From a virus (lineage: Duplodnaviria; Caudoviricetes): a stretch of DNA of 58,681 nt. The position numbers and the translations under genes are program-made. Below are positions 1 to 58,681 of the stretch, piece after piece (the first letter of the stretch is position 1; every line of letters starts with the position of its first letter). Location: positions 1 through 58,681 of the IMG/VR virus record IMGVR_UViG_3300023174_000189; one strand, written 5' to 3'. The notes under the pieces are model-generated. The model was given only the letters and a program-made list of their open reading frames with translations. It searched no databases and was not told the origin of the DNA.

Positions 1-50
1 CCTTGACTTCTTATGAAATCATAGACTTTTTCTTCAAGGCTTTTATTCAT
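1..50 (-). CDS. 5' fragment of a gene running off the left edge; probable fourth member of the adjacent metallopeptidase-like paralog array
   Basis: GGAG SD then ATG at 50; translates MNKSLEEKVYDFIRSQ, similar to the start MISKKDMIYDLVSSRG of 2196..3074. Confidence 0.5.
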   Translation of the reverse strand, partial: MNKSLEEKVYDFIRSQ

Positions 51-61
51 ATCTATATCTC

Positions 62-1168
62 CTACTTTAAGTTCTTCTTAACTACTTCCATAAATTTATC
101 CACCATAGGTTTTTGAGAGGGTTTAACAAGATTTAAAGTAATAAGGGTACACATCTCGGAAAAAAACTCTTCTTTATTTTTGGTGCTATATTGACTAGGA
201 CAATTTGACATATGAGAGATAGTTTTAGGATCAAGTCTAATCTCTTGATTTAACATATTAGTATAAATAAAGAGACCGTTTTCTATTTTAGTTAAATAGT
301 AATCCTTGTCATTTGCTTTTCTTACAGTCCAGTTCCAGGGGTAAGTCGTAGTATCTTTAGGATCGTAAGATAGTTTTAAGGGGTCAAGATTTAAATTAGA
401 TAGAGGGTCTCCTATTTTAGGTAAATTACAAACACCACTCTTAGCTTCCTTATATAACTTTTTAATATCTTCATTTTCAAACCCATTAATCATATATAGA
501 TCATGAAATTTATGTGCATATTCATGAATGAGTGTTATATATGTAGATATTCTAGAAGAATTAGGATTTAAAAAATAAAATACTCCCCTAAAAGGAGAAG
601 TATATAGTGCATCAGGAGTCTCCTCTGATTTGTGAAGTCCTTTAAAATCTTCACGATAACCAATAGTTATTAAACCATTAAGTGTTTTTTCAAACCCTTC
701 TATTTTAGAAGATAGTATCTTAGTAGTTGCTTTATGATAGTCTCTCTTAAAATTTTGTAGCTGATCTTCAGTTATATTAGAAACAAAATTTAATATAACA
801 TCACCCTTTCTAATTATTGTGTTTTTTACTTTCTTTTCATTTTGAAAAAACTTTTGTACACTTTCTTCTTTGATTATTCTAGGGTTTTGTTGAATGTCAG
901 GATCAAGTATTAAAAAAATATTAGGGTCTATTTTCAAAGCTAACAAAACAAAATCTATGTCCCTTTGAATTTTAAAAGTAGCATACCTAAAGGCATTGGG
1001 GTTTTGTTTTATAGCTTCTAAGACTATTTTTTTGTCATTTTTTAATGATGCTCCAGCATCTGCTAAAAATAAACCATTTTGTTTTACTAGTTCTAAAACA
1101 ATATCTTTATCATCCCATCTAGAATCACTCCAAGACATAGGAGTCCCTTCCCATATAGCAGTACTCAT
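62..1168 (-). CDS. DUF4116-like repeat + zincin (HExxH) metallopeptidase-like protein
   Basis: N-terminal DKDIVLELVKQNG / DKKIVLEAIKQNP repeats; HEYAH; distal SQYSTKNKEEFFSE motif of anthrax-lethal-factor-like zincins. Confidence 0.7.
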   Translation of the reverse strand: MSTAIWEGTPMSWSDSRWDDKDIVLELVKQNGLFLADAGASLKNDKKIVLEAIKQNPNAFRYATFKIQRDIDFVLLALKIDPNIFLILDPDIQQNPRIIKEESVQKFFQNEKKVKNTIIRKGDVILNFVSNITEDQLQNFKRDYHKATTKILSSKIEGFEKTLNGLITIGYREDFKGLHKSEETPDALYTSPFRGVFYFLNPNSSRISTYITLIHEYAHKFHDLYMINGFENEDIKKLYKEAKSGVCNLPKIGDPLSNLNLDPLKLSYDPKDTTTYPWNWTVRKANDKDYYLTKIENGLFIYTNMLNQEIRLDPKTISHMSNCPSQYSTKNKEEFFSEMCTLITLNLVKPSQKPMVDKFMEVVKKNLK

Positions 1169-1179
1169 ATCTGTATCTC

Positions 1180-2160
1180 CTAAATTAAGTTCTTCTTAAC
1201 TATATTTATAAACTTATTAGCAATATATAATTGAGAATCTTTCACCTTATTCAAGGTGATCATTGTACACATTTCGGCAAAAAACTCTTGAGGGTTAGTT
1301 GTCCCATATTGACTCGGTCTCCTAATCATTGAGTATATTTCCTCAGGAGTAAAACTCAATATTGCATCTTCACTCTCATAGACAAATTCTTTTATTACTC
1401 CACTTTCATAAATAATATCTGTAAGATAATATTCTTCACTCGCTTTCTTAACTGTCCACTCATATTCAACAGATTCAGGGCTAGAGGTATAATTTACAAT
1501 ATTTGATAAAGGGTCTCCTATTTTAGGTAAAGGTATCTTTTTATGTTCTTTCCCATCTATAAATTCGTTATATAAATTTATTATATCTGTATTATTCTTC
1601 CCCAAATACTCCCAATGGAATTTATGTGCATACTCATGTATTAAGTCACTCTCTCTATCTTTAGGGCTTCTATCCTCATCTACTACTAGAAATACAGACA
1701 TAGATCTAGGAATATACCAAGCATTATTATTCTTTCTCTGTCGTTCAAAGGAACTACCTTGACCTAGAAAACCTTTCATGTCATTCGCTAATTCTTTATT
1801 CCCAACATATAAGTTACCTGTTAATGCTTTATCAAAACCTGTAACTAATGAGTTCTTTATATACATCATTGTTTTCATAAGTTCTTTTTTTATATCTAAA
1901 GTACCTTCTTCATCTAGGTAAGAATATACAATGACAGACCCTAAGCTAAAAACAAAAGGATTTCTTACAGGTTTGTTTTTCCTAAAGATATATCTGTCTA
2001 TGTTTAATAACTCTTTAATTAGAGTAGGTGAAAAATCTTCTCTATTTATTAGTCTATGTTTTAGGAAAGTTTTTTCATCCTTAGTTAGTCTTTGAGTTTG
2101 TTTTTTCTTAACTATTGCTACAAGTCTTTCATCAGCAGAATCTAACATTCTAACTCCCAT
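1180..2160 (-). CDS. zincin metallopeptidase-like protein, paralog of 62..1168
   Basis: HEYAH, LPKIGDPLSN, SQYGTTNPQEFFAEMCT shared with neighbours. Confidence 0.7.
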   Translation of the reverse strand: MGVRMLDSADERLVAIVKKKQTQRLTKDEKTFLKHRLINREDFSPTLIKELLNIDRYIFRKNKPVRNPFVFSLGSVIVYSYLDEEGTLDIKKELMKTMMYIKNSLVTGFDKALTGNLYVGNKELANDMKGFLGQGSSFERQRKNNNAWYIPRSMSVFLVVDEDRSPKDRESDLIHEYAHKFHWEYLGKNNTDIINLYNEFIDGKEHKKIPLPKIGDPLSNIVNYTSSPESVEYEWTVKKASEEYYLTDIIYESGVIKEFVYESEDAILSFTPEEIYSMIRRPSQYGTTNPQEFFAEMCTMITLNKVKDSQLYIANKFINIVKKNLI

Positions 2161-2195
2161 CTAAGTATCTATATAGGGAGTGATATATAAAGATA

Positions 2196-3074
2196 TTACT
2201 TTAAGTTCTTCTTAACTACTTCCATAAACTCATATGCCACTCTCTTTTGAGATGGCTTAACTAATCTTAAAGTAATAAGAGTACACATCTCTGCAAAAAA
2301 TTCAACAGCATCTGTAGCACCATAACTACTAGGACACTCAATCATCTTAATTATCTCTTGCTTACTAAAATTTAAAAAACGACCATATTGATCTTGATAT
2401 ATATAATTACCATCTTTTATTGATTTGAGATAATACTCAGAATTACTTGATCTCTTTACAGTCACCCACCAACGATCACCCTTAAGAATATTAGTTAAAG
2501 GTGAACCTAAACTTGGCATCTTACTATAAACACACTCAGTTTTAGACATAGTTGCTCTCTCAAATAACTCTTGTATATCGTTATTCCTATACCCTTGTTC
2601 TATAAACCTATAATGAAGCCTATGAGATAACTCATGTACTAAATTATCACCCATCTTCTTAACATCTAATAACTTCACCACAACATGATCTCTTGATGGT
2701 GAATAATAAGCACCTGCATAAGATTCTATTTTAGACAAACCATGTTTCTCTATATCATCAGGAGTACCTATATAAATATTACCATATAAGACTTCACTGA
2801 AATTAGATATAGGAGAGTTGTCTATTAATCGCAAAGACCTTTTGAACTCATGAGAGATATCTTGTTTTTGTTCCTTTGTTAGTGGAGAAACAAAATATAA
2901 GGACATACCCTCTATTACTATCCTATTAGAGAATTTAGATTGTAATCTAATACTAGCAAATTCTATAAAAGAAGGGTCTATAAGCATAGCTTCAGATACT
3001 ACATCTTCATTATCACCATATAATTTACCTCTTGATGAAACTAGGTCATAAATCATATCTTTTTTACTTATCAT
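2196..3074 (-). CDS. zincin metallopeptidase-like protein, third paralog
   Basis: HELSH, SSYGATDAVEFFAEMCT, same C-terminus (VVKKNLK); start moved to ATG 3074 (MISKK) behind AAGGTG SD. Confidence 0.7.
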   Translation of the reverse strand: MISKKDMIYDLVSSRGKLYGDNEDVVSEAMLIDPSFIEFASIRLQSKFSNRIVIEGMSLYFVSPLTKEQKQDISHEFKRSLRLIDNSPISNFSEVLYGNIYIGTPDDIEKHGLSKIESYAGAYYSPSRDHVVVKLLDVKKMGDNLVHELSHRLHYRFIEQGYRNNDIQELFERATMSKTECVYSKMPSLGSPLTNILKGDRWWVTVKRSSNSEYYLKSIKDGNYIYQDQYGRFLNFSKQEIIKMIECPSSYGATDAVEFFAEMCTLITLRLVKPSQKRVAYEFMEVVKKNLK

Positions 3075-3139
3075 TTTGTATATCACCTTAAATGTATTAT
3101 ATAGTATATATGTATATATAAATAAAAGAGGTGAATTAT

Positions 3140-5986
3140 ATGTCATTTTCATCAATAGCGATATCTGCTAGTGCTAAAGCAGGTATACAATCTAAAGAAG
3201 ATGCTAATATCATTGAATTTGTAGAAGCCCCCTGGGGTCTAGGTATGACTTTATTCCCTGTTCAAAAAGTTATCCTTAAAGCACACTATGGTCTCGAACT
3301 CGATGATACTAATAAATTTAAAATCTCCGATTGGAGAAGAGAGAATTGGAAAGAAGTTACTGAGAAAGAATACCTTAAACATATTTATGACGAAGGTCGG
3401 TGTAATATAGGTGAAGTTATACCAGGTCATGAAAGAAGAGAAATGGTATTGTCGATTGGCAGAAGATCTGGGAAAACTACGATTTCTGCTTGTATCGCAG
3501 CATATGAGACCTATAAACTCATTAAGAAAACAGACCCCCAAGCATATTATGGTTTACCTGCAAGTAATAATATACAGATCATATCTGTCGCTACAGATAA
3601 AGACCAAGCAGGGTTGTTATATAATGAGGTGTCAGGTCACTTTAGAAATTGCTTTGCTTATGAAACAGAAGTAATTACCGATCAAGGTGTTAAGAAGATA
3701 GGAGATATTGCAGGAACAGAGCAAGTTCTCTTAACAAGAGATGGTAGTTGGGTTAAAGCACCTATACGATCTTTCGGTAAACAAAAGCTATATAAACTAA
3801 CCCTTATGAGACAAGGTGTTGTAAAAGAAATTTATACAACAGAAAACCATAGGTGGTATGCTAGAGATGCTAGAGCTAGATATAGGGGTAAAGGATTTAT
3901 AGAATTTACCACCTTAGACCTAAGAAAAGATAAGCATCGGCTTCAATCTGTATTCGGTCGTAGTTATAAGAACCGAATAGATGCTTCACCTTTTGGTATT
4001 GCACATGGATTTACTTATGGTGATGGCAGTACTAATAAAGGCATGAGAAATGCAAATGAAGTCCATTTAATTGGAGAAAAAGATAAAGCATTATTGCCTT
4101 ATTTCTCTATGTGTCCGATTAAAGAAAAAACATATATTAATGGAATTAAAGCATCTGCTTTACCTAATTTCTTTAGGGAACTACCTTCAATCAATGAGAA
4201 TAAAAGTTATTTATTGGGGTGGTTGATGGGTTATTTTGCAGCTGATGGGACTGTAAGTAATGGTCAGATAGATATGACTAGTGTCCATAGAAAGAACATT
4301 GAATTTTTTAGAGATGTTTGTATCTTGTTAGGGATCGGCACTTATGATATTAGGGAAGAAAAGAGAATCTCTAACCTTAATAATAAAGAGTTCACTATGT
4401 ATCGTATGAAGCTCATGCGACAAACATTAGATGAATCTTTCTTTTTAATCGAAAAACACAAGGAATCATTTTTAGGGGCAGGGGCAGAAGATGTAAAAAG
4501 AAAAGTTATTGAATGGGTTGTAAAAGATATTGAAGAAACAGATAGATATGAAGAAGTGTATTGTGCGACTGTGGAAGGGCATGGCAATTTTACTTTAGAA
4601 GGGAATATAGTAACAGGGAATTGTGCCTTCTTTGGGCCCTATACAGCAAACAACACACAATCGTATGCTCGTTTCCAAACACCTAAAGATGTAGAAAGAT
4701 ATGGTAGGTATATAGAAGACCCAACAGCCAAAGCGACCTTAAAGGTCACCTTTAGAAGTTGTGTCGCTAAAGGGCTTCGTGGTGCAGGTAATATTTGCGT
4801 TATCATGGATGAGATCGCCCACTTTACCGAAACAGGTCAAAGTGGTGCTGAAGAAGTCTATAATGCTGTTGTCCCTTCTACTTCTGCTTACTCACCTAAA
4901 GACCCCACTGATCGTAGAATCCCTGTTGGTCCTGTGGAAGGTCGTGTTATCTCTATTTCTTCACCTTTAGGTAAACAAGGTCTATTCTATAAGTTATTTA
5001 ATATCGGTATGCAAGGTGGTAAGGCTTCAAGTAATATGTTATGTGTACAAGCACCTACATGGGAAGTAAACCCCACTGTTCCTGCAACCGAATTTGAAAA
5101 ACACTATTTAAAAAACCCTACAGTATTCTTTACAGAATATGGTGGTGAATTTACAGATAGAACTCGTGGGTGGTTAGAAGATAGTAAAGATTTATATGCT
5201 TGTGTAAATCCTAAGAGAGTAGTTCAAGAAAGAGGTATACCTAGAAAACCATATTTTATGGGTATAGACTTAGCTTTAGTAGGTGACGGCACTGCTGTTG
5301 CTATTGGTCATGTGGAAGATGATAAGATCGTATTAGATAAGATAGATATGATTAAAGCAGGTGTGGGTAAATTTAGAGATAAAGAGAGATTAGATTTTGA
5401 TGATGTAGCAGATTGGGTGTTAGATTATACAAAGAAGTTTTATATAACTGAAGGAATATTCGACCAATGGGCAGGTATACCATTTGAACAAGCCTTAGCT
5501 AAAAGAGGGTTAAGTCAAATGAAAACAGTAAATATGACAAAGCAATTAACAAGTCAGATGTTTCAAAACTTTAAAGATATGATGTGGGATGAGAGATTGG
5601 ACTTGTATGATAAACCTAATCCTGATGTTAATGGGCATGAAGCATATTTAGAAGAATTGTTAGAGTTGCAACAGACAGTGCATAGTAAGAATTTAATCAC
5701 AGTAGAAGCACCGCAAGCAGATGGTAAGCATGACGATATGAGTGATGCTTTAGTGAGAATGATATGGATAGCGAGTCAAAATGTGGGGAGTAAGCAAAAG
5801 ACCATATATACAGCAGGTGGAAGTGGAGGTATGTATAGTCCTAGAAGAGGTGGAGAAATATATTTTGGGAGAACATCAAGTGCCCAGGGGTCATCGGTGG
5901 GAAGAATAGCACCTAAGGTACAAACAAGAGGTGGGAGTTTAAGAGAGAGTATATTAGGTAAGGGGGGATTTGGGAGAGGTAGATAA
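3140..5986 (+). CDS. terL: terminase large subunit (intein-containing)
   Basis: Walker A GRRSGKT, Walker B VIMDE, coupling ISSP, nuclease GIDLA and HDDMSD; upstream of portal; start placed at ATG 3140 after AGAGGTG. Confidence 0.92.
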   Translation: MSFSSIAISASAKAGIQSKEDANIIEFVEAPWGLGMTLFPVQKVILKAHYGLELDDTNKFKISDWRRENWKEVTEKEYLKHIYDEGRCNIGEVIPGHERREMVLSIGRRSGKTTISACIAAYETYKLIKKTDPQAYYGLPASNNIQIISVATDKDQAGLLYNEVSGHFRNCFAYETEVITDQGVKKIGDIAGTEQVLLTRDGSWVKAPIRSFGKQKLYKLTLMRQGVVKEIYTTENHRWYARDARARYRGKGFIEFTTLDLRKDKHRLQSVFGRSYKNRIDASPFGIAHGFTYGDGSTNKGMRNANEVHLIGEKDKALLPYFSMCPIKEKTYINGIKASALPNFFRELPSINENKSYLLGWLMGYFAADGTVSNGQIDMTSVHRKNIEFFRDVCILLGIGTYDIREEKRISNLNNKEFTMYRMKLMRQTLDESFFLIEKHKESFLGAGAEDVKRKVIEWVVKDIEETDRYEEVYCATVEGHGNFTLEGNIVTGNCAFFGPYTANNTQSYARFQTPKDVERYGRYIEDPTAKATLKVTFRSCVAKGLRGAGNICVIMDEIAHFTETGQSGAEEVYNAVVPSTSAYSPKDPTDRRIPVGPVEGRVISISSPLGKQGLFYKLFNIGMQGGKASSNMLCVQAPTWEVNPTVPATEFEKHYLKNPTVFFTEYGGEFTDRTRGWLEDSKDLYACVNPKRVVQERGIPRKPYFMGIDLALVGDGTAVAIGHVEDDKIVLDKIDMIKAGVGKFRDKERLDFDDVADWVLDYTKKFYITEGIFDQWAGIPFEQALAKRGLSQMKTVNMTKQLTSQMFQNFKDMMWDERLDLYDKPNPDVNGHEAYLEELLELQQTVHSKNLITVEAPQADGKHDDMSDALVRMIWIASQNVGSKQKTIYTAGGSGGMYSPRRGGEIYFGRTSSAQGSSVGRIAPKVQTRGGSLRESILGKGGFGRGR
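3650..4621 (+). mobile_element. intein with LAGLIDADG endonuclease in TerL (324 aa)
   Basis: Starts CFAYETEV, ends VYC...GNIVTGN followed by +1 Cys; internal GFTYGDG and GYFAADG motifs. Confidence 0.9.
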
Positions 5987-6034
5987 TTTATCTATTTATT
6001 GAGAATAGGTATAACATACAAGGAGAAGATAAGA

Positions 6035-6292
6035 ATGAAACCAAGAGAATTAGAAACAGCTTATGAGAGAGTGATCTCAAGAATATTAGAAATAAGTCAT
6101 GATGGTAAAAAAGATAATTTAAATCTTATACATAGCATAGAAAAAATGTATAGTTTAAAGGGAGGATCATGGGCAAAATTCTTTAGAGGGGATTCAGCTC
6201 ATGCTTCATTATTAAAACAATGTACTAAGAAATTAGTTAAAGCAGAAGAGGAAATAAATGACAGAAGAAGAAAAGCCCAAAACGGTAAGTAA
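6035..6292 (+). CDS. hypothetical protein between terL and portal
   Basis: ORF with AGGAG SD before ATG 6035; overlaps portal start. Confidence 0.6.
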   Translation: MKPRELETAYERVISRILEISHDGKKDNLNLIHSIEKMYSLKGGSWAKFFRGDSAHASLLKQCTKKLVKAEEEINDRRRKAQNGK

Positions 6293-8150
6293 GATAAATA
6301 CTAAGTCTAAGGCTAAAGTAAAACCTGTAAGAAAACTATCTGCTTCTGAAATGAAGTCTAGGGTTAAAGTAGCTATGTCTACAGCTCCTATGTTAGGTGG
6401 TGGAGGTAATTTTTACTCACCTGAACTTTCTACTGACTTTCTTGAATTACCACAATCACTAGATGAACAAAGGAACTTTTATAGGTTCTTTTATAGAACT
6501 GATCCTTTTGTTGGTCAAGCGATTGACTTACATACTGAATTACCTTTATCTAAAATTCGTTTAGGTATGCCTGTAGCTAAGAATAAAGACTTAGCTAGAA
6601 AAGCATTAAATTTTTGTGAAAAATGGGCTAAGAAAGTAGGTCTCTTACATAGACTTATTGAAATTATCCATGAATATAACTTACTAGGTGAAGTGTTTGT
6701 ATTCTGTGAAGATAATAATCCTGATATGCCTAAAGAAGTAACCCATTATAGGGTTACTAAACAATTAAAGAAAAAGAGTGCTGATGAAAAGAAGCAACCT
6801 AATAAAGAAGAACCTAAAGTAGAAGTTAAAGTAGAAGTTAAAAAAGAAGAAGCACCTAAAGCTAAAGAAAAAAAAGTAGAAATTAGTAAACCTAAAAAAG
6901 AAGAACCTAAACCTACACCTGAAGATGATGATATTAGATTAACTCCTGATGAAGTAGATGAAGAAGAACAAGAAGAATACGAAGAAGTAGAAGAATATTG
7001 GAAAGAAAAAGAAAATGCTCATGAAGAAGCATATGCTTGGTTAAAGAAAAATTATAAAGGTTGGACTGCTGTAAGAATACTCCCACCTGAACAAGTACAT
7101 ATGGAAGTATTCCCTTTTACTGATGAAAAGATTATAGAACTTATTCCTGACAGTAAAACAAGAGATGTAGTAGAAAGAGCAAGTTTAGAAGACCCTAATG
7201 CTTTAAGAGTCGCTCAATCTATGCCCCCTGATGTTGTTGAAGCTATTAGAGAAGGTAGGAACATACCTTTAAATACTGACCCTGAATTAGGTTCTTTTGT
7301 ATTTTATATGGCAAGAAAGAAATCTCAATATGAACCTAGAGGTCATAGTATCCTAGAACGATGTCTTCGTATTCTTATCTTTAGAGATAAATTAAGACAA
7401 GCACAAACATCTATTGCTTCAAGACACATGACACCTATAAGATTAGTATATGCTGAAGATATGGATGCTATGGATGTTGAGTCTTTAAGAGATCAAGTAG
7501 ACTTGGCTTTATCTGATCCTGACTATTCTATTATCTCTAACTTTCAAGTGAATTGGGAAGAGATGGGTGCAGATAGTCGTTTATTAGATCTATCCTCTGA
7601 GTATGATATGACAGATAGACAGATGTATGCAGGTTTAGGTGTAACAGAATCATTATTAAGTGGTGAGAGTGCTTATAGTGGAGATAGAATACACCTTGAA
7701 GTAATTAACACTCGTTATATGTTAATGAGAGAAATATTACAAGAAATGGTGGAAGAGAATATGCTTAAACCTATGTGTAAAAGAATGGGATTTATAGAAG
7801 AAGACGATGATGGTGAAGAGAGAGTAGTTCACCCAACATTAACCTTTACTCGTTTAGGTTTAAGAGATAATCAAGACACCTTTGATGCTTTGTTTAACTT
7901 ATATCAAAAGGGTTCTTTAGATGTAGGTGTGATTTTAGAGTTATTAAATATAGACCCTGAATTAACAAAGGCTAAATTGGCACAAGATGCTTTCACCTTA
8001 AATGATAGTACCTTTAATGAAGTATTGAGAGGTATATATTCGGCTGCAGGTAATAGTTTAGCTGAGAATAGTGATGCTATTGAGAAGATAGCTAAACATT
8101 TAGGATTGAAATATAGTAAACCAGCTGAAGGTGGTGGTGGTAGATTCTAG
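6258..8150 (+). CDS. portal protein
   Basis: Follows terL; FFYRTDPFVGQAIDLHTELPLS and RGHSILERCLR motifs, AGLGVTESLLSG clip/stem-like region. Confidence 0.82.
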   Translation: MTEEEKPKTVSKINTKSKAKVKPVRKLSASEMKSRVKVAMSTAPMLGGGGNFYSPELSTDFLELPQSLDEQRNFYRFFYRTDPFVGQAIDLHTELPLSKIRLGMPVAKNKDLARKALNFCEKWAKKVGLLHRLIEIIHEYNLLGEVFVFCEDNNPDMPKEVTHYRVTKQLKKKSADEKKQPNKEEPKVEVKVEVKKEEAPKAKEKKVEISKPKKEEPKPTPEDDDIRLTPDEVDEEEQEEYEEVEEYWKEKENAHEEAYAWLKKNYKGWTAVRILPPEQVHMEVFPFTDEKIIELIPDSKTRDVVERASLEDPNALRVAQSMPPDVVEAIREGRNIPLNTDPELGSFVFYMARKKSQYEPRGHSILERCLRILIFRDKLRQAQTSIASRHMTPIRLVYAEDMDAMDVESLRDQVDLALSDPDYSIISNFQVNWEEMGADSRLLDLSSEYDMTDRQMYAGLGVTESLLSGESAYSGDRIHLEVINTRYMLMREILQEMVEENMLKPMCKRMGFIEEDDDGEERVVHPTLTFTRLGLRDNQDTFDALFNLYQKGSLDVGVILELLNIDPELTKAKLAQDAFTLNDSTFNEVLRGIYSAAGNSLAENSDAIEKIAKHLGLKYSKPAEGGGGRF

Positions 8151-8749
8151 TAATTTCGGATTTTAGACATATTTAATTTAGAATAGGCATTTAAAGTATT
8201 TTGAAAATCATTAAATACTTCTAAGGGTTCATATAAGTCTTTGGGGTCGAAATCAAAAAAGATATTGGAATATTCATCTTCTGTTAATAACATATCATAA
8301 TTTTGTCTTAATTTTTGAGCAACATCTTCTCGGTATATATCAAAATCAAAATCTTTATAGAAAAGAACATTTAATTGATAGAGGGGAGAAAACCAAATAC
8401 CCCTACAATAAATAGTAACATATAAATCTCTCTTAACAAGAGTAGCAAAAAGAAAGTCATCATGAGATAAAGGATATACTTCTGGAGGAGGACTATCTGT
8501 CAAACTAAAACCTTTAGAAAGTAAATAGTCGCCAATCATTTCAAAAACTAATTGAGTAGCATTATAAGAGACAATAGATTCTGGTGTTATTTTTCTTTTA
8601 AATAACCCTAAAAACCCACCACCACCAATTCTTTTAGAAATTTCAAGAATGTCTTCATCAAACTCTTTCTTTTGTTGTGGAGGTAGAGGTATAGAAGGAT
8701 TTTCAACATAAGCCTTAAAGTCAATGAGATACTTTTTAATATCCTTCAT
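8147..8749 (-). CDS. hypothetical protein (convergent insertion in head module)
   Basis: 200-aa ORF with AAGGA upstream; no motif recognised. Confidence 0.6.
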   Translation of the reverse strand: MKDIKKYLIDFKAYVENPSIPLPPQQKKEFDEDILEISKRIGGGGFLGLFKRKITPESIVSYNATQLVFEMIGDYLLSKGFSLTDSPPPEVYPLSHDDFLFATLVKRDLYVTIYCRGIWFSPLYQLNVLFYKDFDFDIYREDVAQKLRQNYDMLLTEDEYSNIFFDFDPKDLYEPLEVFNDFQNTLNAYSKLNMSKIRNY

Positions 8750-8822
8750 AATAGATTTTCCTTGTATATCTTTTTTATATCTTTGTGTATAATAAGATTA
8801 GATATATAAAGGAGATAAAATT

Positions 8823-9170
8823 ATGATGTTTCGTAGAGCAATGGTAAGAAGAATCGCACAACAATTTGCTAATACTTTTTATAGCGAGATTGATAAAGTT
8901 GCCGATAGCAAATTAGCTAAAATGGGTTTTGTTATGGTAGTGTTAAAACATAAAGGTGAAGATTCAGCACTCGAACTGTTAGAATATTTAACTAAAAAAG
9001 AAGCTGACACTGACACTCTTACTAAATACTCTAAAACACCTGCACTTGTTAAACTTGTAAACCTAATAGACACTTCTTTAGAATATCAAGAATTTGTAAG
9101 ATATGCAGGTGAAAAGATATTTAATGTAGACGAATTAAGAGGTGCTACTGAAATTGCTCTTATGGAATAA
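8823..9170 (+). CDS. probable small head-associated protein
   Basis: AAGGAG SD; N-terminal RRIAQQFA motif shared with other head-region proteins. Confidence 0.6.
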   Translation: MMFRRAMVRRIAQQFANTFYSEIDKVADSKLAKMGFVMVVLKHKGEDSALELLEYLTKKEADTDTLTKYSKTPALVKLVNLIDTSLEYQEFVRYAGEKIFNVDELRGATEIALME

Positions 9171-9172
9171 CT

Positions 9173-9487
9173 CTATCTATAAAAATCTTTATTGCCTTCT
9201 TCCCATAAAGTATTCACAATTTGTTTTAAAGAATCTAAATTATAAGGTCTTATATAATGTGTTTCTGTATACCCTCTCAAAGATAAAACAATCTTATAAG
9301 AAACATCAGGTACTCCATTATCAAGAAAACCTTTATATAACACACTTGCTTTTAAACTTGAATTATAACTAAAAGCAAATAAAGGATATTCTAAAATAGA
9401 CCCTCTTTCTAAATGAGGTGGGGACATTAAGTTCTCAGACTCCAATACAAAACCTAGCTCTAAAAATTTATTTTTAATAATATTCAT
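9173..9487 (-). CDS. hypothetical protein
   Basis: 104-aa ORF with AGGAG SD. Confidence 0.55.
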   Translation of the reverse strand: MNIIKNKFLELGFVLESENLMSPPHLERGSILEYPLFAFSYNSSLKASVLYKGFLDNGVPDVSYKIVLSLRGYTETHYIRPYNLDSLKQIVNTLWEEGNKDFYR

Positions 9488-9675
9488 CTTATACTCCTAT
9501 ACAAAATAAGTGTTATATATTATACTTATACAATTACACCTCACCAAAAAATAGAGATTTATATGTTAAACATGATTATTTGTACAATACTATTTTCTTT
9601 ACTCATTTACATACACATAAAACTTTAAAGTATTTATATCTCACCTTATATTTAACTAGTATAAGGAATAAGTGT

Positions 9676-10344
9676 ATGAGAAGAAGATATGCTAATTTAA
9701 ACCATCAAGAATCTGAAAAAGACCTTGATCTATTACCTATTATGAATCCTCTCTTTAATATGAGAGAAATTTGTAAACAAATGGTTCTTTTAGAAGACCA
9801 CCTAAATAATATTCGTAAAAGATGTCATGATTGTATTAGAAAACATTTTCTTACGATTGAAGCCTTCTTTGAAGAAGCGATTTCTCTTGATAAAGATTTA
9901 AAGTACCTTGATATTCTTGAAGGACAAGCTCAAAATGTAAGAAACCTTCAAGGTGTTTGGTTAAGATTTAAAGACGATAAAGATAGTAAAGGTTATTATT
10001 TAATCTCTCAAAAGCTAAGAGAGATTAGAAAAGAACTAACACCTTATTGTTTTGATGTAGTAGAAATGGATAATAGCCCCTTTAATAAGAAGTTTGCTTG
10101 TTCTTTAGCGACCTGTCCGCATAGAGTAGCGAAATTGTATTTAGCTACTAAATCTATGGCTCAAAAAGAAGATGAAGAAGTTTCATCTATGGTAAAACCC
10201 CACCCTAAAAAGAAACCACCTAGACAAGATTTAAAAAAAACTAGAATATCTGTTAATGATAATGACCTAGAAGATTTATCAGGTGATGGAGATAGAGATC
10301 TATCTTTACATAATACTAAGGTAGGATCAAGGTATCGTTTTTAA
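9676..10344 (+). CDS. two-part probable head-associated protein (helical CxxC domain + basic/acidic tail)
   Basis: Start moved to MRRRYA at 9676 (AAGGA SD); LLEDHL...RCHDCIRKHF domain, linker HRVAKLYLA, tail KKKPPRQDL...DRDLSL. Confidence 0.65.
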   Translation: MRRRYANLNHQESEKDLDLLPIMNPLFNMREICKQMVLLEDHLNNIRKRCHDCIRKHFLTIEAFFEEAISLDKDLKYLDILEGQAQNVRNLQGVWLRFKDDKDSKGYYLISQKLREIRKELTPYCFDVVEMDNSPFNKKFACSLATCPHRVAKLYLATKSMAQKEDEEVSSMVKPHPKKKPPRQDLKKTRISVNDNDLEDLSGDGDRDLSLHNTKVGSRYRF

Positions 10345-10391
10345 TAGTTTATAATCCCTATCTTATAAATAGTCTTAAAGGGATCATAAAA

Positions 10392-12290
10392 ATGAATTTA
10401 GTAGACCGTATTGTAAATAAGCATATAGAGAAATTAGCAGGATCTCTCACTAAAGTTAAAGATATATTAAGAGATAAGAAATATAGAGATGAAGAATCAG
10501 GACGAGATATCTCTTTCACAACAGCTTATGGGAGAGGAAATGAAAAAGCAGTTGCGGACTTCAAAGAGATCAATAGTAAATTAAAACATGAAGAAAAAAA
10601 ACCTTCTGAGAAAAAGAAAATCACCAAAAAAGTAGATATGGGTGAACTACCTAAACTTGATGAAAAATCAATAAAGTCTATTCAGTCTATGGACTCTTGG
10701 ATGAATAAGAAAAAACAAAAACAACTTAATAACATTAAAGCTATACAAAAAGAGATAGAAGATATTAAATCAGACTCTTCCATATCAAACAATAAAAAGA
10801 AAAAAGAAATCAAAAAACTTAATGAGAAAATTAAAATAGAAAATAAAGTCTCTTATAGTGCTTTAGATAGAGATGGTGTAGAAGCTTTAGGTAAATTGTT
10901 AAGAGGAACAGAACTCACCGAGTTATTACCTAAAGAAAATTTTGAAGATTTTATGTCTAGTCTTGTTAAAAGAAATAGTGAATTGGGTGCTGAGTTTAAA
11001 AGTATGAACTCTAGAGATGCTCTTGATACTATCAAATCTATGAAAGGTGAGAAAATAGAAAAACCTAAAAAAGAAGAAGAAGACGAATTTGGATTCGGAA
11101 GAAGTCTAGATAAGGATAAAGTTGAAGAAATAGTTAATAAATCAGATTTTAAACCTGTATCTGATATTGTTAAAGAAATCAAATCTCTTAAAGGTAAAAC
11201 AGATAAAGAGAGTGAAGCTAAATTAGGTGAACTTACAAATCAATTAGCTGAGTCTTTAAGTATAGAATACACTTTAGATAATGTTATTTTAAACCCTACT
11301 GCAGGATTGCCTAAATTCAAAAATACTAAAATGATGACACCTAAAGCTATGTCTAAATTATATAAAGATCAACAAGACAGATATGGATCATTACCTGCTA
11401 AAGAAAGAAATATAATGATGAAGAAACTTGAGAAGAAATTAGAATCTGCTCAAGGTGTTCAAAAAACAATTCTTGAAAAAGCTATGGATGCTGCTGTTAC
11501 TGATGTCTTTATGTCTGCCCTCGAAGACCCTAATAGCAAAGAAAATAAATTACCTAAGAGTAGAGTAGTTACTGACCCTAAACTCATGTATTTAGCAGAT
11601 AAATATGGTCGTAATGATTTTGTAGAAAAAGCTGCAGAATTAACTCGATCCACAGATGCTAATGTACATAGAGAGGTCACATCTTCTATGTTACATAGTT
11701 TATCCGATGATCAATTTAAAGATGTTATGGGTGAAGATAACCCTATGTTTAGACCTTTCTTAGAATTGTTAGAACCTGATTTTTGTCCTGTTCATCCTCA
11801 AAATGAAAGATCAGGTAGTAATGTAGATGATGACGAATGTCCTGTAAGATTAACTGAGAAAGAAAGATATGAGATAAAACAAAAAGTTATTGATATGTAT
11901 CAAGATACTACTTTCTTTATTGCAGGGGGTCTAAATTTAGAAGGTTATGATGATGATACTGATGTCAAAACATATAATCAAAGATATGATAAAGTGACAA
12001 AAGCACAAAAAGAAATTAAACCTACAGCTAAAATTAAAGAAAAAATTAAAGATGTTGTTGAAGGTATTACTAATAAAGACTTACAAGATGTTATGACAGA
12101 ACAAGAAGCTAAAAAATTAGAAGCTGAAATGAGAAAAGAAATTACTCAAGAACATATAGATAAATTAGGTTCAGTGGCTACAGGTTTAGCTAAATTATTA
12201 AGTGATAGAAAGAATGCTTCTAATACTCAAAAAATAGAATGGGTACAAAGTGCTTTTGCAACTATCCCAGGTTTTCCTGCTTTAAAGTAA
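10392..12290 (+). CDS. large Lys/Glu-rich probable internal head protein
   Basis: 632-aa ORF in head operon; N-terminal DRIVNKHIEKLA leader. Confidence 0.65.
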   Translation: MNLVDRIVNKHIEKLAGSLTKVKDILRDKKYRDEESGRDISFTTAYGRGNEKAVADFKEINSKLKHEEKKPSEKKKITKKVDMGELPKLDEKSIKSIQSMDSWMNKKKQKQLNNIKAIQKEIEDIKSDSSISNNKKKKEIKKLNEKIKIENKVSYSALDRDGVEALGKLLRGTELTELLPKENFEDFMSSLVKRNSELGAEFKSMNSRDALDTIKSMKGEKIEKPKKEEEDEFGFGRSLDKDKVEEIVNKSDFKPVSDIVKEIKSLKGKTDKESEAKLGELTNQLAESLSIEYTLDNVILNPTAGLPKFKNTKMMTPKAMSKLYKDQQDRYGSLPAKERNIMMKKLEKKLESAQGVQKTILEKAMDAAVTDVFMSALEDPNSKENKLPKSRVVTDPKLMYLADKYGRNDFVEKAAELTRSTDANVHREVTSSMLHSLSDDQFKDVMGEDNPMFRPFLELLEPDFCPVHPQNERSGSNVDDDECPVRLTEKERYEIKQKVIDMYQDTTFFIAGGLNLEGYDDDTDVKTYNQRYDKVTKAQKEIKPTAKIKEKIKDVVEGITNKDLQDVMTEQEAKKLEAEMRKEITQEHIDKLGSVATGLAKLLSDRKNASNTQKIEWVQSAFATIPGFPALK

Positions 12291-12346
12291 TTAGTTTTTT
12301 AATATTCCCTTTATATATATATGCTATAAATTTCAAGGGGCTATAT

Positions 12347-12841
12347 ATGTATAGAAAATCTACAACTATACCTAATTATCAAACACTTGCTAGGTCTTTT
12401 AAACCTGGCATGAAGGTCTATTCATTCTATGGTGGGTCTTCTGATAAAGCTGGTATTGTCTTAGCTGTATTCCCTGCTATCGGTATGGTGGATGTTCAAT
12501 TCCCTCATGGTAGCTCTCGTTATCCTGTAGAAGATTTAGTAATAAATACTGATGCAGATATTAAACCACTAAAAACAGATTCTGTACCTGGTGGTCTTTC
12601 TACTGTACCTGTTAGTTCAGGACAAGGTATGTCCAAAAAAGCAATTTATTGGGCAGATAAAGACCGTAAGTATAGAATGTGTAAAAAAGAAGATCACCCT
12701 TCTTGTCCTAGATGTCCCGATTCCGTCTTCCTAAAAAAAGTTATTTATAAACGAAACGAAGGAAGATCGGAAAGACTACTCTGCTGTCCAGATTGTCTCT
12801 TTCTCATTAAAACCTCTGACATCTTAGGTTTTAACCTTTAA
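12347..12841 (+). CDS. Zn-ribbon protein preceding prohead protease
   Basis: Start moved to MYRKS at 12347 (AAGGGG SD); CPRC...CPDC. Confidence 0.65.
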   Translation: MYRKSTTIPNYQTLARSFKPGMKVYSFYGGSSDKAGIVLAVFPAIGMVDVQFPHGSSRYPVEDLVINTDADIKPLKTDSVPGGLSTVPVSSGQGMSKKAIYWADKDRKYRMCKKEDHPSCPRCPDSVFLKKVIYKRNEGRSERLLCCPDCLFLIKTSDILGFNL

Positions 12842-12864
12842 CACCCCTAGAGGAGATTCTAATC

Positions 12865-14337
12865 ATGGCTTTTTTACGATATGCAAGATCTAATGTAGTC
12901 AAACCCAAAATTTATGCAAATGAATGGGACAAAATAAGAGTAGCTTCTGCCGTTAAACGAATGGACTATTCTCTTAAGGAACAAGCTGAAAGAATTTTAG
13001 GTGAACCTTTCTCTCCTGATAAATACTTATTAACTCATTCTACTATCGTATGTTCTGTAGATGCTGTTAATGGTTATGATACTGCTTTAGGTGAAGTCAC
13101 CTATGATGGAGAAAAGATTAATCGTAGATATAAAGATTATGCTGTAACCACCGAAACAGATCAATTTATAAATAATAATATGGACTGTTGGTCTAGGGGT
13201 GTTATTGAAAAATCTTATAAGTCTTTTATTGGTGCTCATAACTTTGTTGAACATATCCAAGTAGAAGAATTATCTAAAGGTAAAATTATTGATGCTGTTC
13301 TTAGAGATGTAGGTGAGTCTCTATATGTAGATATATTAGTTGCTACTAATAAGAAACATACAGAACTTGTAGAACAAATCATGTCAGGGCAAATGAATGC
13401 TATGAGCATGGGTTGTAGTGTCGATTTCACCGTCTGTACTAAATGTGGGAATGTAGCTGCTGATGAAACAGAAATGTGTCGCCATGTTAAATATGAAAAA
13501 GGTAATGTGTTTTATGATGAAAAAGGTCAACCACATAGAGTAGCTGAACTTTGTGGTCATGAATCAGAAAATCCTAATGGTGCTGTTACATTTATTGAAG
13601 CATCATGGGTAGCTACACCTGCATTTAAAGGTGCTGTTGCTCGTAATGTACTCGAAGTACCCACCCCTTTCACCGATAAACTTGCTAAAGAAGAAGTGAT
13701 TAGTAAGAAAGCTCACCAAGTATATGCTTTGACTAACGACAAATTAGCAGGTCCTTTTGATGATATGGATTTCGGTGGTGGGGGTGGTGATGCTGGTGGA
13801 GATGCTGCAGGGGGAGAAGGTGGTGATGCTAAACCAGCAGCACCTGCACAACCATCTCCTTTTGATGATCTTCAAAAGGAACTCCAAACCTTTTTAGTTG
13901 ATAAAATTAAGAATAAACTCATTGAAGAATTTGAGTTTAAACTTGATAAGAAAAAGAAAGATAGTGAATTGGATATGAGTAAATCATCTGTCCATGAAAA
14001 TGACACTATCATTCGTGAAGCTAAAAAGACTGCGAGTCAAAAGAAAATTTCTAAAGTGGTTAAAAATTATACTCATGCTTTAGATGTTGCTATTAAAGTA
14101 GCTAAATCTGATATCGATGCTATTAAAAATATTGCTTATGTTAATGAAAACTTTGGTATTGAATTGCCTAGTCATTTGTATAAGTTAGCTTGTAAATTAG
14201 GTTCAGCTAAACAATATGGCTCATTAGATACATTTTTAATTGTAGCTGATGAGTATTCTAAAAAACCATTAAAAGATAATGAGAAGATGATTCTTGTTAA
14301 ATTTGCCAAATTACTTTCCTCTAAAAAAACAAAGTAA
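12865..14337 (+). CDS. prohead (maturation) protease, HK97/assemblin fold with Cys-rich insertion
   Basis: NNNMD, NFVEH (His), SMGC (Ser nucleophile), CTKC..CRH insert, FIEASWVATPA; located between portal and scaffold/MCP. Confidence 0.82.
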   Translation: MAFLRYARSNVVKPKIYANEWDKIRVASAVKRMDYSLKEQAERILGEPFSPDKYLLTHSTIVCSVDAVNGYDTALGEVTYDGEKINRRYKDYAVTTETDQFINNNMDCWSRGVIEKSYKSFIGAHNFVEHIQVEELSKGKIIDAVLRDVGESLYVDILVATNKKHTELVEQIMSGQMNAMSMGCSVDFTVCTKCGNVAADETEMCRHVKYEKGNVFYDEKGQPHRVAELCGHESENPNGAVTFIEASWVATPAFKGAVARNVLEVPTPFTDKLAKEEVISKKAHQVYALTNDKLAGPFDDMDFGGGGGDAGGDAAGGEGGDAKPAAPAQPSPFDDLQKELQTFLVDKIKNKLIEEFEFKLDKKKKDSELDMSKSSVHENDTIIREAKKTASQKKISKVVKNYTHALDVAIKVAKSDIDAIKNIAYVNENFGIELPSHLYKLACKLGSAKQYGSLDTFLIVADEYSKKPLKDNEKMILVKFAKLLSSKKTK

Positions 14338-14353
14338 AAACAGGAGAATAACG

Positions 14354-16402
14354 ATGACTTTTCGTAGAAGAATGAATCGTAAAGCAGACTCTGGTATTCC
14401 AGGTTATGACAATCTTGGTCGTCTTAACATGGGTCATCCAGCTTCTAAAGAATTACCTACTATTGACCAATATGGCTTCGATGCTGAATTTGGTGAAGGC
14501 GTTCGTAAGGGTCCTTATTTATCAGGTCCTCCACCAGCAAGTGTTGGTTGGATGCCTGAACACCCAGCTACAAAGAAATCTTTAGTTGAAGATTACGAAA
14601 TTGGTCAAGAACTCCATGATGCTAATATCAAAAAAGCTATGGAAAGAAAAGCTAACAAGTGTATTTCTATCGCTGAACATCGTCTTGGTCGTACTGCTAG
14701 TGCAAGAGAAATTGAATCTCTCGCATTAAGACTCATGGATCTCCCAAATAGCACCATCAATTCTAAATATGCTTCTACCGATTTCATGGCTCAAGATGAA
14801 GAAATGATGGCTATGGATGAAATGGGAAGTGAAGAAGAAGAATTGGCTTCTCTCATGGCTGAACTTGAAGCTAGTGAAGAAGAACATGAAGCTTCTTTCA
14901 TGGCTGGTATGCACCATAAACAAGCATCTCGTAGAAACAAAAAAGCTTCTTTCCGTAACAGAAGAAGAGCATCTATGTTCGGTCATAATGATAATGTAAT
15001 GGCTGAAGATGATGAATTAGCTTCTATGTTAGCTGATCTTGAAGCTGGTGATGAATTGCAACAAGCTACAGGTTATCATGGCTCAGACATCGGTCCAGGT
15101 AATCGTAATGCTGACTTCGATGGTGGCATTATGGGTTATGATGAATTTGATATGATGGATGGCGGAATGATGATGGAAGATGACTTCAGTGATGCTATGT
15201 CTCCTGTTGATGTTCTCGCTGAAGAACTTGCTACCCTTAAACAAGCTAATGCTAACCTTAAGAGAAGATTGAAGAAAGCTGAAGAAGCTGTTCAAGAAGC
15301 TACAGGTTATCACGGTGAAGAAGACAGTGTACAACCTGCTGGTCGCTATAAAGAACCAGGTGAAGGTGCTCCTACTGCTAAATATGCTTCTAAAAAAGGT
15401 TTAAAGAGATTGGCTAGTGTTTTAGCTGACTATTTAGCTGAAGAAGAACCTGTTGCAGGACACTACAGCTCTTTTCAAGCTGAAGATAAAGAAGAAAATG
15501 TAATGGCTGAAATTCTTGCTGAACTCGAAGCAGGTTATGATCCAAATGTTTCTCAAAATGATTCTTCTTTTGGTTATCAAGAAAACCTAGTTGGTGAAGA
15601 AGAAGAAGCTGATGAAGATGTTGCTTCTATGTTAGCTTCTATGTTAGCTGAAGAACAAGCTAAAGAACAAGCTAAAAAAGCATCTTTAAGAAGAAAAGCT
15701 AAAGCTAAAGCTGAAGCCGAAAAAGCATCTGCTAAAAAAGAATCTGAAGACCCAATGGGACTCGATGAAGAAGCTGATGATGATGAAAAAGATCCTAAAT
15801 TAGCATCTCTCTTTGCCCGATTCGCTGAAGAAGAAGAAGCTGAAGACGAAGAAGCTGAAGAAGAAGAAAAATCATCTTCTAAGAAAGCATCTGCTAAAGG
15901 TAAGAAAGCTGAAAAAGGTTCTAAGTCTTCTACTAAAGGTAAATTAGCTGAAGAAGAAGAAGCTGACGAAGAAGAAGAAACTGCTTCTAAGAAGTCCTCA
16001 AAGGGTGAAAAGAAGTCAACCAAGAAGGCTTTTGAATGGAAGTTCTCTGCTGAAGAAGAAGCTGATGAAGAAGAAGCCGATGAAGAAGAAGCTGAAGACG
16101 AAGAAGCTGAAGAAGAAGAAACCACTGCTTCTAAGAAGAAAGCATCTTGGAGATTCGCTGAAGAAGAAGAAGCTGATGAAGAAGAAGCCGATGATGAAGA
16201 AGCTGAAGATGAAGAAGCTGAAGAAGAAGAAGAAAAGAAATCCTCTAAGAAAGCATCTTTCTCTCCAAGACCTTCTTTAAATTCTCGCAAGGCTTCTGTA
16301 AAGACTCTTGGCAATATTTCTCGCACTGCTTCTAAGTCAGATTCTAATGAACTTTCTAAGTTATGGGAATCTGCACCTGATGTTAGCAAGTATTTTAATT
16401 AA
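14354..16402 (+). CDS. capsid scaffold/core protein, very acidic and low complexity
   Basis: Between protease and capsid genes; start MTFRRR at 14354 (AGGAG SD); Glu/Ala tracts alternate with basic KKAS linkers; 14 [KR]-x-A-S sites counted. Confidence 0.75.
   Translation: MTFRRRMNRKADSGIPGYDNLGRLNMGHPASKELPTIDQYGFDAEFGEGVRKGPYLSGPPPASVGWMPEHPATKKSLVEDYEIGQELHDANIKKAMERKANKCISIAEHRLGRTASAREIESLALRLMDLPNSTINSKYASTDFMAQDEEMMAMDEMGSEEEELASLMAELEASEEEHEASFMAGMHHKQASRRNKKASFRNRRRASMFGHNDNVMAEDDELASMLADLEAGDELQQATGYHGSDIGPGNRNADFDGGIMGYDEFDMMDGGMMMEDDFSDAMSPVDVLAEELATLKQANANLKRRLKKAEEAVQEATGYHGEEDSVQPAGRYKEPGEGAPTAKYASKKGLKRLASVLADYLAEEEPVAGHYSSFQAEDKEENVMAEILAELEAGYDPNVSQNDSSFGYQENLVGEEEEADEDVASMLASMLAEEQAKEQAKKASLRRKAKAKAEAEKASAKKESEDPMGLDEEADDDEKDPKLASLFARFAEEEEAEDEEAEEEEKSSSKKASAKGKKAEKGSKSSTKGKLAEEEEADEEEETASKKSSKGEKKSTKKAFEWKFSAEEEADEEEADEEEAEDEEAEEEETTASKKKASWRFAEEEEADEEEADDEEAEDEEAEEEEEKKSSKKASFSPRPSLNSRKASVKTLGNISRTASKSDSNELSKLWESAPDVSKYFN
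15824..16235 (+). repeat. intragenic GAA/GCT-rich direct repeats encoding AEEEEADEEEA tracts
   Basis: Four blocks of gctgaagaagaa(gaa)gctga... separated by Lys/Ser-rich linkers. Confidence 0.85.
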
Positions 16403-16455
16403 TACTTGAATAGGGTTTAAACCCTATAGTTTGAAAACTTAATAAATTTTCAAAC
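16387..16455. repeat. three back-to-back inverted repeats after the scaffold gene
   Basis: caagtatt/aatacttg (16387-16408), perfect 18-bp palindrome atagggtttaaaccctat (16410-16427), gtttgaaaa/ttttcaaac (16429-16455). Confidence 0.8.
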
Positions 16456-16624
16456 AAAAACTCAAAATATAGGGGGTTATTTATAATAATCTTTCTATAT
16501 AAATAAGTCTTATAAGTAGATATATAAACTTATATATTTATGGGCTTTAAAACTTTAAAAAACTTTCTTTTTAACCCTTCCACTTCCCTTGAAAACAGGG
16601 AGTAGAATAACATAGGAGATTACT

Positions 16625-17242
16625 ATGGCTCTACTTGGACAAGCTAGTGGTGGTTTTACTGAAAGCAACAGTGCTTTGCGAATCCTTCATGTTGGTGTTC
16701 GTAATACTGTTACTCAGCTCGTTGCTGATGCTTTCACACAAACCAACCCTCCAGTTGTAACAACAGCAGTAACCGCTGCTGCAGGTTTCTCTGCAACAGT
16801 ATTTGGTGTATTGAGCGGTTCTATCGCTTTCACTAGATCTGATGCTGGTGTTGTTGGTGGTATCGGTGGTCCCGTTGAAGACAATGACAACGAAAGACCA
16901 CTTGGTATTTTCATCAATACAGCTAACGGTCTTGCTTTCACCAATCAACCTGGTGTTGCATCAAATCGTGGACCTTATGTTTCTGCACAAGGTACTTATG
17001 CTAACAAGCTCTATGAAACCAAGAACTTGAATAGCGGTCTTGGTCTTACTTATACTATCGGTGAAGAACTTTTAGCTTCTCGTAATGGTTATTTAACTAA
17101 TGTAGCAGATGGAGATAATTCTCATGATATTACATTACAATCAGGTCCAGCTAAGGTAGCAGATGCTTATTGGACTATCGGCATCTTGACAATTTCTCCA
17201 GACTCTAATTCAGACGAATTAGTTTATGACCAAAGAATTTAA
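16625..17242 (+). CDS. head decoration / minor capsid protein
   Basis: Immediately upstream of MCP; Gly/Ala/Thr-rich; RPLGIF, YTIGEELLASRNGYLT pattern; strong AGGAG SD. Confidence 0.65.
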   Translation: MALLGQASGGFTESNSALRILHVGVRNTVTQLVADAFTQTNPPVVTTAVTAAAGFSATVFGVLSGSIAFTRSDAGVVGGIGGPVEDNDNERPLGIFINTANGLAFTNQPGVASNRGPYVSAQGTYANKLYETKNLNSGLGLTYTIGEELLASRNGYLTNVADGDNSHDITLQSGPAKVADAYWTIGILTISPDSNSDELVYDQRI

Positions 17243-17256
17243 GGAGGATTGTTAAA

Positions 17257-18135
17257 ATGACAAATACAGTTGATAATGCAGTAAAACAAAAGATCATTTC
17301 TGATTACATCAAGACCCCACAAGGTCGTGCTAAATTAGCCGCTTCTATGACACAACCATTGCGTCTTAGAAGAGATTATACCTCTGTCGGTCGTAAGACT
17401 TTCTTGGTAGAACAATTACCTGATGGTGCTTTGCCAATCTATGACAAAGATCCTGATGTTACAGCTTTCGTAGTTGGTGAAGAAGGCGAAAACATTCTCG
17501 CTATTACTAAGCCACGCAGAGTTATTTTCCCTCTCTTTGAAATCGCTTCAAATCCTGAAATTCCTTTAACTCAAATTAAGGAAAGACGCTTTGACTTGAT
17601 CGAAAGAGCTCAAGATTTAGCTAGAGCTCAAATCCAAGCTGCAGAAGATGAAAGAGTATTCGCTATTCTTGATGCTGTTGCTACTCAAGGTTTTGATTCT
17701 CTTCCTGGTCAAACCAATGCTGATATTCCAGTTGTTGCTCCTTTAAATGGTGCTGTATTGGCTGATGCTTATTCTCTAATTGAAAGACATGATCTTCGTG
17801 TTGCTCGTGTATTCATGAACGCTCGTGATTATGCTGATATTAGAAAATTCGGTCGTGACATCTTGGACATCGAATCACAAGCATCATTATTGAAGACAGG
17901 TCTTCAAGCTACTCTTTGGGGTGCTCAATTAATCACCTCTCGTTTAGTTCCTGTTGGCACAGTATATGTATGTTGTGAACCAGAAATGTTCGGTCGTATC
18001 CCAGTTCGTACTGAATTGACCGTCCTCTCTGCTGATGATCCTAAAGCTCGTACAATCGGTTTCAGTGTGTTTGAGAATTTAGGTGTGGGCGCTTACAATC
18101 CTCGTGGTTTGGCTCGTTTGACCGTTACTCGTTAA
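17257..18135 (+). CDS. major capsid protein (short HK97 fold)
   Basis: AAGGAGG SD, highly biased codons, LAASMTQPLRLRRDY..GRK..LPDG N-arm and E.G.E / FEIASNP motifs; followed by strong terminator. Confidence 0.88.
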   Translation: MTNTVDNAVKQKIISDYIKTPQGRAKLAASMTQPLRLRRDYTSVGRKTFLVEQLPDGALPIYDKDPDVTAFVVGEEGENILAITKPRRVIFPLFEIASNPEIPLTQIKERRFDLIERAQDLARAQIQAAEDERVFAILDAVATQGFDSLPGQTNADIPVVAPLNGAVLADAYSLIERHDLRVARVFMNARDYADIRKFGRDILDIESQASLLKTGLQATLWGAQLITSRLVPVGTVYVCCEPEMFGRIPVRTELTVLSADDPKARTIGFSVFENLGVGAYNPRGLARLTVTR

Positions 18136-18165
18136 TAGTTAAAACCTCGATTTCTTGGGACTTAG

Positions 18166-18207
18166 AAAACCCCAATGTCTTTTTTAGGCATTGGGGTTTT
18201 TTATTTT
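18166..18207 (+). terminator. Rho-independent terminator after MCP
   Basis: aaaaccccaatgtct / aggcattggggtttt stem followed by T tract. Confidence 0.85.
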
Positions 18208-18220
18208 GTGCTAAAAAAAC

Positions 18221-18249
18221 TTGCACCACACTCCTTGTTTTAATATAAT
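18221..18249 (+). promoter_or_regulatory. sigma70-type promoter for the LAGLIDADG gene
   Basis: TTGCAC-N17-TATAAT, then AGGAGG SD. Confidence 0.7.
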
Positions 18250-18270
18250 ATAAATACAAGGAGGACAAAA

Positions 18271-19200
18271 ATGAAAAAGATACCATGTCCAATTACATCT
18301 GAAAGATTATCAGAGTTATATACTAAAGAATTTCTAACCGATGAAAAGATAGCCGAACTATTATGTTCAGAGGGTTATGAAGCAACTAAAAAAAGAGTTC
18401 TCAGATGGAGAATCGATTTCAATATTCAAACCCTAAAACAATATGAGAGATTTACACCCCCACCTATTGAAGGTGAATTGAAATCCTTATTGATAGGAAG
18501 TATGTTAGGTGATGGTCGTATAGCATTTAGAGCAAATTCTTCACATTATGAAGAAAGACATTCTCCTGAACAATTAGACTATTTGAAATGGAAAGCTAAC
18601 ATTTGGGGTGAATGGTCTAGTGGTGAGTTGAGTGTTGCTTATAGTAGAGAATTTGCAAGTCATATCTTTAGAACTAAAGCACATACTGATCTTAACCCAT
18701 ATAGAGATTTATTCTATGCTCAAAGAGAACATGGGTGGAAGATTGTTAAGAATGAACTTGTAGATATGGTAGACCCATATGCTTTAGCTATATGGTATTT
18801 AGATGATGGGTGGGCAGGTCATTACCCTGCTATATCATTTGGTGCTAAAGGAGAAAGCAGAGGTAATGTCTATCTTATCTTTGAGAAGTTTGGATTAAGA
18901 CCTAAATGGAAAGTAAGAAAAGGTGAAACAGGGGAGTTTCATTTTGAGAAAGAAGAAGGAGATAAGTTTATAGAGATTATTAAACCTTATGTGCCTGAGT
19001 GTATGAATTACAAGATGACCTTTGCTTATAGGGATGGGAAGATTAATGCTGTTGCTAGGAAGATGAAGAGAGAGGTGATCGAAGAGATGGTAAATAAAGG
19101 GTATACTTATGAGATGATGAGCAAAGAATTAGAAGTGGGAGAGGGGACTATAGGAAGATGGTTAAAAAAGTTTGATTTAAAGACAATTAATAGTAGATAA
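18271..19200 (+). CDS. free-standing double-motif LAGLIDADG homing endonuclease with terminal HTH-like regions
   Basis: LIGSMLGDGRI and ALAIWYLDDG; QLDYLKWK; IIKPYVPECMNYK; C-terminal EMMSKELEVGEGTIGRWLKK. Confidence 0.85.
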   Translation: MKKIPCPITSERLSELYTKEFLTDEKIAELLCSEGYEATKKRVLRWRIDFNIQTLKQYERFTPPPIEGELKSLLIGSMLGDGRIAFRANSSHYEERHSPEQLDYLKWKANIWGEWSSGELSVAYSREFASHIFRTKAHTDLNPYRDLFYAQREHGWKIVKNELVDMVDPYALAIWYLDDGWAGHYPAISFGAKGESRGNVYLIFEKFGLRPKWKVRKGETGEFHFEKEEGDKFIEIIKPYVPECMNYKMTFAYRDGKINAVARKMKREVIEEMVNKGYTYEMMSKELEVGEGTIGRWLKKFDLKTINSR

Positions 19201-19203
19201 AAC

Positions 19204-19320
19204 TTGCATAAAAAAGAATATTCTTATAATCTAAGGATAGACAGACTCATGTGTGTGGCTGTTTGTTTTGTTTAGAATGAAAGGGGTGGTATTAATTTAT
19301 CATCCCTTTTTTCTTTTTAA
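19204..19320 (+). ncRNA. candidate small RNA unit 1 (promoter-hairpin-terminator)
   Basis: TTGCAT with TAATCT (17 bp) or TATAAT (15 bp); GU-rich stem 19234-19269; terminator aaaggggtggta/tatcatcccttt + T tract; no ORF. Confidence 0.45.
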
Positions 19321-19440
19321 TTGACATTAAAAAAGAGATAGGATATTTTCTTTAATCTAAGACCTTAGGTTCTGTCCTTTCTTACTAAGGTCTTAAAGTG
19401 AAGGGGTATGAGATTATTTTTTCATACCCCTTTTTTATTT
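19321..19440 (+). ncRNA. candidate small RNA unit 2 with anti-SD loop
   Basis: TTGACA-N17-TATTTT; perfect 11-bp stem taagaccttag/ctaaggtctta with CU-rich loop; terminator aaggggtatga/tcatacccctt + T tract. Confidence 0.6.
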
Positions 19441-19524
19441 AATGTAAAAAAGTAATTGTATAATGCTTATAAATGAATGTATATAGAATACATATATACT
19501 AAACAATAAAGAGGAGTATCCTTT

Positions 19525-20586
19525 ATGTCAGATATTAATTTTTTTAAAGGAACTTTTGTAAAAGTTCAAGCGACAACAACAATCCACTTAGGTAAATTAG
19601 AAAGAAATCTTTATCAAGGTGATATTGTTGAATATGATGGTGTGACTTTAAAGATTGGAAATGAACAAGTTGTAATGCCTGAATTGAAATCAGGTGTAAA
19701 AAGAGGTTGGTTAAAGATTGTAGAAGAAGTATCTACACCTGTAGATACTAATACACCTGTAGTAGTTAAGAAAGAAACAACACCTGCACCTGCTAAGAAA
19801 GAAATGGCTGTTCAAAAAGTATATGACGAAGAAAAGTCAGTACAAAATTTAAATAAGAAAGCTGTGGAAGAACCTAAAAAATTCCCCTTGAAGATTGAAT
19901 CTCAAGATGAAGATGTTAGACCAGTACATAAGGTAGACAATAAGAGTGGAGCTACAGTAACAGGTGCAACAAGTGCAATGGATAATGTAAGTTCACAACA
20001 AGGTGCTGAAGCTGTTAAGATTCCTTTAAAGACAGCAAGTAAGCAAAAGTTAGTAATTTCTGACGGTAGTCAAATTACAAAAGAAATGGCTAAGTTAGAG
20101 AATCTTTCAAGAGATGCTGTAAAGAAGCCTGTTGTAATTGTAGATGATCAACAAGAACCTAATGTAGTAAGTAAAGTAGGACAAGAAGCTACTGTAGAAG
20201 TAGATGAGTTTGAAGATTTACAATTAGGTGAAGAACAATCAGGTGAATTAGAAGTATCTATTGAAGAACTATCTGATATTATCAATAGTGATTTAGAAGA
20301 ATTAGATTTATCTGGTGAAGAACCTGCAGTAAGTCAATTTGAAGAAAACTTACAAACATTAAATGCTTTAGAACAAGTAACACCTACAGGTGCAGTGATT
20401 ACAGGTGCAGATACAAGTAAAGTTGTAAGTGTAGATGGTATTGATTGGGATAAATCAAAGCATTGGCAACATCGTGTAAAGTTAGCGATTGAAAAGTATA
20501 AAGACAATCCTGAGATGATGGACAAGATTAAAGCGATTGAAACTGAAGGTGTAGTAAAGGCTATTGATAAGGCATTAGGTCAATAA
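19525..20586 (+). CDS. hypothetical acidic protein, post-capsid region
   Basis: GAGGAG SD; 353 aa, compact N- and C-terminal ends with low-complexity middle. Confidence 0.7.
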   Translation: MSDINFFKGTFVKVQATTTIHLGKLERNLYQGDIVEYDGVTLKIGNEQVVMPELKSGVKRGWLKIVEEVSTPVDTNTPVVVKKETTPAPAKKEMAVQKVYDEEKSVQNLNKKAVEEPKKFPLKIESQDEDVRPVHKVDNKSGATVTGATSAMDNVSSQQGAEAVKIPLKTASKQKLVISDGSQITKEMAKLENLSRDAVKKPVVIVDDQQEPNVVSKVGQEATVEVDEFEDLQLGEEQSGELEVSIEELSDIINSDLEELDLSGEEPAVSQFEENLQTLNALEQVTPTGAVITGADTSKVVSVDGIDWDKSKHWQHRVKLAIEKYKDNPEMMDKIKAIETEGVVKAIDKALGQ

Positions 20587-20668
20587 TATATAGTTTATAG
20601 TGGGTTAATATTTAATTTATATAGGTCTAATATATATATATATCTTTAACCTTATGTGGAGTTTACAC

Positions 20669-21526
20669 ATGAACGCACAAACTTTAAATCGTATGATCAA
20701 AGCATCATATTATGCACCCAATGGTGCTCAATTAAGAAAAGCCTGTTATGGGGTTATGGCAGTAAATAGCCGTAGAGCTTCCGTAGGTGCTATGTCTTTA
20801 GAACAAGTAGCAGAATTACCAAAAGAAGAACAAACTGAAGTAAAGTCTCAAATTGTTCAAGAAGCATTAGTACAAGGTTCAGCAGAAGACCAAGCTAAAT
20901 TAGCAGGTCATGGCTTAAAAAATGTACAAATGTACTTAAAGCAAGAAGGCGTAACACCTGAAGAACTCGCTAAAGAAGTTCAAAAAGCTGATCCTGTAAT
21001 TGTAAAAGCAATTAAGTCTGAAACACATGACTTAAAAGGTGCTGTTCAAGTTGCTGGTGCTATTGCTAAAGCAGGAACATTTGAAGAAATTTTTAGTTTC
21101 TTAGATATTCCTATCAATTATGTTCAAAGAAAATACCAAGATTTCAATTGGTTTAAATGGTCTGCTATTATTGGTGCTATTGGTTTCATGTTTGAAATCA
21201 TTGGTGCTGGTAGTGTAGCTGGTCTAAGTGGTGGTTTGATCGCTTTGACTGCTATTATTGGTGTAGCAGGTTATGCAGCACTAGCTCTTGTTATTTATTA
21301 TTTGTTTGGTGATATTATCAAATGGGTTAATAAAAGACTTGCTATGTTAGATGCTTGGGTCTTCTTATTGCCCTTTAGAGCTTTAAGTTTAATCTTAAAG
21401 CTATTCGGTTGGGGTTTAGATCAATTTGTAGGTGGCATTAAAGATGCTTGGAATAGCTTCTTTAGTCGCCAAGCAAGTATTGCTATGCAATCACCTGAAT
21501 TTAGAAAAGTTTATTATAGTATTTAA
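20669..21526 (+). CDS. membrane protein with head-protein-type motifs
   Basis: Start MNAQ at 20669 (GGAG SD); Gly/Ala-rich hydrophobic hairpin; RRAS near N-terminus and RQAS near C-terminus. Confidence 0.7.
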   Translation: MNAQTLNRMIKASYYAPNGAQLRKACYGVMAVNSRRASVGAMSLEQVAELPKEEQTEVKSQIVQEALVQGSAEDQAKLAGHGLKNVQMYLKQEGVTPEELAKEVQKADPVIVKAIKSETHDLKGAVQVAGAIAKAGTFEEIFSFLDIPINYVQRKYQDFNWFKWSAIIGAIGFMFEIIGAGSVAGLSGGLIALTAIIGVAGYAALALVIYYLFGDIIKWVNKRLAMLDAWVFLLPFRALSLILKLFGWGLDQFVGGIKDAWNSFFSRQASIAMQSPEFRKVYYSI

Positions 21527-21574
21527 TTTATAATTCTCATATCTTTATAGTATTTATATATAAGGATATGAAAA

Positions 21575-21940
21575 ATGAAAAGACAAGCATCTAGCCAAGC
21601 ATCTTGGTCATTATTAGCTGAAGGTGTTACATCAGCAAGAGTTCAAGCACATAGAGTAAGAGCATCTGTTATTCAATTACAAAATGCTATTAAAGGAACA
21701 CCTTTAGAAGAAGAATTACAAAGACTTTGTGGTGATGTTTTATTGGCTATTCCTAGAGCAGCTGAAATTATTGAAAGAGATCTAGATAGAACTAATTATG
21801 CTTTAATCAAATTAGGTGAAGGTTTTTATAGATCAAGATTACCTATCGAAGATAGAGAAATTGTTGAAATATCATCTAAGTTCAATCCATATCCAAGTCC
21901 TAAAAAAGTTGCCCATAAATATCTTAACTCAAAGAGATAA
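21575..21940 (+). CDS. small helical probable virion protein
   Basis: Begins MKRQAS, ends KKVAHKYL. Confidence 0.65.
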   Translation: MKRQASSQASWSLLAEGVTSARVQAHRVRASVIQLQNAIKGTPLEEELQRLCGDVLLAIPRAAEIIERDLDRTNYALIKLGEGFYRSRLPIEDREIVEISSKFNPYPSPKKVAHKYLNSKR

Positions 21941-21945
21941 TCAAA

Positions 21946-23259
21946 ATGGATAGATATGCTTATCGAGCACCTGCACAAGATTTAGCAGGTGTTAAGACAT
22001 GGGTAGAAAAAGAAAGAGCTAAAGGAACAGCACCTGAAAAAGGTAGAGAACAATATGAGGATGGAAAACCTCAAAGAGATAGAGTATTGCCTTTACCTAG
22101 TGGTCATCCTAAAGGAAGAGATGTAGAGAAGTATGCACCAGGTGCTATGAATACACCTAGTGATAGTCAAGATAGTCCTTTAAAACCATCTCATTCTTAT
22201 GCTAAGTCTAATAAACCTATGGGTAAGCCTTTACATGAATCACCTAGAACAACAGGTGTTCCTGGTGAACAATATGGTCATCCTTATATAGATATGGGAA
22301 CTATTGTAAATCAAAGAAGAACAATGACAGCTAGTGAGGATGATATTGTCATGGGGGATATTAATTTTAGAACACACCCCCAATATACAGATAGACAAAG
22401 AAACCAACAAGGTGAAGCTAAGAGATATTATAAGCGATGGTATAGAGAAAATAAGAGAAATGTTAAGAGAAGAATGAGGAAATATAATAGAGAGAATAGG
22501 GTGGATATAAAGAGATATAATAAGAAGAGAAATGATAAGCCTGAAAAACATACAAGAATAAAGCCCTTTGGTGTTCGTTCTATGAAAGAAAGAAACAAAG
22601 AAGCTATGGCTATAAGAGTAGCAAGTATGTATATAGAAGCTAGACCTAAAACAGGGCCAGGTAGTCATAGTGGTCCAGGGGTTAAAAGAAGAAAACCTAT
22701 GAGAGGTATGGCTAAACTTAAAGCTAAACAAAGTTATATTCGTAATAAGATAGATCGTTTGAAATATCAAAAACACTACTACAAAAAAAACAAAAGGAAA
22801 ATACAGATGTATCGTAAAGCAAGTTCCGACAAGTTAATGTACTTACAAATGTTATTGAGTGGGTTAAGAGCTGCTCACTTCGCACATTGGACTACACATT
22901 GGCAAGTACAAGGTCAATCATCTTATGGAGATCATTTACTTATGGAAAGACTATATACAGGACTAGTAGATGAGATTGACACCTTAGCTGAAAAGCTAGT
23001 AGGTGAATTTGGTCCAGGTGCTGTTGAACCTGAAAGTCAAGTAACTCAAATGTCTGTCTATATTAAAGGTTTAGTTAATTTAGAACAAGACCCCATTTAT
23101 AGAGCAATGTTAGTAGAAGAAGGCTTACAACAATTATTCACTTATGTATATAATAAACTTGAAGGACAAATGTCATTAGGTTTAGATGATTATATTATGA
23201 GTACTGCTAATGCCCATGAAACTAATGTTTATTTGTTAAGACAAAGGACAAGTAAGTGA
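21946..23259 (+). CDS. polyprotein-like: Pro-rich + highly basic segments + C-terminal Dps/ferritin-like domain
   Basis: C-terminal HWTTHWQVQG...HLLMERLY...EIDTLAEK matches the Dps ferroxidase pattern; two Arg/Lys/Tyr-rich helices upstream. Confidence 0.72.
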   Translation: MDRYAYRAPAQDLAGVKTWVEKERAKGTAPEKGREQYEDGKPQRDRVLPLPSGHPKGRDVEKYAPGAMNTPSDSQDSPLKPSHSYAKSNKPMGKPLHESPRTTGVPGEQYGHPYIDMGTIVNQRRTMTASEDDIVMGDINFRTHPQYTDRQRNQQGEAKRYYKRWYRENKRNVKRRMRKYNRENRVDIKRYNKKRNDKPEKHTRIKPFGVRSMKERNKEAMAIRVASMYIEARPKTGPGSHSGPGVKRRKPMRGMAKLKAKQSYIRNKIDRLKYQKHYYKKNKRKIQMYRKASSDKLMYLQMLLSGLRAAHFAHWTTHWQVQGQSSYGDHLLMERLYTGLVDEIDTLAEKLVGEFGPGAVEPESQVTQMSVYIKGLVNLEQDPIYRAMLVEEGLQQLFTYVYNKLEGQMSLGLDDYIMSTANAHETNVYLLRQRTSK

Positions 23260-23260
23260 A

Positions 23261-23923
23261 ATGATTCGTCTAGCTAGAGATAAATTTGGTATTCATTCTC
23301 TTATATTAGCTAGAGCCACTTATTCAAATAGAATTAGAAAAGCCAATTTAAACTTTTGTGAAGTCAATAAAAACACTTGCTCAGGTAATATGGGTATCTC
23401 TCGTATAGATATGCCTGTGGTTAAAGATTTAGATGAGATTATTGAATTAATGGAAGAAGGAATGTTAGATATAAATAACATTCCAAGTGAAGCTGAGGAA
23501 GATTATTTAGAAAGTGGTTTTGGTCTTAAAAAGAATAAGGTGAAAGCCATAGATAAGAAAATCAGTGTAAAAGATTTAGTAGCGACACAAGATGAATTAT
23601 GGTTGGGTAAAGCTATAGATATGGCTATATCAGGTAAGGGGTTAGATAAACCTATAATCGTATCTAAAGATGGTTACATTATGGATGGGCATCATAGGTG
23701 GGTTGCTTATTTGTTATTAGGTGCATATAATAGAAAGCAATTAGAGAAGATATATAAGATTGTCAAGAAAGACAATATGGAAGAAGTTAAAGGTTTATTT
23801 GATGACTATAATGTAAGTAAGGATATGAAGATAGATTGTGTAGAGTTTCAATTAGGTGGAGATAGGTTATTGAAAGTATTAAATGCTTATACAGATGCTA
23901 AAGGGATAGAGAGGAATATTTAA
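23261..23923 (+). CDS. ParB/Sulfiredoxin-like N-terminal domain protein
   Basis: LVATQDEL and PIIVSKDGYIMDGHHRW. Confidence 0.72.
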   Translation: MIRLARDKFGIHSLILARATYSNRIRKANLNFCEVNKNTCSGNMGISRIDMPVVKDLDEIIELMEEGMLDINNIPSEAEEDYLESGFGLKKNKVKAIDKKISVKDLVATQDELWLGKAIDMAISGKGLDKPIIVSKDGYIMDGHHRWVAYLLLGAYNRKQLEKIYKIVKKDNMEEVKGLFDDYNVSKDMKIDCVEFQLGGDRLLKVLNAYTDAKGIERNI

Positions 23924-23968
23924 TTTATAAAGAGGTATATATAAAATTTATATAAACAAGGATAGAAA

Positions 23969-25417
23969 ATGTTAAATAAAGTAGCTAGACTTCTTTTAAA
24001 AGAGATTAGAAATAAAGCACCTGAAGCTAGATTAAAAAAGATAGCTAAAGTGTTATTTAAAATAGCATCCGCTAGTGCTTATAAAAGTGAAGTTATAGAT
24101 AATTTTATCAAAATGTTTGTTAGTGTAAATGCTTCAGACCTTAGTTTTATGATTTCACAATATGCTTTAGGTAAAAGATTTCATAGTGGTGACATCGCTA
24201 AAATAAAAACAGACTCTGTGGATGTTTCTTTAAAAGTTAGAGTATTGAGAGAAGCACTTTCTAATCCTAAAATATCTGTTTATGAGATAGCAAATATAGC
24301 AAATGATCTTATTGAAAAGAATATCAATATTAAGAATGGATTAAAAACTGTAATCACAAGCTATAAAAATTTAGCACCTGTTAAAATAAACTCAAGAGAT
24401 GGAAGTAAATATACTTTTAACTTTTCAGGAACAGATCACTTTGCTCATAGAATTTACTTAAGAGGAATAAGTAAAAAAGAATTACATAAAGCATTATCTG
24501 ACCTTTGTTTAAATTTAATAGAGAATCCTAATTCTATACTTCAATATAAGACTCAAGATATATATGGTGATAGTATAGGTGATAAATATAAAGTCACCAC
24601 CAAAGTGAGAAAATTAAGCACAGATATGTATATCACCTTAGTGTTTGGTATCAAAACATTAAATAACTTAGGTGGTGAACTTGTATTGATTACTGCCTAT
24701 CCTGAAGATAAAGAACCATCTATTAAAACTGTAACTTCTGACTCTTATTTTGTAGATGAATATGTAGAACCAAAAACCACTACAGATGATGAAGTTATTG
24801 AACAATATAATCAATACCTACAAAGAAAAATATCACCTGTACAAACCCCTACCGTAGAAGAAAGACCATCTAGAATAATTGAAAGAAGAAGAGAAGCACC
24901 TACCCCTGAACAACTCTTCTTAGCTAAGAAACCTACAGGTGAGGGTACTAGTTCTCTACTTTATTGGAAACCTATGTATAAAGGATCTAAACCTGAACAT
25001 AATGAATATGGTAATCTTCTCATCACCTATCCTAAAGAACTTAAATATGCTATAGGCGAACTAAACTTTAATAGAGTACTTAATCGTGTAGGTATTCTCT
25101 TAAACCTATGGTATATTAAAAAGAGCTTTGTAGCAAAAGTACAAATCCCTTGTGCTGAATGTAGAGATCTTGAAACAGGTATGAGTACAAGTCCTTTTGT
25201 TTATGTCGTATTAAGATTAAATAAAGTATTTAATGACCCCAATAATCCTAAAGCAGGTTATTCTTACAATATTGATGCCTTTAACATCAAAGAGTCTGAG
25301 AATAAGATAGATCCTGCTTATCATTATAGTCTTGAAACTAGAGATAGTATTCCTGTCCCACCTCCTGCCCCTACACCTAAAACAGCTAATTATTTATACA
25401 GCCCATATATATGGTAA
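23969..25417 (+). CDS. probable internal head protein with a DUF4258/RelE-like central domain
   Basis: Basic leader KVARLLL...KIAS; TDHFAHRIYLRGIS ... LVLITAY pattern. Confidence 0.5.
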   Translation: MLNKVARLLLKEIRNKAPEARLKKIAKVLFKIASASAYKSEVIDNFIKMFVSVNASDLSFMISQYALGKRFHSGDIAKIKTDSVDVSLKVRVLREALSNPKISVYEIANIANDLIEKNINIKNGLKTVITSYKNLAPVKINSRDGSKYTFNFSGTDHFAHRIYLRGISKKELHKALSDLCLNLIENPNSILQYKTQDIYGDSIGDKYKVTTKVRKLSTDMYITLVFGIKTLNNLGGELVLITAYPEDKEPSIKTVTSDSYFVDEYVEPKTTTDDEVIEQYNQYLQRKISPVQTPTVEERPSRIIERRREAPTPEQLFLAKKPTGEGTSSLLYWKPMYKGSKPEHNEYGNLLITYPKELKYAIGELNFNRVLNRVGILLNLWYIKKSFVAKVQIPCAECRDLETGMSTSPFVYVVLRLNKVFNDPNNPKAGYSYNIDAFNIKESENKIDPAYHYSLETRDSIPVPPPAPTPKTANYLYSPYIW

Positions 25418-25822
25418 ATCACCTGACACACCTTTAAACATATCTCTATAATAGTCAGGCTTCTTTTTTATTAAATTACTTTGATGACTCATATGTATAT
25501 CCTCCCTTCCCCACCAATTAGGTTTATTCCTATTCTTACTGAATAATAAACCCACCTCAAATCTCTCTTTAAGAGTATCTTTATAACCTAAAGAAATCCA
25601 TTTATTACATATAGCAATAGCATATTCACATAAAGCACCTTCATAACCTTCCCACATTTTTACAGCAGGGTGATTAAACCATGCACCTTTTACCACACCC
25701 CTCTTCTTTGCATATAACACTTTTAAGATTTGATATGCTTCTACTCTCTGTTTACCTAATCTTTGCCTATCTAAAGCATTTGCTATTTCTTCATAGCTTT
25801 TATATGGAATGAATGTTTGCAT
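25394..25822 (-). CDS. pyrimidine-dimer DNA glycosylase-like (MSMEG_6728 / DenV-like) protein
   Basis: MQTFIPY, LDRQRLGKQRVEAYQI, NHPAVKMW, SHQSNL; start moved to ATG 25822 behind AAAGGA. Confidence 0.8.
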   Translation of the reverse strand: MQTFIPYKSYEEIANALDRQRLGKQRVEAYQILKVLYAKKRGVVKGAWFNHPAVKMWEGYEGALCEYAIAICNKWISLGYKDTLKERFEVGLLFSKNRNKPNWWGREDIHMSHQSNLIKKKPDYYRDMFKGVSGDLPYIWAV

Positions 25823-25920
25823 TTTTTTATCTGTCCTTTCTATGTTTTTATTATATTTTTTATAAGGACTTGTATAGTTAAAATCATTAAATTGAACCCC
25901 TTCAAAAAGGATAAATGTAA

Positions 25921-26313
25921 ATGCCATTACATCACCAACATATCGTCATTAAGGCTTATGTAAAAAATACACCTATGACACAAGAAGCTATTGAACAATG
26001 GCTTCTCGAACTTATTCCTGCTATTGATATGAAAATCCTAGCTGGTCCTTATTCTGTTTATCTAGACCGTGTAGGTAATAGAGGACTCACAGGTGTCGCT
26101 ATTATTGAAACTTCTCATATCGTTGCTCATGTGTGGGATGAAGATAATCCAGGTCTTATTCAACTTGATGTTTATTCTTGTAAAGAATTTGATAAAGAAA
26201 CTGTATTTAAACACCTTGATAAATTTGAAGTGGTTTCTGCTGAGTGGTTTATGTTAGATAGAACTGATAATATTGTTATCACCGACCAACCTACAAAAGG
26301 TATCTCTTATTAA
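25921..26313 (+). CDS. speD: S-adenosylmethionine decarboxylase proenzyme
   Basis: GLTGVAIIETSHIVAHVWDE (pyruvoyl-forming Ser-His) and QLDVYSCK. Confidence 0.85.
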   Translation: MPLHHQHIVIKAYVKNTPMTQEAIEQWLLELIPAIDMKILAGPYSVYLDRVGNRGLTGVAIIETSHIVAHVWDEDNPGLIQLDVYSCKEFDKETVFKHLDKFEVVSAEWFMLDRTDNIVITDQPTKGISY

Positions 26314-26379
26314 GATTAGAACATAATAGTATATTATATATATAATAATATAATAATACTCTGAAAGGAGTATTATATT

Positions 26380-26973
26380 ATGATTATAATACATCATGGA
26401 CCAGGTGTCCAATCTGGCATAGGTGAATATATCAATGAACTTAACTTAACACAAGTTAAAGAAGCCTATGAGAAATTAAATGCTGAGGAGATAAGAAATC
26501 TCTGTGAAGACTTAAAACAATCTTATCCTTATCAAAATCCTTGTTTAATTGCTGGTCCGATAGACGATGCGGACCCCACCCAATTAGACACTCTTTTAAA
26601 GATTATTGAAGAACCTTTACCTAATACCCCTATTCCCATTTTATGGGCTAATGATTTTGGTGCTATCCCTAACACTATCAGATCACGATGTGGTGAAAGA
26701 TATTGGTTCGATAATCAAACAGAACACCCTATGCTAGATAAAGCATTAGAGTTTATTAATGCTCTTATATCTAAAGATAGCTATAAATCTTTCTCTATCT
26801 TAAAATCGGTGGATAAATCTAAAGAAAGAGATTTTATAGATGCTCTTGCTGAAGCTCTTGTAGTTAAAAAACAATTTAAACTATGGGATACTATAAAACC
26901 TTATACTCTCTCTAAGAGAGTAAGTCGTATAGGTTTATATTCACTATTTATAGAACTTGAGGAGAATAAATGA
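26380..26973 (+). CDS. clamp-loader delta'-like (HolB-like) subunit
   Basis: LDTLLKIIEEP and IPNTIRSRC (SRC motif); no Walker A. Confidence 0.7.
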   Translation: MIIIHHGPGVQSGIGEYINELNLTQVKEAYEKLNAEEIRNLCEDLKQSYPYQNPCLIAGPIDDADPTQLDTLLKIIEEPLPNTPIPILWANDFGAIPNTIRSRCGERYWFDNQTEHPMLDKALEFINALISKDSYKSFSILKSVDKSKERDFIDALAEALVVKKQFKLWDTIKPYTLSKRVSRIGLYSLFIELEENK

Positions 26974-27887
26974 AAATCCACCTTAATGGAGATTTTGAAG
27001 ACCTTAAATACTTCAAATTGAAAAAACTCAAAGAAGAGAAAAACTCTAAGGGCTATGACATTAGGGAAGTAGAAAACAAAGAAGATATAGATCAAGCTAT
27101 ACAAGTAGGTTTATTTGATACTAGACCTGTTATTGTCATTATACATAATGCTAATAAGATTGCTAAATCAGACCTTGAAAGAGTCTTAACAGCATCAGAT
27201 GGTTTTGAACTTGTTTTAGTAGATAAAGGTATCGCTAAATTAAAAGCTACTCACCCACAACTTAAAACTGAAACTATTGAAGAACCTAAGAAACTTGAAG
27301 AGTGGTGTATTAAGTTTATACAAGATCATTTAAAGGTAGATTATAATATCAACATAGAAGATAATCTAGCTAAGGCTATTATAACTCGTGTAGGTACTGA
27401 TTTAGGTCATATTGTCTTTGAGTGTTATAAGTATAGTTATCTTGCTAAAGATGGCAAATTAGAACCTAAAGATGTAGCTAGTGTTTTATCTCAATTAGGT
27501 GATGTAGAAGGCACTAAACTTATAGATGCTATTAAAAGACTTTCTATAAAAGACTTTTTAACTATCTCAGGTGAGATGGGTAAATCTAAAATAGATCCTA
27601 CAATGGGATTTATAGCAGGGTTATACACCTATAATGTGAGTATGTGGCTAGAAATAGCTTTATTATTAAATAAGGGTGTTTCACCTAAAGACATGGTGAA
27701 TTATATAAAAATGAATCCCTGGTTTTTAGAAAATATTTTAGTACCTGAAGTTAAAAATTTAGGACTAGAAAGAATAAAAAAATTTGTAAAAATAGGCAGT
27801 CAATGTGAAACAGGAGTGCTTACAGGTCAAAGAGATGTATGGAACTGTTTTAAAACCAGAATTATAGGTGTTATGAATTTTAAATAA
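26970..27887 (+). CDS. clamp-loader delta-like (HolA-like) subunit
   Basis: GLF clamp-binding motif (QVGLFD), IITRVGTDLGHI..ECYK; coupled to holB-like gene. Confidence 0.6.
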   Translation: MKIHLNGDFEDLKYFKLKKLKEEKNSKGYDIREVENKEDIDQAIQVGLFDTRPVIVIIHNANKIAKSDLERVLTASDGFELVLVDKGIAKLKATHPQLKTETIEEPKKLEEWCIKFIQDHLKVDYNINIEDNLAKAIITRVGTDLGHIVFECYKYSYLAKDGKLEPKDVASVLSQLGDVEGTKLIDAIKRLSIKDFLTISGEMGKSKIDPTMGFIAGLYTYNVSMWLEIALLLNKGVSPKDMVNYIKMNPWFLENILVPEVKNLGLERIKKFVKIGSQCETGVLTGQRDVWNCFKTRIIGVMNFK

Positions 27888-27938
27888 TGTTATGTATGTT
27901 TTTACACAAGGTATAGTTGTGTATAGAATTAAACTCAG

Positions 27939-30779
27939 ATGGAGAAATATAAAATGTTAGAATTTTCAGATCATGCTATTAGTCTACTAGAAAACTATTA
28001 CATGATGGATGACGAAAAAACCCCTTCAGAAGCATTTAAACGAGCTTCTGATGCCTTTTGTGGTGGAGATAAAGAATTAGCTAGTCGTATTCTCTCTTAT
28101 GTAGAGAATGGGTGGTTTATGTTCTCAAGTCCTATCTTATCTAATGCTAGACTAGAAGGACAAAAGAAATCAGGTCTTCCTATTTCTTGTTTCTTAACCT
28201 ATGTAGATGACTCTCTCGAAGGTCTTATCTCTCATAGTGAAGAATTAAGATGGATGAGTGTTATGGGAGGTGGTGTAGGTGGTCATTGGTCTAATGTTAG
28301 ATCAGTATCAGATAAAGCACCTGGCCCTATTCCTTTCATTAAGACGATTGACAGTGATGTCGAAGCTTATAGACAAGGTAAAACTCGTAAAGGTAGTTAT
28401 GCTGCATATATGGATGTCTCTCACCCTGATATTATTGAGTTCCTAAATATTCGTGTACCCACAGGTGGAGATACTAATAGAAAGTGCTTTAATCTCAATA
28501 ATGCTGTTAATCTCACAGATGCTTTTATGACAGCTGTAGTAGAGAATAAAGAATGGAACTTAATTGACCCCCATACTAAACAAATTAAAGAAACAGTACA
28601 AGCAAGAGAACTTTGGCAAAGAATTTTAGAAGTTAGATTTAGAACAGGTGAACCCTATTTCTTTTTCAGTGATACTGCTAATAAGCATTTACCCCAACCC
28701 TTAAAAGACAAAGGGTTGAAAATTCATGGTTCAAATTTGTGTATTGCTGGAAGTGATAGGGTTGTAACCAATAAAGGCTATTTAACAGCTAAAGAGCTTT
28801 ATGATCTTGGTGAAGAACTTGAAGTGTTTGATGGCACAGCAAGTCAAAAAGCAACAGCTATGCAATTAATTGAAAAAGATGTTGCAACATATAAAATCAC
28901 TTTAAAGAATGGTTTAGAACATACGGTGACAGGCTACCACAAGATTAAAACTGAAAAAGGCGATATTGCTTGTGATGATTTGAAGATTGGCGATAGAGTA
29001 TTTATCCAAAGTAATAAAGGTCTTTTTGGCACGATCAATATGGAAGATGAAGCATTTCTACTTGGTCAATATCATGCTGATGGTACTCAATATCAAGACA
29101 TTATTATGCTTGATTTATGGGAAGATGATTTTGATCTTGTGCTAGAGATAGAAGAAAGATTTGCTCGTGTACATAAGAAATATGGCTGTGATACCTATGA
29201 AGTCAAGAATCAACATGGTACTGTTTGTACACGAGGAAGAGAACCTGCAGTATTCACCAACTGCACCGTAAATCAAAGCACTGTCGCTAAGAAAAGACTA
29301 GCATCAAAAACTTTAAAGAAAGCCTTAGATTTCACCAAAGCTACAATACCCTATTGGATATGGGAATCAGATGAAGCGACACAGTGGCAATATGTAAGAG
29401 GTTTATTTTATGCTGATGGTACGGTTAGTGTCGGTGGTGGTAAAGGTGAACCTATTTATCTATCAATCACCAATGTCAATTTACCATTTATCAAAGAGCT
29501 TCAAATTCTGCTTAGAAACTTGGGTATGCCTTTTTCTTTGCATATTTCAGCTGAAGAGGGAATGAAGTTAATGCCAGATGGTCGTGGTGGATACAAAGAA
29601 TATGCTTGTAAAACAGCCTATCGCCTAGTCTGTGGGTCTAAAAATGCTTGTTTAGTCTTTGAAGAGAAAACAAACTTCTTAACTAGAAGAGGTGTCAATA
29701 TAGAAAATAAAGTGTGGAGAGATAATAGTCGTAAGGTATCTGAAGTTATTAGTATTGAATATGCAGGACATCAAGATGTTTATTGCCTAACTGTTGATTC
29801 AAAAGAAAACCATTTTGTGTCTAATGGCTTTATTACTCACAACTGCAATGAGATTTTTTTGGCGACAGATAAAGATAGAAGTGCTGTATGTTGCTTATCT
29901 AGTCTTAATGTAGAATATTTTGATGAATGGAAGAATACCTCTATTGTAGAGGATTGTATTACCTATTTAGATAATGTCTTACAATACTTTATAGACAATG
30001 CCCCACAACCACAAATGAAAAGAGCAGTATACTCAGCTATCCAAGAACGATCTTTAGGTTTAGGTGCTATGGGTTTCCACTCTTATCTACAAAGAAAGAA
30101 TATAGCATTTGAATCACCTATCGCTAAAGGTGTAAATAAGAAAATCTTCTCTCTTATTAAAGAAAGAGCAGTTAAACAGACTGAACTCTTAGCTAAAGAG
30201 AGAGGTGAGTATTTAGATGGTGTTGGTTATGGTAGAAGAAATAGTCATTTATTAGCTATAGCCCCTAATGCCAATTCGGCTATTATTTTAGATACCTCAC
30301 CAAGTATTGAACCCTGGAAGTCAAATGCTTTCACCCATAGAACAAGAGCAGGGGCTTTTTTATCTAAGAATAAGTATTTAGATAAGATTCTCTTAGATAA
30401 GAATATGCCTAAAGAAGAATATGATGCTATATGGCAATCTATTATTTTGAATCAAGGGTCAGTACAACATTTAGAGTGTTTAACTGACTATCAAAAGGCT
30501 GTGTTTAAGACAGCATTTGAATTAGATCAAATGTGGTTAATTGAACATGGTGCAGATAGACAAGAGTTTATCTGTCAGGGTCAGTCATTAAATCTCTTTT
30601 TCCCTGCAGGGAGTGATAAGGCATATGTAAATGCAGTACATTTAATGGCTTGGAAAAAAGGATTAAAGGGATTGTATTATTTAAGAACAAGTACAGGTGT
30701 GGTAGCTGAAAAGGTATCCACCAAGATAGAAAGAAAAGCTCTTAAAGACTATGATGAGTGTATCGCTTGTCAAGGGTAA
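27939..30779 (+). CDS. nrdA: ribonucleotide reductase class I alpha subunit (intein-containing, no ATP cone)
   Basis: SSPILSN, ISCFL, GGGVG, SNL|C..N|CNE, CCLSS, LGLGAMG, IAPNA, KGLYY, C-terminal CIACQG; start may be ATG 27954. Confidence 0.95.
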   Translation: MEKYKMLEFSDHAISLLENYYMMDDEKTPSEAFKRASDAFCGGDKELASRILSYVENGWFMFSSPILSNARLEGQKKSGLPISCFLTYVDDSLEGLISHSEELRWMSVMGGGVGGHWSNVRSVSDKAPGPIPFIKTIDSDVEAYRQGKTRKGSYAAYMDVSHPDIIEFLNIRVPTGGDTNRKCFNLNNAVNLTDAFMTAVVENKEWNLIDPHTKQIKETVQARELWQRILEVRFRTGEPYFFFSDTANKHLPQPLKDKGLKIHGSNLCIAGSDRVVTNKGYLTAKELYDLGEELEVFDGTASQKATAMQLIEKDVATYKITLKNGLEHTVTGYHKIKTEKGDIACDDLKIGDRVFIQSNKGLFGTINMEDEAFLLGQYHADGTQYQDIIMLDLWEDDFDLVLEIEERFARVHKKYGCDTYEVKNQHGTVCTRGREPAVFTNCTVNQSTVAKKRLASKTLKKALDFTKATIPYWIWESDEATQWQYVRGLFYADGTVSVGGGKGEPIYLSITNVNLPFIKELQILLRNLGMPFSLHISAEEGMKLMPDGRGGYKEYACKTAYRLVCGSKNACLVFEEKTNFLTRRGVNIENKVWRDNSRKVSEVISIEYAGHQDVYCLTVDSKENHFVSNGFITHNCNEIFLATDKDRSAVCCLSSLNVEYFDEWKNTSIVEDCITYLDNVLQYFIDNAPQPQMKRAVYSAIQERSLGLGAMGFHSYLQRKNIAFESPIAKGVNKKIFSLIKERAVKQTELLAKERGEYLDGVGYGRRNSHLLAIAPNANSAIILDTSPSIEPWKSNAFTHRTRAGAFLSKNKYLDKILLDKNMPKEEYDAIWQSIILNQGSVQHLECLTDYQKAVFKTAFELDQMWLIEHGADRQEFICQGQSLNLFFPAGSDKAYVNAVHLMAWKKGLKGLYYLRTSTGVVAEKVSTKIERKALKDYDECIACQG
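28740..29843 (+). mobile_element. intein with LAGLIDADG endonuclease in NrdA (368 aa)
   Basis: CIAGSDRV ... VTGYH ... GQYHADG, GLFYADG ... ITHN|C; the +1 Cys is the NxCxE catalytic Cys. Confidence 0.92.
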
Positions 30780-30783
30780 GTAA

Positions 30784-30996
30784 ATGTTAAAAATCGTATC
30801 TGCTTTATTATTGTATGATCTTAATCGTCTATATATGGATTCTTTAGATGTATCTGTAGAAGATGTTGATTTAAAAGAACCTGTTATTATATCTCGTCAA
30901 GAGGGTAAGATAATTTCAGGTGAGAGAGTACTATTAAAAGTGTTAAAGTCAAAAGACCTAGTAAATGTCTATTACAAATTTGAGGATGAAGTATGA
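30784..30996 (+). CDS. small hypothetical protein, possibly a degenerate ParB-like fragment
   Basis: 70 aa, coupled to nrdB; DLKEPVIISRQEGKIISG. Confidence 0.45.
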   Translation: MLKIVSALLLYDLNRLYMDSLDVSVEDVDLKEPVIISRQEGKIISGERVLLKVLKSKDLVNVYYKFEDEV

Positions 30997-32936
30997 GTAA
31001 GCTATTAGAACCTACATTAACCTATAAACCTTTTCACTACCCCTGGGCTATGGAATATGCTGAAAAGCATGAAAAAATCCATTGGGGTACATGGGAAGCT
31101 AAACTACAAGAAGATGTTAAACAATGGAAGAATGGTGGTCTTACTGACCATGAAAGAAAACACATTACTTCTATTCTTAGAATCTTCACTCAAAGTGATT
31201 GTGCCGTAGCAGGTAATTACTGCGATCAATTTATTCCTGTCTTTAAAAATAATGAGATTAGGAATATGCTATTGAGCTTTGCCAATAGAGAAGGCACTCA
31301 CCAAAGAGCCTATGCTTTATTGAATGACACTTTAGGTCTAGCTGAAGAAGAATACTCAAGTTTCTTATCCTATACAGAGATGAAAGATAAAATTGAGTTT
31401 ATGCAAGAGTCAGGTATTCATAATGACCACCCTACTTTAAAAGCTATTGCTACATCATTAGCACAAGCAGTATGTAATGAGGGTATGAGCCTATTCAGTG
31501 CTTTTGTTATGCTTTTAAATTATCAAAGATTTGGTAAAATGAAAGGGATGTGTGAAATTGTTGAATGGAGTATTAAAGATGAAACTTGCTTTACACCTGA
31601 TACTGAGATTCTAACTGAGAAAGGGTGGGTTTCATTTGAGTCTTTACCTAAAGATTTAAAAGTTGCTCAATATAACTCTGATACACAAGAAGTCTCTTTT
31701 GTATTACCTGTAAGTTATATAGATAAAGAATATCAAGGTGATCTCGTTACTTTTAAAAATATGAAGTGTGGGATTGATATCACAGCAACAGCAGACCATG
31801 ATTTACTTTATCTACATTCTTATAAAGATGGTTTAAAGCCCACTAAGGTGAAGTTTAATGACTTTGAACCCCATTATAGAAAAAAGATTATTGTATCTGG
31901 GTGGAAGCAAGAAGGTGAATGGGAATCACTTACAGCTAAGGATAGATTCTTAATCGCTTTACAAGCTGATGGTTCTCTTGATTATCGTATTAAGGAATAT
32001 GGTAAAAACACAGGTCTTAAGAAAGCTCATTTCTCTTTAAAGAAAGATAGAAAGAACGAAAGACTACAAGAAATTTTAGATGAGTTAGGGTGGAAGTACA
32101 CTAAGACTTATAATGAGAAGAGAGAAGATTATACTTGGTATGTATGGAGTCCTGATTTAACCTTATCTAAGACTTTTAATTGGGTAGATTTATCTAAAGC
32201 TACAAGTCAATGGGCAGAAGAATTTATCAAGGAACTTATGTTTTGGGATGGTCATGATGTTAATAAAGATGGTCAAACTATTTATTATTCCTCAGTAGAG
32301 TCTTCTAATGTAGATGTAATTCAAGCATTAGCTACTTTTGCTAATATTAAATGCTCTAGGTCTTTAAAAGAAGATAATAGAAAAGATAGTTATAAAGACA
32401 CCCATAGAGTATGGTTATATTTAGATACCTCTTATATTCCTACAGGTAGAGCAAAAAAGACAGTTAAGACCTATGTAGGTCGTGTTATGTGTGTATCTGT
32501 CCCTACAGGTAATATTATCGTAAGACAAAACAATAAGGTAGCTATCGTAGGTAATTGCCATGTTGAAGCAATGAATAAATTGTTTCAAACTTTCTGTGAA
32601 GAAAACCCAAGAGTCGTCAATAATGAATTGAAGAAGCAAATCTATACTAACTTTACTCGTGCAGTAGAATTAGAAGATGCTTTAGTCAATTTGATTTATG
32701 AGAATGATGAAAATGAGATTTGCACCTTAAAGGGTAAAGATATTAAAACTTATGTGAGATATTTAGCAGATCGTAGATTATTACAATTAGGCTTAAAACC
32801 TATCTTTGAACAAAAAGAGAATCCATTACCCTGGTTAGATTGGATTGTGTCAGGTGATAGTTTCAAGAATTTCTTTGAGGGTGTGGTAACAGATTATAAT
32901 GCAAGTGGTATGAGTGGTGAGTGGGGGTGGGATTAA
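30993..32936 (+). CDS. nrdB: ribonucleotide reductase class I beta subunit (intein-containing)
   Basis: KPFHYPWA, FTQSD, REGTHQRAY, NEGMSLFSAF, WSIKDE|..|CH, NFFE. Confidence 0.95.
   Translation: MSKLLEPTLTYKPFHYPWAMEYAEKHEKIHWGTWEAKLQEDVKQWKNGGLTDHERKHITSILRIFTQSDCAVAGNYCDQFIPVFKNNEIRNMLLSFANREGTHQRAYALLNDTLGLAEEEYSSFLSYTEMKDKIEFMQESGIHNDHPTLKAIATSLAQAVCNEGMSLFSAFVMLLNYQRFGKMKGMCEIVEWSIKDETCFTPDTEILTEKGWVSFESLPKDLKVAQYNSDTQEVSFVLPVSYIDKEYQGDLVTFKNMKCGIDITATADHDLLYLHSYKDGLKPTKVKFNDFEPHYRKKIIVSGWKQEGEWESLTAKDRFLIALQADGSLDYRIKEYGKNTGLKKAHFSLKKDRKNERLQEILDELGWKYTKTYNEKREDYTWYVWSPDLTLSKTFNWVDLSKATSQWAEEFIKELMFWDGHDVNKDGQTIYYSSVESSNVDVIQALATFANIKCSRSLKEDNRKDSYKDTHRVWLYLDTSYIPTGRAKKTVKTYVGRVMCVSVPTGNIIVRQNNKVAIVGNCHVEAMNKLFQTFCEENPRVVNNELKKQIYTNFTRAVELEDALVNLIYENDENEICTLKGKDIKTYVRYLADRRLLQLGLKPIFEQKENPLPWLDWIVSGDSFKNFFEGVVTDYNASGMSGEWGWD
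31587..32555 (+). mobile_element. intein with LAGLIDADG-like domain in NrdB (323 aa)
   Basis: CFTPDTEILTEKGW ... TADH ... ALQADG, LMFWDG ... VMCVSVPTG...IVGN|C. Confidence 0.9.
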
Positions 32937-33739
32937 TCTTCCCAACCATCACCTTCGGGTTCAGACATTGGTCCCCATTTAGTCATATGTTGAGAACTGA
33001 CACCACTATTTGATCTTTCTTTAATTCTCTTATGGTGAATCTCTTCCTTTAAATTTAAGAAGATACTAGAAAAAGTCTGACCCCATTTATTTGTTTTAAT
33101 GACATCCCCTTGTTCATTTAAACCATATTCGTCCCATACTTGTTTAAAATCACCATCAGAGAGTTCATAACCTAGTTTACTTAGGCTATTTACTATATAG
33201 CTTTGAAATTTAGTCTCATCCTCAAATTCAAGATACTTATCAAAAAGAGGTACGATAAACTTCTCTAAGTTGAAAAGAATAGATTGAATGATAGCTTTGT
33301 CTTTAAGAAGAGAAGTGAGGATGTCTTTTTCAAAATTAGCATCAGGAATATCCCATTTCTTAACTAGAATATCAAAATGGTTTTTAGCTTTGTTTTCATC
33401 TATAGCATATACTTCTTTAACATAAGAGAAGATATATTCAGCATTGGTAGGAATATCCCATTTAGTAATCTCAATAGACTTCTTGTTATTTTGATTGGTG
33501 ATTTGAAAACCACTCGCAATTTCTTCATCCATCTCTTTATCCCAGAGAGAACATTTAACTCTTGAAATTTCACCATATTTAGGGGTTTCAGGTTGTCTTG
33601 CCAATTCAACTACAATTCTTCTTTTTCTCATTTGAGAAGTAGGTGAAACAGGCCCATTATATAACTCATCAGCGAGAGATGGGATATGCCATACTTTTTT
33701 AGGTAAGAGTCTCCCATTAGGTATTTGTTTAGCAAACAT
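32933..33739 (-). CDS. hypothetical protein
   Basis: 268-aa ORF, AAGGAG SD. Confidence 0.65.
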   Translation of the reverse strand: MFAKQIPNGRLLPKKVWHIPSLADELYNGPVSPTSQMRKRRIVVELARQPETPKYGEISRVKCSLWDKEMDEEIASGFQITNQNNKKSIEITKWDIPTNAEYIFSYVKEVYAIDENKAKNHFDILVKKWDIPDANFEKDILTSLLKDKAIIQSILFNLEKFIVPLFDKYLEFEDETKFQSYIVNSLSKLGYELSDGDFKQVWDEYGLNEQGDVIKTNKWGQTFSSIFLNLKEEIHHKRIKERSNSGVSSQHMTKWGPMSEPEGDGWED

Positions 33740-33820
33740 AGATAATTCTCCTTATCTGTATATATACAAACACATATTATAAAAATGGTATAGTAGATAA
33801 ACCTTAAAGGAGGATATAAA

Positions 33821-34114
33821 ATGAAATTGAGATTTATAAAGAAGTATATAGATGAGAATGACCCATCTATATTAGTAATAGAAGCCGATGTGTTTAAGTC
33901 CAAGCATCAGCCTGATCCTGATGAGAGAGTTTTATTAAGAGTGCCTGTGGAATCTAGATATACAAAGAAAGAATTAAAAGAACAAGTGAATCAACCTGTA
34001 GGGGAAGAACAGATACCTGAAGAAATAGATTTTGAAAATTTAGGGGTATATAATGTTTCTATTTTATATGTGGTGATGAATTACTTATATAGATATTTAG
34101 GTATTTGGGTTTAG
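33821..34114 (+). CDS. hypothetical protein
   Basis: 97-aa ORF, AGGAGG SD. Confidence 0.6.
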   Translation: MKLRFIKKYIDENDPSILVIEADVFKSKHQPDPDERVLLRVPVESRYTKKELKEQVNQPVGEEQIPEEIDFENLGVYNVSILYVVMNYLYRYLGIWV

Positions 34115-34162
34115 ATAAACATTTAATAATAAGTCTTTAGTATGTAATCTATAAGGGAGCTA

Positions 34163-37100
34163 ATGATGATTGATAGACTTATGAATCCATATAAAAAGAA
34201 TATTCTTTTAAAGTTAAAAGCAAGATATAAAGGTATATGGAAAGACTTATATGCGATATTTGAGGTATATCAGTTTTTAATACAACTAGATGAGTATCTA
34301 GTATTGACTATTCAGGACACTACTCTTTTTAGTCCGTTAGAAGAAAGATTCTTGACATTCCTCAAAGAATTTAAAAGACATTATGAGATACAAGAAAATT
34401 TTAATCCTCTCTATATTAGAAAAGTGCTACAAATCATAGACACCGCTTTTCAAAGCATAGAGATAGACAATAAGAATTTTATACTAAAACTAGGACACAA
34501 TCCTAAATTTAGAGATGCTTTAAAAGGAATACAAGACACCATACAATTTATTTTCGTAGTAAATCAAATACCCTTTATGATGACATATAGGACATCACCT
34601 AATGGATTTAAATACCTTGAATTTAAATCTAACATTAAATCTACAGATGTAGATACTACAGAAGATATTAAGCTACAAATTGAGATCAACAATAAACTTG
34701 TCGAATATCAAGAACTAGAAAAGAGTAAGTATATTAAAGAGAATAATCTTAGTCTTAATGTACAAGAACTTAATGGTGAAGAATATGGAATTGCAATTAA
34801 ACCTAATGGTACGGTAGATACGATTTACACCTCAGATAGTAAAAAACACAGAACAATAGAACTTGCTATACAACATAATGAAGAAAAAAGAATGGTAAGC
34901 GAGAACTATAATAAATTCACTTTAAATGGAGATAAACTGCTTTATGATGGTGAGGTCTATGGGATTGTAGAAAAAGTAAATAACTTAGAGGAAAGAATCC
35001 ATAAATACAATCAAGAGTTATTAGAATATAATAACCACCTTAAACTATATGAAGAGAAAAAAGAAAACAATGTTGTATCGGTGTCTTTATCGGAAAATAA
35101 TTTTACTAGACAAGTAGCTACCATAGACATTAGAGATGATAGAGGACTTGTAAGACCTGTTATTATACAAGGTAAGTTTAAAGGAGTGTATTTAGATCAA
35201 ATTGTTTCTAGTGTTGGTCATATGTTAGATACTGAATTTTATATGCTCCATACAGACAGCCAAGTATTAGAAAAAATTAAAAATGATATAAACATCTTAA
35301 ATGAACCTTATATCACTTTAGAAGACGAGTCTCTTCTCTTATATTTGCCTTTAAAAGCAGTTAAAGAAAGAGAAATTGTTTCTAAACTCACTACACAAAA
35401 AAATAGAAATGAATTTTATATAGACCCTAAAGATTATTTGAAAATTAGAAATTACTTAGGCTCTGTTATACTCTCGAAATCAGCTAAAGACTACATCTTT
35501 AAATATTTACAGATACAAGATAAGAATACTTATTTAAAAGTGTCCGATCACTTAAATCAATATAGTACTCGTCAAATAGATGGTTTTAAAAAAGATAGTG
35601 TAGATCTCACCTTAAATGAAAAACAAGCTATTGATTGGTTAGAGAATAATACTAATGGGATTATAGGCATTAATAAAACGATTGAAAAAATAGCTTTAGC
35701 TTTAGCTTTAAAAAACACAAGTAAGAACTATCTTCTCGTATCTAAGGAAAAAGGCAATCTAGCTAAAGAGGTTCATAACTCTTGTGAACTATTCCCTACT
35801 AACATAGTAGAAATTACACCTAGTGAATTAGGTAAAGCTAACCCTAGCAAATACTCTAAAATCCTTTTCAATAATGTAGAAGGTGAGATAAACCATAAAG
35901 CTAAATTCTTTTTCACTGAAACATCAGTGTCTAAAAGAATAGAGGTCTTGTTCCACCTTAATAAGTTTGTTAATAACTTAAACTATACAGACAAAGAAAA
36001 AGAAACTTGGTGTTCTAAATATTCTCATAAAGTAGTAGATACATATGTAGGATTAAAGAGTGAATTTAAAGAAGAATTTTTTGAATGGTTAAAAGATAAT
36101 TGTCTTATTCTCTCTAATAAAGATATGACTTTAGAATCTGCTTTAGGTATTAAAGAAGAAAAACAAAGTGAAATACAAGTAACTAAAATAGACCCTCAAA
36201 TAGAAGGTCTTTATATAGCCACAACTAAAGAGATTACGAATAATCTTAAAGGTGGCAACTTAGATAAAAAAGCCCTTGCCCATAAAATTGAAATCCTCAC
36301 CTTACTTCTCAATAACCCTAAAAAAGCTCTTTCTATCTTAGGTAAAACCATACCTAATCTATCCAATCCTAAAATCAATAAAGCAATATCTCTTGCTAAA
36401 CAAAATGAAGGTAAAACTTTATTCTTTACTGAAGATGATTCTCTTGCCCAAGAAACTGCCTCTCTTATATCTAAACAAATACCTGGTCTTCATGCTTATA
36501 TTGTAGATGGTGTTCCATATATATATGAGAATGGATTTTCTATTAAATCTAAATCAAATGATTTTAAAACATTAACATCAAGTCATTATGATTTAAAGAA
36601 TATAGACACTGAGGGTTATAGTTTATATGCTCACCTTGATCGTGGTAATTATAGCACTCAAATTTTAGCCGAAAGAGCTTCTCTTATAGAGGATAAAAAA
36701 GAAATCTATATAGATGCTATATCTACAAATCCGACCTTAGATAAAGTCTTCTCTCAATTATCTTTAGAACAAAAAGAAGAAATAGAAAAAGTCTTTGAAG
36801 AACACAAACCTGTTTATATTAAAGTAAATACAAACCAACAAGGTTTAAAGATCAATAGGGATTTATTAGAAGCCTGTGTTTCTGCTAACCCTTCTTTATA
36901 TCCTATTGTAAATAAAAGAATTGTAGAAGGTGAGAAATACCCACTTATAAATAAGTCTTTCTTAGATGATAAGAGAGTAGAGAAATTAGAGAAGAATAAC
37001 CCTTATGTAGTAGCTAAGGTGAGAAGTGCTTCTTTACAATTACAAGTACCTTATCAACATATCTTAGATATCTCTTCATTATCTATTTTACATAATCCTA

Positions 37101-38320
37101 TTACTAAAACAGAGAAGGATCAAAGTAGTGTTACAGTAGAAGATAAAGGGTCTTATAAAGAAATACATATCTTACAAAAACATGATATGTTAGGAATGTA
37201 TAGCAAAGACACCTCTAATTACTTAGAGAGAATAATCAAAGTTAAAAATGGGATGCTTGTTTCTGTATCTAATGAGATTTTAGCTACATCTTCTTGTTCC
37301 GCTAAAGGTATAGGTACAAGAGCTATCTTTACACAATATAAAACAGCTATTAAATATGGTTTAGAAGAGATAACTACCCATGCTGCAGGGAATTATGATT
37401 CTTTTGATTCTCAAGGTAATATTAAACCTGAAAAACTTATAGGATACTATGTCTGGGGTAAATTAGGTTATAATACAAATATCTTAAAAAACTCTGCTCT
37501 TAGTACGAGTGAGAAAGAAAAAATTATCAAGTCCTTAGATTTACCTAAATGGCAACCTGTTAAAGAATGGCTTCTTAAATATACTTCTTTTAATTCTAAC
37601 ACCTTATGGTTATCCGATGTATATGCTTGTACTGTTAACGGTAAATTATTAGGTCAACAATGGTGGAAAGAAAATGGTGGTGGTCTTTATGTCACCCTAG
37701 AAACTGACCCTGCTTCTATCTCTTATCGTGTTATCAATAACTACTTTAAAAAGAAATGTGAAGAAGAAGGTCTCACCGAAGAAGAATACCTAACTAAAGA
37801 ACTCCCACCTTTTGATGTCGATTCTTTAGATTGCTGGAATAGTATCTTATCTCAAAAAGAATTTTTAGGAATCACTGACTCTAATATCAAAGATGTTGTA
37901 GACGAATACTCTAACAATCTTATTAAAGCTCTTATTAAAGAATCTGAAACTTATCCTTATCTTCCTCCCCTTAGAATGTTCTTATATAACATCTATAAGA
38001 CACCTAATAGCATTCGTAAAAAGAATATCTTTAATGCTATCCCACAACCTGTACTTAAAGGTATTCTCAAAAAACTCTATAACGAAGAAACTAAAAAAAA
38101 GAGTTTAAATCAAACCCTTACCGCACTCTTTGATGATATTACTAAAGGTAATATTAAACTTGCTAATGAAAATATGAGTAATGACCATTTCTTACTAGAA
38201 ATTGCTAATGACCCTCTTTTAGATAAAGAATGGATTGCTATCGGTCTACAAAAACAAAGTAATGCTCTTAAAAAAGAAATTGTTGAAGCTGACCCCCTAC
38301 TAAAGAATAAGGTGAAATAA
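34163..38320 (+). CDS. large probable virion-packaged protein: degenerate SNF2-like helicase + GNAT-like domain
   Basis: EKQAIDWLE, NPKINKA...KTLFFT and AHLDRG resemble SNF2 lobes without intact Walker motifs; KGIGT...GYYVWGKLGYN GNAT-like; paralogous to 41819..44170. Confidence 0.6.
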   Translation: MMIDRLMNPYKKNILLKLKARYKGIWKDLYAIFEVYQFLIQLDEYLVLTIQDTTLFSPLEERFLTFLKEFKRHYEIQENFNPLYIRKVLQIIDTAFQSIEIDNKNFILKLGHNPKFRDALKGIQDTIQFIFVVNQIPFMMTYRTSPNGFKYLEFKSNIKSTDVDTTEDIKLQIEINNKLVEYQELEKSKYIKENNLSLNVQELNGEEYGIAIKPNGTVDTIYTSDSKKHRTIELAIQHNEEKRMVSENYNKFTLNGDKLLYDGEVYGIVEKVNNLEERIHKYNQELLEYNNHLKLYEEKKENNVVSVSLSENNFTRQVATIDIRDDRGLVRPVIIQGKFKGVYLDQIVSSVGHMLDTEFYMLHTDSQVLEKIKNDINILNEPYITLEDESLLLYLPLKAVKEREIVSKLTTQKNRNEFYIDPKDYLKIRNYLGSVILSKSAKDYIFKYLQIQDKNTYLKVSDHLNQYSTRQIDGFKKDSVDLTLNEKQAIDWLENNTNGIIGINKTIEKIALALALKNTSKNYLLVSKEKGNLAKEVHNSCELFPTNIVEITPSELGKANPSKYSKILFNNVEGEINHKAKFFFTETSVSKRIEVLFHLNKFVNNLNYTDKEKETWCSKYSHKVVDTYVGLKSEFKEEFFEWLKDNCLILSNKDMTLESALGIKEEKQSEIQVTKIDPQIEGLYIATTKEITNNLKGGNLDKKALAHKIEILTLLLNNPKKALSILGKTIPNLSNPKINKAISLAKQNEGKTLFFTEDDSLAQETASLISKQIPGLHAYIVDGVPYIYENGFSIKSKSNDFKTLTSSHYDLKNIDTEGYSLYAHLDRGNYSTQILAERASLIEDKKEIYIDAISTNPTLDKVFSQLSLEQKEEIEKVFEEHKPVYIKVNTNQQGLKINRDLLEACVSANPSLYPIVNKRIVEGEKYPLINKSFLDDKRVEKLEKNNPYVVAKVRSASLQLQVPYQHILDISSLSILHNPITKTEKDQSSVTVEDKGSYKEIHILQKHDMLGMYSKDTSNYLERIIKVKNGMLVSVSNEILATSSCSAKGIGTRAIFTQYKTAIKYGLEEITTHAAGNYDSFDSQGNIKPEKLIGYYVWGKLGYNTNILKNSALSTSEKEKIIKSLDLPKWQPVKEWLLKYTSFNSNTLWLSDVYACTVNGKLLGQQWWKENGGGLYVTLETDPASISYRVINNYFKKKCEEEGLTEEEYLTKELPPFDVDSLDCWNSILSQKEFLGITDSNIKDVVDEYSNNLIKALIKESETYPYLPPLRMFLYNIYKTPNSIRKKNIFNAIPQPVLKGILKKLYNEETKKKSLNQTLTALFDDITKGNIKLANENMSNDHFLLEIANDPLLDKEWIAIGLQKQSNALKKEIVEADPLLKNKVK

Positions 38321-38322
38321 TT

Positions 38323-38574
38323 ATGAATACTCTCGAATGGTCTAATTTTATTCTATCTGTTCCAGATGAGGAACTATTAGATATGGCTATACACTTAGGC
38401 TCTCAAGCCTTTATTGACACTATGTTACAAAAGAACATCCCTTTATCCGATATTCTACAAATACATAAACTTGTAGCTCAAAAATTTATTACTTCAAGCA
38501 GACTTGTTCCCCAAAAACTAGACGGATGTGTTGTTAATTACTATAATATTTTATATCCTCCCACCCAAGTATAA
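38323..38574 (+). CDS. hypothetical protein
   Basis: 83-aa ORF 2 nt after previous stop, AAGGTG SD. Confidence 0.6.
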   Translation: MNTLEWSNFILSVPDEELLDMAIHLGSQAFIDTMLQKNIPLSDILQIHKLVAQKFITSSRLVPQKLDGCVVNYYNILYPPTQV

Positions 38575-38615
38575 TATAATATATTTAGTGTTTTTTTAAT
38601 ATAAAGAGAGTATTT

Positions 38616-40682
38616 ATGCCTTATTATGTCGCTGAGATATTAGGTCAAATTTTTGCTAATCCACCCTATTATATCCTTAAAGCTAATGTCGTTTCTGAAA
38701 CCGAAACAAAAAATATCGTTATCAAAGGTAATATACCTGGCCCTACTTCTAGAGATACTATCGTCACCTTTGAAGGTAAAGTAGTTGACCATAAAACTAT
38801 TGAAGTCACTAAATCACCTATTAACCCTAAACTACTTAAAGGTGAAGCATATGTCTTTTATCAACAAAAGACACCTGCTATCACTAAATCTATTGAAGTC
38901 CTCGCCCATATCGCTGATGCAGGTGTCCCTCAAAAACTTATCTCTGCTATCTGGGACTCCGTTCAAAGAGACCCCGACTTCTTTGCCGAAAACCCCTGGT
39001 CTCTTGTACATAAAGGTCTTCCCTTTAAAGTCGCTGATAAAATCGCTCTCGCTCTTAATCAACAAGGCTTCGACCCTAAATGTGATTCTCGTATCGAAGC
39101 ATCTATACATGAAGCCACCTCCGTTGCCTTTAATGAGGGTAATTGCTATATTGACTCTACCTCTCTCTTCAGAGAAGTCAGTATCCTCACTAATGAGAAT
39201 AACCCCACTAAAATTGCTACTCTCATTAAAAATATGATTAAAGAAGAGAAACTCGTTCTTGAAAAAACTCCCGATAATAACAATGCTATCTATCTCCCTT
39301 TTAATAACAAAATGGAAAATGACTTTGTTTCTCTTATCGCCCATAAACAAAGAAGATCTTGTTCTCGTGTAGATAAACCTACTATCCTTGCTAATGCTAA
39401 ATACCCTCTCACTAATGATCAAATTGAAGCTATTCAAATCGGTATATCCGAACCTGTTTCTATTATCTCAGGTTTACCAGGTACAGGTAAAACTACTATC
39501 CTTGCCACCTTATGTAAAATCCTTAAACAACAAGGTGAACAAGTTTTATTAGTCGCCCCTACTGGTATCGCTGCTAAAAGATTATCTTCTGTTGTTCAAA
39601 TTCAAGAAGCTCAAACTATTCATAGAGCTTTTGGTGCAGGTATCCCATCAGAATCAGATAAAAATATCTTCTCTAATTATGAAGGTGTCAGTCGTATTGA
39701 AGAATTTGATGTTATGTCTTTAAATAATGCTATTGACCCATCTAAAGAACATTGGACTTACCACCCTAATAACCCTAGACCTGAATCAGTTATTATTATA
39801 GATGAATCTTCTATGGTCGATTTACACCTTGCTTGGAGAATTTTAAGAGCTTTAACTCTACAATGTCGTGTTATCTTTGTAGGTGATATAGCTCAATTAC
39901 CACCTATCGGTGCAGGTTTCACCTTTAAAGAAATGATTGAAACTAATAAAATCCCATATACCCACCTCACTCAAATCTTTAGACAAGATAAAGGTAATGG
40001 TGTTGTTGAAGCAGCTCATTCTATCTTTAATAATATTACTCCCACCATGAACGATGATTTTGTCTTTCTTGAATCTCATAGCAACACTAATATCCTTAAT
40101 CTTATTATGGATAATTGTATAGACTTACAAAATCAAGGTATAGACTACCAAGTTATTGCTCCCTCTCATCATGGTGATTGTGGTGTTACTAACCTTAATA
40201 AAAACCTTAGAGCAAGATTAAACCCTACCCTTAGTCACCTATCTTTTAAAATAGGTAATGATGAAATTCGTGTAGGTGATAAAGTAATGATTACACAAAA
40301 TGACTATAAGCTAGAAGTCTTTAATGGCGATTTAGGTTATGTTCGTGCTATTAATAAAGACGATATAGAAATTCACTTAAAGACTAATAATTCTATTACC
40401 TCTATACCTAAAGCTAAAGTATCTACTCTAATCAGATTAGCTTATGCTATTACGGTACATAAATCACAAGGTCAAGAATACCCTGTGGTGATTATGCCTT
40501 TAGTTAGAGATTTTGGTTTAAGTCTTTTACAAAAGAACTTAATCTATACTGCTATTACTAGAGCTAAAACTAAATGTATTCTTGTTGGGGATAAAGGCTG
40601 TTTAGAACTTTCTATACATAATACTTCTAAATCTAAAAGTAAATTATCTCGAATTAAAGATAAACTTATTTCTCTTATTTAA
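38616..40682 (+). CDS. recD2: RecD2-like SF1B helicase
   Basis: GLPGTGKT, APTGIAA, TIHR, IIDESSM, GDIAQLPPIG, IFRQ, AYAITVHKSQG, YTAITRAK; N-terminal NPW..L...FKVADKIA. Confidence 0.92.
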   Translation: MPYYVAEILGQIFANPPYYILKANVVSETETKNIVIKGNIPGPTSRDTIVTFEGKVVDHKTIEVTKSPINPKLLKGEAYVFYQQKTPAITKSIEVLAHIADAGVPQKLISAIWDSVQRDPDFFAENPWSLVHKGLPFKVADKIALALNQQGFDPKCDSRIEASIHEATSVAFNEGNCYIDSTSLFREVSILTNENNPTKIATLIKNMIKEEKLVLEKTPDNNNAIYLPFNNKMENDFVSLIAHKQRRSCSRVDKPTILANAKYPLTNDQIEAIQIGISEPVSIISGLPGTGKTTILATLCKILKQQGEQVLLVAPTGIAAKRLSSVVQIQEAQTIHRAFGAGIPSESDKNIFSNYEGVSRIEEFDVMSLNNAIDPSKEHWTYHPNNPRPESVIIIDESSMVDLHLAWRILRALTLQCRVIFVGDIAQLPPIGAGFTFKEMIETNKIPYTHLTQIFRQDKGNGVVEAAHSIFNNITPTMNDDFVFLESHSNTNILNLIMDNCIDLQNQGIDYQVIAPSHHGDCGVTNLNKNLRARLNPTLSHLSFKIGNDEIRVGDKVMITQNDYKLEVFNGDLGYVRAINKDDIEIHLKTNNSITSIPKAKVSTLIRLAYAITVHKSQGQEYPVVIMPLVRDFGLSLLQKNLIYTAITRAKTKCILVGDKGCLELSIHNTSKSKSKLSRIKDKLISLI

Positions 40683-40745
40683 TATAATATGATTGTAGAT
40701 GATACAAAGACACTAACAACAACATCGCTACAAGGATGAGCAAAA

Positions 40746-41078
40746 ATGACAGAAGATCAACTTTCTGAATTGAGAACAAAGATTACAAGATTAAAAGGTA
40801 ATCTAAATGTAAATCAAATTACAATCTCTCGTATTGTAAAATCAAAATCAGGAGACCAAGTATTCGTCTCTCTATCAGCTAACTACGGTGATGAAAAAGA
40901 TAGTGATAATAAACTCCCTATGGAAGATATATCATTAGCAACACATCTCTTAGGTAGAGAAGTAAATATCCTCGCTTATGAACAAGCACTTGCAGGTGGT
41001 TTAATTAACCAAATGCAATTCGATGAAGCCTTAAAGTATATTAAGGGCAACTACACTAAACTATTCACTAAAGGATAA
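40746..41078 (+). CDS. hypothetical protein
   Basis: 110-aa ORF, AAGGA SD. Confidence 0.65.
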   Translation: MTEDQLSELRTKITRLKGNLNVNQITISRIVKSKSGDQVFVSLSANYGDEKDSDNKLPMEDISLATHLLGREVNILAYEQALAGGLINQMQFDEALKYIKGNYTKLFTKG

Positions 41079-41083
41079 TCAAT

Positions 41084-41764
41084 ATGATTGAACAATCATG
41101 GATCGACAACATCTTTAAAGACCTTCAAAGTATGGACATTCACTTAGATACAGACCCTCTCGCTTTTGGTCCCGACCGTCTTAACTCTAAGGTTGCTGAA
41201 GTTAGAAAACACCTTTCTCGTACCGAAAACCTTTTCCTCGAAATCTCACATAACCTACAAAAGTTTAAAAGAGATTTACTCCTCGCTAAAACTGATTTCT
41301 CTATTGAGAAAACTCGTCTTATGTCTGAAGACCCTTATGTAAGATCAGGTCGCTCACAACCTGAAAGAGAAGTTATTGCTGAACAAAGACTTGTAGATAA
41401 AACTAAAGCTATCAATTCTCTTGATATCACTATTCAAGACCTTGAAGCTATTGATAAGGTGGTTAAAGCTAAAAGAGCTGACTTGAAAGATATTCAAAAT
41501 CGTTTAAAGGATCAGCTTAAACTCTGCCAAGAACAAATCGGTTTAGGTCAAAGATGGGGTAAATCTGATATTAAACTCCTACAAGAATTTAATGATAGAT
41601 ATGAAGCACCACCTATGGTTGAAATTAAAACTAAACCTTTACCACCTGCTACTAATGACACTGATGATATTAATAGTTTCTTTAACACACCTATTGTAGA
41701 TGCTGTTAAACAACCACATACAGTTCAAGCACTTGACCTAGACGACCTATTCAAAGATATTTAA
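41084..41764 (+). CDS. coiled-coil protein, possibly recombination-mediator-like
   Basis: Long heptad helices and acidic/hydrophobic tail LDLDDLFKDI; near recD2. Confidence 0.5.
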   Translation: MIEQSWIDNIFKDLQSMDIHLDTDPLAFGPDRLNSKVAEVRKHLSRTENLFLEISHNLQKFKRDLLLAKTDFSIEKTRLMSEDPYVRSGRSQPEREVIAEQRLVDKTKAINSLDITIQDLEAIDKVVKAKRADLKDIQNRLKDQLKLCQEQIGLGQRWGKSDIKLLQEFNDRYEAPPMVEIKTKPLPPATNDTDDINSFFNTPIVDAVKQPHTVQALDLDDLFKDI

Positions 41765-41818
41765 TTATATTTAATTTATATTTACAACTCCTATATATAA
41801 CTAAATAGGAGTCCTCAT

Positions 41819-44170
41819 ATGAATAGTCTTTTTAGACAAAATTTAATACTTAAAGCTAAATCAGCTTACACAGGTAACTGGAAAACAGCATCTAAAATAT
41901 TTGATCTATATGACCTCTTAGTTGATGTAAGAGCATATAATGAGTCTTATGAGAATTATGATGTTTATGAACAAAGAAGAGATATATATAACATATGGAA
42001 AGAAGTTCTTTTTGAACATAGAAAGCATCTTACTCTTAATGAAGAACTTGTAGATAAAATCACTTACATGACAAGACAAATAGATTCATTCTTTGCTAAA
42101 AACATGAGTGATAATCTGAAACTCTTAGGTATGGCTAAACTTGCTAAATATAAAGAATTTGTCCAAGCTCTTATTGCATATACTCAAGATTTCTTAAAAC
42201 AGTTAGGATTTAACACTAAAGTTCTTAAAGTTAAATCTGAATATACAGGTCTTATGACTTATGCTATCACTCCAGATATGTCAGAAAGTGAATCTTTTGT
42301 TTCTGAGCAAATTGATATGAATAATGCTTTTAAACAAAAGCTATTCTATAAGTTTAAACAAGACCTTGAAAAGAAAGATATGAGAGTTGAGGATGAGGGA
42401 GATCACTTTGTTATTAAACAGTACGGCGTTACTATAGGATATGTATCGGATAATAAGTTTGATAAGATATATCCTACACTTGAAGAACTCAACCATGAAT
42501 TAAAAAAGAATCAAATTATAGATGATAACTATGATAAGTTAGTTTTAGGTGAATCGGGTCAATTATTAACACCCACAGGTACAGTAGCTACTACATTAAA
42601 CTACTTACCACCTAAAACACTAGCTTCCGAAATTAAAAAGTATAATGAAAGTATCTCTCTTTATAACTCTAAACTTAAACCTTATGAACCTAAACTCTCT
42701 AACGACCCTAAAACTATACAATTAGGTGAATATACACTTAAAGTAGTTAAAGTGTTTTATAAGAATATAAATAGACCTGTGATTACAGAAGGACCCTATG
42801 CAGGTATCTTCCTTGATCAAATAGTTTCACCCACAGGTAAAGTCTTAGGATCAAGTTCTAAAGCTAGTCCTTACTTTATATCTAATAAACAAGTATATGA
42901 AGCTATAAGTGATAGTGTTAAGAAAAAAGATACTTTAGATATAGAACAAAATGTAGTGAGTAAAAAAGTTCAAGAGTATCAAAGAGAACGAAATTACTAC
43001 CCCTATCAGTATGAAAGAATGTTAAAGTCTAATATACAAGATAAAAAAATTAGAACTGCAATACCTGATTTAACTGGTGCAAGTATCTTAAATGATGTAG
43101 ACAGTAATATGGATGCTTATGTAGAATCTAATTCTTATGATAAGTTTACTAATATAGACCATAATATTAAGATGGATGATTCTCGAACTAAAATCAGAAA
43201 CTTAGAGATTACAAGATCTGTTCACCTTATTGATGGTAAACCTGAATATATTAAGAATGAATACTTTGAAATACATCCTTGTATGCCTGATGGTCTAGGC
43301 ACTAAAGTTTTCACTCAACAAGTTAAATCTGCATCAGAATTAGGTTTTAAATATATTAAAACGGATGCTGGAGGTGGCAGTATAGGTATGGTAGGTTATT
43401 ATGTATGGCCCAAATTAGGCTATAATGGCGACTTGTCTGACGACCTAAAACAAACTAGAAATAAATTACTTAATAATCCCACTAAAAACGAAAAAGAACT
43501 TAATACACTCTCTGAAATAGATACTTGGTTTCAAAATACACTAGGACATAGTGTTTATGATGAATGTATGGCTCTTGATTTATATGCCTGTAAGGTTAAC
43601 GGTAAATTTATTGGTCAAGAAATCTGGAAAAAACATGGTTCTACTGTTACTCTAAAATTTGATTTAACAGAAGGTTCTTTATCTATGAGAATCTTAGGTG
43701 ATTATATAAATAAAAAATCTAAAGAAATGGGTATCGCTGTTGCTGATTTTATCAATACTGACATCTCTAAATATAGAGGTAAAAATAATAACCTTGAATG
43801 CCTCCTTAGAAAATACTATGACAATATAGGTCGTATGGACTATGCCCTCTTAAATGCTCTTAAAATTGCTATTAAGAACCAAGAGAATGGTGAAATTGTT
43901 AAAATACTTAATTCTAATGATTATGATATAAGACAACCTCTGATAGACTTCGTAATTTACTTAAGTACATCTAAGCGATCCGATGAAAGACAAGTTGCTA
44001 AAGAAGTTCAAACCATCGCTAGAATTAATAAATCCACCTCTTACCCCAACTTGAAATTCGCCTCAGATAAAAACCTTATGGATGATCCTATGATTAGAGA
44101 AGTTGACTTTGCTATCCTTGATCAAGTTTGGGACGGTATCAATAAACTTTATGAATCAGGTAATTTTTAA
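41819..44170 (+). CDS. GNAT-like domain protein, paralog of 34163..38320 without the helicase-like segment
   Basis: NLILKAKSAYTGNWK, RPVITEGPYAGIFLDQIVS, GLGTKVF...GYYVWPKLGYN, LYACKVNGK all align to the larger paralog. Confidence 0.7.
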   Translation: MNSLFRQNLILKAKSAYTGNWKTASKIFDLYDLLVDVRAYNESYENYDVYEQRRDIYNIWKEVLFEHRKHLTLNEELVDKITYMTRQIDSFFAKNMSDNLKLLGMAKLAKYKEFVQALIAYTQDFLKQLGFNTKVLKVKSEYTGLMTYAITPDMSESESFVSEQIDMNNAFKQKLFYKFKQDLEKKDMRVEDEGDHFVIKQYGVTIGYVSDNKFDKIYPTLEELNHELKKNQIIDDNYDKLVLGESGQLLTPTGTVATTLNYLPPKTLASEIKKYNESISLYNSKLKPYEPKLSNDPKTIQLGEYTLKVVKVFYKNINRPVITEGPYAGIFLDQIVSPTGKVLGSSSKASPYFISNKQVYEAISDSVKKKDTLDIEQNVVSKKVQEYQRERNYYPYQYERMLKSNIQDKKIRTAIPDLTGASILNDVDSNMDAYVESNSYDKFTNIDHNIKMDDSRTKIRNLEITRSVHLIDGKPEYIKNEYFEIHPCMPDGLGTKVFTQQVKSASELGFKYIKTDAGGGSIGMVGYYVWPKLGYNGDLSDDLKQTRNKLLNNPTKNEKELNTLSEIDTWFQNTLGHSVYDECMALDLYACKVNGKFIGQEIWKKHGSTVTLKFDLTEGSLSMRILGDYINKKSKEMGIAVADFINTDISKYRGKNNNLECLLRKYYDNIGRMDYALLNALKIAIKNQENGEIVKILNSNDYDIRQPLIDFVIYLSTSKRSDERQVAKEVQTIARINKSTSYPNLKFASDKNLMDDPMIREVDFAILDQVWDGINKLYESGNF

Positions 44171-44215
44171 TTAAACAACGGTATATTTATTTAAACACTC
44201 TTAAAGGATTACTTT

Positions 44216-44620
44216 ATGTTTAAATACCTAATATCATTTCTTTTTTTTATTCTCGCACAACAAGTATCAGCTAATGATACTTGGGAATGTCAACTTTGGG
44301 AAACTAAATCAGAACCAAGACTCACAGGTCAAGGACATTCTCTTAGTGGGGCTCTTTACATGAACAATTTCGGTGTAAAGGCTTGCCTCGCTAATGAAAA
44401 TAATGTCTGTGATGATCTAGGGTCTTACATTAAGATTTCTGTTAACCCAAAAGCTAAATTTGATGTTTCTGTGTCCTCTTTTAGAGCAACCCTTTTACCT
44501 ACTGTCATTAAACCAGGAGAAAGCAAACTTATTGAATTTCACACTTATTTCCAAAAAAATGAAAAACGATTCATTGACTTGAGTATTCGTGCTTGCACTA
44601 AATACTCATTCAGCAAATAA
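44216..44620 (+). CDS. secreted/periplasmic Cys-containing hypothetical protein
   Basis: Signal-peptide-like MFKYLISFLFFILAQQVSA; four Cys. Confidence 0.6.
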   Translation: MFKYLISFLFFILAQQVSANDTWECQLWETKSEPRLTGQGHSLSGALYMNNFGVKACLANENNVCDDLGSYIKISVNPKAKFDVSVSSFRATLLPTVIKPGESKLIEFHTYFQKNEKRFIDLSIRACTKYSFSK

Positions 44621-44621
44621 C

Positions 44622-45164
44622 CTACCTACACTTATCCATATACTTCTCATATAATGAAATATATTTAGACTCTTGTCCTTTCTTTTTACTCTTCCTATAT
44701 TTATTTATCTCTGTTTCTAATAATAAACACCCTGCCTCAGACATAGATTTACTCTTACTCTCTTCTTGTTCTTTTTGCTTTTCATATTCTTGGTCTTGCT
44801 TTTCTCTTTCTTCCCTTGCTCTTTGCCTCATTTTTTTATCTTGTATTTTCTTCTCCTCATCAAATTTTTCTTGGAGAATCCGTTTCTTCTCTCTTAAAGC
44901 GTTCAAATCAAAAGGATATTGTTGTATTATATTAGAATATTGCTTATTTATGTCTCTCGTACAACCAAGTTCTCCCAAAGAATCATCTCTTGAACCGTAA
45001 TATTCTTTACACTCTTCTAGAGCATCTACCCTTTTTTGCAAATCAGCTTTCCAAATAGTCTCAGCCTTGTCTAATTCTTCTGTTACCGAAATTAACTGTT
45101 CTTCTAAAGGTTCTTGGCAATATCCCCATGATAACAAACATAATACAAAAAATAAAACTTTCAT
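44622..45164 (-). CDS. secreted coiled-coil hypothetical protein
   Basis: Signal-peptide-like MKVLFFVLCLLSWGYC; E/K-rich helices; AAGGAG SD. Confidence 0.6.
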   Translation of the reverse strand: MKVLFFVLCLLSWGYCQEPLEEQLISVTEELDKAETIWKADLQKRVDALEECKEYYGSRDDSLGELGCTRDINKQYSNIIQQYPFDLNALREKKRILQEKFDEEKKIQDKKMRQRAREEREKQDQEYEKQKEQEESKSKSMSEAGCLLLETEINKYRKSKKKGQESKYISLYEKYMDKCR

Positions 45165-45237
45165 TCTAAAACTCCTTTTATATTACATATACCAATATCT
45201 AGCACTTTCTTCTTAATAATTTTTTTAATCTTTACTC

Positions 45238-45266
45238 TTGACATTTATCCTCTTTGTGTGTATTGT
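45238..45266 (+). promoter_or_regulatory. sigma70-type promoter for the R-M gene
   Basis: TTGACA-N17-TATTGT with TG extension. Confidence 0.7.
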
Positions 45267-45304
45267 GGATTATACAAACACACTAACTATCACAAAGGAC
45301 AGAT

Positions 45305-48300
45305 ATGTTAAACAATTATCTTAAAGACTTGCAAACAAGACAAGCACAAAATGGCTCAGAATACTCTTATAGAGCAGACTTAAGACAAATCCTAAAAGGT
45401 TTAAGTATCACTGACGAACCTAAAGGTAAGAAAAAAGATAAAGTCGATATGGAAGTTTTTACTCCCGAAGGTCTTGTCTCTTTCTATATTGAAACTAAAG
45501 ACTTAGGCGAAGACCTCAGCCATAAGAAACATCAAGATCAATTCAATAGATACAAGTCCGCATACAAAAAACTCGTTATCACAAATTTTCTCGACTTTGA
45601 ATTTTATCGTGATGGTGTCTTACTAGGTAAATGCACTCTTGCCGATCTTAAATCATTCACAGGCAGTCAAGCTGACTTCGATCAATTCAATAACTTTATT
45701 GATGATTTTAAGAATGATTGTATCCAATTCACTAATCCTATCTTACTCGCTAAAAAACTCGCTGAGAAAACTAAATTCCTAAAGAATGAGATTTTTACAA
45801 CTCTTGAAAAAGATGATGCTGAAATTGCTTTAGGCAGTAAAAAGAATTTTAAACTCGTTGCCTATCGTAATGAATTTAAAAAAATGCTCCTCAATGATAT
45901 TGATAACGATCAATTCGCTGATCTCTATGCTCAAACAATCACCTATGGTTTATTTGCTAGTAGATACTATTCTTTTCAAAAAGATTCTAAAGCTACTTTT
46001 AAACGATCCGATGCCTCTGATCTTATCCCTAATACAAATCCTTTATTAAAGCAATTCTTTGATTCTATTAGTAGAGATAGTAAATCTTCTTCTTTAGGTA
46101 AAAATATCACTATTCATTTAGATGGAATTACTACTATCCTAGCTAATGCGGACATGACCCAAATTATTCAAAATTTGAAATTAGCTAACAATGATATTGT
46201 TATTCACTTCTATGAAACCTTCCTAGAACATTATGACCCAGCATTAAGGGCAAGTATGGGTGTATGGTATACTCCTGTTGAAGTAGTGGATTATATTGTT
46301 AAAGGTGTAGATAGTATTCTCAAGGACAAGTTTTCTATCAAAGATGGTATTTCATCTAGAGAAACACAAGACTTCTCATTTATTAGAAAAACTAAAGTTA
46401 AAGGTGGTGAGAAGACTGAGGAGGTAACTAAAAAGGGGGTACATAAAGTTCAAATCTTAGACCCAGCTACAGGCACAGGTAATTTCTTAAATTCCACTAT
46501 CAATTACATTAAGTCTAATTTTAAACACCCTACCTTATGGAAGGAGTATGTTAATAATCACTTGATCCCTAGATTAAATGGTTTTGAGTTAATGATGCCT
46601 TCTTATGTTATGGCACACATGAAGATGTATGAATTGTTAAAAGACTCTTTAGATGATAATCTATCTAATAGGTTTAATGTATATTTAACAAACACCTTAA
46701 ATGGTGGTGTTGTCTTAGAAGAAGAGAATGTTTTATCTGTGAGTGATTTAATACATCAGTTAAATGAAGAAGCATTAGGAGCTAATAGAGTAAGACAAGA
46801 ACAACCTGTGATGGTGATCATGGGCAACCCACCTTATAATAGTGCAAGTAAGAATCAAGGTGAGTTTATTACTGATCTTATGGAAGACTATCAAGATGTG
46901 AGTAAAAATACAGGAATTACTTTAAATGATGACTATATTAAATTTATTAGATATGGACAACACCTCATCGACCAAAATAATAGTGGGGTTTTAGCTTATA
47001 TTTCTAATAATAGCTTCCTTAAAGGAATCTCTATGGGGAAAATGAGAAAATCACTATTGAAGACTTTTGATGAAATTTATGTCCTTAATTTATATGGTCG
47101 CCCTATTGATGATAATATTTTTAAAAGTATCAAACAACAAGTTTGTATCACTTTCTTTGTTAAGACAAACAAGAAAGAACAAAACGAATTAGGTAAAGTC
47201 TTTTACTTTGAAATTAAAGGAGATAGACAACCTAAGTTGGACTATCTTGAAAAAAACACGGTGAATAATGATTTTAAAGAAATTGCTTTGATTGAACCTG
47301 AATATTACTTCATCCCACAAGACACTAGTATCCTTGAAGTATACAATAAAGACAGCTTCCGTTTAGATTCTATTTTCAAGTTTAAATCTAATGGTGTTTT
47401 AACAGGTTGTGATAGCTTACTAATAGATACTGATTTAGGGAGATTAGAAAATAAATTAAAAAATTATTTTGCTACAAATAAAAAAAAGGGAGTTTCTTCA
47501 ACAGATGACGGTCACTTTAAAAAAGTAAACTATAGAAATTTTGATACAAGACACTATTTTGATAGTGCTTTATCGAGTGCTAGAAAAGAAGAATTGGTCA
47601 AACATTCATTAGCATCAAAACAAATCTTCTTATCATACAAATCTTATTGTCGTGACAAGTTTGACTTCAAACATATCTTATTAACAAATAGGACTCCAGA
47701 CTATAACTTTTTGGGGGCATCGGCAGGATCAATCCATTGCTCTCCTCTCTATCAATACCACGAAGGAAACACTGTTTTAGGCACAGAACCATACCAAACC
47801 TCTAACTTCACTCAAGACTTCCTAGACCAAATCTCCCTCAAAATCGGTAAACTCTTTAATGATAACCCCACCGATGATACTACTTTCTCTTCCCTCGATG
47901 CTATGGATTACATCTATGGCTACCTTAATGATAAATCCTACACCACTACCTATAACCAATTCCTTAAATCTAACTACCCCAAAGTCCCTTTCCCCACTGA
48001 CCTTAACCACTTTGAAACCTATAGATTAAAAGGTGAAACCCTTAGAACTATCCACCTCGATGACTCTACAATAGACCCCACCTCTAACTTCACCGCTAAA
48101 AGCAACACTATCTCTAAGGTCTCTTTCGACCCCACTGATAATAAACTCTACTTTAACAAGACTAGCTACTTCGATAATATCACTAATGATATGTGGAATT
48201 TCAAAATAGGTGCTAGTCAACCACTTAAAAACTGGCTCGAAGCTAGAAAAGATGATGACTTAACTGAGAGTAGTGTTGATGAATTTCTAAATGTTATCTT

Positions 48301-48322
48301 TAAAGTAAGAAACTCTATCTAG
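45305..48322 (+). CDS. single-chain restriction-modification enzyme (type IIG / ISP-like, N6-adenine MTase, no helicase)
   Basis: N-terminal VD...IETK nuclease-like motif, YETFL..YD, GVWYTP, ILDPATGTG (motif I), GNPPY (motif IV), ISP-type C-terminal TRD pattern. Confidence 0.85.
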   Translation: MLNNYLKDLQTRQAQNGSEYSYRADLRQILKGLSITDEPKGKKKDKVDMEVFTPEGLVSFYIETKDLGEDLSHKKHQDQFNRYKSAYKKLVITNFLDFEFYRDGVLLGKCTLADLKSFTGSQADFDQFNNFIDDFKNDCIQFTNPILLAKKLAEKTKFLKNEIFTTLEKDDAEIALGSKKNFKLVAYRNEFKKMLLNDIDNDQFADLYAQTITYGLFASRYYSFQKDSKATFKRSDASDLIPNTNPLLKQFFDSISRDSKSSSLGKNITIHLDGITTILANADMTQIIQNLKLANNDIVIHFYETFLEHYDPALRASMGVWYTPVEVVDYIVKGVDSILKDKFSIKDGISSRETQDFSFIRKTKVKGGEKTEEVTKKGVHKVQILDPATGTGNFLNSTINYIKSNFKHPTLWKEYVNNHLIPRLNGFELMMPSYVMAHMKMYELLKDSLDDNLSNRFNVYLTNTLNGGVVLEEENVLSVSDLIHQLNEEALGANRVRQEQPVMVIMGNPPYNSASKNQGEFITDLMEDYQDVSKNTGITLNDDYIKFIRYGQHLIDQNNSGVLAYISNNSFLKGISMGKMRKSLLKTFDEIYVLNLYGRPIDDNIFKSIKQQVCITFFVKTNKKEQNELGKVFYFEIKGDRQPKLDYLEKNTVNNDFKEIALIEPEYYFIPQDTSILEVYNKDSFRLDSIFKFKSNGVLTGCDSLLIDTDLGRLENKLKNYFATNKKKGVSSTDDGHFKKVNYRNFDTRHYFDSALSSARKEELVKHSLASKQIFLSYKSYCRDKFDFKHILLTNRTPDYNFLGASAGSIHCSPLYQYHEGNTVLGTEPYQTSNFTQDFLDQISLKIGKLFNDNPTDDTTFSSLDAMDYIYGYLNDKSYTTTYNQFLKSNYPKVPFPTDLNHFETYRLKGETLRTIHLDDSTIDPTSNFTAKSNTISKVSFDPTDNKLYFNKTSYFDNITNDMWNFKIGASQPLKNWLEARKDDDLTESSVDEFLNVIFKVRNSI

Positions 48323-48517
48323 AGAACTTATCTATATCTCCTTGTTTTTATACAAACCATCGCCAAAATCTATAAAATCAACTTTGAAGATAAACACCTT
48401 CACCACCTCTTCCAAAAAACTGCCTCTTCCCTACCATCAGAAGATGCCACTATCAAAGACCTAGACTTCTCCGTCCTTAATCAAACATGGGACTTTATCT
48501 CTAATACCTATTATTAA
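48323..48517 (+). pseudogene. start-less 64-codon open frame homologous to the C-terminal tail of 41819..44170; in frame with the R-M gene across its TAG
   Basis: QTIAKIYK...KTASSLPSEDATIKDLDFSVLNQTWDFISNTYY vs QTIARINK...KFASDKNLMDDPMIREVDFAILDQVWDGINKLY. Confidence 0.7.
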
Positions 48518-49808
48518 GCTCTATCCTAAATCCTACCTTCTCATCCCCCATTCCTATATCTTCCACTATATTTATCTTTACTATTTCACCCACCATCCCC
48601 TTTATCTCCCTCCCCACTGACTCCCCCCGACCCCGACTACGACACCTTATCTCTAATACTACCTCCCACTTCCCACTACGACTAAAATCCACCACCATAT
48701 CCACCACCCTCTTCAATACCACATACGACTTCCCCACTATTACTTCATCTCCTCCCTTTACAAAATATATATCATCTACATCCCCACCTATAACCTCATC
48801 TTCACACCCATCATAATCCCTATACCCATTCATCACCTCCTTCTCTCCTACACACCTATCATATATGTCCATCACACCATCCCCATCATTATCCAAATCA
48901 GGACACCCATCCTCATCTAAATACCCATCCTTATCTTCACTATCCCCCTCACACCTATCCACACTATCCATCACCCCATCTCCATCCTTATCTCTCTTTA
49001 TAACCACCCCACCCTCTACTCCCACCACACCCCTATAACTTACACTCCCTATCCCACCTGTAAACCCTTGACCCACCCCCACTATTAACCACCCATCATA
49101 CCTAAACCCTATTATCCCATCTATAACATCCCCTAAACCCCCACTATATTTTACCTCCCCCTTTATATCCCACACCCCCATAACCTTATATACAACCCCC
49201 AACCCCACTATCATACCATTACCAAAATAATTAGTCTTCACCTCACCCTTATTTACTACACCTCCACCATCCTTATATCCTATATTTATAACCCACCTCA
49301 CATCCTTTAACTTCCATATACTATCTCCACTTATTAACACCCTATATATATTACTATATACTCCACTATCTGTAGGTACACTTATAACCACTGATAATCC
49401 TATATCCACTCCTAATATACTATACACCCTCAACTTAGGCATCACCCTTATATTATCTCCACCACTCTTATAACTTATAACCCCACCTCTATCACCTGTT
49501 ATATAATTATATCCCACACTCCCACCTATACTTAACCTCCCTCCTATTAATCCATATGTCCCACCTATGTTAACCTGATTGTAATTCTTTATTAAGGCTA
49601 TATTACTATAACTGTCCACTAAAGCATCTCGACTATAATTCATACTCACATTATAATCTAACTCACCCCCACCTAGAACTTTACCACTATCTAATGAATA
49701 TATCTTATACCTGTCTACACTCATCTGACTCGTCTGTATATCCTGTCCATATATATTACTACACCATACTACTATACTTATAAGTATAACTACTAGACTT
49801 CTTATCAT
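48501..49808 (-). CDS. OmpA-family outer-membrane protein with thrombospondin type 3 repeats, degenerate C-terminal domain
   Basis: Signal peptide, alternating beta-strand pattern, DKDGDGVMDSVDRC..EDKDGYLDEDGCPDLDNDGDG repeats, IYF...SY.VL..V start of OmpA-C. Confidence 0.75.
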   Translation of the reverse strand: MIRSLVVILISIVVWCSNIYGQDIQTSQMSVDRYKIYSLDSGKVLGGGELDYNVSMNYSRDALVDSYSNIALIKNYNQVNIGGTYGLIGGRLSIGGSVGYNYITGDRGGVISYKSGGDNIRVMPKLRVYSILGVDIGLSVVISVPTDSGVYSNIYRVLISGDSIWKLKDVRWVINIGYKDGGGVVNKGEVKTNYFGNGMIVGLGVVYKVMGVWDIKGEVKYSGGLGDVIDGIIGFRYDGWLIVGVGQGFTGGIGSVSYRGVVGVEGGVVIKRDKDGDGVMDSVDRCEGDSEDKDGYLDEDGCPDLDNDGDGVMDIYDRCVGEKEVMNGYRDYDGCEDEVIGGDVDDIYFVKGGDEVIVGKSYVVLKRVVDMVVDFSRSGKWEVVLEIRCRSRGRGESVGREIKGMVGEIVKINIVEDIGMGDEKVGFRIELNNRY

Positions 49809-49997
49809 TTTATCACTTCTCCTATATGTTCTTATATAATCCTATAACCCTATAATCTTTCACCTTATAAATAATTAACCCCCTTTCATTTCCACCCCAA
49901 AAATTTTCACCCAAAACTAATTTTCACTTTCACTTTTTACAACTCTCAAAAAAACAAGCCCCCCCTTATATAACCCCCCCCCTCTGGAGAGATACCC

Positions 49998-50100
49998 TTA
50001 TAAATCCCCACCCTATATAAACACCACCCTATACATATATATATCTTATATCTTATAAACACCACCCTATACACGCAGATGTGTAGGTGGGGGGATATAA
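49998..50100. repeat. three direct repeats plus imperfect inverted arm
   Basis: tataaacaccaccctataca at 50016 and 50054, variant at 49998; followed by gtgtaggtgggggg. Confidence 0.7.
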
Positions 50101-50246
50101 GATATATATAAACCCTAGTTAAACTATAGTTTCATTTTCGGAATGTCATTTTCATTACGGACTCAATATGGCTTTTTTGACCCCTGACCCCCCTAAGTCC
50201 TACTTTTTAATGCAGTTCTACAGAGGTTGGGGTAAACCTTGTGAAA

Positions 50247-50708
50247 TTAGGACATTTTATCTATATAGTCTTGTATATCCTCTATATACTCATCTATGTC
50301 TTTATCCCCACTATACCATAAAAGACGAATAAAGCTCAGTACTAGATTACAGATGCTTATCTTAGGATTAAGGCTTAACTCAAATCTCTTTTTTTGATTT
50401 GCCATAACATCTACAATTAACTCAATAGCCGATAAAGTCATATTATTGTCGTAAAATCTCATAGAGGACATGATTTGATTTTTTGTAGGACTTGTTATTC
50501 CGAATTGGTCGTTTTTCATATATGTGCAAATAGACAGATCTTTCTTAAAAAAGAAATTGATCTCATGACTAGATTCTTCTCTTTTAAAACCCAAATCAAC
50601 AAAAAGATCAATCAAAATCTCATTTAATTCTTCAAATGTTTTAGGCTCGTTGCCTACATATTTTATCTCACGATTTTCTTTAATATAATTCGCCATCTTA
50701 CTCGCCAC
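50247..50708 (-). CDS. hypothetical protein, divergent paralog of the next two genes
   Basis: YVGNEPKTFEE...LGF and SICNLVLSFIRLLW. Confidence 0.65.
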   Translation of the reverse strand: MASKMANYIKENREIKYVGNEPKTFEELNEILIDLFVDLGFKREESSHEINFFFKKDLSICTYMKNDQFGITSPTKNQIMSSMRFYDNNMTLSAIELIVDVMANQKKRFELSLNPKISICNLVLSFIRLLWYSGDKDIDEYIEDIQDYIDKMS

Positions 50709-50748
50709 CTCTTAAGCATATACTCTCTCTCTAGGCATAGAGAATTTA

Positions 50749-51198
50749 TTAAATACTATATGCACTCTCTAAACTTTTAAACTGAGCATATAACTCCTTG
50801 TGGTCATATTGAAGTTCCCATAATACACGAATATGATCTAAAAGAAAATTTAACAAGCTAATGCTGTCAGGTAGTTTCAATTCAATTAGACAGTCTATGT
50901 CTTTAGAACTTTTTTTCAAGTGTATGCCACTATGTAATCGTAGGGCTATGTTTCTTAAGTTCTCAGGCTTGAGATAAAAAGTAGACCATACTCCTGTATC
51001 TTCCATTACCACAAGAACTTTATGTCCTATCTTATTGGCAAAGCGAACTTGAATATCGGATTTAATAAATTTGTCTTTGTCCTCAGTAAATTTAAGTTCA
51101 ATTAAAGTTTCTTTCAATATAGAAAAAAACTCATCTATTGTAGTAGGCTCATGCCCTTGATAAATGCTTATACCCTTAGGGGTTTTATAAATAGCCAT
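50749..51198 (-). CDS. hypothetical protein, tandem paralog
   Basis: MAIYKTPKGISIYQGHEPTTIDEFF ... SLLNFLLDHIRVLW. Confidence 0.7.
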   Translation of the reverse strand: MAIYKTPKGISIYQGHEPTTIDEFFSILKETLIELKFTEDKDKFIKSDIQVRFANKIGHKVLVVMEDTGVWSTFYLKPENLRNIALRLHSGIHLKKSSKDIDCLIELKLPDSISLLNFLLDHIRVLWELQYDHKELYAQFKSLESAYSI

Positions 51199-51207
51199 GT
51201 TAAAATC

Positions 51208-51633
51208 CTATGGGTAGGAACTTTGTAGTTGTTTAAATTGTTGAGATAGACTAGGAAGATCATTTTTATGTTGCCATGCTACTCGAATAAAATCTAAAAG
51301 AAAATTCAATAGACTGATATGATCAGGAATGTTTATGTCAATTATTGAGTCTATGTGATTAATGCTAGTGTTTAATCTTATCGCTAGGTTTCTTAAATTC
51401 CCTGCTCTCAGATAAAAGGTTGCCGTTATGAGGTCATTATAGATATTGATAATAACCTTATTTGCTATAATGAGAGAAACTTTAATGTCGCCTTTTACAT
51501 ATATGTCTGTGGGATTCTCAGTAAATTTAAGTTCTATGAGAGATTGTTTCAATATCGTAAAAAACTCATTTATCGTTTTAGGCTCTGTGCCTTGATAAAT
51601 GTTTATACCTTTAGGAGTTTTATAAATTGTCAT
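51208..51633 (-). CDS. hypothetical protein, tandem paralog
   Basis: MTIYKTPKGINIYQGTEPKTINEFF ... SLLNFLLDFIRVAW. Confidence 0.7.
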   Translation of the reverse strand: MTIYKTPKGINIYQGTEPKTINEFFTILKQSLIELKFTENPTDIYVKGDIKVSLIIANKVIINIYNDLITATFYLRAGNLRNLAIRLNTSINHIDSIIDINIPDHISLLNFLLDFIRVAWQHKNDLPSLSQQFKQLQSSYP

Positions 51634-51668
51634 GTTGATGTCCTATGTCTAGGACTTATATTATATTA

Positions 51669-52316
51669 TTAACCCATCAATTCAATGCTGTGTTTAAAAT
51701 GCTCATAGGCAAGTTCTTTTACAGCTTGTGCATACACTTGAATTTCATATTGTGAAGCTTTATCAATTCTCAACTGAATAAAGTGCATTAAGCCTTGTAG
51801 TGATGTTGTCCATATACATTCACTATAAGAGGATAAAGGCAAAACGATACGAGCTTGTTCTCTACATACACCAAGTTGTAATAGTTTCTCATAGTTTTCA
51901 AAAGCAAGATCATAAACTTCATTCATAAGTTGAGTAGCTTGTTCTTGGTTTTCAATAGCTCCATGAGAAGATTGTTTATTCTTATCATCTTGATAACGCC
52001 AGGTATCAGGTTTAAATTCGCCATGTCTTAATTCAGTGTATCGACCACTTTGTTCATTCCATGCACAGCCTATTTGATGTTTCATCCACTGCCTAAGCAC
52101 AAAGATCGGTGCTCTTACTCTAAAAGAAATAAAGCAGTGTCTGAATGGGCTTGTATGTTCATGTTGCCATAAGTAGTTTAAGAGCTTTAAATCTCTGTCA
52201 GTAAAATCTTTTGATTCTTTGCCATAAGAAACACGAGCGACATTAACAACTCTAAGGTCATCACCCATACTATCTATAACTTCAACGAATCCGTCATTAA
52301 ACACATCTTTTCTCAT
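51669..52316 (-). CDS. thyX: flavin-dependent thymidylate synthase
   Basis: ARVSY, HTSPF, APIFVLRQWMKH, NEQSGRY, REQARIVLP, LR....Q.EI. Confidence 0.92.
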   Translation of the reverse strand: MRKDVFNDGFVEVIDSMGDDLRVVNVARVSYGKESKDFTDRDLKLLNYLWQHEHTSPFRHCFISFRVRAPIFVLRQWMKHQIGCAWNEQSGRYTELRHGEFKPDTWRYQDDKNKQSSHGAIENQEQATQLMNEVYDLAFENYEKLLQLGVCREQARIVLPLSSYSECIWTTSLQGLMHFIQLRIDKASQYEIQVYAQAVKELAYEHFKHSIELMG

Positions 52317-52417
52317 TTATATCTTCCCTTGTTTTTGAGATAAATCCTATCTATACTATACATACAATTAAAACGGATTTTAAGATAAATGAGAATAGCC
52401 TATATAAAGACATATGC

Positions 52418-52645
52418 CCACCTATAAATTCTATTCTATAAGACTATATCTATAACCACCTATAAATTCTATCTGTCTATAAAGACTACCTATAAGACTA
52501 TATAGCCACCTATAAATTCTATCTGTCTATAAATTCTATATACTCATCTATAAGACCATATGTCTATATAAGACTATATATGTCTATAAGACTATATAAT
52601 CACCTATAAGAGTATATAATCACTTATAAGAGTATATAAGACTAG
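52418..52645 (+). repeat. iteron-like degenerate direct repeats
   Basis: ccacctataaattctat at 52418, 52456, 52506; multiple ctataagacta; 20-bp tandem cac(c/t)tataagagtatataa at 52601 and 52621. Confidence 0.8.
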
Positions 52646-53322
52646 ATAGATAAGATTAGAGATAAGACAATAAATAGGCAATACAATCCCTATCTACTCT
52701 TAAAGTAGATTTTATATGTATCCATAGATAATATGATATTCCTATCTATACTTATCTATTTGTATCTTAAAGTTCTATTTTTAAGATACATCTACAATCT
52801 TTTGAAAGTAGATTTACTCGTTAAGAAGTTTAGTCTTAATCTTAGTGTTATTGCTATTACTAGTATAAGTAGTATTATTAGTAGTATAAGTATTAGAATG
52901 AGTAGTAGTATTTATTAAAAGATAAATCTTTTTCTAAATATATATATATAAATATACATATAGTAAATCTTAAAGAGAACATAATATTCTCTAAGATCAA
53001 TAGAGTTTATCTTATTGAGAGATTTATAGGTGATGGTAGTAGTAGTGGTAGTGACTAATGGTATTTAACTTAAAGATATTTATTTCAGTATCTACCTTTA
53101 GAGAGAAGATTAAGAATTTAATCTTATGAAGTTCTAAAGTGTTAAATAAGTCTTTATATCATTTAAAGATACTAGACCATAAACTAATCTCTTTATGGGA
53201 GAGATTACATCCATGCACGAGATTAAATAAAATTCAGATAACACCTGCTATGTTAAAAGGTTTACACCTTATAAGTAGATTGATAAACTTTAATATCTTC
53301 AAATTCTTAAAGTCTATACTAA

Positions 53323-53362
53323 AGAAACTGATCTTATAGCCTTGACTATAAGATCAGTTTCT
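53323..53362. repeat. perfect 17-bp inverted repeat, 6-nt loop
   Basis: agaaactgatcttatag-ccttga-ctataagatcagtttct. Confidence 0.9.
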
Positions 53363-53581
53363 AAAACCCCTTATCCACTCTTAAATCTCATTAAGATATT
53401 TAAGTAGCTTTTATTTGTTGTGCATTTTACCTTATGTGGGAATAGAAGGCAAGTAAAAACATTAATATTTTATTATCTCCTAGATCGCTCTATTATTCGT
53501 TTTAAAGAGCTTTTAAGGGTCAAGGGGTATCTTCATATACCCTGAGGTATTTAAGTGCTTAAAAACAGCCTTTTTGGTTGA

Positions 53582-53807
53582 TTTAGGTAAATTTAGGTCT
53601 TGGGGGGAGAAGTTTAGGTAAATGAAGAAAGATTTAGGTGAAACAAGAGAGAAATTAGGTGGGAGGGGGGACAAGTTAGGTGATGGTGAAGAGAATTTAG
53701 GTGAGGGGAGGAAATATTTAGGTCTTGGTGGGAGAAATTTAGGTGGTGAGGAGAAAGATTTAGGTGGTGGGGAGAATAATTTAGGTGAAAGGGAGAATAA
53801 TTTAGGT
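53582..53807 (+). repeat. 12 copies of (T)TTAGGT, mostly at 21-bp period
   Basis: Copies at 53582, 53592, 53613, 53633, 53654, 53675, 53696, 53717, 53738, 53759, 53780, 53801 with G/A-rich spacers. Confidence 0.85.
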
Positions 53808-53858
53808 TTAAAAAGAGAGATTTTTTGTATGATATAATGTCATTTTAAGAAAAGGATT

Positions 53859-54146
53859 ATGTTTATGAGTGATCGAGAAAAATTTAAACAGATTACAAGT
53901 GAGCTAGGAGAACTACTAGCGATGAAAAATGAAGCATACGGCAGTGCTTTTGAAAAGACAACAGAGATACTTAAACTGCTCTATCCTAATGGGATTACTG
54001 TCGAGCAGTATAAAGATGTTCATGTGATTGTTCGTATGCTAGACAAGTTAAGTCGTATAGCAAGAGATAATGACCCAATGGGCGAAGATCCCTTTAAAGA
54101 CATAGCAGGGTATGCCATACTTGCACAAGTCATGAGATCAAAATAG
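53859..54146 (+). CDS. nucleotide-modification-associated domain 1 (DUF1599-like, all-alpha NTP pyrophosphatase-like) protein
   Basis: KNEAYGSAF, VRMLDKLSRI, EDPFKDIAGYAIL. Confidence 0.7.
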   Translation: MFMSDREKFKQITSELGELLAMKNEAYGSAFEKTTEILKLLYPNGITVEQYKDVHVIVRMLDKLSRIARDNDPMGEDPFKDIAGYAILAQVMRSK

Positions 54147-54198
54147 TTTCTTAAAGTCTTTATATTTTCTCTTTTAGAAAAAAGAGAGATATAAAAAA

Positions 54199-57100
54199 AT
54201 GAATATTGTTTTTAAAAATCTAGTTCGATTAGCATATGAAAATCCTAAGTATAGAAAAGAATTGTTTTTTTTATTGCAAAAAAAGACAATGTTGAAAAGA
54301 GCAGATAGTGATGTAAGCAAGATAAAAGAAGATGCAAGTAAAGGGGTTTTTAGTGGATATACTTTAGGAGTGTTGTCTGAATATTATTCAAGCAAAGGGA
54401 GTAAATTTAAAAATCCAAATCCTAGTGGTGGCAAAGATCAAATTGCAATGAGCACTCTTGTGAAATATTATACTGAAGCTCAAGAAAATCCAGAATATAA
54501 TAAATTTTTAGGACAGACCACAAGTGAAATACAAAGGGCATTCAATCAATTTTATTCTGAGTTTGAAAGACAACAAGAACAAAAACAAGAAGAAGATGAA
54601 GATGAGAGTGATGATGAAGTAGTAGATGAAGATGAATTAAGAAAGACTTTAAAAGAGAATGGTATTTCAGAAGCCCTAGCAGGATTAAAAGAGGAACAAA
54701 TAAAAGAGATAGGTTCTTTAGTAGATGAGATTAGCGATCCAGAGAAATTAGGAGTAAACACAGAAGAATTTTATAAATTAGCTGAGAGAATGATGTATGA
54801 GGTGGGCGATGATGAAGTGTGGCTGAGTTGTGGGTTAAAAGACACTCCCGAGGGTTTAGCACAAATGGAAGCCTATTTGAGAGATTTAGGTTTTGATCCT
54901 AAAAAAGTGTTTAATGAGAGTGGAATGAACGATATGAGTTTCTTTGAGCAAAACTTAGGTTTTACAGCTAAGTTTTCAAGACCTGTTGCAAACTTGATTA
55001 AAAAGCAGACAAATAGCTATGAGAGAACAATAGATTTATATGGGAACAAATTGTTTGGTGGTGCAATGAAAATGATAAAGGCAGTCAGTGGTAAAGACTT
55101 AGGTAAATTTGATCCTGACAATCCTGATGCTGTAACACAAAACGAATTTATGCAATATTTAAGTAAAAAATTTAGTACTAAGCCTGTCAATATGGAAGAA
55201 ATAATGAAGTCCTACCATGACGAATTAAAATCAAAATTTAAAGATGATGATTTATTCGATAAGGTCTATGAACAATTAAAGAAAGCAAATTTCTCAACAG
55301 TTCAAACTATGATGAGAAAAGACAGATTAGAAAAGCTAGACAAGTTGAAATTAGATAAAGAACATAAGACGGCTTTAGATGAAATGATAGCTAAAGGGGC
55401 ATTTAAAAAGGCGAGAAAGTATATAGAAGAAAAAAAGATTTTTAGTGAAGATTTGGAAGATTTTATGGGAAAACAGGTTGCACTCAAAGACACAATAAAA
55501 AAACTTACACAAGAGTATTATGAGAAAGAAGATATAGGTATCAATCCTGAAATGAGAAGACAACTAGGCAAGAACACTTATGCTCTCATGGGTTTAGTAA
55601 AAAAAGGTTTTGCAAATGAAATTTCAGAACAATCAGTGGATAAGATAAAAGACTATATAAAAACCAAAGTCACATCTTTTAATTCAAATTCTATTCCCGT
55701 AGATCAAGTTCAAAATCATTTAACAAATCTAAATGAGTATAACAAAGAAGTTTTGAACTATGCTAAAAAGGGAGCTAAAAAAGCCACTATGGCTTCTTTG
55801 GGAGGTATAGGAGGAAAATTGAATGATAAATCGGCTGATCTGATTACAAATAAAATACAATCATATCTTAAAAATAGTTTAGATAAAAAGGGGATTGATT
55901 ATCTTCAAGAAAAATTCTCCCCTGTATTGAAAGAACAACTAGGTTTTGATGAGAAACAAATTAAAGAGTTTTTCTCAATAGAAAAGGGAACAATAGATCA
56001 TTCTATGGGAATGCTAAGAAAGGCTTTAGAAAATAAATTAGATGTTTTCTCGAAACAACATGAAGATACCATTCTTAAATTTATGGGTGAACAAGGAAAT
56101 AAAATAGATGAGATTTTAAACAAAAGCACAGAACTGACAGAGGAATTAAAAGAACAAGTAAAAGACTTAAAACCTGAACAATTAAAAGATTTTCTAAAAG
56201 AAAGATCAGAAGAAGCATTAAAGAAAGCATTAGGTACTAAAATTGATTTTGATGGACTTCAAGAATTACAAATCAAAGAAATGCTTAAAAGCAATAAGAA
56301 AATTTTGTTTGATCTCATACCTGATAAAGACGAATTAAATAACATCACTAAAGATTTGAGTTCTGAGTTAAGTAAAGAATTAAACCCTCTTTATGATAAG
56401 TTCAAAGCAGTGGCTGTTGAAAAAACAGAAATACTTAAACAAGATATTATGAAAGAAGCAAATACAATAGCTGATGATGTAGAAGAAAAAGTTGCTGAGA
56501 AAACAAAAGAACTTTTAGATAAAAATTATGAGATTGCTGATAATTTAGTTAAGGGCGATGCAGGAGAATATCTTAATAAGTTGCTAGGTAAAACAAAAGA
56601 CATCATGGATGACACTGAAAATAAAACAAAGATGTTAAATTCTATTGTTGTGTCTATGAAAGATTTAGCTAGTAATGAAAATCTTTCTGCCGAAGCTAAA
56701 GAAAAAGGGCTAAAATCTTTAAACCTAGTTTTAGCAAATACAAAAAAAGAACTTAGCGAAAACATGAGCTTGTTAAAATTAAAAGACATTCCTGATTCAA
56801 TTAAAGAAAAAGGCTTTGGAGATGTAGACCCCCAAAAACTACTTGAAAAATATAACCCTGATATTTCTGCCTATCAAAAGAAAATTTTAGAACAAGTCCT
56901 CTCAGCTGAAAATCATTTAAAAGATGTTCAAGATAAGATCTCTACCATTAAAGGTTTAGCTGATAGTATTGAAATACCTAAAGACCTCAATGATGTTAAT
57001 TCTCTTGTTAAAAATGGAGTAGGCGAATTAAATTCTCAAATTGAAACTCAAGTTAAATCTACTTTGCATAAAGTCAGAGATGAGGGCATAAAAATGTTAT

Positions 57101-58281
57101 CCGATAAATTAGATAACATTAAACCAGGTGAATCTCTTGATAAATTTAAATCAGAAGCTGAGAACTTACTTAAAAACAAAGTTGAAACCTTGAAACAAGA
57201 ACTCGTCAATTCTAAAGAATATGCTTCCGATGAAATTGATAAACTGATTGAAGATGCCGAGTTATCAAAAGAAAAAGCACTTAAAGCTTTGAATAGTAAA
57301 TTAGAGGAAGGCTTTGATAAAGTAATAGAATATAAAAAAGACTTGCTCGGAGGATTACAAGTTACATCAGATAGTATTAAAAGAATACATGATTCTATTG
57401 ATTTGAAAGACCCTCAAGCATTTTTAGATAATTTAAAAATGCACAAAGTTGAAATGCTAAATAAAGCTCAAAGTAGTGCTACTTCTTTTCTTAAAGATAA
57501 ATATCAAGGGTTTCTTGAAAATGCTTCTATAGATACTAATGAAGACCCCACAGGAGCGAGTGCTCTCGTGTCTTCAGGTATAGGTGCTACTTTAAATATG
57601 GCAGGTGGTATGGTCATGGGTCTTGTTTCAAGTATGGTCATGTCTAAAGTTATGGAAAAATCTTTCTATAAACAAATTGAAGATAAGCATGGACAAAAAG
57701 AAGTTCTTATTCAAAAAATCCTCTCAGGCTCTATGACACCTGTAAAAATCGATAAAGAATATAGAAAAGAACATGATAAAATCATGAAAGACACAAAGAT
57801 GTCCCCAAGCAAAAGAGAACAAGAACTTTTTAAACTAAGACTAAAATATGAAGATCAAGCTAGACCTGCTATCGCAAGAGCTTTGTATCTCATGGGGCAA
57901 AGAGATGAAGAGGGCGAAAAAATTGAAGGTGCTTCCGAACAAATGAGGGCATTTTTGAAAAGAGCTTTTGATGAAGACTTTAACTCCAACGAAGAATTTA
58001 ACTATGCTAGTTTCTATATAGTCGCTTCCGAAGAAGATGCTGAAATCCCATTTTATATGCAAATTGAACTCGACATTGCTCAAACAGAATATCAAAAAGA
58101 AATGAAAAAACACACTGAGGACTTTTTTAGTGGCAAAAAAAATAAAGAACTATTTGAATACATGACAGGTAAAAAACCTATCCCTAGAAAATACTATGAT
58201 CAAGTTAAAAAAGAACATATAGAAAAAGCACACCAAATTAGTGAAGATTACAAAAAAAAGAAAAACCCTAAAACAAAATAA
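54199..58281 (+). CDS. very large helical probable internal virion/ejection protein
   Basis: 1360 aa, K/E/L-rich; leader LVRLAYENPKYRKELF...KRAD; Gly/Ala/Met-rich hydrophobic segment near C-terminus. Confidence 0.65.
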   Translation: MNIVFKNLVRLAYENPKYRKELFFLLQKKTMLKRADSDVSKIKEDASKGVFSGYTLGVLSEYYSSKGSKFKNPNPSGGKDQIAMSTLVKYYTEAQENPEYNKFLGQTTSEIQRAFNQFYSEFERQQEQKQEEDEDESDDEVVDEDELRKTLKENGISEALAGLKEEQIKEIGSLVDEISDPEKLGVNTEEFYKLAERMMYEVGDDEVWLSCGLKDTPEGLAQMEAYLRDLGFDPKKVFNESGMNDMSFFEQNLGFTAKFSRPVANLIKKQTNSYERTIDLYGNKLFGGAMKMIKAVSGKDLGKFDPDNPDAVTQNEFMQYLSKKFSTKPVNMEEIMKSYHDELKSKFKDDDLFDKVYEQLKKANFSTVQTMMRKDRLEKLDKLKLDKEHKTALDEMIAKGAFKKARKYIEEKKIFSEDLEDFMGKQVALKDTIKKLTQEYYEKEDIGINPEMRRQLGKNTYALMGLVKKGFANEISEQSVDKIKDYIKTKVTSFNSNSIPVDQVQNHLTNLNEYNKEVLNYAKKGAKKATMASLGGIGGKLNDKSADLITNKIQSYLKNSLDKKGIDYLQEKFSPVLKEQLGFDEKQIKEFFSIEKGTIDHSMGMLRKALENKLDVFSKQHEDTILKFMGEQGNKIDEILNKSTELTEELKEQVKDLKPEQLKDFLKERSEEALKKALGTKIDFDGLQELQIKEMLKSNKKILFDLIPDKDELNNITKDLSSELSKELNPLYDKFKAVAVEKTEILKQDIMKEANTIADDVEEKVAEKTKELLDKNYEIADNLVKGDAGEYLNKLLGKTKDIMDDTENKTKMLNSIVVSMKDLASNENLSAEAKEKGLKSLNLVLANTKKELSENMSLLKLKDIPDSIKEKGFGDVDPQKLLEKYNPDISAYQKKILEQVLSAENHLKDVQDKISTIKGLADSIEIPKDLNDVNSLVKNGVGELNSQIETQVKSTLHKVRDEGIKMLSDKLDNIKPGESLDKFKSEAENLLKNKVETLKQELVNSKEYASDEIDKLIEDAELSKEKALKALNSKLEEGFDKVIEYKKDLLGGLQVTSDSIKRIHDSIDLKDPQAFLDNLKMHKVEMLNKAQSSATSFLKDKYQGFLENASIDTNEDPTGASALVSSGIGATLNMAGGMVMGLVSSMVMSKVMEKSFYKQIEDKHGQKEVLIQKILSGSMTPVKIDKEYRKEHDKIMKDTKMSPSKREQELFKLRLKYEDQARPAIARALYLMGQRDEEGEKIEGASEQMRAFLKRAFDEDFNSNEEFNYASFYIVASEEDAEIPFYMQIELDIAQTEYQKEMKKHTEDFFSGKKNKELFEYMTGKKPIPRKYYDQVKKEHIEKAHQISEDYKKKKNPKTK

Positions 58282-58319
58282 CATATAATAAGAAAAGACA
58301 ATCCTGTCCTCAAATTGAA

Positions 58320-58681
58320 ATGAGCTCTACTATGATTAATAAATGGAAAGCTACTGATACAGAAGACCTCGAACTTCTCGATCATGCTATTGCTAATTGG
58401 CATCCCTCTCTTGTTGATATTCGCCAAGAAATTGCTATCGTCTTTAAAGACAAAGCAGGTAAAGTAGGTGGTAAACCTAATCTCGGTAAATGTATCAAAG
58501 CACCAGGTATCTTATCTGTGCTTGGCGATAAAGAATATCAATTCATTCTTGAAATCGGTTATGATCTCTGGCTTGCCTTAGAAGATACTGATAAACTTGC
58601 TCTCATTGACCACTTGCTCTGTCATGTTCAAAGTGAAGAAAATGAACAAAATGGCGAAATGACTTATTCCATGAGAACTCC
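58320..58681 (+). CDS. putative phage metallopeptidase-like protein (partial, runs off right edge)
   Basis: Own translation: ...LGKCIK...YQFILEIGYDLWLAL...ALIDHLLCH; missing from ORF track because it has no stop. Confidence 0.65.
   Translation, partial: MSSTMINKWKATDTEDLELLDHAIANWHPSLVDIRQEIAIVFKDKAGKVGGKPNLGKCIKAPGILSVLGDKEYQFILEIGYDLWLALEDTDKLALIDHLLCHVQSEENEQNGEMTYSMRT

Follow-up and report, generated by a model that had tools for sequence, protein, structure and literature searches.

Downstream of the capsid gene of a huge, uncultured freshwater phage, in the spacer between a homing endonuclease gene and the next gene, lies a hairpin followed by a terminator (hereafter the hairpin B element), which we are highly confident is a real, selected, structured RNA of the plus strand. 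The loop of the hairpin is very probably the selected and functional part of the element, judging from its conservation among related loci, and the hypothesis that fits the evidence best, to which we assign a probability of roughly 0.4, is that the RNA acts in trans by blocking Shine-Dalgarno (SD) sequences. Its discrete transcription, its pairing and repression in vivo and the identity of its targets are what we infer from this genome comparison. The element matches no described RNA family and is a candidate for a new family of phage small RNAs (sRNAs).

Results

Source and gene content of the fragment

The window, by which we mean the whole stretch of DNA analyzed, is one contig of 58,681 bases with a CheckV completeness of 15% and a G+C content of ~32%. 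The capsid protein encoded at 17257-18135 shares 90% identity with that of an uncultured 485-kb phage and 38% with that of Bacillus phage G. Complete records of 316, 375 and 312 kb are found among the close relatives in IMG/VR, and the window is therefore a piece of a huge phage from aquatic metagenomes. Freshwater phages of comparable size and G+C content are described in the bS21-phage paper (PMC9723584). No ribosomal-protein family was matched among the 50 window proteins, and a tRNA/tmRNA search of the window found none. Pfam and PHROGs named a portal, a terminase-like gene with an intein, a prohead protease, the capsid protein, a ribonucleotide reductase, a RecD-like helicase and ThyX, as well as the following genes:

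18271-19200: free-standing LAGLIDADG endonuclease
25394-25822, minus strand: pyrimidine-dimer glycosylase (Pyr_excise)
45305-48322, plus strand: N6-methylase/Type ISP-like gene (N6_Mtase/Type_ISP_C), 1005 aa

The earlier note on this DNA had described the last two, its proposed sRNA targets, as DNA-cutting enzymes. This label is loose, since one is a glycosylase and the other carries methylase and specificity domains, with no nuclease domain detected by Pfam or PHROGs.

Several other features of the fragment are recorded here in their own right. The free-standing LAGLIDADG gene 3' of the capsid gene varies among close relatives (L037/L041 vs L038/L040 and L067 vs L072, where L numbers denote related loci), with a clean presence/absence junction that leaves the small-RNA cluster unaffected, and intein/LAGLIDADG signatures also occur within the terminase-like gene (3140-5986) and the ribonucleotide reductase large subunit (27939-30779). 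Positions 48001-50000 show a strong local composition anomaly (G+C 0.386, GC skew -0.73) that overlies a 435-aa minus-strand ORF (48501-49808) without a Pfam family. The ~1.5 kb at 52380-53810 contain no convincing gene and many short direct repeats, with CTATAAGACTATAT-like and CACCTATAAATTCTATC-like units at 52400-52660 and TTTAGGT occurring more than 10 times at 53570-53810, spaced about 20-25 nt, and look like an iteron/origin-type region or a regulatory array.

Architecture of the spacer and of the hairpin B element

The 324-nt spacer between the endonuclease gene and gene 19525-20586 holds two tandem small units, followed by the downstream gene's own promoter:

19204-19310, plus strand: unit 1, the upstream small transcription unit, with TTGCAT -35 and TATAAT, a hairpin, and a terminator at 19279-19310
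19321-19349, plus strand: sigma-70-like promoter of unit 2, TTGACA (19321-19326), 17 nt, TATTTT (19344-19349)
19358-19395, plus strand: hairpin B, a perfect 11-bp stem (19358-19368/19385-19395) with an open 16-nt loop (19369-19384)
19373-19383, plus strand: conserved, anti-Shine-Dalgarno-like loop core UGUCCUUUCUU, the proposed seed
19400-19439, plus strand: intrinsic terminator of unit 2, a 14-bp G+C-rich stem (19400-19433, 5 G-C pairs), then a T-run
19457-19464, plus strand: extended -10 TGTATAAT, a conserved motif, separate promoter of gene 19525-20586

The promoter, 11-bp stem, 16-nt loop and terminator are all present at the positions claimed by the earlier note. The promoter-like site of unit 2 agrees with the consensus at 10 of 12 positions and has a 17-nt spacer, and the start predicted from it, near 19355-19357, falls at the base of the stem. 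Folding of 19355-19440 as RNA gives a minimum free energy of -35.6 kcal/mol (z = -6.8), with none of 200 shuffles as stable, and no ORF of at least 30 aa lies over the element. Hairpin B has no U-tract and is therefore not a terminator itself; the sequence after it is AAAGUG, and the terminator scan passed it over, with only 19400-19433 qualifying. A search of the whole window against Rfam 15 at gathering thresholds gave no match, the best sub-threshold score over 19150-19560 being that of PyrR (24.8 bits vs a 54-bit cut-off), and a limited literature search found no such RNA described in huge phages.

Unit 1 has a promoter spacer of only 15 nt in the window and a hairpin whose 3' arm is GUUUGUUUUGUUU. 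Its cTTGCA -35 and the invariant TGTTTGTTTT (GUUUGUUUUGUUU) motif are kept in all eight aligned relatives, in some of which the neighboring protein is merely 59-60% identical, and its conservation is wider than that of hairpin B, extending to relatives that lack the latter (copies lie at L038:6080-6200, L067:1782-1900 and L083:2766-2932, among others). A small peptide encoded in unit 1 (AAGGA, 11 nt, then ATG and 8 codons; 19234-19251) was considered and rejected, as SD and ATG are both lost in L213/L204. The downstream promoter lies in a block, GTATAATGCTTATA, that is kept in L037-L041, L204-L207 and L213.

The element in related loci

A capsid search of IMG/VR returned 573 relatives, from which 80 loci were kept, and a search with the downstream protein added nine viral and 11 metagenomic loci. 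The same element occurs in eight related metagenomic loci, where it lies 3' of the capsid gene, or of its homing endonuclease, and 5' of the next gene, so that comparison of the spacers by eye yielded nine copies of hairpin B: the window, L204, L213, L206, L207, L037, L041, L038 and L040. The hairpins of the window, L204 and L213 are identical, and L037 and L041 (copies at L037:3089-3183 and L041:2470-2564) are near-identical contigs from different samples. The copies have three to four distinct stem sequences, namely …UAAGACCUUAG… (the window group), …AAGCUAUCUAC… (L037/L038/L040/L207, among which A-U vs G·U differences occur) and …AAGCCAUUUACC… (L206).

A covariance model (R1) built from L206, L207, L037, L038 and L040 only was searched against 77 sources comprising 749,483 bases. 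Besides the window, these were 76 loci, namely 65 of the 80 capsid loci, L083, L084 and nine of the 11 downstream-protein metagenomic loci; the 15 capsid loci omitted are short or have little or no sequence 3' of the capsid gene. The nine top matches are the nine copies, all at one intergenic position. The window, which is absent from the model, scored 43.2 bits (E 5e-6 in 749 kb), and R1 also recovered L204 and L213, neither of which was used in building it. The other 25 of the 34 matches listed are minus-strand echoes, a cut terminator in L205, unit-1 terminators and weak matches in the L067/L072 group (at most 27.7 bits). No R1 match was present in any of five large relatives (195-375 kb), and the element is therefore restricted to a narrow sub-clade.

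Homology of the hairpin was detectable by eye and by the covariance model only. By blastn, 19150-19560 found no match in 50,697 phage records, and the spacer aligned to the 80 capsid loci only in its terminator/next-promoter portion, in four loci; the exact 38-nt hairpin pattern had no match in IMG/VR. A 14-nt promoter pattern hit more than 114 unrelated contigs and was uninformative, and a gapped loop-plus-terminator pattern hit 11 loci, two of which belong to L038 and L040. The remaining nine were rejected as hairpin B homologs and taken as chance matches, because none of them reached an R1 E value of <= 0.01.

Stem covariation and loop conservation

In an alignment of the nine copies (eight distinct rows) that was fitted to the model structure, and in which independent stem types number just three to four, 97.4% of cells pair and both sides have changed in 21 of 25 pairs; compensatory changes are found in 11 of 12 pairs of the hairpin helix (helix 1) and in 10 of 13 pairs of the terminator helix (helix 2). 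None of 500 shuffles matched the observed measures, and slid partners paired at 39-52%. The window, L204 and L213 are nearly identical in the right half of the spacer and therefore count as one. A five-sequence MAFFT alignment, which was not model-fitted, contained two compensatory hairpin pairs and several G·U variants. The G·U and U·G pairs of helix 1 correspond to A·C mismatches on the opposite strand, and minus-strand R1 matches are far weaker than plus-strand ones, which together show that the plus-strand RNA is the selected molecule. On the same grounds we rejected a minus-strand RNA and a DNA cruciform, and the idea that the hairpin is a homing-endonuclease target site was set aside because the junction between endonuclease-bearing and endonuclease-free loci lies ~300 nt upstream of it.

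The 11-nt loop core UGUCCUUUCUU is identical in seven of the nine copies, across three to four unrelated stems, and the loop is unpaired in all folds, including those of the longer L204 and L206 transcripts. The earlier note had counted conserved stems with an unconserved loop as evidence against its proposal; we found the reverse, namely that the stems have been rewritten with compensation and the loop core has been kept. The exception is the pair L037/L041, whose core reads UGUCGUUUCUU, a single C-to-G change in mid-core that abolishes the match to the SD GGA. The loop variants are …UUCUGUCCUUUCUU… in the window, …UUCUUGUCCUUUCUU… in L038/L040/L206/L207 and …GUCGUUUCUU… in L037/L041 (the segments other than the window's being …CUUGUCC… and …GUCGUUU…), to which ribosome-binding site (RBS) sequences GGACAGA, GGACAAG and AACGACAAG, respectively, would correspond.

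Hairpins that are recognized by proteins likewise typically combine a conserved loop with a stem that is free to vary, and the element could instead be a protein-binding RNA (an operator, a decoy or a recruitment site), in which S1, an RNA chaperone or translation factor, or a phage protein reads the pyrimidine loop and mRNA pairing is not the mechanism. This explanation, which we consider unlikely, would also accommodate the finding that five of eight loci have the element without a promoter of its own, and it gains from the likeness of the loop to eight nucleotides of the 16S rRNA 3' tail, which is protein-bound in some bacteria (PMC7797042). A loop of 16-19 nt with an invariant 11-nt run is long for a protein operator, however, and such a reading leaves aside that exact complements of 10-12 nt lie precisely on two RBSs. 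Furthermore, the flanking genes have no Pfam/PHROG family except for the homing endonuclease, and no candidate binding protein was found among them.

Transcription of the element

In the window, L204 and L206 (three of eight distinct loci), a TTGACA-17 promoter lies directly 3' of the unit-1 terminator. The five other distinct loci (L213, L207, L037/L041, L038 and L040) have no such promoter, and the hairpin there is expected to be part of a longer RNA or a read-through product. In L207, a strong terminator without a following sigma-70-like promoter precedes the hairpin, which would require read-through or an unrecognized promoter, while the preceding hairpin in L037/L038/L040 has no T-run, so that a single ~200-nt RNA is expected. 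In two metatranscriptome runs, which contained 0.05-0.07 of the sampled words, contigs over 17000-21000 reach only 17134-18205, over the capsid gene, and none covers the spacer. In L204 (905-985) and L206 (1052-1120), but not in the window, the TTGACA promoter is separated from hairpin B by an extra hairpin A; that of L204 has a large purine-rich loop (…AAAAGAAAGAGAGAA…) which is partly complementary to the hairpin B loop.

These arrangements bear on a further explanation, according to which hairpin B is a module of a longer multi-hairpin transcript, or a cis-acting leader or insulator between the highly expressed capsid operon and the downstream late genes, that tunes read-through, processing or stability and does not act on remote mRNAs. 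That L213, L207, L037/L041, L038 and L040 have no promoter separating unit 1 from the hairpin is what such a module would predict, as is the additional hairpin within unit 2 of L204 and L206, and both the wider conservation of unit 1 and the co-directional arrangement of all units with the flanking genes are in line with it. We nevertheless regard it as distinctly unlikely, given that a conserved extended -10 promoter past the terminator separately serves the downstream gene and that hairpin B, for want of a U-tract, does not terminate by itself. The invariant 11-nt loop would be left unexplained, and pairing of the loop with the 5' arm of the terminator is unconserved; a pseudoknot or antiterminator formed in this way was rejected for that reason, L213, L207 and L206 having no AAGG.

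Similarity of the loop to the anti-Shine-Dalgarno sequence

For comparison with the 16S rRNA 3' tail we relied on the oligonucleotides as printed in PMC7797042, an anti-SD-sense oligo, ACCUCCUUUCU, and a model SD oligo, AGAAAGGAGGU. The loop core has UCCUUUCU (8 nt) in common with the former, and its complement has AGAAAGGA in common with the latter. As the loop is anti-SD-like, matches to RBSs are to be expected, and a complement to AGAAAGGA is to be expected at any SD-like site; by comparison with these printed oligos, likeness to SD and anti-SD sequences alone accounts for eight of the 12 matched bases discussed below, so that only the 3' CAGA is specific. The loop has UGUCC in place of the CCUCC of the printed 16S tail, and canonical GGAGG sites therefore mismatch. 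The phage makes heavy use of SD sequences: when the window genes were read by eye against the ORF lists, 32 of 50 had AGGA 4-11 nt 5' of the ATG, followed by G in 17, T in nine, A in three and C in three; of these, G mismatches the loop (G opposite G), C pairs with it and T pairs through G·U.

A reading that takes this likeness as the purpose of the element is that the loop is a deliberate copy of the 16S 3' tail (UCCUUUCU) and the RNA an anti-SD mimic, which would titrate AAAGGA-type SD sites globally, on host or phage mRNAs, or decoy the proteins that handle the 16S tail. If true, a huge phage would re-program which mRNAs initiate during infection; we hold this reading to be improbable.

Candidate target sites

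The sites of the window with the best pairing to the loop are as follows:

25830-25841, minus strand: glycosylase RBS AGAAAGGACAGA, candidate target 1, a 12/12 complement of loop nucleotides 19371-19382, 8 nt before the ATG
45294-45303, plus strand: methylase-gene RBS AAAGGACAGA, candidate target 2, 10/10 complementary to the loop, 1 nt 5' of the ATG of 45305-48322
23958-23967, plus strand: RBS of gene 23969-25417, AAGGAUAGAA, candidate target 3, 10 bp including one G·U
44671-44684, minus strand: non-RBS complement of the loop core, AAGAAAGGACAAGA, in the 3' part of ORF 44622-45164 (minus strand)

The first two, which the earlier note had reported for the glycosylase and the restriction-modification (R-M) gene, are present as given; the third was not among its sites. 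At the coding-region site, 44674-44684 (minus strand) form a 10-11-nt complement of the window's loop core, with 11/11 positions paired (11 bp), which is as good a match as those at the RBSs. AGGACA does precede 18271, 23261 and 51633, as the earlier note had also claimed; loop pairing amounts to 8 bp at the 23261 RBS and to 6 bp at each of the other two.

In the window, exact AAAGGACAGA was observed three times vs 0.20 expected (0/100 shuffles), exact AGAAAGGACA three times vs 0.21 (0/100 shuffles) and AAGGACAG three times vs 1.7 (26/100 shuffles), one copy in each case being the loop itself, and both non-self copies of AAGGACAG are at RBSs. With one mismatch allowed, AAAGGACAGA was observed eight times vs 6.3 expected (35/100 shuffles), and AGGACA occurred 35 times vs 26.6 (5/100 shuffles). 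By hand estimate, the CAGA continuation is found at two of 11 AAAGGA-type RBSs vs ~0.04 or fewer expected, and a conservative null, in which the two RBSs share an 11-mer for another reason, gives p ~0.03. That the glycosylase and methylase/R-M RBSs have CAGA in common is by our own reckoning suggestive, at the ~1-3% level after post hoc choice.

The weakest of the general alternatives is that the element has no sequence-specific function, being a structural hairpin in a terminator-rich spacer whose RBS matches arise by chance from SD-like composition. The enrichment is indeed weak once mismatches are allowed, one loop complement lies within a coding region, and the match was chosen post hoc from a 16-nt loop; the fully compensatory rewriting of the stem around an invariant loop core would be unexpected without selection, however, and the flanking spacer sequence is unalignable by blastn; we see little probability in this explanation.

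Returning to SD blocking, the regulon that the earlier note had defined by an extended AGGACA(GA) SD survives in part. For the glycosylase and methylase genes it is plausible, which we put forward as a tentative and rather doubtful reading of the RBS matches, while the case for the other AGGACA genes is weak, 18271 and 51633 offering 6 bp of pairing. Several points weigh against the regulon: AGGACA is weakly enriched, a promoter of the element's own is present in three of eight distinct loci, and L207, a relative with the hairpin, has an ordinary AAGGAG site at its 23261 ortholog; the last also counts against 23261 as a conserved target.

Target sites in relatives

The hairpin-bearing contigs are 3-28 kb long and end short of the glycosylase and methylase genes; in the L040/L041 records, a glycosylase search turned up nothing more than a C-terminal fragment, at the end of a contig. 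The short L041 and L207 contigs contain no further complement of the loop that each encodes, and a search for AAAGGACA in all hairpin-bearing loci, which are likewise short contigs, found no complement. In relatives that lack the hairpin, the glycosylase ortholog of a 316-kb record (56% identity) has …AAAGGAAAAU… and the methylase/R-M ortholog of a 195-kb record (63% identity) has …AAAAAGACAUG…, with the loop match missing from both. Absence of the hairpin would thus seem to coincide with absence of the RBS match, on one case each.

Two sites in the window match the loop of relatives better than its own loop: AAGAAAGGACAAGA (44671-44684, minus strand) is a 14/14 complement to the L038/L040/L207 variant (…CUUGUCCUUUCUU…), and AAAGGACAAG (23243-23252, plus strand), at the 23261 RBS, is a 10/10 complement to the same variant. 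These two matches may be due to chance or may be the trace of an older pairing between loop and target.

Discussion

We propose that 19356 to ~19439 encodes an ~85-nt RNA made up of a long hairpin with a 16-nt pyrimidine loop and an intrinsic terminator, in which the loop would be the working part and which would most likely act in trans. Pairing of the loop core UGUCCUUUCUU with purine-rich RBSs of the form (AAG)AAAGGACA would mask the SD sequence and exclude 30S subunits. The loop would outcompete 16S rRNA at sites where its match reaches further than the rRNA can pair, such as the RBSs of the glycosylase (12 bp), of gene 23969 (10 bp, one G·U) and of the methylase/R-M-like gene (10 bp), whereas ordinary AGGAG sites would mismatch the loop. 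As ~85% of the phage genome lies outside the fragment, targets may also lie elsewhere.

To our knowledge, the regulatory RNAs of virulent and huge phages are nearly unexplored. According to one review, the phage sRNAs known so far are mostly those of temperate enterobacterial phages (PMC12197685). Here, comparison alone yields a candidate with covariation support and a testable seed, in a clade of ~300-kb freshwater phages with 573 capsid relatives. Should blocking of RBSs be borne out, huge phages would be using RNA to schedule or restrict their DNA-repair and DNA-modification enzymes, and the supposed interference of such phages with translation initiation would gain an RNA component. Otherwise, the element is still a new structured RNA family that is worth a model.

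Several known systems resemble the hairpin B element in part. RsaE/RoxS and the C-rich loops of S. aureus RNAIII are examples, from SD-rich bacteria, of sRNAs that occlude SD sequences with a loop seed. Like these, hairpin B would be a short RNA with a terminator hairpin, in which an unpaired pyrimidine-rich loop seed faces a purine-rich SD and the seed is the best conserved part. In contrast to them, its seed is U/C-rich (UCCUUUCU) and not UCCC, and it is encoded by a huge phage and not by a bacterium; nor is there sequence or model similarity, the RsaE model scoring 14.4 bits vs a 79-bit cut-off, on the wrong strand. With the anti-SD tail of 16S rRNA, in the printed form used above, the loop has UCCUUUCU in common and like it would pair with the AGAAAGGA part of extended SDs, but the hairpin B sequence is presented in the loop of a small RNA, while the 16S tail is a free 3' end inside the ribosome.

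Among phage RNAs, the closest parallels are c4 and DicF. The CI RNA of phage P4 is a case related to c4. In the c4 antisense RNA of phages P1 and P7, as outlined in the same review, loops pair around the RBS of phage genes and block translation (PMC12197685). The c4 RNA, as it is presented there, is similar to hairpin B in being a phage-encoded small RNA whose function depends on complementary bases shown in loops, but differs in that it acts on its own operon in temperate phages, where it controls immunity, and in that it uses a pair of loop seeds and arises by processing of a longer transcript. The candidate targets of hairpin B, by comparison, are 6 and 26 kb away, and the c4 Rfam family stays below its cut-off here. 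Finally, DicF of the Qin prophage is, in the account given by that review (PMC12197685), a trans-acting sRNA of phage or prophage origin that pairs at an mRNA initiation region and blocks translation, as we propose for hairpin B; its target is the host ftsZ, it is processed from an operon transcript, and it shares neither sequence nor structure with the element described here.
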